Source: Iphione sp. A-MEVVRFRX5
Lineage: Eukaryota
Assembly (NCBI GenBank): GCA_976226885.1
Contig: OZ320320.1
Location: 88,288,001 to 88,352,000 of the forward strand
DNA: 64,000 nt
Reading direction: 5' to 3'
The translations under genes were made by a program, and so were the position numbers. Numbering within the stretch: position 1 is the first letter of the stretch; every line of letters starts with the position of its first letter. The notes under the pieces were generated by a model. It was not told the origin of the DNA. It did not search any database and saw only the letters and a program-made list of their open reading frames with translations. Below are positions 1 through 64,000 of this stretch, piece after piece.

Positions 1-159
1 ATAGGCATTCAGTGCATATATGTAACAAATTAAACTCCTGGGCCTTACTAATACTGTCCTGGGGTGTTGCTTTATGAAAAGCACAACTGATTGCTAAATT
101 GTATTGCCAGTATATATATCTAATTCAAAAAAGCAATAAACTGCATTGCGCATCCTGTT

Positions 160-1240
160 AATATGGTATTACAATGTGATTTACACTTGATGGTGGAGCA
201 ATAGCTCTATTTGTGATATTTAAGTTTCAAGTTTCAAGTTTCAAGTTTCTTTATTGCCTCTCCGCTATAATGATACAGAGTTATCCGGCCAATAGTAGTA
301 TTGAAAAGAAAAAAAAACAGGTGCAGAATTATCACACAGTTACAGAGTTATATAAGTATGAAACAAAGCACTTACAAGTATAGCGAATAAACATGATGTA
401 TGATAGGTTATTGATTATCACAATATAGTTCTGTAGATTCTCAAGATATGGCGCATCACAACACTTCGTGGAAACAATACAATTATCACAATAAAGTTCA
501 ATAAATTCTAAGACATGACGCTTCATAACATTTCATGGAAATAATGCAATTCGTTAGAAGTATAGCGAATAAACATGACGTATGATAGGTTAACGATTAT
601 CATGATATAGTTCTGTAGATTCTCAAGATATGGTGCATCACAACACTTCGTGGAAACAATACAATTATCACAATAAAGTTCAATAAATTCTAAGACAGGA
701 CGCTTCACCACAGTTCATGGAAATAATGCAATTTGTTAGATACCATCACAATTAAAAATATAGTTGTCATATATATAGTTGTTATTTAAACATCTTTTGT
801 TCTCTTGTATATCATGGCTGTTGTTAAATCAATTACTCCAGTATGTAAATAAGTTGTAGTAAGTTCACTAAATTTTGTGGGCCGTTTGCAAGGACTTTAT
901 CCCAATTTTGAATCCGGGTGTTTGGTATAGTGTCGCATGGAAAAGTAATATGTAACTGCAATTGAAAATTGTAATCATCGGATCTACTATAACAAGTTAA
1001 CATGCTGAAATTGCACGTCCTGCAGATATGGTATTGCATTGTGATTTACACTTGAAGGTGGAGGAAAAGCTCTATTTGTGATATTTAAACATGTGTTGAT
1101 CTCTTGTTTATCCTGGTTGTTGTTCAATCAATGAGTCTAGCATGTAAATAACTTGTAGTAAGTTGACTACATTTTGTGTGTCATTTGCAAGGACTTGATG
1201 CCAAGTTTCAATCTAGGTGATGGGTATACTGTGTCAGGTA
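160..1240. repeat. Diverged ~300-bp tandem duplication; first unit split by an insertion (160-223 + 790-1025 vs 1026-1240)
   Basis: 160-223 (atatggtattacaatgtgatttacacttga...ttgtgatatttaa) matches 1026-1088; 790-935 matches 1089-1240. Confidence 0.7.
224..782 (-). mobile_element. 3' end of a non-LTR retroelement with (CTTGAAA)n tail; contains a 182-bp tandem duplication (376-740)
   Basis: Minus strand reads AATAAA then gaaacttgaaacttgaaac; flanked by TATTTAA at 217-223 and 783-789 (putative TSD). ORFs 332-526 and 523-711 are the duplicated unit. Confidence 0.6.
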
Positions 1241-1399
1241 TAACTTATATGCGTCTGTGATTTAAATGGTGAAAATTGTAATAGTCGCATGCCACAATTA
1301 GTAAACGTAGGTTATGTGTGCGTGTGTCCATATGGACAGAAACTTGATAATGAATGGTATTGACATCAACTGATATGTTTCATCTGAGCATGTTGTTAT

Positions 1400-1830
1400 T
1401 ATTCTTACCTTATCGTTATATACTGTTGTCACTGATATCTCTGTACATGTCCTATAGAGATGACAAAAAAGTATTCTCAATTCTCAATCTAGACCATTCC
1501 AGACACCATCAGCCTTATATCTCTGAATGTCCGTATAGTATGCTTCACGGCTTTGGCATGACTACCCTTGGGCCCTTTCTTTGGCAAGTACTTGATGGCT
1601 CCTTGGTAGGCAACAGACCATGCGCAGAGCAAGGCATGGGAGTCCATGGGAAGTACACTTGTTATCTCGTTTATGACCACATTGAAGGCAGGAACCCTGA
1701 GGCATGCTGCAGTTCAGTGACTGGTCAGAAGAAGATTCACCAGCACACCAAACAAATTGCACACTGCTTTCCAAGTAGGATTGCACCAGTCTTCCCACCC
1801 CTGCTCCTGCATCCATGCATGCTAGAGCAT
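1400..1830 (-). mobile_element. Degenerate LINE reverse transcriptase fragment (CR1/L2 group)
   Basis: LVQSYLESSVQFVWCAGESS...SMPQGS resembles the SYL..R.Q.V...GVPQGS RT motif; frameshift into VINEITSVLP...ALL preceding the expected YADD position. Confidence 0.6.
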
Positions 1831-2899
1831 TGACAATGCTGGTGATTGGAGATGAATTAATACAAATTAAAAATGAAATTGAATATGATTTTGGCCTCTG
1901 AAGGTCAGACCAAGGAGCATCTCTAGTAGGTCTTCCTGGTGTTTTACAATCAATATATTTTGTATTATTACTGTAAACATGAGAGTTGCAATGAACATTT
2001 TTCTTCTACCATTCATTGTTTGAATTATGTACTTTACACCACTAGTCCTGAACCTTCAGAACGTTTAAATGTACATAATAGATTTAATAATACAAAGTTC
2101 TGAGTCAAATTGACCAGAATTGACCTAGGTTAGGCACATAAATGAGAGTTTACATGCACTATGACTGAGGGTTACAAACTTTGACAAGAAGGTTGCAAAC
2201 TATGACAAAAGGGTCGTGAACTTGGAGCACAAAGCCAACACCACAGCATCAGATTCAATATCAGCCTTTTATTCTTCTTCAGCCACTAGTACAGTGCGTC
2301 AGCAATTCAGCAGCAACAGGAAGGCAAGTTGGACAAGAGTGTCGGACCGCTCAGGTTATATACTCTACTTGCCAACAATGACAACACAGTTTACTTGCGT
2401 CGACCAGACTTAGTCATTTATTACATGTCAACAACACAATAAGTTGTTATGACTTAGGTATCATGACATCACTAGTGCCCGGCATCCAGGGTCTCATAAA
2501 GGATCACTGATAACACCTTCAATGTTCACAAAGTGACTCGACACGAAATACAATGGCTTTACACTGTTGTATAGGATTAGTTCCACTTAACACTGATACA
2601 AATAACACAAGTTCTTGCCAAACAAAAATCTTGTTTTTGCAACTTACAGTACTTTGTAATAAGGCTTTACTGCAGTGTTTCTATCTGTACACTATGCATG
2701 AACCACATAATATAACATTATTTTCTTGTGTGGTAGCTACACATTGGTTCAAACATCATACAATGTACCCTTTTAAGAACACCATTTCTATCAACACATC
2801 ATCACCTTTATCAGAACTGTGCTACAAACTATTGGTATAAAATGATTCTTATTTCTCCTGCCTTATCAAAGAGCTCTGAGGATCGTGCTTGTATGCGTT

Positions 2900-3373
2900 T
2901 GCTCTGCAGAATAACGAATCAACTAAAGCTGTAAACCTGTTTCATCTTGATTTGCATTATACTGTAGTGGTTTGATCTCAGCCTGGAACAATTATCTTTC
3001 AAGCATTGAAGAACTGTGATTTGCTAGGTTAAGTTGTAGAGTTACAAAACTGAAACCTTGGGTCTTGAGTCAGGATTATTCTGACTTGAGTCAAGGAGAA
3101 GTGGGGTGTTGTAGCAATTTGCAGAAATTACTATTGGAAGCAGAGGAATTCTGACTTTGCTGTTTTGAAGGTGTTAATTATTGGTAAAATTAGTTGATTG
3201 GTTATGTCACATGGCCACCTTTAGGGCCAAGGTCTGTATATAAGGGTCCTACTTCCTGAATAAAGGGTTAGTCTCTCATTGCACTAATGACAGACAACAT
3301 TGAACTCATATTCTAAGTGGACATTCTTTATTTCACGAACCATCATTCATCTGAGATAACAGGACATGTTACA
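2900..3373 (+). mobile_element. LTR-retrotransposon 3' remnant (internal end, PPT and LTR), family copy 1
   Basis: Purine tract aaggagaagtgggg followed by TG...gttACA (about 3107-3373) containing tgtatataaggg and AATAAA; homologous blocks at 6720-7104 and 35976-36174. Confidence 0.55.
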
Positions 3374-3436
3374 AAACTACCATCTCCAGTAAACTGCATG
3401 GTCACTGGTAATTTAAAATGCAGACAACACTAGAAA

Positions 3437-6290
3437 TGAATGAATGAATGAATAGTTTATTGAGTCCTCCACTCATACTTGCACAGTATGCTATTGGTAT
3501 GGAGGGCTCAGTGCCAGTCCTTCAACACTTTATTCTTTGCTGGCCTGACCCTTTACAATCACACTTTACCAGATTTTAGCCAACGCTTTAGAAGCGTAGC
3601 AAAATTACTTCTATCACTTAGTACTAATTCTGCTGGAAGTCGATTCCATTCCTCTGCTCCCATATACGTGGCACTTCTCCTTACTCTTTCATGTTTAGGT
3701 TTATCCAGTTTAATCTGTCCTTGTATTCCCATTCTGGTCCTTCCTCTTACAGTGACACAATAAAATGATAAACAGCACATATCATTAACCACTTTCAACA
3801 AAGCAAATTTACGCCTTTCCCAAACATTTAATATCCCATTACTTCCTAACCAAGCATCTACTTCCTCCCTACTGTCCCATTCATTTAACATACTCCCCCT
3901 AATTGCCCTATACCAAACTGCCTCTAATCTATGCAGGTCCAGTCTCCCTGCTCCCGTAGTTAGCCATAACCCATAGTCAATATGTGGTGTAACTAACGAG
4001 ATAAATAACTTCTTCATAAAAAAATTCCCTAATGTATATTTCATCCTCCTCAACAAAAAACAGACTATTAATTTTCTTAATCTTATTATTAATAAATGCA
4101 CCAAAATTTAATTTATTGTCTATTAAAAATCCCAAAAAATTAAACTCCAAAACCTGCTCCAACAATACCCCACCTATTGTCAAGTCCAATTTAAATCCCT
4201 CTGCCTTACCCACCATCATACATTTGCTTTCACCAAACAATTACTACTACACCATTCCACAATACAATCTAGAGTATATTGAGCCTTTTTTCGTAGTGCC
4301 ATTGCATTTAAAACCCAACTTAAAACTGTTATATCGTCCGCATAAAGTATCAAAGAAGACGGAAATTCAATTGAAAAAATACCATTTATCATTACTAAAA
4401 ACATCCACAGCCCTAATAGTGAGCCTTGAGGTACCCCCTTATCGATGACTGACCAACCCGAATATTTCCCGTTACAAAAAACCTGTTGCTTTCTGTGTGA
4501 TAAATAAGATTCTATCCAATCTACAACTCTACCCTTCATCCCCCAAGACTGTAACATTTTTAATAACAATGTGTGGTTAACCAAATCGAAAGCTTTTGTC
4601 ATGTCTAAAAAAGAAACACTAATATATCTGCCTAAATTAATATTGCTCATTAATTCTAAGACCCCCACCGCTAGTTGCGTACCCCTACCTGACCTAAACC
4701 CAAACTGTTTCTCATTTAATAAAGCATTACCCTCCACATATTCTACCAATTGCCCCCAAACTATCTTCTCTAAAATTTTACCCGGCATGGGTAGCAGGGA
4801 GACTGGCCTGTAATTCCCTCTACTTAAAGGACTCCCCTTTTTAAATAGAGGAATAACAGTGGCTTCCTTCCAGCCATCCGGAAAGACACCTTCCCTCAAC
4901 GACTGGTTAAGAAGCCCTACCCAAAAATGCACTGTCAGTAACATTGCCTCCCTTAGTACCCTACTAGTAATGTCTTTTAACCCTGATGGTTTCATATCTT
5001 TTTGTTGTTTAATCACTTTCACAACTTGACCAACTGAAACCTCCTTGAACATTTTCAGTTTCTATGCGATAATCCACATCCTTCCTATTCGTTTGTTTAC
5101 TAATCTCATCAACACTTTCAATAAACTATGCATTCAAGCTTTCACATACTTTATCAGATAACACATCGTTTCCATCCACTCTCAACGCTTTTTCTTTTCT
5201 CCTGTCCCTCTTCCCAAAAACATACTTATTCAAAACACTCCATACCTTTCTTTCATTTCCCAAAGCCTTTTGCAAGTCATCCCGCACACGTTCCCTACGT
5301 TCTCTAATTACCTGCTGATTTATACTATTTCTATAATAATTTGCTATCCTCCTATAGTCAGTAACTCCAGTGAATCTCCATTTTCTCATAAAATAATCCC
5401 TCTCCCTGCGCATCTCCATTACCCTATGTGAATACCCTACAGACGTTATCTTACCCACTTTCCTATCCTCTAAAGGAGCTATGTCATCCAAAATTTCCTC
5501 AATCTAAGATATCCAAAAGTTCAATTTTTCATTTACTGAGGCATCAATCGGTATATCCCATCTTCTTTTCCTAATCTCATTTTCAAGTTTTACATATGAA
5601 TAGCCTCTGTAACATCTTCGTTTAACTACTTCATAACCCTCCCTATTCCTCCTATGTTTAAAATCGACAAATGTTACCCAGTGATCACTATTCCCCGTAA
5701 CAATCACCCCACTACCTCTATAATGTTTAGTTGAAACATAAATGTGATCCAAACAACTTCCTCGTATGTATGTAGAATGCTTTATCAATTGCTGCAATCC
5801 CATACTACTAGCAAAGTCCTCACACAACTTTCTGTCCCTATTACACTTCATCCAATCCACATTCATATCACCTATTACACAAACTACTCGTCTACCTCTA
5901 TGTCTAATTTTTCCCATCAATTGCACCAAAATATTTAAGAAACTATTTAAATTCCCATCTGGAGCCCTATAAACTAACAATATATATTGCATCTTACGGT
6001 TTCCAGGTTTACAACGTACCATCAAAATATCCCCTTCCCTACCACTATAACATCCCTCATCCACACATTCAGTCTCAAATGATTCATCCACATATAACAA
6101 TACTCCCCCACCCCTTTTTTTATTTGCTTGTACAGTATCCCTATCTTTAACCAAGTTTCTACTATACCCAAAATATTACATTTCCTACTTTTAAATATTA
6201 ATTCTACCTCCCCCAGTTTCCCAAGAATACTCCTGCAGTTCCAGGCTGCGAGCCTAAGAACTGTCATACCAGTGACACAATACAGACAAA
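3437..6290 (-). mobile_element. CR1/L2-group LINE, near-complete but inactivated ORF2 (APE endonuclease + RT) with (TTCA)n tail
   Basis: APE motifs AAWNCRSI, GIVETWL, IGDMN, CLDHIY, SDH (5504-6267); RT motifs NYRPVSLLP, QFGFR, FLDMTKAFD, GVPQGSLLG, YADD (4216-5052); C-terminal WNRLP; AATAAA plus (ATTC)n at 3437-3460; several frameshifts and stops. Confidence 0.95.
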
Positions 6291-6719
6291 TTGCACTGGA
6301 GATGATGCTTGGTTATGAGAAACAAAGAGAGATCATGCACATAGATTATGCAACAGTACAGTGGGCACCTATCTTGTTACTAAAACGAAATGTTCTTGAT
6401 AAATAGTGTAACAATAAAATGTACACCGCATCGGTCCGGTATGATTCTCAGCCTTTATCCTAAAAACAGTAGTACAGCAGTGGAAGGGTCCAAGGAGGGT
6501 GCACTATCAGCCTCCATAAATACCATTTAACATCACAGACCAACATCACATAGTATATCCCTGAAAAGAAAGTAATGGCTAAGGTTTCAAAATTCATTTT
6601 GATGTTAAAGTTATTTATCTTACTATGCTCGATGCAGCACTTGAATCAGAGATGTTGGCCATCCAGCCTTTTAATCTTCCAGGGGCAATAACAAATAAAG
6701 AGAAAACAAATAGGCAGTG

Positions 6720-7104
6720 GCCATTTGAATTTGGTTGTGTAGCAGTTTGGCCTCAACCCAGAATAAGACTTGTATCTGGTAACATTTAAGGTCTCGAGCC
6801 TTGGAACTATTCGAACTTGAGACATGGAAAGGCAGGGCTTGGTGCAATCTGCAGATATTTCTACATGAAATGAAGGAACTCTGACTCAATATGGGATTAG
6901 GCACTTAAGAGTTAATTGTTTCTATATTCAGGTGATTGATTGCATCATCCAGGCTAATTTTTGAGTTAGACTTTGTATATAAGGGACCTGCTTTCCTGAA
7001 TAAGGGTCAATCTTTTACTGCACTTAAGAAGAACAACACTGAACACAGATTTCCTGTTGAGATTCTTTATTTAGGGAGCCAACACTCATCAGAGAAACGT
7101 TACA
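6720..7104 (+). mobile_element. LTR-retrotransposon 3' remnant, family copy 2
   Basis: Shares ggtct(t/c)gag...acttgag, a purine tract, tgtatataaggg, cctgaataa and attctttattt with 2900-3373, and ends in gttACA. Confidence 0.5.
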
Positions 7105-7884
7105 GTTGTAATGTCATTTGATAGGTGGTTATCTAAATGGAGCTATTTACTTAACCGAAACCATTTCAATGCACCTAACACTTCATAAGTTAATTTTTCC
7201 ACAACCATGGCAGAGCTGTTGGGGGATAGATGCGGTCTCCTTCATATCAAAACCCGAATTGAAGTCAGACATCAGCAAAATTATATTGCCTGAACATTCC
7301 TTTCAGTGATTCCATGCCAGGAAAAATTTATTTACCCTCAAGGTGAATGCTCAATAACATTATTTTAAATTTCTATTTGTGACCAGTTCTGGCAAAATGA
7401 GTCAGAGGTCGCAGGGGCTGAAACCGAGATTTGGGCCTCTGAAGTCAGATGTCGGTCTAATTATAAAAAATGGGGTTTTGATTGTTTTCATAACTATCAT
7501 GTCTGAAATTTTTTCTGTGTAAATATTAGACCCCCACAATGACTTTAAGTACTTGCAATATTGCTGTGAAGTGTGTTGAGTGCACAAAGAGAATAGAACC
7601 CTGCTTGGGGCTATTTTTCCAAACTTCAGCAGCTCACCTTGTGCTCCTCCCATCATGCTAGGCCCACAGGTCAACCTATTTTTTGTATAATGCATAGCTG
7701 TTTAGTGACTTAAGTGTGATTATTAAGAGTCTTCTATTAAACAATTGTTCAGTATTTTATTACAGTATCTCGTATCGAGTAGCTGTAAAGACCTACACTT
7801 GATTTTAAACTGCTCGTTTTGGTAGCTATTGACTATGTTGGCTTTGATGTAAAGATGCCAAGCCCTCCCTAATTTTTTGTTTTA

Positions 7885-8089
7885 CCCTTTCATCATGAAT
7901 CGCATGTATTCTTCTAAAGAGACTTTGCCATCACCATTGGTATCAGCTTTCTTGAATACTGAGTTGAGTTCCTCCTTTCTTTCAGCTGGCATAAACTGAA
8001 AAATCCATGCAAGATCCTCCTGTGTTATGAAACCATCACTGCAATCCATGGTATCATAATAGTTAAACTCCTGCTGGATAACATATGCT
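7885..8089 (-). CDS. EF-hand Ca2+-binding protein, exon with two EF-hands (AYVIQQEFNYYDTMDCSDGFITQEDL...FKKADTNGDGKVSLEEYMRFMMKR)
   Basis: Acceptor ttttttccAG at 8090-8091; canonical loop DTNGDGKVSLEE; phase matches the upstream exon. The 3' boundary is uncertain (GTAAAC donor at 7884, or read-through to a stop near 7730). Confidence 0.85.
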
Positions 8090-8584
8090 CTGGAAAAAAA
8101 AATCTTTAAAATAATATGTCTCTATTTTGAATGCAACCTATAGTGGATTATCAGGCCAACTCAAAGGTCAATGAGTTTAAGAATTAAGATTTCACAAAGC
8201 CACTGACAATATGTTGAATATCATATTGTTACAAGTACATAATTTAGGATCTACACAGAAGAATTCTAGCAATACTGATGGGCAGGGACTACCCATAGAG
8301 ATAATTTAAACTGGACTAACCACCCATGCAGTACCTGTTGTTGTTCCATAACTGTGGTCACCATGTTCAAAGGGCAAGAAGAACTAGTGGAGGATGTTTA
8401 GGTACAAAATTATTTCTTTGACTTAAATTTTGTTACAAGAGCAAATCTCTTACTTTTTCTTCTAATAGATTGAATGTTATGCTGTCTAAATCATTTATAT
8501 AATATTAGAATATATAATAGCAAATATTGATACATTGAGTGAACAACATGATGATCATGATATTACAGACTGTTTCATACATAC

Positions 8585-8676
8585 TTGATAGCATTTGTTT
8601 CATCCAGAGCAATCTGGAGCTCCTCCATGGTGTCAATTGTTCCACTCCCATTTTGGTCACCAGCCTGCATTACTTC
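8585..8676 (-). CDS. EF-hand protein exon (EVMQAGDQNGSGTIDTMEELQIALDETNAIK)
   Basis: tttcctttcAG acceptor, GTATGT donor, 92 nt, phase 0 to 2, EF loop DQNGSGTID. Confidence 0.9.
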
Positions 8677-9214
8677 CTGAAAGGAAAATCTTTTCATTTC
8701 CCAGTTGTCATCCTAAACAGTACATTTTTCACAGTGCAGAGAAAATAGAACAATGTTACATTCTGAAGACTAGTTAAAAATGTATCCATGCTAGCGACAC
8801 AAAACAGTTATGTCAGTAATAGGTAAATGCATAAATAAAAACTAATAACAAACTTTGAAATCTGTAATACAATCCATTTTTCTATACATGATGTCCAAAT
8901 TATCTAGCTCCTCATTACTGATATCGAACCTAACAGAGTGAAATTAATAATTTGTTGGTCAGCATGCCTCTTAAACAATAGGGTTTTTAATCAGTCCTGT
9001 ATAAGCTGATTTCCAATTTTAACATAGTGATGCTATAGGTAAGTAACTCTTGCATGATTAAAAGTAGAGTGACTTCAATTTGTCCATATGTAAGGTGACT
9101 GTGACATACACATATATTGAGCGGCCCCAAATTTCTTATATATCGATTGACTGTGACATATTAATGTGACATGGTCTCTTAGTACAACTCTGTAAAAAGT
9201 ATGCATGTACTTAC

Positions 9215-9329
9215 ATCAACATATGGACCTGGAGCAAAGCCTAACATTTCTTCGAGCAAGGGAACCAATTCTTCCCTACTGAGGCCAAATTTCCCATCAT
9301 TATCATATTTTTTAAAGATTGATTGCAAC
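9215..9329 (-). CDS. EF-hand protein exon (LQSIFKKYDNDGKFGLSREELVPLLEEMLGFAPGPYVD)
   Basis: gtattttAG acceptor, GTAAGT donor, 115 nt, phase 2 to 0, EF-like loop DNDGKFGLSREE. Confidence 0.9.
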
Positions 9330-9647
9330 CTAAAATACAATAATAATGTTTACATGATAAACATAAACCACATCAATCAGGCATTTAGTGCACTTGAGCT
9401 TACTTGATATTGGGTATTATTTCAAAGTGATTATAAGTATTTAGCTTATAACAGCTTAGAGTATGACTAAATAATTATATTAATATAGGGTAACTTGTTG
9501 TAAAAGCAGTTTTACAACATGTGGTTTATAGGCATTGATATTGATTACTATATTCAAGTATACTGTAGAGTATTAGGTTGATATGGAGTCTGTTTCATAG
9601 CATTCAATAACATATCCTCTTGAAAAGGAACTGCTTCTTTCTTTCAG

Positions 9648-9781
9648 GCTTATTCTTATGTAGGCCTGGTCTTAGATGACGCGAAATTCAAAAGGAACGA
9701 ACAAGGTCCATTCAGAATATCTAGTTCCCTGGAAATGGAGGACATATGCTGGATCCAACCCTCCCGAGAAATAGTGACAGA
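9648..9781 (+). other. Candidate coding exon of an unidentified plus-strand gene, antisense within the EF-hand gene intron
   Basis: Strong acceptor ttctttctttcAG; one open frame (AYSYVGLVLDDAKFKRNEQGPFRISSSLEMEDICWIQPSREIVT); GTAACT donor. No recognised homology. Confidence 0.25.
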
Positions 9782-10065
9782 GTAACTCTTTTATACAGGA
9801 AAATGTGGCCCTTTAATACAGAGTGTGGCTCTGAAATTAGCCACAAGATTCCACAACAAACATTCTTGGTAATAACATTGCATTAAACCTTTAAAAAATG
9901 AGAGTTGGAAGATTAGTCAGAGCATGAGTTGGAAATTACATATTTGTACCTTAATATAGACCAAGTTGGAATCGGGTTCAGGCCAGGAACTTCACTTTAG
10001 TACAATTTATTTAAGTACTAGACCATATTTGCTATTTTCTAGTGAAATGATGGTTTAATACTAAC

Positions 10066-10157
10066 TTAGCTGTACCAGACTTCCTAAGTGCCAAATCAAG
10101 CTCCTCGAGGCTGTTGATTGTACCACTGCCATCCATATCAGCAATGAGCATTACCTC
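10066..10157 (-). CDS. EF-hand protein exon (EVMLIADMDGSGTINSLEELDLALRKSGTAK)
   Basis: ttctcttttAG acceptor, GTTAGT donor, 92 nt, phase 0 to 2; paralogous to exon 8585-8676. Confidence 0.9.
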
Positions 10158-10187
10158 CTAAAAGAGAATTACCTTCAGAATGATATA

Positions 10188-10365
10188 CAGTGGAACCTCT
10201 CTACTATGGGCAGCAAAGGGACTGACTCAAAAGTGTCTATAAAGAGGGGTGTCCTTTACAGAGGGGGTATTTAAACATGCTTATATAGATTTGGTTCTGT
10301 TTCCAGCCTGTCTATAGTAGGAGGTGTCCTTTATAGAGGGTGTCCTTAGTAGAGAGATTCTACTG
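10188..10365. mobile_element. Tc1/mariner-pogo-type MITE (178 bp)
   Basis: TIRs CAGTGGAACCTCTCTACTA / TAGTAGAGAGATTCTACTG (17/19 match), flanked by TA on both sides. Confidence 0.9.
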
Positions 10366-10999
10366 TATTTAGTCATAATGCTCTGTTGGCAGCAGTCCAA
10401 TGCTGCAGGATAGAATATTTCAGTGAGGACAAGAAAACAACAGAACGTGTTATGCAACAGACGACAATGCAATATTTATATTCATGCTTAGGAAAAAATG
10501 CATGTAGCAGTCATATCGATTTAACAAAGTTATTTGGAAAGTTCCCCTTACTTTGAACTGAAGGTAATGTAGGAATTCTACTGCATCTGATAAAAGCGAG
10601 ATAGAGATTGTCTTCAGTGCAAATGCTATATTGTGGTTTCTATGTGATATAGTTGCAGTAGAAACTCAGCAGAATGTCAACCAATGTGAAGACCCATTCT
10701 TGATAAAAAGCAAGATTTTCAACTACCAACATTCTTAATAGTACTAAGTCTGTATAAGGTTTTTCTCGGCGAGAGCAGGGCACAAAGTGACGATACACAA
10801 AATAGTTCTGCCCGAGAGAGGGGCGAGAGCCATCTGGTGTCAAATTGTGGAGATACCCTGTTACCCCACCTAGGGTAACCCACCTATGTTGAGATATAGT
10901 AATAGTAATAATCAATTACATGAGGATATGACATTGCATTTGCGTGCGCCCATCATGCGTGTCACCAAATCTCCGAACGATATGTACTTACTGTGAAGT

Positions 11000-12400
11000 A
11001 TGTGTTTGGAATAAATCGTTTTTGCAATTAAAAATATACCTTACCATAGTTTTTGATGTTTTCAATTATAATCTCATACTGAAGGAGTGTGTGGAGTACG
11101 ATATGGGTAAACCACACTTCCACTGATCAGACCATATTTGTCTAACTGGTCCCAATATGTGAAATGCAATAATAATGTTTCAACTATTGTGCCAATGAGG
11201 TCTGGGGTCCCACACCTAATTCTTACGGGGCCCTTCCTCTTCTCTATGGTAGTAAATGACCCGCTTAATTCTCAATTAGTAACTAAATCACTGTTATATG
11301 CTGATGACATTACCATTTATATCACATCATCGAATGTAGTATCCCTCCACTTCAAACTACAGAGGGGCCTAAGAGATGCTTCGGTATGGGCAAGGGGGAA
11401 TGGTTTTTTATTAAATAGATCAACAAAAAATATGGGATTTGGTAAAAGTAAACCTTTTGACCTAGAGCTGTATCTGGATAATGCATGTATAAGGAAAGTT
11501 TCCAAATTTCTAGGCTATAATAATAATCAGTTGAATTGGACTCCAATGGCTCAAAAGGTAAGGAAAAAGGGTAAGGTGTTCGATGGCACCAATTTATTAC
11601 ACCAGGGGGCGACTCCAGGCAGTGTGCCCATTATAAACAGTAGCTCAGTAAGCTGGGTGTCACTGCTGGATTTGTTAGTAAGAACACGGCTGTATGTAGT
11701 ATGACCGTTGAGTGCGACTGTTGAGATTTAAAATCCAAACATGGTTGAAGTACAACTACAAGAGCATACAAAAATGATCAAAGAAATTATGAGAAGAATC
11801 CTAACAATGGAAAAAGCAACTCCAATTAGCAGAATAGCGACCAGAGTCAAGGATCGTCACACGGAAATCTGCAAAGAATCAAGAAGATGGCATCAAAATA
11901 GATACTCGGGACGAAGGCGAGGATGATGCCAATGGACAACCATAAGATGCCTACCTTCCCAACAATGAACCAGATTAAAGCAGCAGCAAGCACCCAGATG
12001 CAAGAACCGCTAGCCACCATGTACCCGAGCATAGTATCAGCCACAGGTAAGACTTCAGACAAATTCTCCTGCAAGTATGTCCACTTGACAAAAGGGGAGG
12101 AAGCAGAGATGGGGTGGCTCACTCTTCACCAATATGTGGCTGGTACTGTAGTATTAGTCTTGGGTAAGAATATCCCAAAGACAACAAGGATGTTATTCTT
12201 AATCACTTAAGCCTAAGAGGAGGCAGGAGCGTTACAGTGGGAGCCAGTCTTCCACTGGGTCACAGAACTGTGGGAGCAGATTATCTCAGGCAAGATATCC
12301 GCGGACCAGACACTGAACATTGATAGGCTTAAATGTAAAGCAGTCAATCCATATCTCTATTCTATCAAACCAACCACAAAACAAGAGAAAGGGGGCTCAA
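11000..12400 (+). mobile_element. Decayed CR1/L2-group LINE RT and C-terminal fragment
   Basis: LTIVFDVF (DLSKAFD-like), SGVP..GPFLF, LLYADD in ORF 11138-11704; degenerate C-terminus downstream. Confidence 0.8.
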
Positions 12401-12594
12401 TGATCTGCCCCGAGTGGCATGTGGCAAAGTGTGAGAAGAAAGAGGATCACCAAGAGGCATCCGTTTAATTTTCCAGGGTCTACGACCGGCCGAGCATTAC
12501 AGACCCGTAGCCAGGAAGTCTTATGGGGGGTATCTCAAATAAAAGAGGTGGAACTCTTAGCTAGAGAGGTGGAACTCCTGGTTAGACAGGTCTT

Positions 12595-12606
12595 CTTTCT
12601 TCTTCT

Positions 12607-12648
<42 letters not shown>

Positions 12649-12665
12649 CTCTCTCTCTCTCTCTC
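12595..12665. repeat. (TTC)n/(CT)n microsatellite
   Basis: Directly visible. Confidence 0.95.
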
Positions 12666-12999
12666 CTGGCAAAACTGGATTCAGACCATGGTCAATAAGT
12701 TGGGATCTCTGTGCGAGTGGGTGTGTAGGTGCAGACAACCATTATTTGTAATGTATGTGTATCCATGTGTGTTTGACTATCTCTCTTAACATGTGGAAGT
12801 GTCCGTGTATCTTTCTTATGGTAAATAGGCCTAGAGAGCTGGAACTCCTGGCTTCTCTGGGGGGTATCGGACGATACCCCCGATACCCCCTTGACTATTG
12901 GCCTGCATTATAGATTGTCAGGACAAAGGACTCGTTAAGATCTACAATGCTGTGAAGTCGTCAGGACTTCCAAATCCCACTAATATCTAACCTTAATTT

Positions 13000-15590
13000 G
13001 CAGAACTGGGACTACATATCAGCAACGACACACAGTTAGACGCAATCTTTCAGAGTGGTATTTAGTATCACTTTCAGTTAGGCTATACCTGTTTATCAGG
13101 ATAGCGGATAGCGGCGGGATTTTCCGCTACCTGAACCAACAGGCAAAAAGCTGTAGGCATGCCCGTTGGGAGTAACGACTAAACGAGGTTGGGAAATACC
13201 CTGCCAAGCTGTGGAGATGCCTCAACAATGCACTTGGTAGAGGCAAAGACACAGGGGAGGAATCTTACAAACTACCTGCTAATGAGGACTGGAAGAGAGA
13301 AAAGGGTGAGACCTTGGCACAGTCCTTCGACTCCTCCTTCGTAAAGGATGTGGAGGCCCTGGTACCTATAGTCCCACCCAAGGGGGCAGGTTTTGAGTTG
13401 GAGCCGCCATCACTGATTGAGGTGCGCAAAGGCCACAAAGCCATCAGGGATGTATGGCGCACCAACTCAGATACTAAAACCTGTACTGTTGAGATTTCCG
13501 GATTTCTGGAGGATCTATGAAATGGGGTGTTAGCCTAGCATATGGAAGGTTGCTAGGGTAACCCCTGCATACAAAAAAGGGCTCTCCTGGAGATCTGGGC
13601 AAATTTTAGCCTGTTTCAATTGTACCGCTCCCTGGTAAACTCTGCGAAAAGTTGTTTACCAGGGAGTTTATGGGTCATCTGAAAAGCAGGAAGGCTCTCA
13701 CAAGTTGCCAGAATGAGTTTTGCCCTGCCCATGGGATGGAGACAGCTTTGGTGATGTTGGTCAACATGGCAAGTGAACTGATGAATACACCTGTTTGCTA
13801 GTCTTTGATCTCAGAAAAGCCTTTGACCTTGTCCTCCATGAGACTCCACCGTCTCTGTTGCATGGGGGCGGGTCATAGGCTGTGCTATGTGATTGGACAG
13901 GAAGTGCCACAGGGCTCTATTTTTGGCCCTGTGGCATTTAATCTGGCTATAAACTCATTAGTTGAGTGCCTACCCAGGGGCGCAGTGTCAGTCATCTATG
14001 ACGAAGACTAATAGTCTCGGCCCGAGACCTCCTTAAGCTACGGCATCAGCTAAACATACACTAGATGCAGTGGCCAGTCGGTGCAATAAGGAGGGATTCA
14101 TCCTAAGTGAATCCAAATGTGCCCATTGCCCACTGGATAAAGCAAGGGGCATTGGTCTTGATCTCAATTTAAATGGTTCGCCACTCAAGATGGAGACAAA
14201 GCTACTGGGGCATAAAATTGGTTTCGGGCTGAGGATGAGAGAGAGAGAGTTGCCGTGAGGTAAAAAGAAGTACTTGGGCGACATCACTCAAAATCAGTTG
14301 AACAATGCTGTTCTTGCCACTCAGGGCCAGAATTACCCTCTCCTTCACCCTAGTGATGTCAATGTTCCAGTTCAATGGTGCGTTGTGCTTTGGCCTGCCA
14401 AGCTCTGTGGTAATAGACATTCAGGTGCATTTAAACTGCTGCACTAGACGGTGTCTACAAGGTAAGGATTACTTGTCAACAATGGCGAGAAAGTTTGACG
14501 TACAACAGGTCCATAACCTCATAAGGACAAGAAGTATCATTGCAATACACAACCAAGTAAGACTTGCAATGATACCCACTGAAGCTCCCACCAGGACAAG
14601 ACAAGGTGAGGGAGAAAGGGGTACGCAGTATAGAAACAACCTATGCTATCAGGGAGTGCGCCGTTAAGAGCCAATGGCGTTTTAATTTATGACCACATTG
14701 ATTTCTAACCGTTCCTACTACAGCCTGGTACAAAAGTATTAATTTCTATAATTAACAATTCAATAATCTATTTACGACCAAACTCACCATTACAACCAGT
14801 TGAGCTTTGTCCAGAGGGGTGGTTGTAAATAGAGTTTCAACTGTACATCCCCTAGGCAGTAAATTGCTAAGAAGGCTGGAAGTCACAGAAACTAACTAAC
14901 TCGTGCCTCACTTACAAACTACCAGAGTGGAAGGCCGGTATGCACTCTGTTCATGTGTCATACTACGGTAGAGTTCACGTGGGCAATTACAGTATGTAAT
15001 GAGGATGGATTTGGGGGTTAGATACAATCAGATGGAGTAACTTGACATATGGAAGGTGCTCCAGGTGTCCCTAGAATGGAAATCTTCTCCTCGGAGCTCC
15101 TTCAAGAATGTGATACTTAGGGCCTTATACGGCAGGGCAGTACACAGTAAAACACCTGTATACAGCTTGATAACTCTAATGTATAAGGTTAATATACCCA
15201 ACAACATTGTTGATGCAATTGCACCTTGTTCATTAACTGTGAGAGGTTTGAATAGTTTTTGATAACAGCCACTGATGTATAACCATAACCAGACAGCGCG
15301 CCCATTATAACTAGCAGCTTAGTGCGTCACCACTCAGTAAGCTGGGCATCTCTGCTGGATTTGTTAGCCACCTCCCCCCTGACAACTCGTTGTTGTTTTC
15401 ATTTGTGATTTACCCACATGTATATATATTACTAATCTTATGCTTGATGTCATTTGCCAACAGCTGTTTATATTGTTCTCCTCGTGAATTGTTCTGTAAC
15501 TCCATCTGTACTCAGAAAACCACCTATTTGAGGCGATATGTTGGCTGAATTAATAAAATCATTTTAAATCAAATCATTGGAATGTAGAAC
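13000..15590 (+). mobile_element. Decayed CR1/L2-group LINE (pre-RT, RT, C-terminus, long 3' UTR)
   Basis: FELEPPSLIEV, PVSIVPLPGKLCEK, DLRKAFDLV, EVPQGSIFGP..FNLAINSL and YDED (YADD-like); ends with AATAAA and an (AAATC)-like tail near 15550-15580. Confidence 0.7.
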
Positions 15591-15622
15591 CTTGAAATGC
15601 CTCCATTTACAGTATGCTTATA

Positions 15623-16122
15623 CAGAGGTTACTACAAAACCGAACACTCCAAAACTGAATTTCCCAAAATCCGAACGAATTTTGCAGGAACCAAATGTTC
15701 TTTACTATTTAGATATTCACAAAACTGAACATTTTTATCCGAAATACAAACAATTTTTCGATGAATTTGGATCATTTTGCAGATTTTTGGATGAATTTGG
15801 ACCTTTTCTGCCAATTTTCTGACAAATTTGGCTGCATTTTGACAATTTCGGGTGATTTTGCCTAAATTTTGCAGATTTTCAGACAAATATGGCCGAGTTT
15901 CAGCGATTTTCAGACAAATTGGCTGACTGTTGCCGACTTTCAGACAAATTTGGACGAATTTGGCTGACTTTGGTAGGTATGTAAAGTATTAAGGTAGGGC
16001 CTAGGGCCCTACGTAACACTAAATGTGACAATGGCCTTAGGCCTCTATTCGAAATCTGAATTTTCCGAAATCCAAACGATTTCAGCAGAAACGGCGATTG
16101 TTTGGTTTTTGAATATCCTCTG
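15623..16122. mobile_element. TA-targeting MITE with internal ~22-bp tandem repeats
   Basis: Imperfect TIRs CAGAGGTTACTACAAAACCGAACA / TGTTTGGTTTTTGAATATCCTCTG; TA flanks; repeated ttttcagacaaatttgg units at 15760-15970. Confidence 0.7.
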
Positions 16123-16499
16123 TATATATATATATATATATATATATGTCTCTTGTACACTAATCCTAGCCTAGAAATGGCAGATGTGATACTAGACGAA
16201 ATAAAGTGTGTGTAAGGCCATATGTGTTGGACTACTGAGTGTGATAATTAGAGTATGGAGTTTCTATATACAGTAACTATATGCACAGAATAACATGACA
16301 CCTCTCCTATAAAGACAAGGCCTGTATGTATAAGGCCTCCATAATGCCTCTAGTTTACTAATGATGGACAACCTAAAAATTGAATGCACCAAGTCCCCAA
16401 GGCAACTGTTAGTGGGTCCAAGATATATGAGGAGTGCAACTTATCTTAGGAGGATAATGGGGATATAATCATCAGAACAAATCTGAGTCTTTTCTTGTT

Positions 16500-16935
16500 A
16501 GGGATTTGCAAGAAAATTACAAGGAAAGGTAATAGGCAGGGTGGTGCTATTATAATAGCTCTAGAGAAACATCATTGTTCAAGTACAATTTCCAGTAGTC
16601 AGGTATTAGTAATTGGAACTCATTACCTAGTGACCTAAGATCCTTGCCAGACACACATGTGTTCAAGACACATTGTGCAAAACTACTGAATAAATGAACA
16701 GTAATAACAATCCAAGTGACCATATAGAACACTGGTATAGCACCAGATGTTTTGATGCCATACATCCTCTTAGGATATTTCCTGAATTGGTGTTTATCTA
16801 TTCTTGAATTGGTGTTTAACTCTTGTATTGACATCATGTGTTTGATAATTCCATCTATGTTGCACTGAGAAAATTTTCTGTACACCCTACCCTCTATGGA
16901 AGAAGTGTAATAAAACATTTCAAATTTTAATTTTG
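16500..16935 (+). mobile_element. LINE 3' end (ORF2 C-terminus + UTR)
   Basis: GISNWNSLPSDLRSLPDTHVFKTHC matches the WNxLP...FK LINE terminus; AATAAA near 16908. Confidence 0.65.
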
Positions 16936-16989
16936 GTTTCATTTTGAAAATTGTTTTACTATGGATTACTGGTACCAGTAAAATCCATC

Positions 16990-17480
16990 AACATTTGAAT
17001 TGAATTGAACTGAATTCCTGTTTATTGTCAATTCTACCATTATACATGAATAATGCTTCACAAGGTTAACATTAGGAAAACTTAATTCTATGATGTACAT
17101 GAAAGAGAGAAATGGCCATGACGATTAATAGCATTATATTTACAGTCACCTTGGCACCAACATTGGTTAGACAGAATTCGTTTTTTCAACTTTGAAAAAG
17201 ATGTCAATTCCTTATTTTCCATTGGCATCTCATTCAACCAATATTTTCCCAAATGAAGCCAGCTATCTCTGACACGTCTCTGTAGACCTGTCATAAGACA
17301 CAGGATTGTTTTCCCTTCCTCTGCATGCTTTTGTTTTCTGTTCAGCTTGAATTCTATGTCTTTGGTACATATTGTGTATATTAACTTTGCACTCAATTCT
17401 TGCAATCTCAGTTACCTGTTGCATACCTGTTCATCTGTACAGAGACACCCATCCCTCTTTGAATCCTAACATGAGTTTCA
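16990..17480 (-). mobile_element. LINE 3' end with (TTCAA)n tail
   Basis: WLNEMPMENKELTSFSKLKKRI C-terminal motif; AATAAA plus ttcaattcaattcaaat on the minus strand. Confidence 0.65.
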
Positions 17481-17860
17481 ACCTTTTACTCTATATTTTG
17501 ACTAGGGCATTTTAAATCAATCTATTTATTCCCAGGAGGAATGGGGCAATGTATGAAATGTGTGGTATGATCAATGTTTCAAACAACATCATTCTAGTGC
17601 TCTCTGGTACAGTACATCACAATTTACTAATTGTATATGCCCCATGTATAATTTTTTGACGGACTGTATTCACATGAATTTTCCATGACAGCTTTTCATC
17701 AATATGGTACCTGAGTATTTGTATGTTACTGACTCTTTTGATTCTTTTACTATCTAAAGCCATGTTTAACTATTAATATGTGTCTGTACCTAGGAAATGT
17801 TAATAAGACTACAGCAGGTGAAGAAAAGGTACAAAAAGTCTCACAATTAAGAATACTTAC

Positions 17861-17887
17861 TTTGGCATATGGGGTAGCATCATAGCC
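17861..17887 (-). pseudogene. 3' half of an interrupted EF-hand gene exon (GYDATPYAK)
   Basis: Ends at a perfect AAA|GTAAGT donor in phase 0, matching exon 10066-10157; GYDATPYAK parallels GFAPGPYVD, the end of exon 9215-9329. Confidence 0.65.
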
Positions 17888-17888
17888 A

Positions 17889-19929
17889 TCCGTGCGCCAC
17901 CTCCACCTGTGGCTAACAATGCCTTGCATGCACTGGTACCTGCCGCCGATGCCCAAGCACAAGCCGCTCTAGTTGCCATTCCAGCGGCACCTACAAATCG
18001 GGCAGAGGCCACAGCACCAGCAGCCCAGCAACAGCAGCAGCAGGCCAAACGAAGTACGTACCTGTATTTCTACCATTGAAGACAACTTGTATTGCTACTA
18101 CTGAAGACAATGTATCTTTTTTTTGTAGGCTGTGTCTGTTGAAAATAACATTGTCCCATTCGTAATCATTGTGTGAACCACATTCCAGGACGTTGCCACG
18201 AGGGCGTACGAACTCGAGAGGAGTTGCTCGACAAGGAGGTGGTCACTGCCGAGGCCAGATTAATGAATATGGCCAAAGATGACAAGCGAAGGGAAGATGT
18301 GGCCCAGACGCGCCTCGGCCTGGCGACCGAGGAGGTTAAAACGAAAGAGGCAGCTCATAAGGCCGAGGAGGCCAGGGAGGCCTTCTACAAGTATCTGCTT
18401 GAACGTGAGCAGCAGCGCGAGCGTCGTGAGGTGGAAGAGGCCAAAGCAAAGGCCGCGCAGGCCAAGGCCCAGAGGAAGTCTGCCAAGCTTGCCAGGCAGG
18501 AGACCATCGCCCGCCTCATCAAACTCCAGGCAGACGTTACGAGGGCACTCCAGCAGACGGCGACCGAACTCGCCGGCCACATCGCCGACCACCCGGACCA
18601 TGAGGTGACCCTATCCGTAATTATCTGTAATGTTGCTGTACGAATGTCTCTCAATATTGGAGCCCATTTAAACCACGCTCGTCCTCTAGGTACATTGGTA
18701 GTGGCGGCAGTTGGGGCGGGTTGTGTGCATGGACCTGCCGCCGGCGCGGTCGTATCTTTGCCAGCAAATCATCTCTCTGTTCCACCGCAAAATTGTGGAG
18801 AATGGCGGCTGCACTAACCATTTCCCCCACTCGGCCCGGCCGAAAGCACATGGTCTCGTGGAGCATACCAAAGCGGCGTTTGAGGACGCCGAACGTCTGC
18901 TCGATCAGAACCCTCGTATGGGTGTGTGCATTTTGGTAACGATTCTGGGCTTGGGTAAGCACTTGGTTACGGCGGTATGGTGTGAGGCAGCGCCTGTCGC
19001 AGGCATAGCCACTGTTTCCAAGAAGGTGTCCCGGGCCGACCACTGCAAATAGAAGAGAAGCGTACTATTGATACAAATTTTGAATGCATGTGTGTGTGCT
19101 GAAACTAACATAACGATTAAGTGTAAAGTGAGAGGAACTAATAATACAACTCGTAACGCTAAGTGTACCTACAGGGCAAGAGATAGTCATGGGTGAAATC
19201 GCAACCACGGAAAATGCGGGAGTCATGTTTGCTGCCCGGATAACAGGCAACGATGTCACGGATCCGCTGTTTGTGGTCGCAGATGGCCTGTGGGTAAGCA
19301 GACAGAACGTCACCGAGGTAACCGGACAGGTAACAAAAAATGCATGTGAAATAATGTTTACGAAAGTTTACCAATACGTAAGCTAACACTAGGCTGGATC
19401 GTAAGCACTAAAGGCATTACTAACCTGCACGTTGATGGAGTAGTGATAGTTCCTGTCGACGTATTCAGGGTGCCGTCCCTTGGGTCGAATGATCCGCACG
19501 TGTGTACAGTCCACCAGGCCAATTACGAACGGAAACCTTGCCTTCTCCCGAAAGGCCAGCATGATCTCGTTCAATTTGTCCGGGCGTGGTGGGGTCAGGT
19601 ACTCAGTCTTCATTGTGTCCGTAACAGCCATGGCAACCCGGTGGACTATGCGACACACGGTGGGATTGGACACCCTGATGATGTCCGAGACAACATCCTG
19701 GATGGCCCCTGTTGTAAGTGAAATGCAATGCATACGTTACTTGCTGCAGCCGCAACTTCACCCAAGATAGTTACGAATATATCTCTTATTTGTACAGGAC
19801 GAAGAAACGCGGGCCATGATTAGCACGGATGCCACCAGAGCACGCATGAAGGAACTGGAAAATTTGAAGAAGATGATGGACCAGGATGCGCAAGGGTGGC
19901 GCACAGATGACAGCGACAGCGACAACTAA
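17889..19929 (+). CDS. Harbinger accessory (ORF1/Myb-partner-type) gene, 3' part: exons ~17889-18053, 18189-18604 (or -18616), 19798-19929
   Basis: GT-AG intron 18054-18188 is phase-consistent; long coiled-coil (REELLDKEVV...ARLIKLQADV); last exon has acceptor ctcttatttgtacAG, reads DEETRAM...DDSDSDN*, and has AATAAA at about 19965. No Myb/SANT domain in the retained part. Confidence 0.65.
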
Positions 19930-20569
19930 ATATGGCAATGAATACAAATATTTCAATATTCAGAAATAAACAATCATCCCACTGTACGTTGTGTATCTGT
20001 CAGCCCTAACTTCATCAATACGAGAATATTAACATTGAATATGAAAAAGATGTACCAAGTCAGTAGAACTATTATAGAGCCATATGTAAGGAATAAGTGA
20101 GGAATATAGAAGTTATCGTATGAAGCCTATGTGCTACAATACGCCAATAGGAAATTCTTTTTTCACAGATTACAAAAAACTCACCTGTAGCTAGGTAACG
20201 TAGAAATAGCACCACCTGAATTAAGGGAGGGAGGGCCGGGCCTCGCTTGCGCCTTTGCTCAAGCCGTGGCGTCACGTAATCCATGATCCTGTAGATGTTA
20301 TGCGGGTAGAAGCGGTATTTCTCACATATTTCATCACGTTTCAAGGATTCTAGAGGGTTTTGGTAATCAACAAGGCGGCGGGTTACGAAGTCTTGCCCAT
20401 AAAAACGCCTCCCCCACCTCACCTCATTCATCTCAATCTCCTCCTCTTCCAACTCCTCGTAATCCGCCATTACGTCGATTCCAAGGTTCTCAGGATCCAC
20501 TGGATCACATTCCCGGTGATGAGTAGCTTCCATAACATTTTCGTAATCAAAATCACGAGCAAGATCCAT
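18651..20569 (-). CDS. Harbinger (HARBI1-like) transposase, 4 exons: 20569-20185, 19708-19425, 19287-19173, 19042-18651
   Basis: Phase-consistent GT-AG introns join LRYLATG-AIQDVVSD..VSNPTVCRIV, IGLVDCTHV, YSINVQ-AICD, YPGSKHDSRIF, LLGNSGY and RVLIEQTFGVLKRRF. Confidence 0.92.
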
Positions 20570-20851
20570 GGTGTACGTGTTGAGGATACGAGTGACAAAC
20601 TAGTACTAGCTTAAAACTCCCACTTAAACCGACCCATGGAGACGGTTTAAGGAAAGTAGGTTAAATCCACAATTAATACGTCCCACGCGGTATTACGAGG
20701 GTTACAGCAGAGCGCACTTTAGCTAATACCAGCTGGGTGGTCGTAACTTGCGGCTTAAGGCGTTACAGCAGAGAGCACTCAAAATTTACTGGTATTAAGT
20801 CGCGGTATTAGGGTTAATGAGCATCAATTCGGTGTTACAGCAGCCGGCCCC

Positions 20852-20880
20852 AAAGTATCCTTGACAGGTTAATTGCATGA
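20852..20880 (-). pseudogene. 5' half of the interrupted EF-hand gene exon (MQLTCQGYF)
   Basis: attgtttacAG acceptor at 20881-20882; joins in frame to 17861-17887 when 17888-20851 is removed. Confidence 0.5.
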
Positions 20881-20989
20881 CTGTAAACAATACTCAATTG
20901 CCTTACATCCATCTATGTCACAGTGACATAGGTCCAAGGTCTTGCACAAAATACAGATGATAAGTACTGATGGAGAATCACTATTGTGT

Positions 20990-23350
20990 CTTCATACACC
21001 ATAGCGGAAGTTACATAGACCAAGTCATGGTCTGTGCTGCTTATACAGCAGGCCTGTAGCATTAGACCATAAGGGAAGGCCTGTTTGCAGTGGTCTGGAT
21101 GGCTCGAGGAGTATGGTAGATGTATGGGTGGTACATAGACTGTGGTGTCCAGGAAGTTGATTTCTCTTGAAGACTTGAGTGAACCTGATGTTCCCGTGGC
21201 ACATATTCAGGTGTGTCAAGAATTGGTCAAGTTCGTTCTCACCATGTGGACCCATCGAAGATGTAATCGATATACTGCAACCACACGAGTGGTTGTAGGC
21301 AGTAGGTGTATACATATTCCCCCTCTAGATGGGACATGAACAGGTTTGCATAGGTTGGGGCAACTTGAGTGCCCATTGCTGTGCCTGAAACTTAGAGGTA
21401 GTGTCCTATTGAATCTGAAATTATTCAATCTCAGTACCATGCTCAATAATTGGCAGATGCTGTCTATACTAATGTCCCCTAGGTTTGCGTTTGAGCTGAT
21501 GAGGGCCTTGATGGCCGCTATACCTCCCTTGTGGGGGATATTGGTGTATAGGGAAGTCACATCCAGTGTGCACAGTATGGAGCCGGCAGGTAGGTGTTGC
21601 AGTCTATATATTTGCTTGAGAAAATCTGTGGTGTCCCTTACATATGACTTGATAGTACTCATAAGTGGTCACAAGATTATATATACTAGGGCAGATATTT
21701 TCTCCGTACAGTAACCATTTGCTGACACAATTTGGCGCTGGGGTAGTGGGATGAGTCTTTTGTGTATTGTAGGGAGCAGATAGAATTCCGCAGTCCTGGA
21801 CTTGTGTGTCAGGAGTTTAGGGAGTAGATTTTAGGGAATTTCACCGGAGATAACGAGGGGCCAGAGAAAGTTGTTGACCTTCTCTTGTGTACTCACGGGT
21901 CATATCACGGTCTTTTTTCTGGTAGAAGTGACTGTTGCTCAGTTGACGCTCTCCCTCCTTAATGTAGTCAGTCCTGTTTAGAATAACAGTCTCCCTCCCT
22001 TGTCTGCGGGCTATATGATAATGTCCCGGTAAGTTTCTTTATAGCTATAAATTCCCCTTTGCCCGTGTTTCCAGCGCGGTAGGTAGGGTCCACGCCTTAC
22101 ATGGTTGGAGTACATTTAATCTCCTAAGGTCTGCAACCCATTTTGGTGTAGATTCGGCGGTTATGGCAGATGATGAATGGGGGCCACTTACCTTAGTCCC
22201 TGTCCTGTGCTGTTGAAAAAGGATTTAAGCGCTATCCCCATAGACGCGAATTATCCGCACGCACAAAGTGGCGTGCTGCGTGCAGCCCGGACCATCCCGC
22301 AACAGGTGGCGGGGCCTATCCCCATGTACGCGAATTATTCGCCACCTCAGGTGGGCTGAGAACACAATAGAATATAACAGAATATAGTAGAAAAGATAGG
22401 AATTCAATGAGATATGCACAAAAAAACACATCATTTACACAAATTTGACAGGAATTCAGTGAGATCTGTACAAAAAACACATTACTTACACAAATTTGAC
22501 AGGAATTCAATGAGATCTGCACAAAAAACACATTTTTTACACAAATTTGACAGGAATTCAACGAGATCTGCAAAAAAAACACATTACTTACACAAAATTT
22601 GACAGGAATCCAGGTATGTATGCACACACACATACACACACACACACAAACACACCTCTTCCCAGCCCGCACAAGGTGGCGGGGTGCGGGATTCCCGGAC
22701 GAACATCGATCACCCCGCACGCAGTAGGTGGCGTGTGTGGGAAGTCCGCGCACATGGGTATTGTTCTACATTAACTGCTTGGTCCGGACCTCCCGCTGTC
22801 CACGCACAAGGTGGCGGGTGCGGAAGGTTCGCGTCTATGGGGATAGCGGTTTAATTCTGAGAGATCTGGCGAATTGACCCACGTGTCATGCTATGTCCCC
22901 TAGGTTGGGTTCCCCAGGAGTGGTGCAGAATTTCAGGCCTTTTTCTAGACCTTGGATTCATCTTCACTTAAGACACGATCGTATAGGTTCACTAGAGATG
23001 ACTCAAGTGGATAAGTTCCAGTAATTTTATCGCTGAAAGAATCACAAGGCAAGAGTGAACTGAATTGGTTTCAGTATACGTGTGTTCATCAGGTAGTAAT
23101 AGAATAGGTCTAGTCACTGAATGAACCCTTTCAGGTCTTAGTGCAGGCTGGGACATGGTGGTGCCCCAGGTTCCTGTGTCATGATGGGAGTTTGTGGCAG
23201 GGTCGTGGCTTGGATGGGCCCCACTCTAGTATTGGTCCTGATGGCGGAATGTGTTCTGTTCTGTTGAAAACGGATTTAATCCTGAGCACCACCACGTCAT
23301 ACACGCTTGCCTCGTTTTACTTTACGAACATTTTTAGAACATTTTCCAAA
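20990..23350 (-). mobile_element. Penelope-like element remnant (N-terminal domain + RT; no GIY-YIG seen)
   Basis: LEKGLKFCTTP..FARSLRIKSFF, SYVRDTTDFL, ILCTLDVTSLYTNIPH, LRLNNFRFN, FLDTTVY and YSSSHPDHCK are typical PLE motifs; frameshifted. Confidence 0.85.
22229..22850. mobile_element. TTAA-targeting MITE (Kolobok-like termini) inside the Penelope element
   Basis: Perfect 21-bp inverted repeat CGCTATCCCCATAGACGCGAA; TTAA at 22225-22228 and 22851-22854; internal ~46-bp tandem repeats at 22400-22610. Confidence 0.85.
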
Positions 23351-23759
23351 ACAGTGTTAGACAGGACTTCGGTTTGAACCTGTTTTCCTCCCTCTTCACT
23401 TTATCACCCTTTATTACCCTCTTACCCACTGGGCCACAGGGACTGTAGACATAACACTTTACAGGTTCTATCCAGTCCTTGGTAATCCTCCTGGCACCCC
23501 CAGAGGACCCCATACCTAATCAGATACTCCCCTGTCCTTGGCCGCCCTCCTGTTGGACTCACAATCCTCCACATCTCGTCAGGTCCTGTACCAGCCTTTG
23601 GCCGTCCTCCTGTCGCCCCTAGAGGTCCCCACACTTCGTCAGGTCCTGCTCCAACCAATGGCAATCCTCCTCCATCTTCATCCTTTCAATTTTAAGTCCA
23701 TAAAGCCCCATCGTTGCTTTGACTTGGTTTAGTTTTGCACTTGATTATCTTTGAGGTAC

Positions 23760-24500
23760 CCGAGCAAAGAGCAGCTCATTAATGCCCACGCTTGGTTTGG
23801 GTTGAATGAGCTGAATAGCAGGCGCCTTATCCGGGGGTATGCCACAGCATTCGCTTCAGTCAAGGAGCAAGCCCTTTTATTTACCCTAACAAGCCACTGA
23901 ATCAACAGTTTCCTGAGCTACTCGACACAGTTTCAGTGGGCTAGCTGCACAGACAAGAATAGCCAAATTATCAACACATAGAACTGCCTTTGGTTTTCCT
24001 GGTGGGGATTCAGTGACGCCGTTCACAACTTGATAAAAGGTGTTCAGTTCAAAGACCAAACCCTGTGGGACACCTTGTGTCAGAGTCCTGCAGACCGAAA
24101 TAAGACCCTTACATCTAACATACATACAGGGTACGATTCAGTGCTAATATTCTGCATGAAGATCCAAGAGATGAAATCCACCAATAATGAAATCTTTTTC
24201 ATGGAAAAGAAATCATAAGCATACAGAAACCTCTCTTGATGGTTAATGCTAGCTCCACCTCCTTTACTTGATGATGCCCTCACGTCCACATTGCCAAAGT
24301 CCTGATCTTTGCCCATGATCACGTCAAGTGGAGCCAGTGTTCCTTCAGCTACATGTCTCTGATATGCTCTGACAGGAGGTAAGATTCTAGATCTTGGGGA
24401 AAACTTCTAGGACTTGGAAAAAAAGGTTGCATACTCTGGTGGAAAGGTTTAAGAGGGTTTCCTCAAGGGTTCCAATAGATGAGCACAATGTTACCTTAAA
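23760..24500 (-). mobile_element. Decayed LINE RT fragment
   Basis: TQGVPQGLVF, LCVDNLAI (YADD-like) and AYDFFS (AFD-like) motifs. Confidence 0.6.
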
Positions 24501-24620
24501 ACTTAAATCTTAAAACTTAATCTACAGGACTAGTGGAAAAAAATACATTCAACTATATTCAAGCCTTATAGAAATACTCTGTTAGAACTATTTCATATCA
24601 TTTCTAACCAGGAACACTAA

Positions 24621-25169
24621 AGCGCTATGCGCATGTGAATAGTCCGCACGCAAATTTTGTCATGGTGCGTATAGCCTGAACCTCCCTGGAACGGGTGGTT
24701 GGGTCTATCTCCATGTATCTGGACTATACACACTATCTCTATGGTCTTTCAAAGAATGTAAAATGAATACTAGTTCTTGAAATTTGCATATAAAAAACCC
24801 TTTTTGTTAAAAGAGGGACCTAATCTGTGGAATCTGTGGAAAGTTTGTTGTTTTTTGTTGAAAGTGGGCCATATCATTGGAAATTGTGTGGCTTTTTATG
24901 CACGTGATATGCAAATTTTAAACAATATTACATAAAATAAAGCATCGTACATATGTTAGACATTTGTTATATGTCTTTTCTCTGTCCACACAAAGTCGCT
25001 TGGTACGAGAAGACCAGATGACAAGGGATCGTCCTGCCAGCAGCAGGTGGTGTGTCCGGGAAGTTCACTTACATGGGTATAATACTATCTTAACTGCTTG
25101 GACTGGACCTCCTACTCTTCACACACACAGTGGCAGGTCTGGAAGGTTTGCATCCATGGGGATAGCTCT
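24621..25169. mobile_element. Older copy of the same Kolobok-like MITE family
   Basis: Starts AGCGCTAT after CTAA and ends ggggATAGCTCT before TTAT; 25020-25169 aligns with 22700-22850. Confidence 0.7.
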
Positions 25170-25959
25170 TTATAATGCTGCAAAGACCCCTAAGGACCAC
25201 ATTATTGTAACATAATTTTGTAATGAAACAGGAATTTTTTGTTTAGTGTAAAATTATATGTATAAACAATCTGCTTGTGTGGTTCTGACAGCTGAGTGAC
25301 CCAGGTCAGCGTCTAAAGATTTGAGTGTAATATTGGGTCATGGACTGTTTTTACTTTTGGATTGCTCAGTCAGCTTCTATTTAGAGCACCTGTACACCCA
25401 TATCAGCAATAAAGATCAACTTATCTGGATCCTGTGTCCTGCTGAGTTGTGTTGTGCTCCATCGCACGGGCAAGAATTCATATATATATTACAAAGTGAT
25501 CTTACAATGTTTTGGACACTTCCCTTGACATCAAAGGATCTAGACATTCAGGTTTAATCTTTGCTTCTTTTAGAGGCAAATAATATAGCTGAAGACTGAA
25601 TACTCTATATTTTTCTCTCTTTATGTGTGTCCTTTTGCGAATTTTTACACCTTGATTTTTCCATGTGACTACAATCATCTGAACTATATATATACATATA
25701 TGTACATCTCTTCAAAGATCCACAATAAACACAGACAACAATATTTGAATAAGCAACTCTAATTTGGATGAAATACGGTGGGGGAATACCTTCCCCACCA
25801 ACCCACCTCTATCTTGTAGAGGGTGGGGGTACCTCTGAGATAATCAATCATTTATCACATCAGGCACATTAAACATCACACATCACAATACATCAGGTGC
25901 ATCACATACCCTAAGATGAGGATATCATGTTTCCAAGCAAACTCTTTTTACGCATGGAC

Positions 25960-26800
25960 TGTGCTTGAGCTAAAGACCATGGCTGCTCTCTTTGCAGCTA
26001 GGGTCTGGCTAGTGTACAACATGTATGCAGGGTCAGATTTCCACGTTCTGAGACATTTATCTCCTCCTTTGTTGCACCTAGCACCTGTAAGGTGGGGGCC
26101 CCACCTCTCCTTAGATTATGGAGTGAGTACTTACTGCAATCTAGGCCCATGTCTTCGAGGGCCATGTTAAACACCCTTGCTACCTTTCTAGTGTCAAGCA
26201 GGCCACTGAACACGGGGTCACAGAACAACGGTCGATTAACATGTTTTGTGTGGACTAGGCTCATCATTTTCTTGAGGGCCCTTATTGGACACGTATGCTT
26301 GTCACCTATTTTTGGGATGAATGTCATCCATGGAGCATTTTTGTTGATGGTCTTTGACCATTTAATTCTCACCTTGGCTCTGTCTTATACAAACTCTATG
26401 TCGCCTCTTGTAAGCTGGCGGCTTGGTGAATATATACCTTTCTTAGCTAATACGCTAGACTGTCGCACCAACAAGGAGTAAATGAACAGGAACAAAGACC
26501 TAAACACAATGCCCAGTTGATCCAACCCTGAGAGGTATGTCATCAGGTTCTTCATTATTACTAGTGAGACTGGAAGTTTTCTGTCAACGTTATGGGCACT
26601 CATCTTTTCAATTGCCTTAAGAGATGTGCATACCGGGTTGGAGTCGTACACAGTACAAAACCATAACTGCAGCAGCCATAGTTTTTCAAAGGGCAGTGAT
26701 GTGCTGGGAAACAACCTGTGGGGTAAAGTAAATATTCAATTATTCAATGTACATGAGCACATCAGCCTGTAGGGATGCAGCCATTCGATATCATATTTTT
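25960..26800 (-). pseudogene. Tyrosine recombinase of the DIRS-order element
   Basis: YSLLVRQSS (R), CPIRALK, YSLHNLRRGGA (H-x-x-R), and frameshifted TWKSDPAYMLY (Y). Confidence 0.85.
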
Positions 26801-26853
26801 GGCAGTATCCAATGAACAAAGTGACCATCCTAGTCCTTGTTTTCATCGAGTCT

Positions 26854-28450
26854 TTAGTTATGGCCTGCTGTTGTCGCTGGGCTGCCGTTGCCACCAACGT
26901 CTGCAGCTTCGGATCTGAAATTAGAACACTTTGACACTGTTGACAAGTTCATGTTAGGGTTTTTAACAGGATATGAAGCCACAATTGCCCGAAATTTCTT
27001 AGCTTTATGGAATCTGGACATTGCATCTGCTACCATCATTTCGGCACCAGGTATGTGTCGAAATGTGCAATTTACACCATATTTAGCCTGTGTGTACCAG
27101 ATGGCCCTAGCAGCAGACAATATTCTGCTGTCTCTTCCCCTGCAAGATGTGAAAACCTGGATTGATGACCAATTGTCACAGAAAACTTCATATGCCTTAG
27201 ACCTGGACTTTGGGATGAACATAGCCACTGCTAGTGCCACATTGAAGGCCTCAATCTGTGAGATATGGGCTGATTGAAGAAATTCTGGAGTGTACATAAT
27301 ATAATACATCTGTTTGTTGTAAGCACCCATGCCTTCAATGCATGCATCACAGTAGATATTATCATCAGTTTCTTGTGCTGGAAAGAATGATATGCCATTG
27401 CAAGTTGACAGAAATTTAGTGAACCAGTTTAGGTCTGCCCTTTCTTCACAGCTGATGGACACAATCCTAGAATTGTCACTAGTGGCTAACCGATACTGCT
27501 GAAGTATCCTACCTAGGAATAATCGTGCAACTGGGACACATCTTGCCACATGGTTGACTAATCCCATGAAGTGCTGACATTCTTTTATTGACATAGACTC
27601 TTTTGTCAGTGTCTCATTACACTGGTGTAGAACCTTTTTTTTTCTTTAGGGATTGATAGGGTTTTGTTATTCAAATTAATAGTGATACCAAGCCAGGTGA
27701 GTACACGCATCGGTGGGGAACACTTGTGGGAGGTTACAATGAGTCCTAAGCCCTTAACTAGTTTCAAGGTACGTTTGTATGCCTGTTCAGAAACACTCAC
27801 AGGTGAAACAAACACATAGTCATCAAGGTATGGTAGGCCTGAAACAGAAGGGATTTCATGGGTTACTTTATTCACAATGTGCTCAGAAATGATTTGCATG
27901 TAGAGTGAGCTCATGCGCGTGCCAAATGGGAGACAATTATCGAAATAATACTATTTTTCAAATTTTAGGCCCAATAGAGGCCAGTCCAAAGGATTGGTGG
28001 AAAAGTCCCTGTACGCACATCTTAGGTCTATGGACCATATCAGAATAGGAACCTCATAATGATGGATAGCATTAACCAAGTCAAACGTTGAGGGAAGTGA
28101 TAGTTTGTATGAGATGTCAAAAAACATATGAGGTGGGATGAGATCATTCACCCTGCTTAAGCCATGTCAATGATGACACGGTGTTTGTCCTCAGTGGACT
28201 TGGGGTGAGTTGTGATAGGGCTCACAATCAACTGTGTAAATCAGTGGGCTTCATATGGGCCAGACAGGGCCCCAAGTGCTAACTCCTCCTGGATGTAGTT
28301 AGCGATGTGGTGTTGTACTTGATGCTGTAGGGGATAGTTTTTCTTGTGTTGTTGCGGCATACACTGCCCCACGTATCCCAATGGGAACCCATACTGTACG
28401 GCATCCTGGAAGAAGACATCATTGGAGGATGATGTCGAGAACATCTATCC
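26854..28450 (-). pseudogene. RT/RNase H of the DIRS-order element
   Basis: IDLRCAYRDF, DWPLLG and YLDD; RNase H motifs IYCDAC, HISQIEAFNV, VFCDN and ADAMSR. Confidence 0.88.
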
Positions 28451-29136
28451 CCAGGCGTTGAGGTGCAGGGCTGACTCGATGGGATGCCTAGCCTCTAGGA
28501 GGTTGGGAATGGCCTGTGGCCCTTACTATATTGTATGTGAGTAGGTCTGGGTTATAGTCAATTGCCATAGGCCAGGAGATGAGCCTATATACCATCAGGG
28601 AGTCCATGGCAGGCATTTCATGTGTGAATAGAGTGTTACCTTGAAATTGTTGAGAGTCCATCTCATCATCTGGGGGGCAGTAGTACCCTGTGACGTGCAT
28701 CAGCTGCTGAATCACCAGTCGTATTCTCGCCTGTGCTTCTGCATCTGCTCAACGTTCTGCCCTATAGGCTTGGCATCTGAGGGCTTGGTCTTCTTCTTGT
28801 TGTGACAAGCTTCTGGTTTGTGGTTGGACATCTTGTTCATCATGTAATAACAAATGGGACAGTAATGTATTAGTTTGTATTGGTCAAGGAAATGAAAGTT
28901 GGGGAGTGAGCACTTTCCTGAAACCCAGGCTGGGCAGATAGTGATTGATTCTCTCCCAACATTTGGGTGTTACATTGTGTAATATTCCCTTGCTGGGTAA
29001 TAATAAGACAGATTTAACTTAGTTTTCTACTCCTTTACTTCACTGCACATGTGGTGTTACTCCATGGCTCCTGGGTGGTGGTGTCTCACTCAATGTTCAC
29101 CCCTAACATGTTACCTGGTGGTACTGGTACACTACA

Positions 29137-29151
29137 TCCCTTCCTTTCTTC
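29137..29151 (-). promoter_or_regulatory. Polypurine tract GAAGAAAGGAAGGGA
   Basis: Abuts the 3' LTR on the minus strand. Confidence 0.85.
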
Positions 29152-29186
29152 AGAAACAAAACTTCCTATCATCCCTGACTTCAGAT

Positions 29187-30170
29187 CTACTTCAATACAC
29201 AGTCATGATGTCTTAAATGACCCAGTGTTCCTATACTACTGAGTTCATAACCTTCCTTTGATTTCACAGAGTACTGCTCACTGTTGAAATTAGGTGCTCT
29301 CTGTGAATCCTTTTTCTTCCCTTTCACATAAATGAATGTTGCCTCTGCTGTTCCATCATCTGTCTTTACCTTCTCATCCTCCATCTTCCTTGTTCTCTCC
29401 TCCCTTGTCACTGTTCTGTCCTCTGTCTTCACAGTTGCATCCTCCAACTTCTTTTTGATATTTTTCTTCACCTTCCTTTTCCCCTTCCTTTTCACATCTT
29501 CCTTCTCAGCTGTGCCAGAATGATGTCTGATGACGGCTTTATCACTTTTTTCACATTGGCAACATGGTAGCCTCCTCACTAGTTTGGCTCCCAGCCTAGT
29601 TGCCTCATTCACATGAGATTTCCTCTGGACCTCTTTCCAGTCCCAAGTGTTAGTGGATACATTGGAGTCCTTTTGTTGAATGTCAGTGTCATTCCCCTCT
29701 GCAGTAGTGGAATGCACTCTTGTTGACTCGGGTGGTCCCACCCGTAGCAAATTCAACCTCTCTGCAGTCCGTTTACCAAGTAGAGTCCTTCCAGTCCCCT
29801 TGATAACAGTAAACTCATCTCGACAATATTTCTTGCTTGCTGGACACACTATCTCAGCCTCAAATATTCCCAACACCTCTATGGGCTTAGCTTGCCCATA
29901 CGTAAATAGCTTCATGTTGGACAGTCGGGACACACACTTCACTCTGTTGCATTTCATCATGTTCCAGGTTGCCTTGTCCATGGTGTTACAGGATGCACCT
30001 GAGTCGATCAACACAGATCTCAGGTCAAGTCCTCCAACCTCCAGGTCAACCATACCATCCATCTTCTCTGCCCCTACTGCAAAGATGTAATCTCCATAAC
30101 CTCCAATCTGTCCACTGTTTGATGCACCATGATTCACTTGATATGTTGCAGGTTGGCACTGCCTAGTAGA
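29187..30170 (-). pseudogene. Aspartic protease fused by deletion to an integrase C-terminal remnant
   Basis: VLIDSGASCN protease motif; downstream TLLGKRTAERLNLL, then a lysine-rich integrase-tail-like sequence. Confidence 0.8.
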
Positions 30171-30175
30171 GATTT

Positions 30176-31553
30176 CCTGTCGGCGGCCCGGCTGCAGAGA
30201 ACACACGGTGTGGAGAGGATATCTGACATGGTGGAGTACAATGGGCTAATGGTGGTGCACAAACTATTCAAGGAAGGTCTCCTCGCAGCTGGGTCTCAAT
30301 CGGTCACAAGAGCAGGACGTGGCAGCAGGGGATCAACTGTGAGACCAAGGACTACTGCCTTTGCACGTTCACTGGCCTACAGGGGGGTCAGGAGATGGAA
30401 CTCTCTCCCGGAAAACCTCAAAGCCTTGAAAAGGCTACCGAGACTCGCAGTTCTAGATCTGGCTCAGTTGTGATCGCTACATGCGAGGAGGAAGTGATTG
30501 GGATTACTACATCCTGACAGGAGCATAGAACCGGTTGGGGTAGATAGAGATGCAAGACCTCCCTTAGTTTTGCGGTCGAGTACAGTTGTTGGTAGGGTTT
30601 AGACTATGTGAGTGGGCAATACTTTCTATTATGGAACAGGATTACAAAATTCATTGTGAACCCAAGCCAGATATAGAATTACTTTACTGAATTACAGGCT
30701 GATATAGAGGTACAACCATCAGTTACCGTAGGTAGGGAAAGGAACGGGAAATAATGGGGGGATGGGAAAGGTATAGGCTACTTCATGATAGTGTTACAGA
30801 TATTTCTCCTACTATCTTTTTTCCTCACAACATTATATACAACTGATCATGCTTAAAAGATCTGTCTAAGGATTCTCAACTGAGTTATATTGTTATTGAT
30901 GCCAACGTATTATACCTCAGGTTATTTATGAATTGCTGTGATATGGTGGAGGAATGAGTAATAGATGCAAAGAGTTAACTCTTAAATAAATATGCCTTTG
31001 CAATAGATGACAACGCTAGCCCTTGTAATAGACAATATCAAGAAGGGTAGGCTTTTTTAGATTGCTAGTGACTGCAATAGCAGCCACTAATGAAAACTTG
31101 CTTATATGCATAATGAGAAATACTCTCTGTTTATATGTGACTTCAATACGTAAAGTTAAGATATCGATTAAAGCAGTACCTGGTGTAATTTTTGTGAGCC
31201 AAATGTATGAGTGATATGTAACAGTGATAGCTGCCATTGTATAGCATGTAATAGTGGTGACATAGTTAAATTACATCTAGGATAAGTGAGAAACTGTTGG
31301 ACATGGCATCGTTTTCTTTTCTTCCTGTAGGATTATTGATGTCCACTGCATTTATTATAGTGTCTGACGAGGACAAATGTTGGAAGTTACTGTAACGGCT
31401 TGAAGCATGATTCTGTCTTAGATGTACCCATATTTTCAAAAATGTCTGTATGTACTAGCACTCAGAATGTTTCATGTTTGCGCACATATATGCCATGGAG
31501 AGCTCTGTAACCTGGAGATGGCAAATAAACCCAATTCCAATTCCAATTCCAAT
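30176..31553 (+). mobile_element. 5'-truncated LINE (ORF2 C-terminus + ~1.1-kb 3' UTR) inserted between the gag knuckle and the protease
   Basis: RSLAYRGVRRWNSLPENLK terminus; AATAAA plus (CCAATT)n tail at about 31523-31553; possible TTTCC-type TSD. Confidence 0.75.
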
Positions 31554-32497
31554 TTTCCCTCTTCTTGGTACTTCTCCCTCTGTCGTCTCTGTCGAGTGTC
31601 TTGGCCCTTAGTGTGACAGCATACCGCAAAATGTCCCATTCTCCCGCATTTGCTGCATTCTTTACCTCGAGCAGGGCATTCCTGATCCTTTGCCAAGTGA
31701 TCTTTCTTGTTGCAGCGGAAACATCTCTATCCACTGCCATGTCCACTGCTTCCTTCTCTGGTTGCACCTCTGGCTCCCTTGTGTTCTTCCTTGTTCCCCT
31801 TTGAGAAGTTACCCTTCCTGTGTACTGCATTCACTTCAGTTGATGCCTCAGTCCGAGTCATCGACTTCATCTGTGCCTCAACTGCTTCGTAGGCACGTGC
31901 GATGTCCTCCAAGTCCTTCAATGTAGCATTCCCTGTCTTCTCCAAGAACTTGCGTCTCAGCCGCTGTTCCCGACATTTATCTATCAGCTGATCACGGATA
32001 GCCTCATCAACATCCGTGAACTCACAGGAAACGGCCTTGTGGCGTAGGCGACACACAAACTGATCGACTGTCTCCCCAGCTCCCTGCTCAAGCTGACGGA
32101 ACAGGTGCCTCTCGAACGGTATGTTCACAGTCGGCACAAAGTGTGCGTCGAGCCGACCGATACACTCCTTGAGGGACATGCCAGTCTCCTCAGGTACCAG
32201 AGTGTAGAATATCTTCTGTAGTTCCATACCTCCAGTGTGTAACAGGAGAGCAACCTTCTGCTCCTCCACAGTTACACCACGTGACATCACATACAGGTTG
32301 AAAGCTCGCTTCCAACGCTTCCACCTTGCGCACAGAGTAGTAGGTTCTCCCTTGGGGTCAAAGCAAGGAAGACTACTCACCTCCAGTGTCCTTAGTCTAT
32401 CAACAGTACCATTAACATTACCAGTGCTGGCACCACCGCTGGAACTACTGCCACTTGCACGCTCAGCCATACTGCGTGTCTCTGTCGGTGCCATCAT
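31472..32497 (-). pseudogene. gag of the Mag-like element with CCHC zinc knuckle (frameshifted)
   Basis: RWKRWKRAFNLYV, LLLHTGG, FERHLFRQLEQ..ETVDQFVCRLR, IRDQLIDKC; CSKCGRMGHFAVCC. Confidence 0.9.
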
Positions 32498-33927
32498 GAA
32501 TCCAGACCAACACAGTATCTAGCTATAATATTTGAACCAATATACCACCACAGTATTTAAACAAAACCAGGTACCACCAAACTCAAACTCGTAGGCTACC
32601 TATACATATAATGCACCAACCACCTGAAAAACTAAAATATTGTCAACCACAGGATCAATACAAAGTTCAGGCAAACATACAGGTACATGTACACATTAAA
32701 GTAAATATTCCTGAAATAAAATGACAAAGTTAATGTCACAACAGGTTCTAGACCTCTGAATTAAATCAAATGTCACTTTTAGTGCAACCTCTGATACCAG
32801 TGGTATAGTCAGACTCCAGCCTCTGTAAAACTTCCAGTATTTAAACTTCAGTCATCACATGTCAAAGTTCAGTATTAAAACTTTGCACATCAAAGTGCAC
32901 ACATAAATGTTCAGTATTTGTCAAAATTCTGTATTTAAACTCCATTTCCACCGTTGTAGATAGACTGTGTTGCTTGCCAGGTTATTCTCCCGAGGTTCCC
33001 AAGCTCCTAGACAGTCCTGGCTGACTTAAAACACAAAAATCGATCATATGACAGCACCAGTCACTTCTCAGGCGTTCCCATCTTTGTAGATATTCCTTGC
33101 CGACTTTTGAAGACTTGTTGTACACTGGCACGCCTCCTCTGGGCTCCCACACTTGTAGACAGGTTTGGCCGCTTCTACTTCAGTATTTAAACTTTGCCGC
33201 TTCTCCTGATCAGTCTCTTCAGGTTTCCACACCTCCAAGACAACTCTGCCGACTTTACTCTGTATTCAAACATCGTTTCCACACTTGTAGATAGTCCTTG
33301 CCGACTTTTGACAACTTGCTTTACACTGCCACGCCTCCTCTGGGCTCCCACGCTTTCTCGATAAGTTCCGCCGACTTTGACAACTTTTGCGGGCCTTGAC
33401 CCAGAGTGACCACGCCTCCTAGGCTCCTCCAGCCGCTACCCACGCTATATTTTCGCGCCAATGTCGTCACTAGAGCGTCCTGGTTGGCTCCCACACCCTC
33501 CAGTGGCCTACCCACGCTATTCTGGCGCCAAAACGCCGACCACTGCATCCTCCGTGACTCCTCAGGGATTTGAGCCTCTCTGGCCAGCCTAGCGTGGTCC
33601 ACTAGCCTGTACCACGCTCCCCAGTCACTCAAACAAAGATGGCGAATATCAACGTGATCAAACACTCCTGGCTTTACCATCACAATGCCACACAAATAGT
33701 TACTCACATATGCACAATAGTCCCTCTTCTGTGTCTGTCCACAATCCTGTTGATGTGTCCTCTCTCCTTTCCAATGAAATCCAGCATTTAAGCTCAGTGG
33801 GGTTGTACTCCCTCACTCCTCCTTTGTCTGTGGGTACCTCCTCACATGGCAGGCAGAAAACTTGTTTCCTTGGTAAATCCCTGTTTAGGACTCACTCAAA
33901 ACTTGTTCCTTGGTTTCTCCTCATGTT

Positions 33928-33941
33928 CATCCTCGTCGCCA
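33928..33941 (-). promoter_or_regulatory. Primer-binding site TGGCGACGAGGATG, complementary to the tRNA-Ser(GCU) 3' end
   Basis: One base after the 5' LTR. The tRNA assignment is from recalled tRNA-Ser(GCU) 3' sequence. Confidence 0.8.
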
Positions 33942-34101
33942 TTGTAATATTCCCTTGCTGGGTAATAATAAGACAGATTTAACTTAGTTTTCTACTCCTT
34001 TACTTCACTGCACATGTGGTGTTACTCCATGGCTCCTGGGTGGTGGTGTCTCACTCAATGTTCACCCCTAACATGTTACCCGGTGGTACTGGTACACTAC
34101 A

Positions 34102-34157
34102 CATTGTGCTACCCCTGAAGAAGTCAACCACCTGACGAAATGTTGGGAGTCATATTG
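34102..34157 (+). ncRNA. Candidate minimal hammerhead ribozyme motif (Penelope-type)
   Basis: ccc-CTGAAGA-a-GTCA(accacc)TGAC-GAAA-tg-TT-ggg: both core boxes, 4-bp stem II and CCC/GGG stem I. Confidence 0.45.
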
Positions 34158-35975
34158 CCAATATAAGCACCTCCTCATTATATCTGGCCTCCATGAGTTT
34201 TGGTTTATCACAGTTATATAATTGTGCTACTCTGTTGCATGTGTGCATGTATGGAGTGTGACTTGAGTTGCTGTATCTTGGCGTGTTCTGTCAGCTTAAG
34301 CCTCCCTAGGTTCACTGCTCCCCACATTTCCCTGACCTACTCCCGTAGGGGGGGGGGGCCGGGAGTAGACCTAGCCTCGTCCACAAAGTCTATGAGATGG
34401 TCTATCAGGGCAGACTTTGATATGTTTGCTTGATATTTAAGGTCATTGTACATGTGCAGGATATCCAGTATATACTGGAAAATGGTAAGTTTGGCCAGGT
34501 CTGCCTTGTCAGAGTCAGCCTGGTAAATATAGGTAGCAGGAGGGAAGCGGCGTGGCTTACCTTTAACCTGCAAGGTGTCTGGATATAGGGCTGAGAAGAA
34601 TTCTCCTGATCTTCTCTCTCCTATTCTTCTGAGGTCTCCTGGTGGTGGAAATTCCTCAGCTAGAGAGTATTCCTCCTCGTCCTCCTCGTTCTCTTCGTTG
34701 GCCCCTTCTGTGGCACCGGCGAGGTCCGTTCCAGTTGAGTGGTCAGGACCCTGACAGGCTGCAGCCGCTTTTGACCTGGTCAGGACACCAGATTGTGGCT
34801 TGTCATCGGCATCCATTCTTGATTCCAAGGATTTCATCCCCTGTGCAATCTCATTTATTGCCTTCTGCAGCTCCTGAAACCTGCCGTTTTCTTCGGTTGT
34901 CTTGGACATGGTTGCAATGGTCACTTTCAACGTTGAGATCAACTTTAACGGTCAACACACGGCGGTACCGAACGACTAACTGTATGAATTGGCCTGCAAT
35001 CACTCAGTGCAGCCCTCTGGTGTCTCATATGGTACTAGATGCCTCGTTACCACCGAGTAGCAGTACCACACCATTCACTTTATAAAGTGATCACCTTTGT
35101 TTTACATCTTGCTCACTTGCTACTATGAATCTCATTTACAGGGACACTTTATGAACAGTTTTACTGAGGGAGCACTGCTATGTATCCCTTGTGTGGTAAT
35201 TAGATGAAATCTTCCTGTGGAAAGACGGACTTCTTGACTTTTCCCTTTAAGTTAACTGGCCGCAGGGGAAATTCTAGAAAGGCCATGGCTAGAGGTTACA
35301 AAGGCCCAGTCTTATGGTGAATTCCAGTGTGAACAGTCCTCATATAATTGTATGAAAATATAAAGTCACCAATAGAAGAAGACAATGCCCAGGAACTGAC
35401 AACAACCTGACAAGTGTTCGTCTCTGCAAGAGGAAAATCCCCATAGGGAACAGAAGAATATATATCTCAGACAGTCCTTTACTACATGGAGGGTGTAAAA
35501 CTTAGATGGTTAGCATCTTTAGTTTAGGTGCTTTTGTCGTGACCTTTCCAAGCAGAGATTTAGGAAGGGCCAAGGGGTATTTCAATAAAGGCTGATCTCA
35601 GCAACAATTGTACTTCCTCACAGTCTATTGTCTAACTTGATAAAGAAAGAGGCCCTCTTTGAACGTGGTGTATGTAAGAAGAGGAACTAGTTAGGACTTA
35701 ATTAAATCTAAAGAACAGATGCAGCAGGAGTTTTCTTGTCTACACAATTCTATTAATGCAATTATATTTGATTTTGTAGTGTATAAGAGATATGTATGGA
35801 TAAAATATACAGGCTGAATTTTTCCTCCAAGAGGGGTTTTGGAGGATAATCTTCTGAAAAAGGCCACCAGTCGCGTTGGATGGGTAGAACATTCTGGAAC
35901 TTCCTCCTTTTCAGAGGAACTGATTAATTAAGCATGGATGGAAGTTTCTAGAAGCATCCCTCCAGAAAGATCATT

Positions 35976-36174
35976 GGAGGGAGGATGTTATTGCTACTAT
36001 TTTAAGAATTATTGTGGCTAATTTTAGAGCCAACCTCTGTATATATGGGACAAATTTTCTGAATACAGACAGTTCTCATCTGCACTTGGAAGAGAGGACA
36101 CCTAAAGCATTTATTGTGTGGACATTCTTTATTTCGTGAAAGCCATCCATTCTGAAGACAGGAGACACATTACA
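35976..36174 (+). mobile_element. LTR remnant, family copy 3
   Basis: Purine tract ggagggagga then TG...ttACA; exact 18-mer gtggacattctttatttc shared with 3317-3334. Confidence 0.55.
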
Positions 36175-36237
36175 ATTCGATGATTTGAAACATAATCATT
36201 GAGATGAGGTTTTACAATATGAAAATGCTACTTCTAG

Positions 36238-36445
36238 GTTGGCAAGAGGTTTAGGGCATACTGAAATGGCTGACTGTCAGAAGTTTACAAGTTCACACAA
36301 TGATATCGCACTGAAAGGTCGATATAGAAAAATAACATTCTTTGAGGCTCCATGGGAAATGCGAATTACAGCTTGGAGTTCCAAACAGGGGAAGTCCAGG
36401 GAAGTCTCAGTAGCTAACATTCTTTACCAGGCCAATTATTCCCAA
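36238..36445 (+). other. Candidate coding exon, death-fold-like (LARGLGHTEMAD...ITAWSSKQGKSREVSVANILYQA)
   Basis: ctacttctAG acceptor, CAA|GTATGA donor, 69 open codons; LARxLG and W..KQG resemble death-domain helices. Confidence 0.35.
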
Positions 36446-36897
36446 GTATGATTTAATCTCATCATTCAGATACAGCCCAAAAGTCAAGACTCAATCAAAC
36501 CAAACATGATATATGAATACAGCCCATGATTAATACCAACTAAGTAAATACGTACACAGGACAAGGAGTCAATTTCCTAGCATGAATGATTTCTGCATAG
36601 CACTTTATAAACCAGTACGCTTTTGCATACTCAGATTTTAATATTTTACATATGATGGACACTGGAAAATCAGTTCTTTGTGCCACTCATAATAACCAAT
36701 GTATACTATTTCACTATGTATATATGTAATTGACAGTGATATTGTTGAAAAGATATATTTCTCCAACAACATACCTTTTAAACCATACCTTCCACAATGT
36801 AGATTTGATTACTTGTGTTTAACAATTCTTTTCACTCTAGATGAAGTTCGTATGAAATTATTTTGTGTTGACCTCTATATGACCTCAGTAATGAATG

Positions 36898-37935
36898 TCA
36901 GTCTATGAAATGTACATCTCCATAGTAAACATAGCGAGCCAGCTCTCCCAATGTGGAGTTTAGCTTTTTAATACTCTCTGGATTAATTGTAACTCTACGG
37001 AATCTCTTCAGGACATGGACAGCAAAGTTCGATGACCAGTCCCAAAGTTTACCAGGATCAAACATGTAGTCAAGTTCTTGAAGAAAGGGCCTTTGCAGCG
37101 TGTCCCACTCAACGTGGACAAGTTCCGGATGTCTTTTGGCAATAAGCATTGGCACAAGAGTTGAATGTTCGGCCCATATCTGATCATTAAATGTCTTATA
37201 AGAATTCAGCCACATTCGTAGGAATGTTGAATTTGGAATTGAAATTATTATACCATTGTTGAGACGCTGTGAGCTTTCAGCCCCCAAAGTTGTATTATAA
37301 TATAGAAGTGGATCAAAAGACTTTAAACAAAGTACATCTAGATCTATGTAAATGCCACCCATCTCTAAAAGTTTCTCAAGTCGAATGAAATCTGTTTTAT
37401 GCTCTATAACCTTGATCTTGTGTCCAAATACAGATGAGGGCACTTTCACCTCATGAAGCTGTAATTTGTCAACGTTAGCCTTTGCCTTTAGCCACCATCT
37501 GCCACAAGGCTCCCCCGTCTTCCACATAATTATCCGCTCAGGTCTGATGAACTTATGAATGCTCAACATGCTCAGATATTGGAGAAATGTCATCGTACAA
37601 GATCTAGCCTCATGTATCCATATGAGGTGGACAGTTTTTGGAACTGTGGGCTTATTGTTCCTCTTGGCAACATTTGGAAGGGGAGTTTTTTTTTTACGTG
37701 GCCCTCGAAATTCACTGTGTTTCCTCCCCTTGAAATCATTTATGTCCAGCACAGATTTTCCTCCTTCAATATCAGTTTCGTTAGGGAGTTGGTTAGTAGT
37801 AAAATTGTGTGTGCATTGCATAATATTTGATAAAGTGCATTTTAATAAAGGGTGTTTCAGTTTGAGATGGATGACACTACCAATAAGTAAAACCACTGCC
37901 AGCACACAGAGTCCTCTTGACAAGTGTTTAGACAT
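36898..37935 (-). CDS. Glycosyltransferase family 32 (alpha-1,4-Gal/GlcNAc transferase-like), type II membrane protein, single coding exon, 345 aa
   Basis: N-terminal TM (LCVLAVVLLIGSVI), VPKTVHLIW, HKTDFIRLEKLLEMGGIYIDLDV (DxD) and LNNGIII. First ATG at 37935, with an in-frame stop just upstream of the TTG used by the ORF track. Confidence 0.93.
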   Translation of the reverse strand: MSKHLSRGLCVLAVVLLIGSVIHLKLKHPLLKCTLSNIMQCTHNFTTNQLPNETDIEGGKSVLDINDFKGRKHSEFRGPRKKKTPLPNVAKRNNKPTVPKTVHLIWIHEARSCTMTFLQYLSMLSIHKFIRPERIIMWKTGEPCGRWWLKAKANVDKLQLHEVKVPSSVFGHKIKVIEHKTDFIRLEKLLEMGGIYIDLDVLCLKSFDPLLYYNTTLGAESSQRLNNGIIISIPNSTFLRMWLNSYKTFNDQIWAEHSTLVPMLIAKRHPELVHVEWDTLQRPFLQELDYMFDPGKLWDWSSNFAVHVLKRFRRVTINPESIKKLNSTLGELARYVYYGDVHFID

Positions 37936-39199
37936 CAGAGGCAGAAATCTTTTCAAGAAGACAATTCTTTCAGATCATTGAATCTGTATCCTTGCATGAC
38001 AGTATACCGTACTCCATCTGAAAAGATTTTCAAAGGAAGCATTTTAATACATGTCATCAAACTAGCACATTAACAACAAAAGGACTATCATTCCTTTGAA
38101 ATCTAAGGCAAAATATAGCGTTCTATTTGTGTAAGTGTTTAAGAAAATGTATTTCATCCATAGTTTTGTTTGTAAATGTTTATTGTTTGATATTTTCGAT
38201 ATTTGATATTTCTTTATTGACACCAAATCTCTGTATGCAGGTACAAAGTTATCTGTGGTGGCAAAACTGTAGTGGACAGAATAACAATTAACTGATTACA
38301 GAACATGGACAACACAACATTGAATGAACGTGTATCAGATTACATGAAAAGGCACACAACAGAGACACAACATAGACAAACATGGTAACGGTGCAATAGG
38401 TGCCCACTCCCTAACTGGACAGGGCTTCGTGAACTCACAATGCATGTGTAGACAAGAAAAATAGCAACAGAAGATGACAGTCATCACAGCAGGTTGTGGG
38501 CTACATAAATACAGACTAGTAATTACCGAACAGATTTACAGAAATTATCACAAAGACTAGACATGTGACAGGGACAACACATAATATACAGAATATACAC
38601 AGAGTATACACAGAATAGATATAGCATGCCATAACTGGCACACATGTACTCTCAATTCACTTTTGCAATACATTGCTCCTTGCGTCAAGCACTTCCACAA
38701 CACCATGGGATGCTACGATGCAGACAATGTCAGCTCACACTCAAATTCTTCGCACGACATGTACAATTTCAGCATATATGACTCGCAGAAACCACATAGT
38801 TGACACCACTGCAATGAACTTCACGGTTGACAATTGTGTTTATGTTTTGTGGATCTAGCTGGCCATGAAAACTCAAATCCCATCATCTCTTGTGGAGATT
38901 AATGAGCACCATCTCCCATTTTACGGATACTTGGTGATTTTATGATTGGAAGCGATCACATAGTGTTACCTCTATTTAGCGCATGTATGAAGTTCCATAA
39001 ATAAACTTTGGCCAACATTACTGAGCGTTTCCTCATTGACACACATGCGTAATCTTTGTGTTTGAAGTACACTTATCAATTGCCCTATTTACTTGTGGTA
39101 GTAATTGAGCCGTAGGGTATGTTAATGTTGGTGCCTTTTCCTCCCAATGTTTAACTAGCCCTGTGTCACCCGACAACAACCATAGCCTCTTGCGGTATC

Positions 39200-39690
39200 C
39201 TGAAGATAGTCACATACTAGACAGATATTTCTTCAGATTGGGCTTCTCCTCTGCCTTCAAGTCGGACGGCAGCTTGTTCCACACAGAGACTGCTTTGTAT
39301 CCTAAGGTTCTTGGGGTCTGGACAATTTAGCCCTTCTTGCCATACCGCCCCGTGTCTTCGACTCACGCTGCAGCTGCAGCAGTCCAAGTCTCCACTGGTG
39401 ATGAATAGCTGCTAAGCTGTGATAAGAGACCACTGATCTGACTCGCTCAATTCCAAATTTCTCGTTGATGGTCCTGGAGCTCATGTAGCCCCCAACTTGT
39501 ATAGCCGCGCGCACACACCTGTTTAAGTGTACCTGAAGCTTGCAGAGGTCTGCCTCACTGACTCTGTAGTATAAAACTGCTGCATACGTGATGTGCGGCA
39601 ACATCAACGCATTGAAGAGCTTTACCCTTGCCTTTACTGGTAGAGACCCTTTGGCTCTTCCTATCTTCACAGACGATAACAGTAATATCC
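39200..39690 (-). mobile_element. LINE ORF2 C-terminal fragment
   Basis: KLFNALMLPHITYAAVLY...LQVHLNRCVR matches the LY.ALI.PHL.Y...W C-terminal motif. Confidence 0.7.
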
Positions 39691-40025
39691 TGTTTCAAAA
39701 CTGAAAAGTAGGGAAAATATATATTACTAGCTATAGAAATTCGACCCAAATAACCTAGTTTGACCCAAATAACTAAGTTGAAGTACAGTTTTTTAGAGCA
39801 AACCTCTTCGTGGTTTCGTCCCTATCCGTCTTGGAGAAGAAGAGGCCTATAGATCAGTAAGGAAAGCACATGATGAACATATATAACAGACCCATTGTTT
39901 ATTCTCACTAATGCAGATATTTCTATGTATCCTTCAGTTCGTCCACATTTCCAATGTTCAGAGAAGTACTCCAAGTCAATCCATTTCATATTTACTTGTC
40001 CTCACAGAAAGCCAGGCAGTAATTG

Positions 40026-40368
40026 GGTGGGGAGTTAGCTCAGTGGTAGAGCACTGGTCCACTAATTGAGAGATTGCAGGTTCAATCCCGGTCTTGGGAC
40101 TCTTGATCACAACCAGACAGATTTACTGTAGCCCAGAGTGGTCCACAACGTGTAAAAAGGCGGTGGGTGTGTAGGATTTTGTCTCCTATGCAAAAAAAGA
40201 CCCCAGAAACTTATTCGAAATAAGAGTAGTGAGCAACCCCGGGTATTCTGGTCTCTCAATTCTCAACAATAGATGGTAGTATGCTATCCCAGGAGGGTAT
40301 GGAAGAGCTCTGTTGTGTGATAGAGAATATCTAGTTCCTGGCTAAGATACAACGAAATGAAATGAAAT
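40026..40368 (+). mobile_element. tRNA-derived SINE
   Basis: A box TAGCTCAGTGGTAGAGC, B box GGTTCAATCCC, ~270-bp body, (GAAAT)n tail and possible TAATTG TSD. Confidence 0.85.
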
Positions 40369-43300
40369 AATTGCTGAGTCATGATGAAGGAGGCTCATTG
40401 AACATCCCCAGCATACGGAGTCTGTCACGTTAATCGATCAACAAGTGGTTATCATAAAACTAATCAAAAACTCATTTCATCAGCCAGGGCCATGAGCTTT
40501 ATGACATCTACTCCATGGGTTCTCTAGATCCTTTCTATGTCACTGCAAAACCAGGGGAGTGGGACAAACTCTACAGATGATCAGAAAGAAAACTGAGTTG
40601 GTAAAACATCTGTGTGATACTGAAAGATTAAACAAGATATCGAAAGTGAATTTTACTAGGATATCCATGTATGGCCCTGATAAACAGAGATGAACCGAGT
40701 TGAAGGGTACAGTTTACTAGATATAGCATGATAATGCTCTTAATCGACTTGAAATTGCTAGGGTCGTGTTTCATATGTAACCACGGGGTATAGTCATATA
40801 TTATGGGGTCATAACCTGGGGCAAGGGATACTGGAAAAATTGACCTGAAGGTGACCCAGGTCAGAATCTAAAGGTTAAAGTGCAATATTGGTCATGACCC
40901 AAGGTCATATGATGCACTTGCTTGTTCGCAATTTTGGATTGCTCTGTTGGCTTGTACTGGAATGTTTTATTTACATCTGCCCCAGAAAAAAGATCAGCTA
41001 GTCCGGAATGAGTTATACGGGGGGAGAATGTGCCCCATCCTTCTGAAACATTGGGTATGCTCAACACATTTTATTTATTGTACTCATTCAGCAAATACTG
41101 ATTTGCATTACTCATCAGGACCTGTTCTGATTTTCCTGAATTCATCTACCCATGGTCCTACATGCTCAAAGACATCGAACACTCGATTGTGCCTCCATTT
41201 CAGTCGGACAACTGCCTGTTATTGAAGGTATTGGGTTCCCCTGTAAAAGCTATTCACGTTCTACCCCGTCCTCCATAATCCCTGTGGTGTCTACACTAGA
41301 AACACAAAATACCCACTAAATCCCTCCCCGAGTACCAACATCCACCACCAGGGAGTCAGAAGGTACTGTAGCTAGTTACTATTACATTAAATAGCGTTTA
41401 GATATTTCCTAAGAGTGTCTCTGCAATTGTCACATGGTTGCTCTGGTAACCACTCCGTTTATCTGTTAATGGAGCAACCAATCAGTAGGCTTGCACAGGT
41501 GATTTTTAGACGTTTTCATGTCATCATAGTATCATGTAACTTGATATAAGGCTATATCTTTATAGCATACACTGTTATTCTTTCTGCATTTGGAGTGAAC
41601 CAGATATTTCGCAGACATAGTTTAACTTTTCACATTGCTGTATTTGTCGGAGACCAAGCTCCGTTACAGTACATATTATACACATTCTCCCCCTCCCCCT
41701 TAACCCTTCCCTGAGTACCATGATCGGGAATCAGGGGGTTCATGAATATCACAAAACCTATCAGTACTAATCCTTCACTGGCGGCTAGGTCGCAACCTCT
41801 GTGATTTGGGGGGGGGCCCATAATCCTCCCATTTACATGGAGGGAGATTAAAAGGATGGCAATCACACTTTCTTCATGGACGCTGCTCTTCTGGAGCAGA
41901 AAGCATGCCTGGTTCGTCCGTATTAGAGACGATACATGCTTAGGAGGGATTTGAGCCATCAAAGTTAGATGCCTGGCCTTGAGGAAAGTCTAGGTGCCAC
42001 TAATCCTGGGGAGATCTCAGGTCCTGTGTAGTCAGGCCTAGGTAAGGCGAACGAGGGACCTAGACCAGAGGACATGCCTCCAGATATGATCTCAGCAACG
42101 CTCCCTTCAACCTTCCAGATCCAGACAGGGTGAGCTTGCCCGAGATATAGACTGCCCCCCCCCTCTGCCAGAGTTCTTGAGTGAGCCCGGAAGGTTCCTG
42201 TTATGCATGCTTACATTACAGCCACTGGGTGCTAGATCCTCTCCTGCTGATAGGTACAAGCTGGTAGAGCAGACTGCTGAGAAGGCTGCTTCCCATCGCC
42301 CGGAGACGTGGATGCCTTTATATTGCACCTAATCCTCCATCCAGTTTTTACTGAAAAATAAGATATTATTTTCAGCGTTATGTCATATTTCTTATATGGG
42401 GCTGGTTGCTTTCTTTTCTGAGGGTCAGTGTCCTCTGGGATATAATTCTATATTGTTACCTTCACATGGAAATATTGATATCACACATACTAAAACATAT
42501 ATTTTTGCATTATTTGTCAGTTCAGATTAATATGGGAACATTACCCCTGACGTTTCCCCATTAGCTGTATGCACTCTAGCCCGTCCTAAGTACCACTCAG
42601 GACGGGGACCTGCTTGACAGGATTCCAAGACATTTGGCCTATACATCAGAGTAAAAGTCAGGACTTTGGATTTCAGATTTTTTTTAGATTTTGATTATAG
42701 TCTAAGGCCATCGCTTTGAAGGAGGAGAGAAAAGGAACTGTTGGAATGGTAAATTTCGTACAAATTCTGACAAGAAAATGATACAATTCATTCAAATTTT
42801 ACCCCCCAAAATGCTGAAATTCATGTAAATTTACATGAAAGTTACTTAGATGTTGATATAAATATTCAGTTATCTAAGATATATTATAGTGGAATACTTT
42901 TTCGGACTCAGGTTTTTTGGTTTTGGAGGGTTTGATTTGGGAGATTTATTTATACATCAATAAAATCAGCTCAGAATAATTATGTCACTCAACTGAGGCG
43001 ATCCCCCCCTTAGAGCCCATCACACAGCCTGTCACCATTTAGAGATGTTCATACGAGACAACCACTAAATAGATGGCGAGTTCATCAGGTGTGAGCAGAA
43101 AGTCTCCAGCCTAACCATCCGCTAACTAAGCTAAACAGTGACAAGCCAGGTCCTGGATTGGTCTCATAAGAAAAACCTTCATATTTTTAAAAAAAGTTTA
43201 TTTATACTGAAAGCATACACAGACGTGTTTATATCCAGATTATTATGTGTTTATATCGACATTATTTATATCTATGTATATATTTTGTATAGCAACAATG

Positions 43301-43757
43301 ATTTGGTAAAGATTATAGACACTCTAGCAGTGGTAATAGACCCATAAGCCCTTAACAAGTGTCAGCCCTGGTTAAAGTACTGTCAGTTGCAGGACCGGCC
43401 CTAACACGAGCAGACCAGTTACACAGGCTGACGAACCACTACGTACCCTACAGACTACCTGAATCCAATACCTCCCAGACAGATAAGCTGAAACCACAAA
43501 TACACTACAGATAAGCAGAAACTACTACCTACACTACAGAATAACTATCCGTGACCTACATACTGGTTGATTACTAGGATCAGTTCTCTCCAAAGTCTCT
43601 CTCCTTAGAATTGAACTGACTGATACATCTCATAAAGGATACTCAGGCTTTTTCAGTTGTATATATACAAGCGAGTAGGTTGTGCATGTCAAACTGTGAT
43701 ACATTAACTGGAGACCCGCCAGACAAGGGGCGAAGAACTCCCTTCATTTGACGGTAG

Positions 43758-43801
<44 letters not shown>

Positions 43802-44982
43802 CGGCTAATTCAGTATACTCGGTGCATTGCATGAAGCAGACAACATATATGGGCCATTGCAAAAGTAACACAAGTAATCAGTGGTAACCTGGCACTTCAC
43901 CAATGTATCCAGCAAGTCCAATCAGTATCACAACAGTAGCAGTTATTCTAGCTGTTGTTCAACCAAGCAGATTAAATTCAATATACCAACCGTCAATAAT
44001 ATAGGCAAAAAGAGATTTCAATACCGTACAAAATAAAACAGGGTTTTTACCTGCACAGTTCTGGTCCTCGAGTCTGGAAGGTTCTGTTCTGTTGGAGGTA
44101 CTAGTCTGGAGAATGGTGCCGGTGGTGGTAGGTGCTGGCGATGGTGGTAGGTGCTGGTCTGCCTCACCAAGCATGACTAATTTGTTTGCAGTAAGGTGTC
44201 TGTTATGCCTGGGCGCTAGTGGCAGCAAGAAGGACGGACAGTAAGTGCCGTATACTATTTTCAATATTTTGCCCTATTTCTTATGGTAGGTATAATTTAT
44301 ACACGTATAAATCTTCCTTTCCCCACTAGGGGGTTGACAGGTTCCAAACCACCACTGCCACCTGTAGGCATAGCCAGCCAGCTGGTAACCAAGCAACCAT
44401 GTATACATCCCCACTGCCACCAGGTTTCATTTGACCCAAGGTGACCTGGGTCAGCACCAGAGGGAATATTTCCCCCCCCCCCGAAATGTTTGACTCTCCA
44501 GGTGATGCTACATCCCCCCACCAACCGATCACTTCGCAAGAATGGACTGCAATCAGCAGGAAATTAATACACGCGGTATAGTAAAAGTGGCGGTTTATTA
44601 TGAGGACCGGGCACCTTCACTGACTGGCCCCAACATGTTACTGGGGGATGAGCCATATGGACGAGGGGAGTGGCAGGTCGGGCTAGAAGTATTTAACAAG
44701 CAGAGTTTCAGCTGCAAGAGCTGGAAGTCGAGAGGCTGCAGAGGGAGGAGGAGATAGCAAGGCAGACTGAAGCAGGCCAACTGGCAGCTCAGCTTCCGGA
44801 GCTCAAACTGCAATGCAAGCAGCTCTACCTTGAAGGAGAAGGACAGGCCAGGCAAACATCATGGCTACCACGGGTGGGACTAGCGGTCTGCCCCCAGGGT
44901 AACAAGGTGCCACATCCACAGTGAGCCAGGTCTGAGGCATCCAAACCACAGCAGCACGTAAAAGGGAAGAGGTGCATACCCA

Positions 44983-45130
44983 NNNNNNNNNNNNNNNNNN
45001 NNNNNNNNNNNNNNNNNNNNNNNNNNNNNNNNNNNNNNNNNNNNNNNNNNNNNNNNNNNNNNNNNNNNNNNNNNNNNNNNNNNNNNNNNNNNNNNNNNNN
45101 NNNNNNNNNNNNNNNNNNNNNNNNNNNNNN
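44983..45130. other. Assembly gap (N run)
   Basis: Directly visible. Confidence 1.
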
Positions 45131-45895
45131 GGAGTAGGAGGAGGAGGAGGAGCAGGAGGAGGAGAAGGAGCAGGAACAGGAGCAGGAGTAGGAGGAGGAG
45201 GAGCAGGAGGAGCAGGAGGCGCAGGAGGAGGAGGAGGAGCAGGAGAAGGAGGATGGAGGAGGAGGTGGAGGAGGATGAGGGGCAGGAGGAGGAGAAGGAG
45301 CAGGAACAGGAGCAGGAGTAGGAGGAGGAGGAGCAGGAGAAGCAGGAGGAGGAGGAGGATCAGGAGAAGGAGGATGGAGGAGGAGGTGGAGGAGGAGGAG
45401 GAGCAGGAGGAGGAGAAGGAGCAGGAACAGGAGCAGGAGTAGGAGGAGGAGGAGGAGCAGGAGGAGGAGAAGGAGCAGGAACAGGAGCAGGAGTAGGAGG
45501 AGGAGGAGCAGGAGGAGCAGGAGACGCAGGAGGAGGAGGAGGAGCAGGAGAAGGAGGATGGAGGAGGAGGTGGAGGAGGATGAGGGGCAGGAGGAGGAGA
45601 AGGAGCAGGAACAGGAGCAGGAGTAGGAGGAGGAGGAGCAGGAGAAGCAGGAGGAGGAGGAGGAGGAGCAGGAGAAGGAGGATGGAGGAGGAGGTGGAGG
45701 AGGATGAGGAGCAGGAGGAGGATGAGGAGCAGGAGGAGGAGAAGGAGCAGGAACAGGAGCAGGAGTAGGAGGAGGAGGAGAAGGAGCAGGAGAAGGAGGA
45801 TGGAGGAGGAGGTGGAGGAGGAGCAGGAGGAGCAGGAGGAGGAGAAGGAGCAGGAACAGCAGCAGGAGCATGAGCAGGAGGAGGAGGAGGAGAAA
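45131..45895. repeat. Purine-strand (GGA/GCA)n compound satellite
   Basis: Plus strand almost entirely G/A, with a recurring ggagaaggagcaggaacaggagcaggagtagg block. Confidence 0.95.
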
Positions 45896-47079
45896 CAGCC
45901 TCCATCCCTTGGCTTAGGCCGGAGAGACATATTCTGAGCTGCAAGTCATATGGAGAATGACCCTTGTACTATTCGTTTGTCATATCAATTTACATGTATT
46001 TGTATTGATAAAGGCCATGATATACCAATGATATGTATGATATGATTATTGCTGTTTGCTAGCTGTTTTATGTAAATTCATCTCATAATATCTAATTACT
46101 CTGTACCCACTTAAGACATGTCTGAATATACATGAATTGAGTTGAATATGACCTTCTGACAGTTAATCTGAGGATCTATGGATGTGGGCAGAGATCGTAG
46201 ATCATGGTTTTAGTCTTTTCTCTCCTTATGTTATTCCTACCATTTTTACAGATTTTCTTGTCATCATCCATTTTATTCCAGGATTTTATTCCTGGGTGAC
46301 TATGACTTCTACTGTACAAGCAGTTTGTCGCTCGTGGTTCAATAAATCTTGGCTTTTGACCTAGTCTTATCTTTGTCTCTTCTTTTACACACATAAGACC
46401 TCATTGATACAGATGAAAGATTTCAATGCAAACCTTATTTTTAAACCATTTTTTAATGTTTCTACTCTTGTATTTCTTGACACTTTGACCTCGCATTACC
46501 ATAAGTATTGCTCTGTTTTTACAGTACCTTCAGACTTTCTTTAGCGTTGAATTATGAAATTCTGCCAAAAATGGTGCTGTATATTACAATTGAAGTTCTA
46601 TAAAAGACCTTAAAGACCCTCCCCCCATCCCCCTTGTAGTGAACGGCCTGTACATTATGACTGCCTCTGTCTCTCAGCGGAGCTCCCAGAGTTGTCTCGT
46701 AAAATTACAGTTTCATGGCATCTAGTTCCCTAGGATCTCACCAGGGGGCTATGCTGTTCAACTAAATTTGGAAGTGTGTCAGGTATTTGTCCCATAGCCA
46801 CTGCTGCGTGTTGAGCATTGCTGACCCGATATAACCTTGATTCTGAGCGGTATTATATAGAAACATATTGGAATAATTATTCTCTCAATATATATATATA
46901 TATATATATATTATGTGTCTCCAGAGTGAACAGAACTGGGTATGAGTATTATCTGAGCGACAAAAGTATTATTCTTTTCTCAGGTTTGTGGAAAAAAACT
47001 ACTTCCCAGCTGACAGCATGAAGTACGAGAGGGGAGGCTTACCAAAGTAGCTACTGCTGGCTAGGGCAGACTCCCTCCC

Positions 47080-47590
47080 TCGCGCCCTCTCTACTCCTGC
47101 CTTCCTTCCTGTCTCCTTCCCTCTCCTGCCTCCCCTTCTTCCTGTCTATCTATCAATGTCTCTCTCTCTATGTCTGTCTCTCATGCCTCTACTTTCATCT
47201 CCAGGTTTCTCCCTCTCTTACCCCCCTTTCTGTTCCTTTCTCACCCATTCTTTCCCTTCTTTCCCTGCCTCTCTCCCTTTCCGTCTGTATCTATCGCTCT
47301 TTTTTTCTCCCTTCTCACTGTTGCTCTCTCCCTCTCTCTCTTGCTCTTTCTTCTTTTCTCATCCTTTCTTTCCCCTCTTCCCTTCCTCTCTCCATCTGTC
47401 TCTTCCTGCTGTATCCATCTTTATCCTCCCTTCTCACAGTCCTTCTCTCCCTCTCTCTTCTTTTCTCACTCTTTTGTTTCCCCTCTTTCCCTTCTTCTGT
47501 GCCTCTCTCCCTCTCTGTCTCTTCCCTGGTGTATCTATCCCTCTCTATTTTCCTCCCTTCGCACAGTCCTTCTCTCCCTCTCTGCTATCT
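47080..47590. repeat. CT-rich low-complexity repeat
   Basis: Pyrimidine tract with recurring gtatctatc...ctctc units. Confidence 0.85.
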
Positions 47591-48020
47591 AAAGATGGGT
47601 GCAGTGCCCATCCTCGTGCCCTCTCAGTGAACCTGGGCTTCTATTTCTGCCCTTCACCACCGTGAGAAATCCACGTTTAACCTTAGTCACAGCAACTGCT
47701 GCTCTAAGGCCGAGTGATATCAGAGTGTTTATCATTATAGCAAGGGCTCCCTAAGGCCGCTATAACCGGCAGACTGACCACTCGGACGTGTTTCCTGACC
47801 TCTCTGTGTAGAATACGGTGCTAGCCAAACATAGAGTAAAGTTTGCTTTATAACCCACCAGCGATAACCGATAGCGTTGACCCCGTCCTTCCACAGGTGC
47901 ACATCAGGTCTGATTAACGCCCCACTAGTGCCAGGACACGCGCGCAGCAACGTGCAGAGGGGGACCTCCCTGTCCTGTGCACTGAACCAGAACCGTTGGA
48001 AGCTCTCATCACTGGTACCG

Positions 48021-48398
48021 GTAGACATACACCTCTAAACCTAACCCGTCTGGACCGAACCTCTCTAAACCAAACTCCTTGGGAAGGAAAGCTTCCAGCG
48101 ACATACTGGTATCAGTAGACATACACCTCTAAACCTAACCCGTCTGGACCGAACGCCTCTAAACCAAACTCCTGGGGAAGGAAACTTCTCAGCGACATAC
48201 TGGTATCAGTAGACATACACCTCTAAACCTAACCCCTCTGGACCGAACCTCTCTAAACCAAACCCCTGGGGAAGGAAAGCTTCCAGCGACATACTGGTAT
48301 CAGTAGACATACACCTCTAAACCTAATCCCTCTGGACCGAACCTCTCTAAACCAAACCCCTGGGGAAGGAAAGCTTCCAGCGACATACTGGTATCAGT
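48021..48398. repeat. 94-bp minisatellite, 4 copies
   Basis: gtagacatacacctctaaacc starts at 48021, 48115, 48209 and 48303. Confidence 0.95.
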
Positions 48399-49475
48399 AA
48401 CTTACTAAACTCACTCTATGAAAGCGGCCAGCTATCCTTGTACGTGGAGTATTTGTTCTGAGTCATGTGGGGGTGGGGGGTGTCAAGTTGTTGTAGATGA
48501 AATTATGTTTCACAAAAATAGAGAAAAATGCAGATAATAATCTCACAGTGATCGAGTAGAAGTAATGTAATGCTTTAGTCAGAAAGCTTCACGTTGAATT
48601 AAAACATCAACCAAGAATCCATGAACAGAAAGTCCGCCCCCCCCCCGACACACACAGCCGAGCCCTCTCCTACTGCGCGCTCCCCTCGTCAACAGCTCTG
48701 TCTGATTCACGGTAAAACGCCGTGCAGCTATAGGTCTGGGTGTGGTCCCGGGTGGTCTGTTGAATGGATTGCCTGTAATGTAGGTACCCATCTATGATTG
48801 ACCCCTTAATGCTGACCAACTGATGCCCCGTGGGGGGAGGGGGGGGGGCTAGGCCAGGCCAATGCCGAGTTCTGTTCATATTCATACTACGTTCACAGGT
48901 GTTCCCTTTGTCATGAAAACCTCCATATGTATTATAGGGAGGTTTTGAATTAGGACTTTAATTTGAGAGGATTCGTATGTAGGTATCTGTAGAAATGTGT
49001 ATGGCTGAGAGTGTGTATATGTGTGTGTATATGTACAGGTGTTTACCAGATTGTGCGCCTGTGTCTGTTTGCCAGTGTGTGAGTATGTAGAACCATCAGC
49101 GTGTATATATGTATGTGTGTGTGTCTGATTGTAAGCACCTGTAGGCTAGTCCATCTGTAAGCGTGTGTACATGTACGTGTGAGTGTCAGAAGCGCAGTAA
49201 ACAGAACAGAATAGGATATATCTAAATTTGTTTTATAAATTTTTGTAGGCCGTCCTCCTTCTCCCCAAAGCCCCTCCCCCCTTACCTGTCAGCCGAGACA
49301 GCCACTGCCGTCCTCCTCCTCTCCAACCACCCCCACCCCCACCCCCTTCCAGTCAGCTGGAAGATCCAGGGCTGTCGTTATTGCCGTCGTCGTCCTCCTC
49401 CCCCTCTCTCCTCCTCCTCCTCCCCCTCTCTCCCCCTCCTGCTTCCCCTCTCTCCACCTCTCTCCCTCCTCCTCT

Positions 49476-49784
49476 NNNNNNNNNNNNNNNNNNNNNNNNN
49501 NNNNNNNNNNNNNNNNNNNNNNNNNNNNNNNNNNNNNNNNNNNNNNNNNNNNNNNNNNNNNNNNNNNNNNNNNNNNNNNNNNNNNNNNNNNNNNNNNNNN
49601 NNNNNNNNNNNNNNNNNNNNNNNNNNNNNNNNNNNNNNNNNNNNNNNNNNNNNNNNNNNNNNNNNNNNNNNNNNNNNNNNNNNNNNNNNNNNNNNNNNNN
49701 NNNNNNNNNNNNNNNNNNNNNNNNNNNNNNNNNNNNNNNNNNNNNNNNNNNNNNNNNNNNNNNNNNNNNNNNNNNNNNNNNNNN
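49476..49784. other. Assembly gap (N run)
   Basis: Directly visible. Confidence 1.
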
Positions 49785-50334
49785 CTTCCTGCTGTCAGTA
49801 GGCCAGGCCAGGGCTGTCACTTTCACCCGCGGCCATTACACCCCCCCCGTCCCCCCTCCCTCTAGTGAAGACGGTCGGTCGCGCCTCACGGTCTCCCTCC
49901 TCCCCAGGAGCCCCGGGCCCGTCTTTAGTGCAAGGGAAGCTCTGGGCGCATTGTTGGCATTGGATTCGTATGAAAAATGAGCCCCGACGTGTGTTCATAG
50001 CCCGCGCTGGCCGGATTATGCTCCTGTCGCATTGTGGTAGCATGGTGCATAGCTCGAATATAAAGGAACAACAAATTGTGGTCTGCTCTTATCTACTGGT
50101 ATTAACGGCTTTGCTCGCTGTATATGGCGCGGCCTCATTGCGCCAGTCAACTGTATAGATATATATATATATATATACATATGAAGGTGTTTATTTGTAA
50201 GTCGGTGCTCCTGTTGGTATGTCTAGATGTGGGTACATGTTTACATGTGTCTACTAAAACTGTTTTCCTTCTTATACACTTTCCTATTTGTGCTCAGATC
50301 TGCTTGGAAACATTAAAGTTATATCTGAGATGGG

Positions 50335-50940
50335 AATAAACTGCTACCTCAATGTACACATATGTGTCTAACGTGTGTGACGTTGATGTAGATGTAAATA
50401 TTCTGGTACCTCATACACGTACACATCTAACGTGTGTGAGGTTGATGTAGGTGTAAATAAACTGCTACCTCAATGTACACGTACATATCTAACATGTGTA
50501 ACGTTGATGTAGTTGTGAACAAACTGGTACCTCAATGTACACTTACACGTCTAACGTGTGACGTTGATGTGGATGTGAATAAACTGCTACCTCAATGTAC
50601 ACGTACATGTCTAACATGTGTAACGTTGATGTAGATGTGAACAAACTGGTACCTCAATGTACACTTACACGTCTAACGTGTGACGTTGATGTGGATGTGA
50701 ATAAACTGCTACCTCAATGTACACGTACATGTCTAAAATGTGTAACGTTGATGTAGATGTGAATAAACTGCTACCTCAATGTACACGTACATGTCTAACA
50801 TGTGTAACGGTGATGTAGATGTGAATAAACTGGTACCTCAATGTACACTCACACCTCTAACATGTGTAACGTTGATGTAGATGTGAACAAACAGGTACCT
50901 CAATGTACACTTACACGTCTAACGTGTGACATTGATGTGG
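50335..50940. repeat. ~60-bp minisatellite, about 10 copies
   Basis: Unit aataaactgctacctcaatgtacacgtacatgtctaacatgtgtaacgttgatgtagatgtg. Confidence 0.95.
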
Positions 50941-51569
50941 ATGGGAGCGGCTGGCTCATCAGTTCGGCTCGAGGGCCTGTCAAATATGCCGGCCCCCTGC
51001 AACCCTCATCATGTGCTAATGAGGCTCCTAAAAGGGGCCAATCTCTGGGTAGAGTGTAGTTAATGCTCTGCGGCGGGTTTAACAGTACCTGTGAACTCCC
51101 CCCTGGTCTTTAAATAACTGTATATATATATATATATATATAAAGGGATGATTTTGTTTCATCCTGATTCCATAGAACTTATTAATGTATTCAATGAAGT
51201 TCTTATATCCAAGAAAACCCAATATCAAAAGCGAAATTCAGGCCAGAGAGAAGACGCCATGGCTACTGGGAGCAGGTGGGAATAGTGACAGGGTGCAAGT
51301 CCAATTGGGACGCAGCCATAATTGAACCCATTTTTTTTACTTTAACAACTTATGTAGGATATTTACCGTGTAGTCTATTGTATTTTGCCAATACATATCG
51401 ACGTTGTACGTATGTAGTAGAGTGGGGACTGTACCATAACCAAGTGGAATGACAGTGACCTTTTTATTTTTTATATTTCCTATTTCTATATTTCAACTTT
51501 CCTTCTTTTAATCTTGCACTTACTGTCACCTGTGGCTGTTCTGTTTCTGCCTCTGCTTACCTATCCATC

Positions 51570-52130
51570 TCAGGCTGTCTTCTGGCCTGTCTGTCTGTCT
51601 GTCTGTATGTGTCTATGTGTCCATAACTCCATTTCTCTCTGTCCCCAGATCTGTTCTGATGTCTGCATGTCTAGGTGCCTGCATGTCTCTCTGTCTGTCT
51701 CCGTCTCTCCCCATCTGTCTGTCCCTGGTTCTGATTGGTCTGTCTGTCTATGTGGCTGCCTGTCTCTCTGTCTCTGTGTCCATCTGTCCCCATCTGTCTG
51801 TCCCTGGTTCTGATTGGTCTGTCTGTCTATGTGTCCATCTCCACCCATCTGTCTGTCCCTGGTTCTGATTGGTCTGTCTGTCTATGTGGCTGCCTGTCTC
51901 TCTGTCTCTGTCTCCGTCTCTCCCCATCTATCTGTCCTGGTTCTGATTGGTCTGTCTGTCTATGTGGCTGCCTGTCTCTCTGTCTCTGTGTCCATCTGTC
52001 CCCATCTGTCTGTCCCTGGTTCTGATTGGTCTGTCTGTCTGTCTATGTGTCCATCTCTCCCTATCTGTCTGACCCTGGTTCTGATCGGTCTGTCTGTACA
52101 CGTGGCTGCCTGTCTCTCTCCCTGTCTATG
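51570..52130. repeat. CT/GT-rich minisatellite with variable-length units
   Basis: ccatctgtctgtccctggttctgattggtctgtctgtctatgtg recurs about 7 times. Confidence 0.9.
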
Positions 52131-53499
52131 TACCTCTCCTTCTTCATGGGGTGCCATGTCCTTTCCGATCAGAGTTTGTGCTTCATGCTTGGCTGGCTGG
52201 GTATATTTAGCAGCAGCCGTTCTGCTGGCAGGTATGCAGCAGTGGCGTGGGGCAGTGACATATCGTGTATAAATCCAGGCTACCCGCCACACCACAGCCA
52301 TCCTGAGGGCTGCTGGCTAGCGCCCCTACTCCCCGACTCCACCTGCTGGAAGAAGCCCCTCTTCTCCCATCTTCACTGCCGAGAGCCTACCACTCAAGGA
52401 CAGCGTCCAGATCAAGCAGCTACAGAGACTGAGGAGTCCCTGCTGATCCAAACCTTCACTTCATTTTACCTGCCAGGTAGGTCCAGTCCATCTCACACAC
52501 TCACACACTCACTAACTTACTCACACACTCTTTCACACTCACACACAGGGCCTCACAACTGGGAACTCATTCAACAGGAAGGACTTCCTATCTTTGCCGT
52601 TGCTGGTATAGCCCAGCTGGTCTGTGGCCACCCCTTACACGGGGAGACCTTCACCGGGAGCCATGGAGAGGGGCACTGTGGTCTTCACATCGCCCTGCAG
52701 TAGATGATGGGACGCTCCATCACAACCCCCGGTACGTGCAGAGAACGACCACCGAGAACTCCTGCCCTCTACCAGTTTCTCTTCTCTCCTCTGGAGCTCT
52801 TTCTGTCTCTCTCTATTTAGATTCCTGTTTCCCTCTCTCTCTCTCTCACCCTGACCGTTCTCCCATGTGTCTGCTTAACACTTCTTACTATCCTATTTTT
52901 ACATATCTCCAGAAGCCGTTACAACCGTTTGTGATTTCATAAAAGAGAATCCACCAATCAGCTTCCTAATTTTCGAGACATTGTCTGAAGAAGTGGTAAA
53001 CATAAGTGTTCTAACGGGTTCATTCTACTGCTGGCAATTCGTCCATACAAGGTTAACAGTAGCTCAAAGTTCATCACTCTATCTCTAACACATATAAGAC
53101 AGTAGGGGTGAAATAGTCATGCTGTAAAGGTTGTTATCTTCAGGGGAGTATATATAACATGGGTTTACCATGCATGGTAGACCTGACCTATTTATACCCC
53201 GGAGATTGGCTAATACGCCGGTTAATGTACGTGATCTATTAGCTCCATAATCAGCAGTATGTGGATTATCATTCCACCAGTTCAGCCGGATACCGCGGTA
53301 TTTGGGGTATCGAATGGTGCATTCGTCAGACATTATACATCATCTGTATATTACTTTACAAATCTAAAAGGTTGAATATACGTCAATTATAAAGCCTTGT
53401 ATTTGATTGTCAAGATATAGAGAATCTCCATATCATAAGAAAATACCACAGTGGTTCGCACTGCATGGTGGACATGAGCAACTTATAAATTTAAGCCAA

Positions 53500-54330
53500 C
53501 ATCCATTACCTCCCTGCATTCCAGACTACGCCCCCACAACACCCTCTACCTCCAAACACTACCCATTACCTCCCTGCATTCCAGACCACACCCCCACAAC
53601 ACCTTCTTCCTCCTAACACTACCCATTACCTCCCTGCATTCCAGACCACGCCCCCATAACACCCTCCATCTCATAACACTACCCATAACCTACCTGTATT
53701 CTACACTACGTGCCCACAACACACTCTACCTCCAAACACTACCCATTACCTCCCTGCATTCTACACTATGTGCCCACAACACCCTCTACCTCCAAACACT
53801 ACCCATTACCTCCCTGCATTCCAGACCACACCCCCACAACACCTTCTTCCTCCTAACACTACCCATTACCTCCCTGCATTCCAGACCACGCCCCCATAAC
53901 ACCCTCCATCTCATAACACTACCCATAACCTACCTGTATTCTACACTACGTGCCCACAACACACTCTACCTCCAAACACTACCCATTACCTCCCTGCATT
54001 CTACACTATGTGCCCACAACACACTCTACCTCCAAACACTACCCATTGCCTCCCTGCATTCTACACTACGCCCGCATAACATCCTCTACCTCCTCACACT
54101 ACTGAATAGCACCCAGCATTCTATAATATGTCCCTATAACACCCTCTCCCTCCTTACATTACCCATTGCCTCCCTGCATTCAAGACTACGCCCCCACTAC
54201 ACCCTCTACCTTCTAATACTACCCATCATCTGCCCACATTAAAGGGTACGTCCTCACAACACCCTGTATCTCCTAATACTACCCACTACCTCCCCACAAA
54301 GCACCCTCTCCCTCCTAACACAGTACCTGT
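53500..54330. repeat. 60-bp minisatellite (~14 copies) with a 240-bp higher-order duplication
   Basis: Unit acccattacctccctgcattccagactacgcccccacaacaccctctacctccaaacact; 53581-53820 recurs at 53821-54060. Confidence 0.95.
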
Positions 54331-56904
54331 TACCTCCTAACATCCTCACAACACCCCACAACAACCACAACCTCCCAACCTGTGTGACAGCGAGATTAAC
54401 ATACCCTTCTGGGGAAGGCAGCCAAGCTTGGTGCAGCACTCACTATAAACAATGGATCTGGTCAGTTCTGTTCTGATTATGTCAACAAATGAAGCCATTA
54501 CTATTACCTCATGTGATATACATGTACTATTAAAATGACCTGCTATTTGCACTCATTACCTCACTACAGTACCCCACTATTCCCTTACATAATCCTCCAA
54601 CCCTAAGAACACCCATAACTTCTACATCCTAACAGTATCCACCACCTTCCTAAACTACCCACTACCCCCCCCCCCCCACAATAGCTTCTATCTCCAGACA
54701 CCAGCCATTATCTCCCTACAATACTCACTAACCCCCCTGCCCTCCACACTATTCTCCATCTCCTAACACTACCCACTTCATAACCAGTAGTACTTGGAGG
54801 GGAAAGTATAATTGTATTCAGGTATATAACAAGCATAGACTCTTTGTGATACCAACATCTGGGTTCAAAGGAATTTTACGAGTTGAGTTCCAACATTTGT
54901 CGAGGAAGTCCAGTATGACACAATTAAGTTCTTACAAGAAAATGAAATAGCATCCAGTGGAATCTCTATTTCCAGCCACTCTAATGTGCGACAATTCTCT
55001 ATTTGAGACCAGCTGGAGTGGAGACAGAAGTCTTGATTTCTTATATTAACAGTAACCTATTTGAAACCAAACACACTAATAAGACTACGTCAGTTCGGAT
55101 GGTGGCAAATAGGGTTTCTACTGTTATTCTTCTACACATGCAGCGGTCCACTACCAAGTGCAGGGGGTCAGTGAGTAGTTCACCTGTGTAACCTATCCTG
55201 ATAACCCTATGATAATTTAATACATGCAGAACAAATTGTATTAGATCTCTCATGCCAACAAAAGCAATAGCCTTGAAATAATTGTATATATTATCCTTGT
55301 AATAAACATTTTCCATTTCCGTTTAGATATTTGCACTTAGCTGGGATATGAAACCCATATCATCTTGATTAGACTGTTGCTTTCCGGCTTTTGTTTTGCT
55401 CATTGGTCAGGTCCCGGATAGTTGATGTTGATACCTGAACCCTCAGATGTGGTCCGTTCCTTAGGCAGACAATTGATCTATTTGTAGTTGCTTCTGGTTA
55501 GAAACAATCACAAACAAAAAACTCGTTTCAAACAGAGGAATGTTCTCCCTGTCGGATTGTTACCACATTTACCTATTTATTTGGACAATATGATGGTTGA
55601 TTTTTATCCTTTTCTATCCTTGTATGATTATCATTGAATTAACTTGATTACAACTTTTTCCTTCTCACTGTTGAGAATACATATTTATGACTATGTAAAT
55701 AGACAAAATGGATATGGTGTGCTCGGATGAGGCCAAAGATGAGAACCAAGAATCCCAAACAAGGCTACAAAGCTGACATCGGTATCAAATTGGTACCTGA
55801 CTGAGTCTTTGGCCTCATCTAGGCTCATCATACTCGGTTTGTCTTTACTCCATCCCCGAATAATGAATTAAATCCGTTTTAAACTGTCCCTACCTCAGTT
55901 GAAAAAACAACTGCCCGCTGCCATCTTGTCTGCTTGCCTCTGGGAATATATTCTAGGTTCAAAGCTATAATTTGAATACTCGGTTGAATAACTATACAAA
56001 ATGACTGGAGAAATCGAATCCGGGGATAATTATGCATATTTACAAATTGTTAATTGAAAACTCTATTGTTTATGGCAGGTTAAAAAGGAATTTATGCATA
56101 CAATAGGCAATATTAATTTCAAGGTCACTGAACCACGGATTCCTGCTCCCACAAAAAGTGATATATGAGCAAAACATGAACATATCAAGTGATTAAAGCA
56201 TTCAAGGTATTTTTGATATTCAAAAGCATAATAACTAGATTAATTCATGTGCACAGATAGCTTCTGTTTAGTTCCGGAAATTCTGAGTTGAGATGGTCCA
56301 CCATTTTGTTTGAGTATACGAACATGCACTTGATCAGGCAGACAAATTTTCCTTAACCCCCGCCCCCCCCGAGTAGGCAACCTTACTGCATCCCAGCATA
56401 GGGCTCGAGGCTAGAGCAAACGTGAAGGATATCTGTTGACATTATACTTTGAATGAAATCATTCATGACAGAAGTGTTTCCACACTTTTAAAAACGCCCT
56501 TTCAGGTCAACAGGCTTGGAAATAACATATTTTTCTATTCTATTCCACCCTACTGAAACCTTTCCTCCCAGAATTGTTTTTTCGATATTTTGGGAACCAA
56601 TTTAGTGTTTTCACGCGTTTCTTTGATGGGGTCTGACCTTTTATTTAATACTAGTGTTATTACGATTTAACCAGTAGAAAATGGACGCTGGTAGTTGCAG
56701 ACCAGCTTATACAGCTGTGTGCGTTTTCCGTCCCCAAAACAATAATTTTCCGTATTTTTCAGATTCAGAAAAAAATTATTTCCTACTGTTCAACATGACA
56801 ATGACAATAGAAAATGGAAAGGAAACGCCTGATGAATCAATATTCAGTCATATATTTTAAGAGCTTATTAAAAACCTTTTTTCTTTTCTAGGTGAAGGAG
56901 AATT

Positions 56905-59292
56905 ATGGCCAGTCAGCAGCTAATGTGTGTGTGGCAAGCAGTCTATGCCACGGACCCTACAATCGACAAGCTTGAGGTGTTCTATGATACTGTCAAAAAA
57001 GTCACAGCAACATTTTCTGATATTCCTGGGGTCACATTCTCACCAGAAGCATATGATGATTTTTATCCTGAAAAAGATGTCAATTTCACGCAATATGTTC
57101 AGTACACACACAAGCTGCTCATACCTAGTGAAGAGGACTACAAGGAGGTGACTGATGCTATTGAACTCCATTGTTGGCAAATCGCAAAGAAGTATTATAA
57201 GCTGAGGAATTATGGTGTGAAAGAAGAGCAAGCTGAGATGATGTGGAGGGTATTCAATCGCATCTGTGAACCAAAGGGTGTGCCTCCTAAGCTGGAGGTG
57301 AAAGATGCTGACTGGCTCATTGGGAAGATCTGTGCCAATCTGGGACAGGAATGGAAACCAGGCAGCATTCCCCAGAAGCTCCCCTATTGGGACCTGATGA
57401 CAGTCCTGAGTGATAAGTGCTTCAAAAAGGCAAATCAACTGGCTGTCCGCAGAGCAATCAGGCGTCTACATTCATGGCTGGTTGAGGAAGTCCACAAGAC
57501 AGGCTGGCTGTTTAAGAGAACACAGCATAAGGCCAATTGGACACCTTGGCGGAAGCGTTGGGTGGTGCTCACACCAGAAATCTTAGGCTGTTATAATTCT
57601 CGAAGGAAGGAACGATTAACTGGTGAGCTAGACATGGGCCCCATAGCAAAGGTTAAGGAGGTGCAATCCCCTGGAAATCGTTATCCTGCACGTCTTAGGG
57701 TCACTGGTGAACAACAGAGAGTGTTTGAGCTGTCTTGTGGTGATGACAAGAAGAAGGGTGATTGGATGGCTGCCCTGAATGAAATTATCGAAACAGCCAA
57801 TGAGGGAACCACTCCAATACGTGCCATGCTCCAAGAGAGGGAAGAAATGAAGAAGAAGGGCAAGGATGCCTCCATCACTGATGCTGCTAAGACAGGCAGT
57901 TCCACGGCAAGTAAGGTAACCATACAGAAAGATGAGGACTCAGACCCTGATGATGATGATGAGCCTGAGACCATTCTCATGACACCAGTGGATGACAATG
58001 ATGATCCCAATGTAAAGGAGCGCCTTGACAAGATCCGAGCAGTTTTTGACCAGATTGATATCAATGGAAATGGAAACATCGACCTGGAGGAATTTAAGAA
58101 GTTCATGAAAGGCATGGGTCTCAGCATGACAGCTGCTGAGATTGAAACCACCTTCTATGGCATTGACACAAGTGGTAATAAAGTGGTTACTCTTGATGAG
58201 TTCTCAAAATACTTCATGGAGACGGTGATGGATGATGGGACCAGCCAAAAACCGGGAGATTCCCGCATGCAAGCTGCCTTCCTACAGGCTGACAAGGATG
58301 GCACTGGAAGTGTTGATTTTCAAGAGTTTACAGAGTACATCTGGGAGAAGAAGGGTGCAGCTCGCATGGGTAACCTGGTGGAAGCTTTCAAGAAACTCTC
58401 TAAGGGATCTAAATCAATATCTGCCAAGGAGTTCCAAAAGTTTTTGGGAGAAGATAATGAACTGTCAAAAATCATCAAATCAGAGAAAAAGAAGAAGAAA
58501 AGTAAAGATCAAAAGCAAATAGCAGGAAAGCTGAAGAATATGTATGATACAGCTGATTCCTCCGAGTTGGCAGGATTTTTAGAAGACAGATGGAAGGCTT
58601 GGTCTAACTTCAAGCGTAAAGATAAAGATGGAAACATAATCATGACGGGAAATAAAAATATGGTAGCATCAATTATGCCTGGGGAGTATAGTATGGTAGA
58701 TCTGGCTTGCTGGAGTGATGTTCCTCCGATCAAGCCGGCTCATGCTGTCTTCAATGCTCGATGGATTTCAGGGAAAAAGCCAGGACAACTGGGAGACCTC
58801 ATCTTCCCTCATGATACAATCACCAAGGTGCCTATTGAGGTGGCCACTACTGAATTCCTTCGCTACTATGGTGCCTGCATTGCCAACAACTCAGCAGTGG
58901 ATGTCTCACTCACTATTCGTAATGGGATTCAAGACTTCACATATGAGAATGGCTACTTGGATAAATATGTTAAGGGGGTTTGTGGGGGTGGTACCCTTGA
59001 AGTTCACCCATTCCCCCACATTGATTGTCCATTTGTGCGGGATAGTGGCTTATTCATGGTGGGGAGGTTTTTCGATGAAGAAATGCATATCACAGCATTC
59101 AAGGTCCCTCTACGCCATAGTCTCTACAGTCCACCATGGACCATGCACATAAATGATTACCTGAAGGGAACCTGGCGTACACTGTTTTCTGGGGAAGTTC
59201 CACCTGATGCTGTTCGTCTCATGAAGCAAAAAACCAAAGGTGATGACACCAATCTGCAGCCATTTGCCTTTGAGTTTTACCACCCAGAATGA
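56905..59292 (+). CDS. SWAP-70/DEF6-family protein with unusual architecture: SWAP70 N-domain, PH, acidic linker, 3-4 EF-hands, cupin-like C-terminal domain (795 aa, single coding exon)
   Basis: Colinear motifs vs SWAP-70 (CWQIAKK, EEQAEMMWRVFN, LIGKICANLGQEW, EVHKTGWLFKR...WRKRWVVL, FELSCGDDKKKGDW); EF loops DINGNGNIDLEE, DTSGNKVVTLDE and DKDGTGSVDFQE; ttttcttttctAG acceptor 13 nt before the ATG with an in-frame TGA (5' UTR intron). Confidence 0.9.
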   Translation: MASQQLMCVWQAVYATDPTIDKLEVFYDTVKKVTATFSDIPGVTFSPEAYDDFYPEKDVNFTQYVQYTHKLLIPSEEDYKEVTDAIELHCWQIAKKYYKLRNYGVKEEQAEMMWRVFNRICEPKGVPPKLEVKDADWLIGKICANLGQEWKPGSIPQKLPYWDLMTVLSDKCFKKANQLAVRRAIRRLHSWLVEEVHKTGWLFKRTQHKANWTPWRKRWVVLTPEILGCYNSRRKERLTGELDMGPIAKVKEVQSPGNRYPARLRVTGEQQRVFELSCGDDKKKGDWMAALNEIIETANEGTTPIRAMLQEREEMKKKGKDASITDAAKTGSSTASKVTIQKDEDSDPDDDDEPETILMTPVDDNDDPNVKERLDKIRAVFDQIDINGNGNIDLEEFKKFMKGMGLSMTAAEIETTFYGIDTSGNKVVTLDEFSKYFMETVMDDGTSQKPGDSRMQAAFLQADKDGTGSVDFQEFTEYIWEKKGAARMGNLVEAFKKLSKGSKSISAKEFQKFLGEDNELSKIIKSEKKKKKSKDQKQIAGKLKNMYDTADSSELAGFLEDRWKAWSNFKRKDKDGNIIMTGNKNMVASIMPGEYSMVDLACWSDVPPIKPAHAVFNARWISGKKPGQLGDLIFPHDTITKVPIEVATTEFLRYYGACIANNSAVDVSLTIRNGIQDFTYENGYLDKYVKGVCGGGTLEVHPFPHIDCPFVRDSGLFMVGRFFDEEMHITAFKVPLRHSLYSPPWTMHINDYLKGTWRTLFSGEVPPDAVRLMKQKTKGDDTNLQPFAFEFYHPE

Positions 59293-62200
59293 GCCACCTG
59301 ACCAATTAGCTCTATGAACTAAACCCCTATGCATCATGAGATTTCCCCCTTTGTGATAATGCTTTCTCCACATATGCAGCATTATGAAAATTTGCTTTGT
59401 ACACAACAAAAGATACTGTGGACTGGATTGCATATCACTGCACATGTACCAATGAATACTACGGGAAATGAAGTTTATACATGAACTGCAAGTGAGGTGA
59501 GACACAGGCTAACAGACCAACCTCTATCGCAGGATGGACTCATTCTCCGAGTACAGGAGCTTGTCTCATAGACACATGTATTACCTCCTATTCTCCAAAA
59601 CGTTCACTTCAAATCACTTACGAATTGATTTAGCAGGCAAGGTATCTATAGAAAATTAAACACTTGACTAGTTTCCTTCACGTACAGAACAATTTCTACT
59701 CAGCTCGTTCCAAGTGTAGATGACTGCCATGTCTAACTATATGTTATACATCTAACTATATATGGAGCTATATATTATTGGCCTGCTTATGGCTTTCCTG
59801 TTTCTCATCTAGGGATTCATGTTTTTTCAGGTTTGTTTTGAATTCTTAGTTATTTTCCAATATAAACTGACTGTATGTAAACCTCATATGCATGCACAGC
59901 TTCACGTCTTCCATCCTGCATGTTGATTCTATTCCATCAGACTGAAGCCAGCTACACCATCATAATACTATAACTTCATGCTAATAATAGCACATCGAGG
60001 GTAACAGTGACACTCTAGGAAATGCTGTAGTGGACAATGATTACAGCTTCTCCAGTCACCATTGGTGTTCACATGTTTCACTATGGACTTGACTGGGATG
60101 ATCTGGAAGTGATTCTGCTTGCTCTACTGCAGCTGACACAGAGAGGCTTCATTAGAATCACGTGGAGAACTATCATTAGCCCATGAAGAAGCTGAACTAT
60201 AACATTCCTTACATTATTGTACTATTACAATTGTGTCGATGGGTCTAGGTGTTATGCTTCATTAACAGAAAATAGTTGTTAGTGTTAATTCGCGCTGAGG
60301 GTTCCAATAAAGTTTGAAAAATGAATTTGGGTCTCATGCTTCCTTTGGACAGAGTCAGATAAAAAAATGTGAGATATAGGTATACAGGACAGATATAAGA
60401 GAAGAGCATGTAGAGGTCACTTGTGTAACTAAAACAAAGTAAAACATACATTTCAACTGGTATAGGAAATAACTGACCAAAACATGGATTTACTGGAGGA
60501 AAACGAAAAAAATTAAAACTTTTCAACAATCGGAAGCCTTAGGATACATGCGCTTCACCCGTAGGATGTTTCTTTCAATCTAACTTGGTTGAAGCAGGTA
60601 AAAGCCAATACCTGTGTTTATCAGGTTTCCTTTGAACTGACTTAAATATAGGAATCACCAAGAAAACATCTTGTCGGTATCTATTAGAATGGGTCAACTC
60701 CCAAAGAAGTTAGTCCACTGAGAATTGCTGAAAGTGGTGTTTCTTTCATAGCAATGGGGGTCCTACTTTCCGATTCAGAAGGTGTGGTTGTTCCTATGTT
60801 TTTTTCCCGGTCGGATAACCTTAGTGTATGGTTGCTTCGGAGCTCATGAGGCAACTCCGGTGTAAACACATGACTTCATTGTAGTTGTGTAATTGGAGGC
60901 ACAGTGGGCCTGTGCTTCCCGAATGGGGCTGGTTTCACCTCAAATCCTTTGGAAACATAGATCATTCAGAGATGGAACCCACCTCTACCAGGCACACCTG
61001 CATCGCCTGGTCGGCAAAACTGACATAAAAGTAAAGTATTGGTGAATTTTCATATGCTAGTAATGATGTATTAAATGATTAAAATGGAGCTATGGACTTG
61101 GACGTCATTTCTTTAGACGATATCATTGCATATAAGTGAATTAGTTTGAAAATGACAGAAATTAATTGTATAAAAATCAATCAGCACATTTAAAACCGCA
61201 CATATAACAACATCAATATCACAGTCACAGTCTCATCAAGATCAACAATTACGATCTTTCAAGTGGGTCCGAAAAAGGTTCTTTAACGTTTTCCATACTT
61301 TGTATGTTGATTTTTCAGCCTGGCCTGTCTGGAGGAGATTAAAGCCTCCTTATTGTTTCATCTTCCCAGGACCTGATTGCTACCTCCATGCTGTTCCTAT
61401 AATATTCGAGACAGGTTTAGGTCTAGGTTCTTTCTAAGGCTCAGGCTAAGGCTTCTACTTAGTGTCAGGGACCACAGGTAGTAAGGTCCAAGATGGGATT
61501 TGTGGATAAATTACCTGTGGTCTAGGCATATCTATTCACACTGGTCTAGTTCTCTGCTGTCTGAGTCTCTCCGGGGAATCTTTGCAATAATTCTCTTGGG
61601 TCTGACAGCGGGGCCTCCTCCTCTGGATCCTCGTCAGTCCGCAGCTCATAAAGGCTCTGTGTGTGGCCCCAACAGTCATATTAAATGATACAGGTGACTA
61701 GCTGACACAGGAGACCAGCACTTACTGGTCATGCAAATGGCCATCCTCACGTCAACAGTGGATGGCTTCACAGCGACGGATATGTTTCAGAAGCTTCTTT
61801 ATGGAAAATTTGCAATTCGATATCCCAAAGAATGCCGTGGCAGATTCAGGATTGGGAGATAAAACAAGATCCTGGCTCCAATTAGGATGACATGATTCAG
61901 GAATTGGGTGAATTCATGCAGAGCCTTCCACAGGGAAGGTGGGGACCCAAACTGACGAGAAATCTTCCAGCTCACAGAGAATGTCTGTCCCAGAAGAACC
62001 TAAGACACAGTCATTTCAGACTGATCCAGCCAGAGTGCTATGACAGAAAAGGGGGGCTGGAAAGTGGAGCATTCGGTGAGAGTAGAAGTCTTGGTGTAGA
62101 TAGAGGTCTGGTCTGCTCGCAGCTCCTTACTGAGCTGGTGGGAGCTAGCTGCTTACATATTGCTAAGGTTCTCCCCACCAGCCAAACCTGGGTTACGGCT

Positions 62201-62399
62201 TCAAGAATAGGTTTGAGGTCTTAGGTCAGGAGTGAGGGTTTGTGTCAGAGCTACGGCTGGTCCCAAGATCTGTGGTAAGGATCGGCTTCAAGGTTGGTAT
62301 CTAAGCTAGAGCAAGTCATGGGGTAGAGTTCATGAAGGAGCAGGTCAACCAAATGGTCGAGGCTCTAGTTGGGAAGGTGGTGGAGCATGAAATATAGTG

Positions 62400-64000
62400 T
62401 ATTGGGGAGTCTGTGAGGGAAAATATGCACATGTGGGGGTACATGTAGTGGAGCATGTGAGCATTTGCTATTAGTTTATTACCGGTCTCTGTACATCAAT
62501 ACCAAGTAATCTGTGGTAAGATGGAGTATAAGGAGTAATTGGAAAACATGCACACAAAAGGTAACAATGCACATAAATCAAAACCTAGTATTTACAAAAG
62601 GAAGTATACACACAGGTGAAGACACAGAACACAAGCAAGGTGTACAAACAGACGGTAATGTGTAGCAAGAGACAGATAGACGGGGTGATTGATGGCATCT
62701 TATTAGCAAACAACAGAGGCTTGTTCCTCGCTCCACCATGGAATACATACAATTTACTGCTGGGAATATAGAATGTCCAGAAAATGATGCTGAATGTTAC
62801 CCCGTTTGGCATGGCAACATAAACTCATTCTTGAGGCTACTGACATGGATTAGCCAAAGTAGTGTACACTCCGCTGGATGGCCACTGCCCAGGCTGGTGA
62901 ACTTCTTAACAACAACTACTAGAACTGGCCAACATGTGACCAGCCCTTCAATAACACTGTCCACAGCTAAGATACACACAGTAAGGTGGGAACGGCACGC
63001 ACCCAGCTTGCTACAGAACGCAAGATAGTCTATAACTGGTGAAACTTCTAAGGTGGTGCATGTGGTGGAGTATATGAGCATGTGGTGAAACATGTGGTGG
63101 TGCATGTGGCTGCTGGTGGAGGAGGATATTAGCACTGCATGGACTATGTGGTACAGCCTCTGTTTGACTGTGTGATGGAGCTTATGGTTGAGCATGTGGT
63201 GGAACGTCTGAGCATGTTGTAGTGCATTTAGTGGAGCATGTGGTGAAACATGTGGTGGAGTATATGGTTGAACATGTGAGCATGCAGTGATGCATGTAGT
63301 ACAGAATGTGAACATTTGGTGATCTATCTGGTGGAACATGGGAGCATGTATTTCAGCATGTAGGAGTGCATGTGATGCAGGAAGTGATGGATCATTTAAA
63401 CATGTGGTGGTGCATATGGAGCATGTGATTTGGTGTATATTACAGCATGTGAATATAAGCTGGTGCATGTGGTGGAGCATGTGATGGAACCTCTAAGCAT
63501 GTTGTGGTTTTTTGAAGGAGGATATGACCAAATAGTGGACTGTTACTGCATATGGTGGAGCCTGAGGTGGAGCAATTAGTAGAGCATGAGGTTTAATATG
63601 TGAGCATTTTTTGCTTAATATGGTAGAATATCTGTGGAGGAACATTTGGTGAAGCGTGTTTTGAAACACTTGAGCATGTGGTGGAGCATATGGTTGAGCA
63701 TGTTATTGAAATTGTGAGTATCTTGTGGTGAATGTGGTAGAACACAGACGGATGTAGTGTGGCGTTTGTGGAGCATGTGACGAAACATGTTGTGGAACAT
63801 ATGACAATATGTCATTTTATGTGTTGGAGTGTCTAGTGGGGCCTCTATACAAGTGATGCATATGGCTTAGCATTTATTGGAGTATGTAAGCATAATTATT
63901 TGGTGGAATATGTGAGCAAGTGATGGTTTATATGGTTGAGTTTGTTGGGCATCATTTGTTAGAGCATGTGTAGGAACATGTGCTGGAGCATAAACAGTGC
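62400..64000. repeat. Degenerate short-period satellite (gcatgtggtggagcatat-like)
   Basis: Recurring catgtggtg/gagcatgtg words to the end of the window. Confidence 0.8.

Follow-up and report, generated by a model that had tools for sequence, protein, structure and literature searches.

Genes that lie beside DNA transposons can be truncated by transposon-associated flanking deletions, in which end joining unites two breakpoints, one of them inside the transposon. Multi-EF-hand gene families, for their part, can be built of duplicated two-exon modules. Among the DNA transposons of animals, the NuwaI group of the PHIS (PIF/Harbinger-ISL2EU-Spy) superfamily has a 5'-CWG-3' duplication and terminal repeats that start with GGG, and its autonomous candidates have an average length of about 4.5 kb (PMC4482050).

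We analysed a stretch of 64,000 nucleotides from Iphione sp. (contig OZ320320.1, positions 88,288,001 to 88,352,000; hereafter the window), in which a Harbinger-type element meets the coding sequence of an EF-hand gene. The element resembles NuwaI in its DDE_Tnp_4 transposase, in its GGG-starting terminal repeat and in the C-W-G read at the right terminus of 29 of 29 other copies. It differs from NuwaI in length, since full copies exceed 8 kb against the average of about 4.5 kb. In addition, the copy in the window lacks one end, carries CAA in place of CWG and had no Myb/SANT partner gene among the ORFs searched. As in known flanking deletions, the element ends exactly at its terminus on one side, and on the other it is broken internally and meets the host DNA at a short overlap, next to which host sequence is gone; the difference is that the event is known here from its end state alone. 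The host gene resembles multi-EF-hand families in its sister modules (exons V+X and Y+Z, with the same phases), in an exon W that encodes an EF-hand pair, and in 24 further matches to W that follow the same exon plan where checked. It differs in that the member in the window is without its first EF-hand, and the family is assigned as EF-hand only. The locus is an ordinary case in which one of about 25 paralogues has been truncated in association with a transposon.

The host gene and its paralogues

The following parts of the host gene were identified in the window, all of them on the minus strand.

17861 to 17887, minus strand: remnant of exon V, consisting of its final 8-9 codons (GYDATPYAK), with the donor GTAAGT next to it; host and element have the Gly codon at 17885-17887 in common
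17746 to 17860, minus strand: opening 115 nt of the intron downstream of exon V, over which paralogues are still alignable
10066 to 10157, minus strand: exon X (EVMLIADMDGSGTINSLEELDLALRKSGTAK), with an EF-hand loop and intact splice sites
9215 to 9329, minus strand: exon Y (K/LQSIFKKYDNDGKFGLSREELVPLLEEMLGFAPGPYVD), sister of exon V, 38 codons with an EF-hand loop
8585 to 8676, minus strand: exon Z (EVMQAGDQNGSGTIDTMEELQIALDETNAIK), sister of exon X
7885 to 8089, minus strand: exon W, the last exon, with an EF-hand pair and the stop codon; EF-hand_7 (PF13499) scores 45.9 bits (cutoff 30)

Exons X, Y, Z and W had canonical splice sites and compatible phases, and all of them were open. Taken singly, exons X, Y and Z gave EF-hand matches below the Pfam threshold, which is expected for pieces of 31-38 residues. 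The module V+X is duplicated as Y+Z with the same intron phases, and GYDATPYAK with its donor gtaagt (17887-17861) is the counterpart of GFAPGPYVD with the donor gtaagt in exon Y. An earlier reading of this DNA from its letters alone (the sequence-only reading) had drawn this parallel with the duplicated module, and our results agree with it, the two modules being sisters.

When the genome was searched with exon W, 25 matches were obtained, the window's own exon included, and the results for X and Y were much alike. By these matches, the host gene is a member of an EF-hand family with about 25 members. The gene plan is compact and is conserved where checked in the family, and the introns align too, at 66-70%. 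A hidden exon was considered at the conserved block 17746-17860 and was rejected, because the family introns align at this level throughout. No named orthologue from another species was recovered in searches that used the exons singly rather than as a joined spliced protein: phmmer of exon W against 1.8 billion representatives returned multi-EF-hand repeat proteins, mostly bacterial, a word search for an exon W orthologue gave no match in the searched length range, and the ESM Atlas search gave generic EF-hand clusters.

Exon V lacks its 5' part in the window

Exon V was compared with its paralogues by coordinates, coverage and identity values, not by base-by-base alignment. DNA from window positions 17000-17884 matched six paralogous loci, with 70-74% identity across 17746-17884, and the similarity ran to the final base preceding the element. 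At the same loci, a search with exon Y found a V-type exon that matched Y from residue 1/3 to residue 37/38, uninterrupted and in an open frame of 51-96 codons. The 3' end of the V-type exon lay 23 nt inside the DNA block, at the equivalent of window position 17861, in all four loci compared (C13:100319457, C19:78849410, C17:88529423 and C11:1725260), and a V-type exon was present in each of the three paralogues whose exon X is nearest to that of the window (87% identity). Because the uninterrupted paralogue exon ends at the equivalent of 17861, the donor at 17861 is genuine. Judged by the paralogues, the ancestral exon V was a single exon of about 38 codons that included a calcium-binding loop, and the window's exon V is without its 5' two thirds (about 87-90 nt, or 28-29 codons, including the EF-hand loop). 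The missing codons were absent beside the element and elsewhere in the 64 kb, where a Y-type exon profile run over all ORF pieces found only Y and, weakly, W.

We then considered the DNA beyond the right end of the element, where the following features were found.

20869 to 20973, no strand assigned: copy of a repeat that is dispersed and not related to the EF-hand family, with 13 matching loci at 73-81%, all of them away from the EF-hand paralogues
21022 to 21750, minus strand: retroelement fragment with reverse transcriptase, seen from ORFs and 350 first-look candidates at 67-76% identity

The region 20852-21021 had no match at any EF-hand paralogue, and 20852-20960 likewise had none at E<=10, where the dispersed repeat was all that came up. 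The part of exon Y equivalent to the missing part of V (88 nt, 9242-9329) served as a positive control and found five paralogous Y exons at 78-85% identity (E 4e-20 to 4.5e-12). Since the control detected five paralogues, a surviving 5' part of V should have shown up. Matches to the dispersed repeat mostly began at 20885, and two began at 20869; the DNA from 20852 to 20868 or 20884 was unique, with no source found in the genome matches. In another frame, the peptide DIDGCKAIEY (about 20922-20893) was tried as a frameshifted EF loop and rejected, as it lies inside the dispersed repeat and gave no exon-profile signal.

These results bear directly on the sequence-only reading, which had claimed that a Harbinger transposon landed in a coding exon of the EF-hand gene and that its removal restores the exon without loss. 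The element does abut and disrupt exon V, but this is not a clean insertion, as the 5' part of the exon is gone. Restoration without loss is refuted: exon V of the paralogues runs about 28-29 codons further, and the far side is without homology despite a working control. Nor were the two flanks contiguous in uninterrupted homologues, as a precise insertion would require, since the left flank aligns to six paralogues and the right flank to none at E<=10.

For the insertion to have been precise, the element would have entered a short exon (acceptor at 20881/20880) between ...GGATACTTT and GGCTATGAT... and later lost its left end without any loss of host DNA, so that excision would restore MQLTCQGYFGYDATPYAK. 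The joined sequence itself was read correctly: minus-strand 20852-20880 plus 17861-17887 gives ..MQLTCQGYFGYDATPYAK followed by GTAAGT, and its frame is compatible with exon 10157-10066, as had been claimed. The joined frame is open for 14 codons behind a plausible acceptor (tgtttacag) and contains an ATG, and most of the repeat matches stop at 20885, just beyond the proposed exon. However, the stop 14 codons upstream of the junction falls short of the roughly 29 codons needed, and exon V of the paralogues matches as one unbroken stretch of about 36-38 codons inside an open frame, so that no intron is needed there. The EF-hand loop would be missing, and no upstream exon carrying it was found in the window. 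When V and Y were anchored at the junction, they shared 16/27 nt and 3/9 residues 3' of it; 5' of it the figures were 9/29 nt and 0/10 residues, where about 4 residues would be expected to match. Moreover, the proposed 5' half lies beside the dispersed repeat and partly within it, and a later deletion that halted exactly at the element-host border would be improbable. The empty-site 21-mer GGATACTTTGGCTATGATGCT was not found in the assembly, even with as many as 2 mismatches tolerated. We consider that a precise insertion has very little chance of being the explanation.

A left-truncated copy of a Harbinger-type family

The features of the element and of its two junctions were as follows.

17885/17888 to 20850, minus strand (that of the transposase): PIF/Harbinger-type DNA transposon, left-truncated copy, keeping the right-hand 2.97 kb of an element of more than 8 kb
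18651 to 20569, minus strand: transposase gene (DDE_Tnp_4) in four coding pieces, 20569-20072, 19733-19389, 19389-19159 and 19043-18651
17888 to 18600, plus strand: 3' portion of one of the element's genes, seen as ORFs; the break cuts a coding exon
20831 to 20850, minus strand: right terminal inverted repeat, GGGCCGGCTGCTGTAACACC, the exact family terminus
20851 to 20853, no strand assigned: place of the family's putative 3-bp target-site duplication, CAA in the window
17885 to 17887, no strand assigned: 3-nt overlap, GCC on the plus strand, between the host exon and the element interior; it fits both alike

The transposase was recognized by Pfam profile search, in which piece 19043-18651 matched PF13359 (DDE_Tnp_4) with 56.7 bits (cutoff 24.8) and the two pieces before it gave weaker matches to PF13359 in the correct profile order. 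All four pieces (4/4) were open in the window copy, without stops, and had 91-97% amino-acid identity to those of other copies. A right-end probe of 331 nt gave at least 224 first-look candidates in the genome at 98-99% identity, and a left-boundary probe gave at least 153 at 87-95% identity. Over longer stretches, the window copy was 93-98.5% identical to other copies. By these copy numbers and identities, the family is young and high-copy, and it looks active.

On the plus strand, the full copy L063 has an equivalent exon at 4481-5227 that spans the break point of the window copy. No Pfam match was obtained for the plus-strand ORFs of the window copy or for seven ORFs in the left 5 kb of L063; this is a weak negative, because the exons are spliced and the leftmost part lay outside the search. 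A second gene, for a Myb/SANT/MADF DNA-binding protein, was not found among the same two sets of ORFs.

The right boundary of the element, at 20850/20851, was sharp: 29 other copies end identically (GGTGTTACAGCAGCCGGCCCC) and then continue into unrelated flanks. The terminal triplet was C-W-G in 29/29 other copies, and the window copy, with CAA, was the sole exception among 30. If the C of CWG is counted as part of the duplication, the terminal repeat starts with GGG and reads GGGCCGGCTGCTG.... At the left edge, similarity to all the other copies begins at 17885, and the left inverted repeat is absent from the window copy. In 29/29 other copies, GCC(A/G)TCCGTGCGCC is preceded by the common leftward continuation ...cggcaatacgaat, and the window has none of the sequence left of GCC. 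Eight copies followed for 8-8.5 kb were still mutually homologous at the far edge, so full elements are longer than 8 kb; in these eight copies, an inverted partner of the right terminus (up to 3 mismatches) was not found within 8 kb.

The left end of the window copy is a break inside the element, not a family terminus. The boundaries of 17888-20851 given by the sequence-only reading were correct within 1-3 nt, as we found 17885/17888 and 20850/20851. Its view that the element had lost its left terminal repeat and was immobilised was borne out as well, since similarity to 29 copies begins inside the element, at 17885. With its left terminus lost, the stub in the window cannot transpose by itself. 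At the break, the host codon is GGC (Gly), which is conserved in the sister exon Y; that GCC can be assigned to host or element is a signature of end joining.

Proposed origin of the junction

The element is truncated, exon V is truncated, and homology to the paralogues is absent on the far side. We think it probable that an end-joining rearrangement, most simply one deletion, joined the interior of the element to the interior of exon V and so decapitated the gene. A Harbinger-type (NuwaI-like) copy would have integrated upstream of, or in, the first EF-hand exon, exon V. One breakpoint would then have arisen within the element and the other within exon V, and the two would have been joined at the 3-nt overlap GCC. 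The deletion would have taken more than 5 kb of the left side of the element, including the left terminal repeat, together with whatever host DNA lay between and roughly 87-90 nt from the 5' side of exon V. With that part of exon V the codons of the calcium-binding loop would have gone, and perhaps the beginning of the coding sequence as well. What would have been left behind is an immobile stub with an apparently intact transposase, next to a 5'-truncated gene whose exons X, Y, Z and W are open. A single deletion is most likely behind both truncations.

The still open exons X to W, together with the low divergence of the element copy from its relatives, fit a recent event. The EF-hand gene is most likely inactive now and most likely a recent pseudogene. 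A knockout was one of the outcomes put forward by the sequence-only reading, and we count it as the likely one, with exon V truncated and the first EF-hand gone.

The CAA flank is the one observation that is not directly explained by insertion followed by deletion; with it, a plain canonical insertion needs a later G-to-A substitution or an atypical target. It has also led us to consider that an already broken Harbinger piece, with one transposase-cut end and one random break, might have been ligated into a chromosome break by end joining and not by the transposase, the 5' part of exon V being lost in the same repair or earlier via neighbouring repeats. CAA at the intact end, against CWG in 29/29 transposed copies, is what would be expected if the transposase did not choose the site. 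The 3-nt overlap at the other junction is in keeping with such a capture, and so is the finding that no target-site duplication was identifiable around the window copy, with no CAA/TTG repeat at 17885-17890. On the other hand, a single substitution from CAG to CAA explains the flank as well in a copy that is 2-6% diverged, and capture requires two events or one complex event. The present data do not separate capture from simple deletion, and we regard capture as unlikely, though it deserves to be kept in mind. Under both histories the gene has lost host coding sequence, namely its first EF-hand together with anything that stood upstream of it.

A trivial cause would be a mis-join in the assembly, connecting the interior of the element to exon V through the high-copy repeat, given that hundreds of near-identical copies of the element exist and that the junction lies inside it. 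Yet the stub runs unbroken to its unique right flank, and no run of N is near, the closest being at 44983 and 49476. Biological junctions also typically look like this one, with a 3-nt overlap located at a unique point of the exon. The chance that the junction is an artefact seems to us very small.

Possible fate of the locus and its meaning

The transposase and the host gene are co-oriented, both on the minus strand, and in the ORF list the frame ...SHRWRWRTDGYDATPYAK runs without a stop out of the element as far as the donor; the sequence-only reading was right on both points. A chimeric reading leans on this orientation, on the apparently intact transposase and on the still perfect donor at 17861. 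The stub might have been co-opted, in that a transcript from or through the element would yield a chimeric EF-hand protein whose N-terminus comes from the transposon and which has five calcium loops rather than six. Translation would begin at the ATG at 17929-17927 and continue through QGIVSHRWRWRTD and the nine surviving codons of exon V to the donor at 17861, which would be spliced to exon X. We hold such a co-option to be improbable.

For the preferred reading, a rearrangement that decapitated the gene, the meaning is mainly one of annotation. The "exon" at 20852-20880 should be left out of any gene model built here, and the locus is best marked as a copy that is truncated at its 5' end and probably dead. 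With its open transposase gene, the one-ended stub could still provide the enzyme in trans. An exact terminus beside a flank other than CWG is a hint of capture by end joining or of aberrant transposition, and it could be of interest if many one-ended copies exist. More generally, the locus would serve as a dated instance in which a deletion involving a young, active-looking family of the Harbinger/NuwaI type beheaded one gene of a redundant EF-hand family.

Genomic context of the EF-hand gene

The EF-hand family was found to be clustered in the genome assembly, with members at 78.63-78.85 Mb of sequence C19, 100.12-100.32 Mb of C13, 132.44-132.48 Mb of C2 and 88.53 Mb of C17. The C19 cluster contained at least 10 members inside 220 kb, and one family member, oppositely oriented, was located 180 kb from the window. 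On C13, ~167 kb separates equal-scoring matches (at 100149438 and 100316847), and on C2 the spacing is 31 kb; this pattern suggests recent segmental duplications.

The intron between the exon V remnant and the next exon, exon X, spans 7.7 kb in the window (10158-17860), whereas its counterparts in the paralogues measure only ~360-490 bp. Repeat insertions have evidently enlarged it; examples are the stretches at 11-17 kb, which are microsatellite-rich and carry ORFs.

At the junction of element and exon V, a 72-codon minus-strand frame (17753-17968) was open from the element, through the exon V remnant and beyond the donor. The element part of this frame is antisense to the element's plus-strand gene, an ATG occurs within the frame at 17929-17927, and a Pfam search of the frame returned no match.

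Elsewhere in the window, long minus-strand ORFs at 26000-32520 appeared retroelement-like by eye, among them the following:

Minus-strand ORFs, assigned by eye
32518-31475, minus, zinc-knuckle gag-like ORF
30245-26857, minus, protease/RT-like ORF
26384-26001, minus, ORF with a tyrosine-recombinase-like motif at its end

Since gag-like, protease/RT-like and tyrosine-recombinase-like ORFs occur together here, this region is possibly a DIRS-type element.

Full-length copies and terminus of the element

We followed eight copies of the element (L061-L068) for 8-8.5 kb each, and full copies exceeded 8 kb. Their left halves were variable, with large internal insertions and deletions between copies, and L061 was also truncated, at its own position 958. 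In the left 5 kb of L063, none of seven ORFs (91-248 codons) matched a Pfam family.

At the right terminus, C-W-G was present in all 29 sampled copies (L002-L030; window equivalent 20851-20853), and the terminal repeat started with GGG. The C-W-G at this end, with the GGG start of the repeat, matches the NuwaI signature of PMC4482050 and differs from the TWA of classical Harbingers. Reported NuwaI hosts are fish, beetle, crustacean, mollusc and anthozoan (PMC4482050). A high-copy family of >8 kb in the worm Iphione would therefore widen both the host range and the size of NuwaI.

Follow-up and report, generated by a model that had tools for sequence, protein, structure and literature searches.

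The window, that is, the whole 64,000-nt stretch of Iphione DNA analysed here, carries a long gene whose complete coding sequence occupies a single exon on the forward strand (56905..59292, +; ATG start, 795 codons plus stop). Its start region, MASQQLMCVWQ, lines up with the starts of the orthologues, and the frame contains neither an internal stop nor an internal N. We infer that chance cannot account for an open frame of this length (795 codons) at a G+C content of 42%. No second ORF of comparable size is present within the window, a tblastn search of the window for paralogues returned only the gene itself, and the 'EF-hand gene' at 17–21 kb is unrelated to the four-module family at E 1e-3. 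The encoded protein, hereafter the window protein, consists of an N-domain, a PH domain, an EF-hand region preceded by an acidic linker, and a C-terminal domain (C-domain); all features described below lie on the + strand. Two alignments were used, one of 16 full-length family members and one of 78 C-domain sequences.

The SWAP-70-like half and the EF-hands

The SWAP-70/DEF6 (SLAT) family comprises PIP3-binding, Rac-regulating adaptors, in which the N-domain and PH domain together serve vertebrate immune cells as an adaptor unit for actin and Rac. The N-terminal half of the window protein resembles this unit. Its N-domain (residues 1–195, 56905..57489) was modelled by AlphaFold as all-helical with a pLDDT of about 85–93, and the fold search marks it as SWAP-70 N-terminal-like. 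As in SWAP-70/DEF6, this helical, EF-hand-like domain lies directly before the PH domain (residues 196–295, 57490..57789; Pfam PF00169, E 6.5e-13), which was modelled with moderate confidence (pLDDT 54–73); the model of the N-half ends at residue 305, with low pLDDT from 301. When residues 1–288 were searched by fold against the Atlas, the two top matches were SWAP-70 clusters (PF25530 plus PH) with TM values of 0.56 and 0.50, and the best PDB relative of the PH domain was 2dn6 (KIAA0640; E 3.5e-6), which we take to be human SWAP-70. The PH domain is of the SWAP-70 type, both having a basic β1–β2 segment, with K204, R205, K217 and R218 as conserved basic residues in the family alignment. These matches bear out the proposal of an earlier, sequence-only reading that the N-half resembles SWAP-70/DEF6.

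The same reading had described the N-domain as aligning motif by motif with that family, which goes too far: PF25530 (EF-hand_SWAP70_N) gave no match to the window protein with E-values admitted up to 10. Of the 16 family members it matched two (best E 2.1e-5, 23.9 bits versus a Pfam cut-off of 27), and none scored above the cut-off, a difference from SWAP-70/DEF6. Homologue searches with residues 1–300 and with the 16-sequence full-length profile recovered only family members and EF-hand proteins, SWAP-70 not being among the candidates that the word index proposed. With Foldseek, the N-half matched only generic helical-plus-PH proteins in the PDB (GRK2, DH-PH; TM about 0.25), with no solved SWAP-70 N-domain among the matches, and an Atlas feature search with the N-domain alone yielded a single match of 0.75, which is meaningless.

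Beyond the PH domain the two proteins part. SWAP-70 continues into a coiled-coil/DH-like region and a C-terminal F-actin-binding tail (PMC3595256). The window protein has neither; their place is taken by the linker, the block of four EF-hands and the cupin, whose barrel reaches the last residues. The C-terminal helix of the PH domain (281–300) leads into the acidic, unconserved linker and on to the EF-hands; no helix of coiled-coil length was found beyond the PH domain, in agreement with the earlier statement that the coiled-coil tail is absent. The linker (residues 301–369, 57805..58011) contains 13 Asp among its 69 residues and is the least conserved part of the family alignment, with 15.6% mean identity.

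The EF-hand region (residues 370–520, 58012..58464) was recognised by the Pfam models EF-hand_7, EF-hand_6 and EF-hand_1, which cover residues 375 to ~480 with E-values between 1e-12 and 1e-17 (PF13499, E 7.6e-18), and it matched calmodulin and centrin in the PDB at E about 1e-9. It shows the paired helix-loop-helix arrangement and the 12-residue D-x-[DNS]-x-[DNST]-G...E loops of EF-hands. Three canonical loops and one degenerate loop had been read from the sequence, a description that is essentially right. EF1 (residues 385–396, 58057-58092) and EF3 (463–474, 58291-58326) are canonical, EF2 (421–432, 58165-58200) is near-canonical, with Lys replacing Gly at loop position 6, and EF4 (~499–510, 58399-58434) is degenerate. 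The block is calmodulin-like, with two to three of the four hands predicted to be competent.

The C-domain and its putative metal site

The C-domain (residues 525–795, 58477..59289) is the most conserved module of the protein, with 45% mean identity compared with 16–34% for the others. Its 270-residue model has a pLDDT of 92.3 and consists of two helices and β elements followed by a predicted cupin barrel (residues ~640–794, 58822-59286). The enzyme-like globular domain suggested earlier for this end of the protein is thus real. Structure comparison with VIA gave a single match with Z ≥8, the structure 1yqc_A of ureidoglycolate lyase AllA (Z 10.5, rmsd 3.2 Å over 130 of 160 residues), followed by the DUF4867 structure 9gyy (Z 7.9); all matches listed at Z ≥5 were cupin or jelly-roll barrels, the auxin-binding protein 1lr5 among them. 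Foldseek likewise placed the AllA-family entries 2bdr, 1xsq and 1yqc at the head of its list for this domain.

Sequence searches with the C-domain gave a different picture from the fold. No Pfam model matched at E 10 and no NCBIfam model matched; a C-domain profile found nothing among PDB sequences, and aligning the 78-sequence profile to E. coli AllA with hhalign gave a probability of 0.09. The viral structure library BFVD contained nothing significant. The homologues of the domain form about 290 clusters at 50% identity. As modelled, the C-domain is a cupin barrel of a family without a Pfam or NCBIfam model, which we count as unnamed because no sequence model matches it. With the cupin superfamily it shares the double-stranded β-helix barrel and the His/Glu metal motifs on adjacent strands.

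A putative metal-binding tetrad of the form E-x-H-x3-H...H spans 58999..59148 and consists of E699 (58999-59001), H701 (59005-59007), H705 (59017-59019) and H748 (59146-59148). About 72 of 78 diverse homologues, ranging from bacteria to animals, retain it as E-H-H-H, and the ligands are situated on, or at the ends of, strands 173–176, 181–185 and 223–225 of the model. R571, W620, T648, Y655, Y684, N750, D751, Y752, W757 and R758 are also strongly conserved from bacteria to the animal fusions. The tetrad has been lost in the paralogues P0124 and P0037, both of which are on long or separate branches, where pseudo-enzymes are usually found.

Two known families come closest to the barrel. AllA (PF04115; 1yqc, 1xsq, 2bdr) shares the cupin fold and is the closest structural match; it differs from the C-domain in having no sequence similarity to it and in its conserved motifs, and the C-domain has about 115 residues of additional N-terminal structure. 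DUF4867 (PF16161; 9gyy; the SftX-SqvB cupin metalloproteins from sulfoglycolysis clusters) is the second-best match by fold and the nearest family for which a structure with metal exists; it has the same sequence pattern, E-x-H-x3-[E/H]...H, at the putative ligand positions. Furthermore, language-model features put some DUF4867-bearing clusters near the C-domain. The crystallographic Fe ligands of DUF4867 are E97, H99, E103 and H150 (PMC11968277), and the tetrad of the window protein appears to parallel this iron site, as judged from sequence spacing and secondary-structure position. The two sites differ in composition, 3His-1Glu in the C-domain and 2His-2Glu in DUF4867, and the genomic contexts are unlike. 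PF16161 did not match the C-domain at E 10, nor any of 20 homologues scanned at thresholds of 0.01 to 0.1.

Outside the fusion, marine alphaproteobacteria such as Stappia have stand-alone proteins of 270 aa that correspond to the C-domain over their full length and in register. Transporter genes adjoin stand-alone bacterial homologues in three of four contexts. The neighbourhoods are heterogeneous, and no substrate could be named from them.

A candidate Ca2+- and phosphoinositide-controlled metalloenzyme

Taken together, the four modules suggest that the window protein is probably a metalloenzyme controlled by Ca2+ and phosphoinositides, a reading in which metal binding, catalysis and regulation by Ca2+ and lipid are all inferred. 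By analogy with SWAP-70, the unit of N-domain and PH domain would bind phosphoinositide-rich membrane, and perhaps small GTPases, and would thereby set the location of the enzyme. The EF-hand block would sense Ca2+. The AllA/DUF4867-like barrel would hold a 3His-1Glu metal centre and act as a metal-dependent enzyme on a small, probably anionic metabolite, and the adjacent EF-hands would switch the activity of the cupin, or access to it, in response to Ca2+.

A PH domain, EF-hands and a catalytic domain also make up the plan of phospholipase C. PLC-delta follows the same logic, with a lipid-binding PH domain, EF-hands and a catalytic domain, and the Atlas features of residues 1–300 weakly recall PLC PH/EF modules (score 0.77–0.85). 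The window protein lacks the PLC X/Y and C2 domains, and its presumed catalytic module is a cupin; the likeness is in design only. An independent second version of this design, built with a cupin, would be of interest for the evolution of signalling.

The same modules could also make up a non-catalytic signalling scaffold, a SWAP-70-like adaptor whose inputs would be Ca2+ and a small ligand, in which the cupin would sense a metal or ligand, or bind a protein, in the manner of auxin-binding protein or of cupin-type regulator domains. SWAP-70 itself is an adaptor (PMC3595256), many cupins are not enzymes, and no activity could be detected for DUF4867, which contains a metal and a bound ligand (PMC11968277); the auxin-binding protein among the VIA matches fits this picture as well. 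We nevertheless consider a scaffold unlikely, since the tetrad and about twelve residues around it are strongly conserved from stand-alone bacterial proteins to the animal fusions, as is more usual for active sites, and the bacterial homologues adjoin transporters in the manner of catabolic enzymes.

The metalloenzyme reading can be extended, more tentatively, to a new class of second-messenger-gated enzymes, metabolic or signalling. In spiralian cells, a cupin metalloenzyme recruited by phosphoinositides and switched by Ca2+ might produce or remove a small-molecule signal at the membrane. Its catalytic domain would come from a cupin family that also occurs in marine bacteria and dinoflagellates, and possibly in giant viruses. 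On the metalloenzyme reading itself, spiralians have put the SWAP-70 unit of N-domain and PH domain to a new use, that of targeting a probably Ca2+-regulated enzyme. The cupin family offers a clean target for enzyme discovery, being unnamed and almost invariant in its putative 3His-1Glu site.

Distribution, exon structure and origin

The four-module order was found in at least 17 proteins, including those of Lingula, Ostrea, Pinctada (two) and Tegillarca. Named animal members are confined to spiralians and one bdelloid rotifer, a patchy range. The family is a spiralian one (annelid, mollusc and brachiopod), and the gene is conserved and probably functional. The architecture, which had been put forward as unrecognised, is not unique to this DNA, since bivalve and brachiopod entries of public protein databases already show it, unnamed; it does appear to be undescribed, as our literature search found no publication on the fusion.

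In all the species checked (Lingula, Ostrea, Pinctada and Iphione), one exon holds the whole coding sequence, a point of difference from SWAP-70/DEF6. Because this state is common across phyla, it is ancient. Directly upstream of the Iphione gene lies a putative 3′ splice acceptor (56875..56891), made up of a polypyrimidine tract (56875-56889) and an AG (56890-56891) 13 nt before the ATG. Each of the six loci read (the present one, L001, L003, L004, L009 of Lingula and L010 of Ostrea) has a polypyrimidine-AG acceptor 4–15 nt upstream of its ATG, less cleanly so in Ostrea. Its position suggests that there is probably an intron in the 5′-UTR, that is, an upstream non-coding exon. These observations lend no support to the view that the gene is intronless and hence retro-chimeric, least of all to a recent retro-chimera, because several phyla have the single coding exon in common and an acceptor probably precedes the ATG.

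A more general form of that view has a horizontally acquired cupin gene of bacteria or algae, or else a retrocopy, joined to part of a SWAP-70 gene and to a calmodulin-like block. The in-register alignment with complete bacterial proteins, the patchy animal range and the uniformly single-exon coding sequence speak for such an origin. In a quick, unrooted tree of the C-domain, however, 12 rows of prokaryote/virus type were separated from all rows of eukaryote type by a long branch with a support of 99, and the animal sequences stood beside protist clades, not inside bacteria. The tree thus gives no support to a recent transfer from bacteria to animals. Moreover, the single-exon state is so old and so widely shared that hallmarks of retroposition cannot have survived, and the probable 5′-UTR intron also speaks against a retrocopy. 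On balance, we regard this origin as quite improbable. It would be compatible with the functional explanation given above.

That the ORF is an artefact, produced by misassembly or read-through of two or three neighbouring genes, has a negligible probability, given the same uninterrupted, collinear frame in at least five independent assemblies (those of Lingula, Ostrea, Pinctada and Tegillarca among them), its three to four paralogous loci in the ENA assembly ERZ25767047, and its freedom from N and internal stops.

We also considered proteins with EF-hands and C-domain only as a separate natural architecture and rejected it as not proven: the case in Lingula goes back to a truncated gene model, and many other cases are on contigs of about 2 kb. 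In the databases, the four-module proteins are labelled uncharacterized, hypothetical or 'Calmodulin', and our analysis corrects the 'Calmodulin' label in UniRef as well as the truncated Lingula model.

Modules of the window protein

In the window protein, known signalling modules are fused to a so far unnamed cupin-superfamily branch. One ATG-initiated open reading frame (ORF) of 795 codons (56905–59292, forward strand) encodes it, and no other ORF in the window comes close in length. Pfam placed a PH domain at residues 196–295 (E = 6.5e-13) and EF-hand models from residue 375 to about 480 (EF-hand_7, E = 7.6e-18; EF-hand_6, 3.5e-17; EF-hand_1, 1.2e-12), and a sequence search of the PDB matched residues 370–477 to centrin and calmodulin (E ∼1e-9). 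By reading the EF loops against a 16-sequence family alignment, we found EF1 (385–396, DINGNGNIDLEE) and EF3 (463–474, DKDGTGSVDFQE) to be canonical, whereas EF4 (∼499–510) has lost its acidic ligands. The sequence-only reading had counted a third canonical loop, but EF2 (421–432, DTSGNKVVTLDE) carries Lys at position 6, where Gly is usual. The acidic linker (301–369, 13 Asp) is the least conserved part of the protein in this alignment (mean identity 15.6%); the C-domain (525–795) is the best-conserved module (45%), and the N-domain, PH and EF-hands lie at 28–34%. For residues 1–195 and 525–795, Pfam gave no match up to E 10. We regard the domain assignments as near-certain, and the earlier description of the sequence is correct.

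An AlphaFold model of the N-half (residues 1–305, 4-sequence alignment) showed an all-helical N-domain (pLDDT ∼85–93) and a less confident PH domain (54–73). When representatives of ESM Atlas clusters were searched by shape, the top two rows were SWAP-70 clusters with PF25530 (EF-hand_SWAP70_N) and PH, the first at TM 0.56 over residues 1–288 (220 aligned) and the second at TM 0.50, with all remaining rows at TM ≤0.41. Among solved structures, the PH domain was closest to 2dn6 (‘KIAA0640 protein’, E = 3.5e-6); KIAA0640 is human SWAP-70. In Pfam, PF25530 was the sole non-PH family below 1e-3, matching 2 of 16 N-halves (best E = 2.1e-5); it matched residues 4–91 of Lingula XP_013385903.1 (E = 4.3e-5; 23.9 bits, under the cut-off of 27) and did not match the window protein. 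Foldseek against the PDB returned only generic helical-plus-PH proteins for the N-half model, and an Atlas feature search with the N-domain alone gave nothing informative. The N-half is thus SWAP-70-like in predicted fold and domain order and, weakly, in sequence; the motif-by-motif alignment with SWAP-70/DEF6 claimed earlier stands at the level of fold but not of motifs, given that PF25530 misses the window protein. Downstream of its PH domain, SWAP-70 functions through a long coiled-coil and a C-terminal F-actin-binding site (PMC3595256), whereas the window protein has neither, and the reported absence of a coiled-coil tail was confirmed. By analogy, the front end of the window protein may function in part as SWAP-70 does, yet the protein stands outside the SWAP-70 family.

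Fold and putative metal site of the C-domain

The C-domain model, built from a 78-sequence alignment (pLDDT 92.3, pTM 0.80), has two long helices and some beta elements ahead of a beta barrel. In a VIA-align comparison with 48,161 PDB representatives, independent of Foldseek, E. coli AllA (ureidoglycolate lyase, 1yqc) ranked highest (Z 10.5, rmsd 3.2 Å, 130 of 160 residues) and was the sole match with Z ≥8; next came DUF4867 (9gyy, Z 7.9) and, at Z ≤7.5, many cupins (sugar ketoisomerases, acireductone dioxygenase, RmlC-type epimerases and others). The first Foldseek matches were AllA-family entries and 9gyy, with weak E-values from 2.7e-3. In the Atlas, the closest cluster consisted of hypothetical proteins from bacteria (TM 0.62/0.67, rmsd 2.7 Å), in agreement with a language-model search that returned bacterial hypotheticals of 270–285 aa (score 0.94), a minority with DUF4867. 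AllA shares its fold with the C-domain but not its sequence (hhalign probability 0.09), and no sequence match was found in Pfam, NCBIfam or a profile search over all PDB sequences. Because it combines a cupin fold with no known sequence match, we assign the modelled C-domain to a cupin-superfamily family that has no name and whose closest structural neighbours are AllA and DUF4867. The ∼260-aa globular, enzyme-like domain anticipated at the C-terminus is accordingly seen to contain a predicted cupin barrel.

Among the residues nearly invariant across the 78 sequences are E699, H701, H705 and H748 (full-protein numbering), an E-H-H-H tetrad present in ∼72 of them; carriers range from Stappia to animal fusion proteins, the window protein among them. 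In the model, these residues lie on or beside strands 173–176, 181–185 and 223–225 of the segment. The crystal structure of Bacillus megaterium DUF4867, a family with no assigned function, has Fe at the barrel centre, with Glu97, His99, Glu103 and His150 as ligands (PMC11968277). The E-x-H-x3-[E/H]...H spacing is common to these ligands and the tetrad, which we consider a probable metal site whose geometry we infer. Ten further strongly conserved residues (R571, W620, T648, Y655, Y684, N750, D751, Y752, W757 and R758) could, speculatively, form the walls of a pocket that takes an anionic substrate. Two paralogues that keep all four modules have lost the tetrad, namely P0124 (H-Q-A-F; EF loops degenerate as well; ENA contigs of 2.1–9.4 Mb) and P0037 (D-H-H-Y), and judging from these substitutions both are likely pseudo-enzyme copies. 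On balance, and with moderate confidence, we favour a membrane-targeted, Ca2+-switched cupin metalloenzyme, with regulation and chemistry that we infer: the N-half would target the protein to the membrane, and Ca2+ would switch the enzyme.

Distribution of the family and structure of the gene

A word-indexed database search identified three full-length relatives (coverage 99%, identity 37–43%), all of them uninterrupted ORFs from megabase-sized contigs in ENA assembly ERZ25767047. With only the C-domain as query, an exhaustive HMMER search gave 290 clusters (defined at 50% identity) at E ≤1e-3 and 47 at E ≤1e-30. When each retrieved protein was searched for the four modules, 17 showed the full set in the order of the window protein, from N-domain through PH and EF-hands to C-domain. 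Named members come from Tegillarca granosa (KAJ8315717.1, KAJ8315711.1), Lingula anatina (XP_013385903.1), Pinctada imbricata (KAK3086147.1, KAK3085987.1) and Ostrea edulis (XP_048751565.2), and their database labels are ‘hypothetical’, ‘uncharacterized’ or ‘Calmodulin’, the last in UniRef. The four-module family appears to be spiralian, and since independent assemblies contain collinear ORFs, the window ORF cannot be a misassembly. In the literature searched, we found no paper combining SWAP70, EF-hand and cupin, or ureidoglycolate, EF-hand and pleckstrin homology, and none citing any of six orthologue gene or protein identifiers. The architecture, unrecognised in the sequence-only reading, indeed appears undescribed, but it extends beyond this genome to bivalves and Lingula. 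Not a categorically new system, the family offers a sound candidate, open to testing, for work on enzyme discovery and on how signalling architectures evolve.

The census also contained 24 ‘EF-hand + C-domain’ proteins. One of them, XP_013390073.1 of Lingula anatina (555 aa; LFEI02001013.1, L011:3197–5668), is a RefSeq gene model that lacks its 5′ part: the reading frame continues for 268 codons 5′ of the annotated start, and the added part encodes N-domain and PH. From its true start (MPGEQLVCVWQ, at ∼3242), this locus encodes a four-module protein of ∼807 aa, with which the full-length Lingula paralogue aligns end to end (52% identity). As many of the others sit on ∼2-kb contigs, we do not claim a PH-less form in animals. 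The called start of another homologue, P0002, skips an in-frame upstream ATG (L004:5984–6003, MSGQRLMCVWQ...) that matches the N-termini of all orthologues, leaving the database protein six residues short. Three Tegillarca granosa members with neighbouring locus tags (KUTeg_007861, _007862 and _007867) lie on one 55.3-Mb chromosome-scale contig, which suggests a tandem cluster, and ERZ25767047 holds at least four paralogous loci.

The coding sequence occupies a single exon in the window gene, Lingula XP_013385903.1 (2,439 nt for 812 aa), the second Lingula locus, Ostrea (2,295 nt for 764 aa) and Pinctada (2,376 nt for 791 aa), so this state predates the split of these phyla. A polypyrimidine tract with AG precedes the window ATG by 13 nt (56875–56891, forward strand), and similar tracts end 12–13 nt before the ATG at three other loci (L001, L003 and L004), 4 nt before it in Lingula and, less cleanly, 15 nt before it in Ostrea, suggesting a conserved 5′-UTR intron. 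The coding part is intronless, as had been noted; with its putative 5′-UTR acceptor, the gene itself probably is not. A retro-chimeric origin, previously deduced from the missing introns, may still apply but gains no support, since the single coding exon is ancient and common across phyla. The earlier interpretation thus had the anatomy largely right, but was too strong on N-domain likeness and the retrogene.

Range of the C-domain and other features of the window

Stand-alone homologues of 250–290 aa occur in the marine alphaproteobacteria Stappia taiwanensis (WP_181760933.1) and S. indica (WP_224909835.1) and in a bdelloid rotifer; Symbiodinium and MMETSP transcripts carry fused or stand-alone forms. 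In a quick, unrooted maximum-likelihood tree, a long branch with support 99 parted 12 prokaryote-type from 66 eukaryote-type rows, and the animal proteins fell within a 44-row clade beside protist-type clades, one with Symbiodinium. A recent bacterium-to-animal transfer is unsupported by this tree; the patchy range could equally reflect a more ancient transfer or losses elsewhere among animals. In the bacterial neighbourhoods, the gene directly follows that for an NhaC-type antiporter, as in Stappia, or for an MFS transporter; LysR regulators and various oxidoreductases lie in the vicinity, and no substrate can be named from these surroundings. Composition is aberrant in the homologues P0146, P0152 and P0153. 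The last, an AT-rich ‘prokaryote-type’ member (253 aa, stand-alone; metagenomic contigs L014:1–12762 and L015), neighbours ankyrin-repeat, SNF2, DEAD-box helicase, TPD and PriCT_2 primase genes, and its genome looks like that of a giant virus, not a bacterium.

Elsewhere in the window, 44001–46000 is strongly skewed in composition (GC skew 0.40, AT skew 0.35, GC 0.51) and probably a low-complexity or repeat tract; two overlapping long ORFs within it (44803–45930, reverse strand) had no Pfam match. Two adjacent ORFs at 4216–6154 (reverse strand) with RVT_1 (E = 7.8e-27) and endonuclease/exonuclease/phosphatase signatures form a LINE-type retrotransposon remnant. A 352-aa ORF at 36898–37956 (reverse strand) with a glycosyltransferase DXD sugar-binding region (PF04488, E = 5.8e-10) may be a further single-exon gene.
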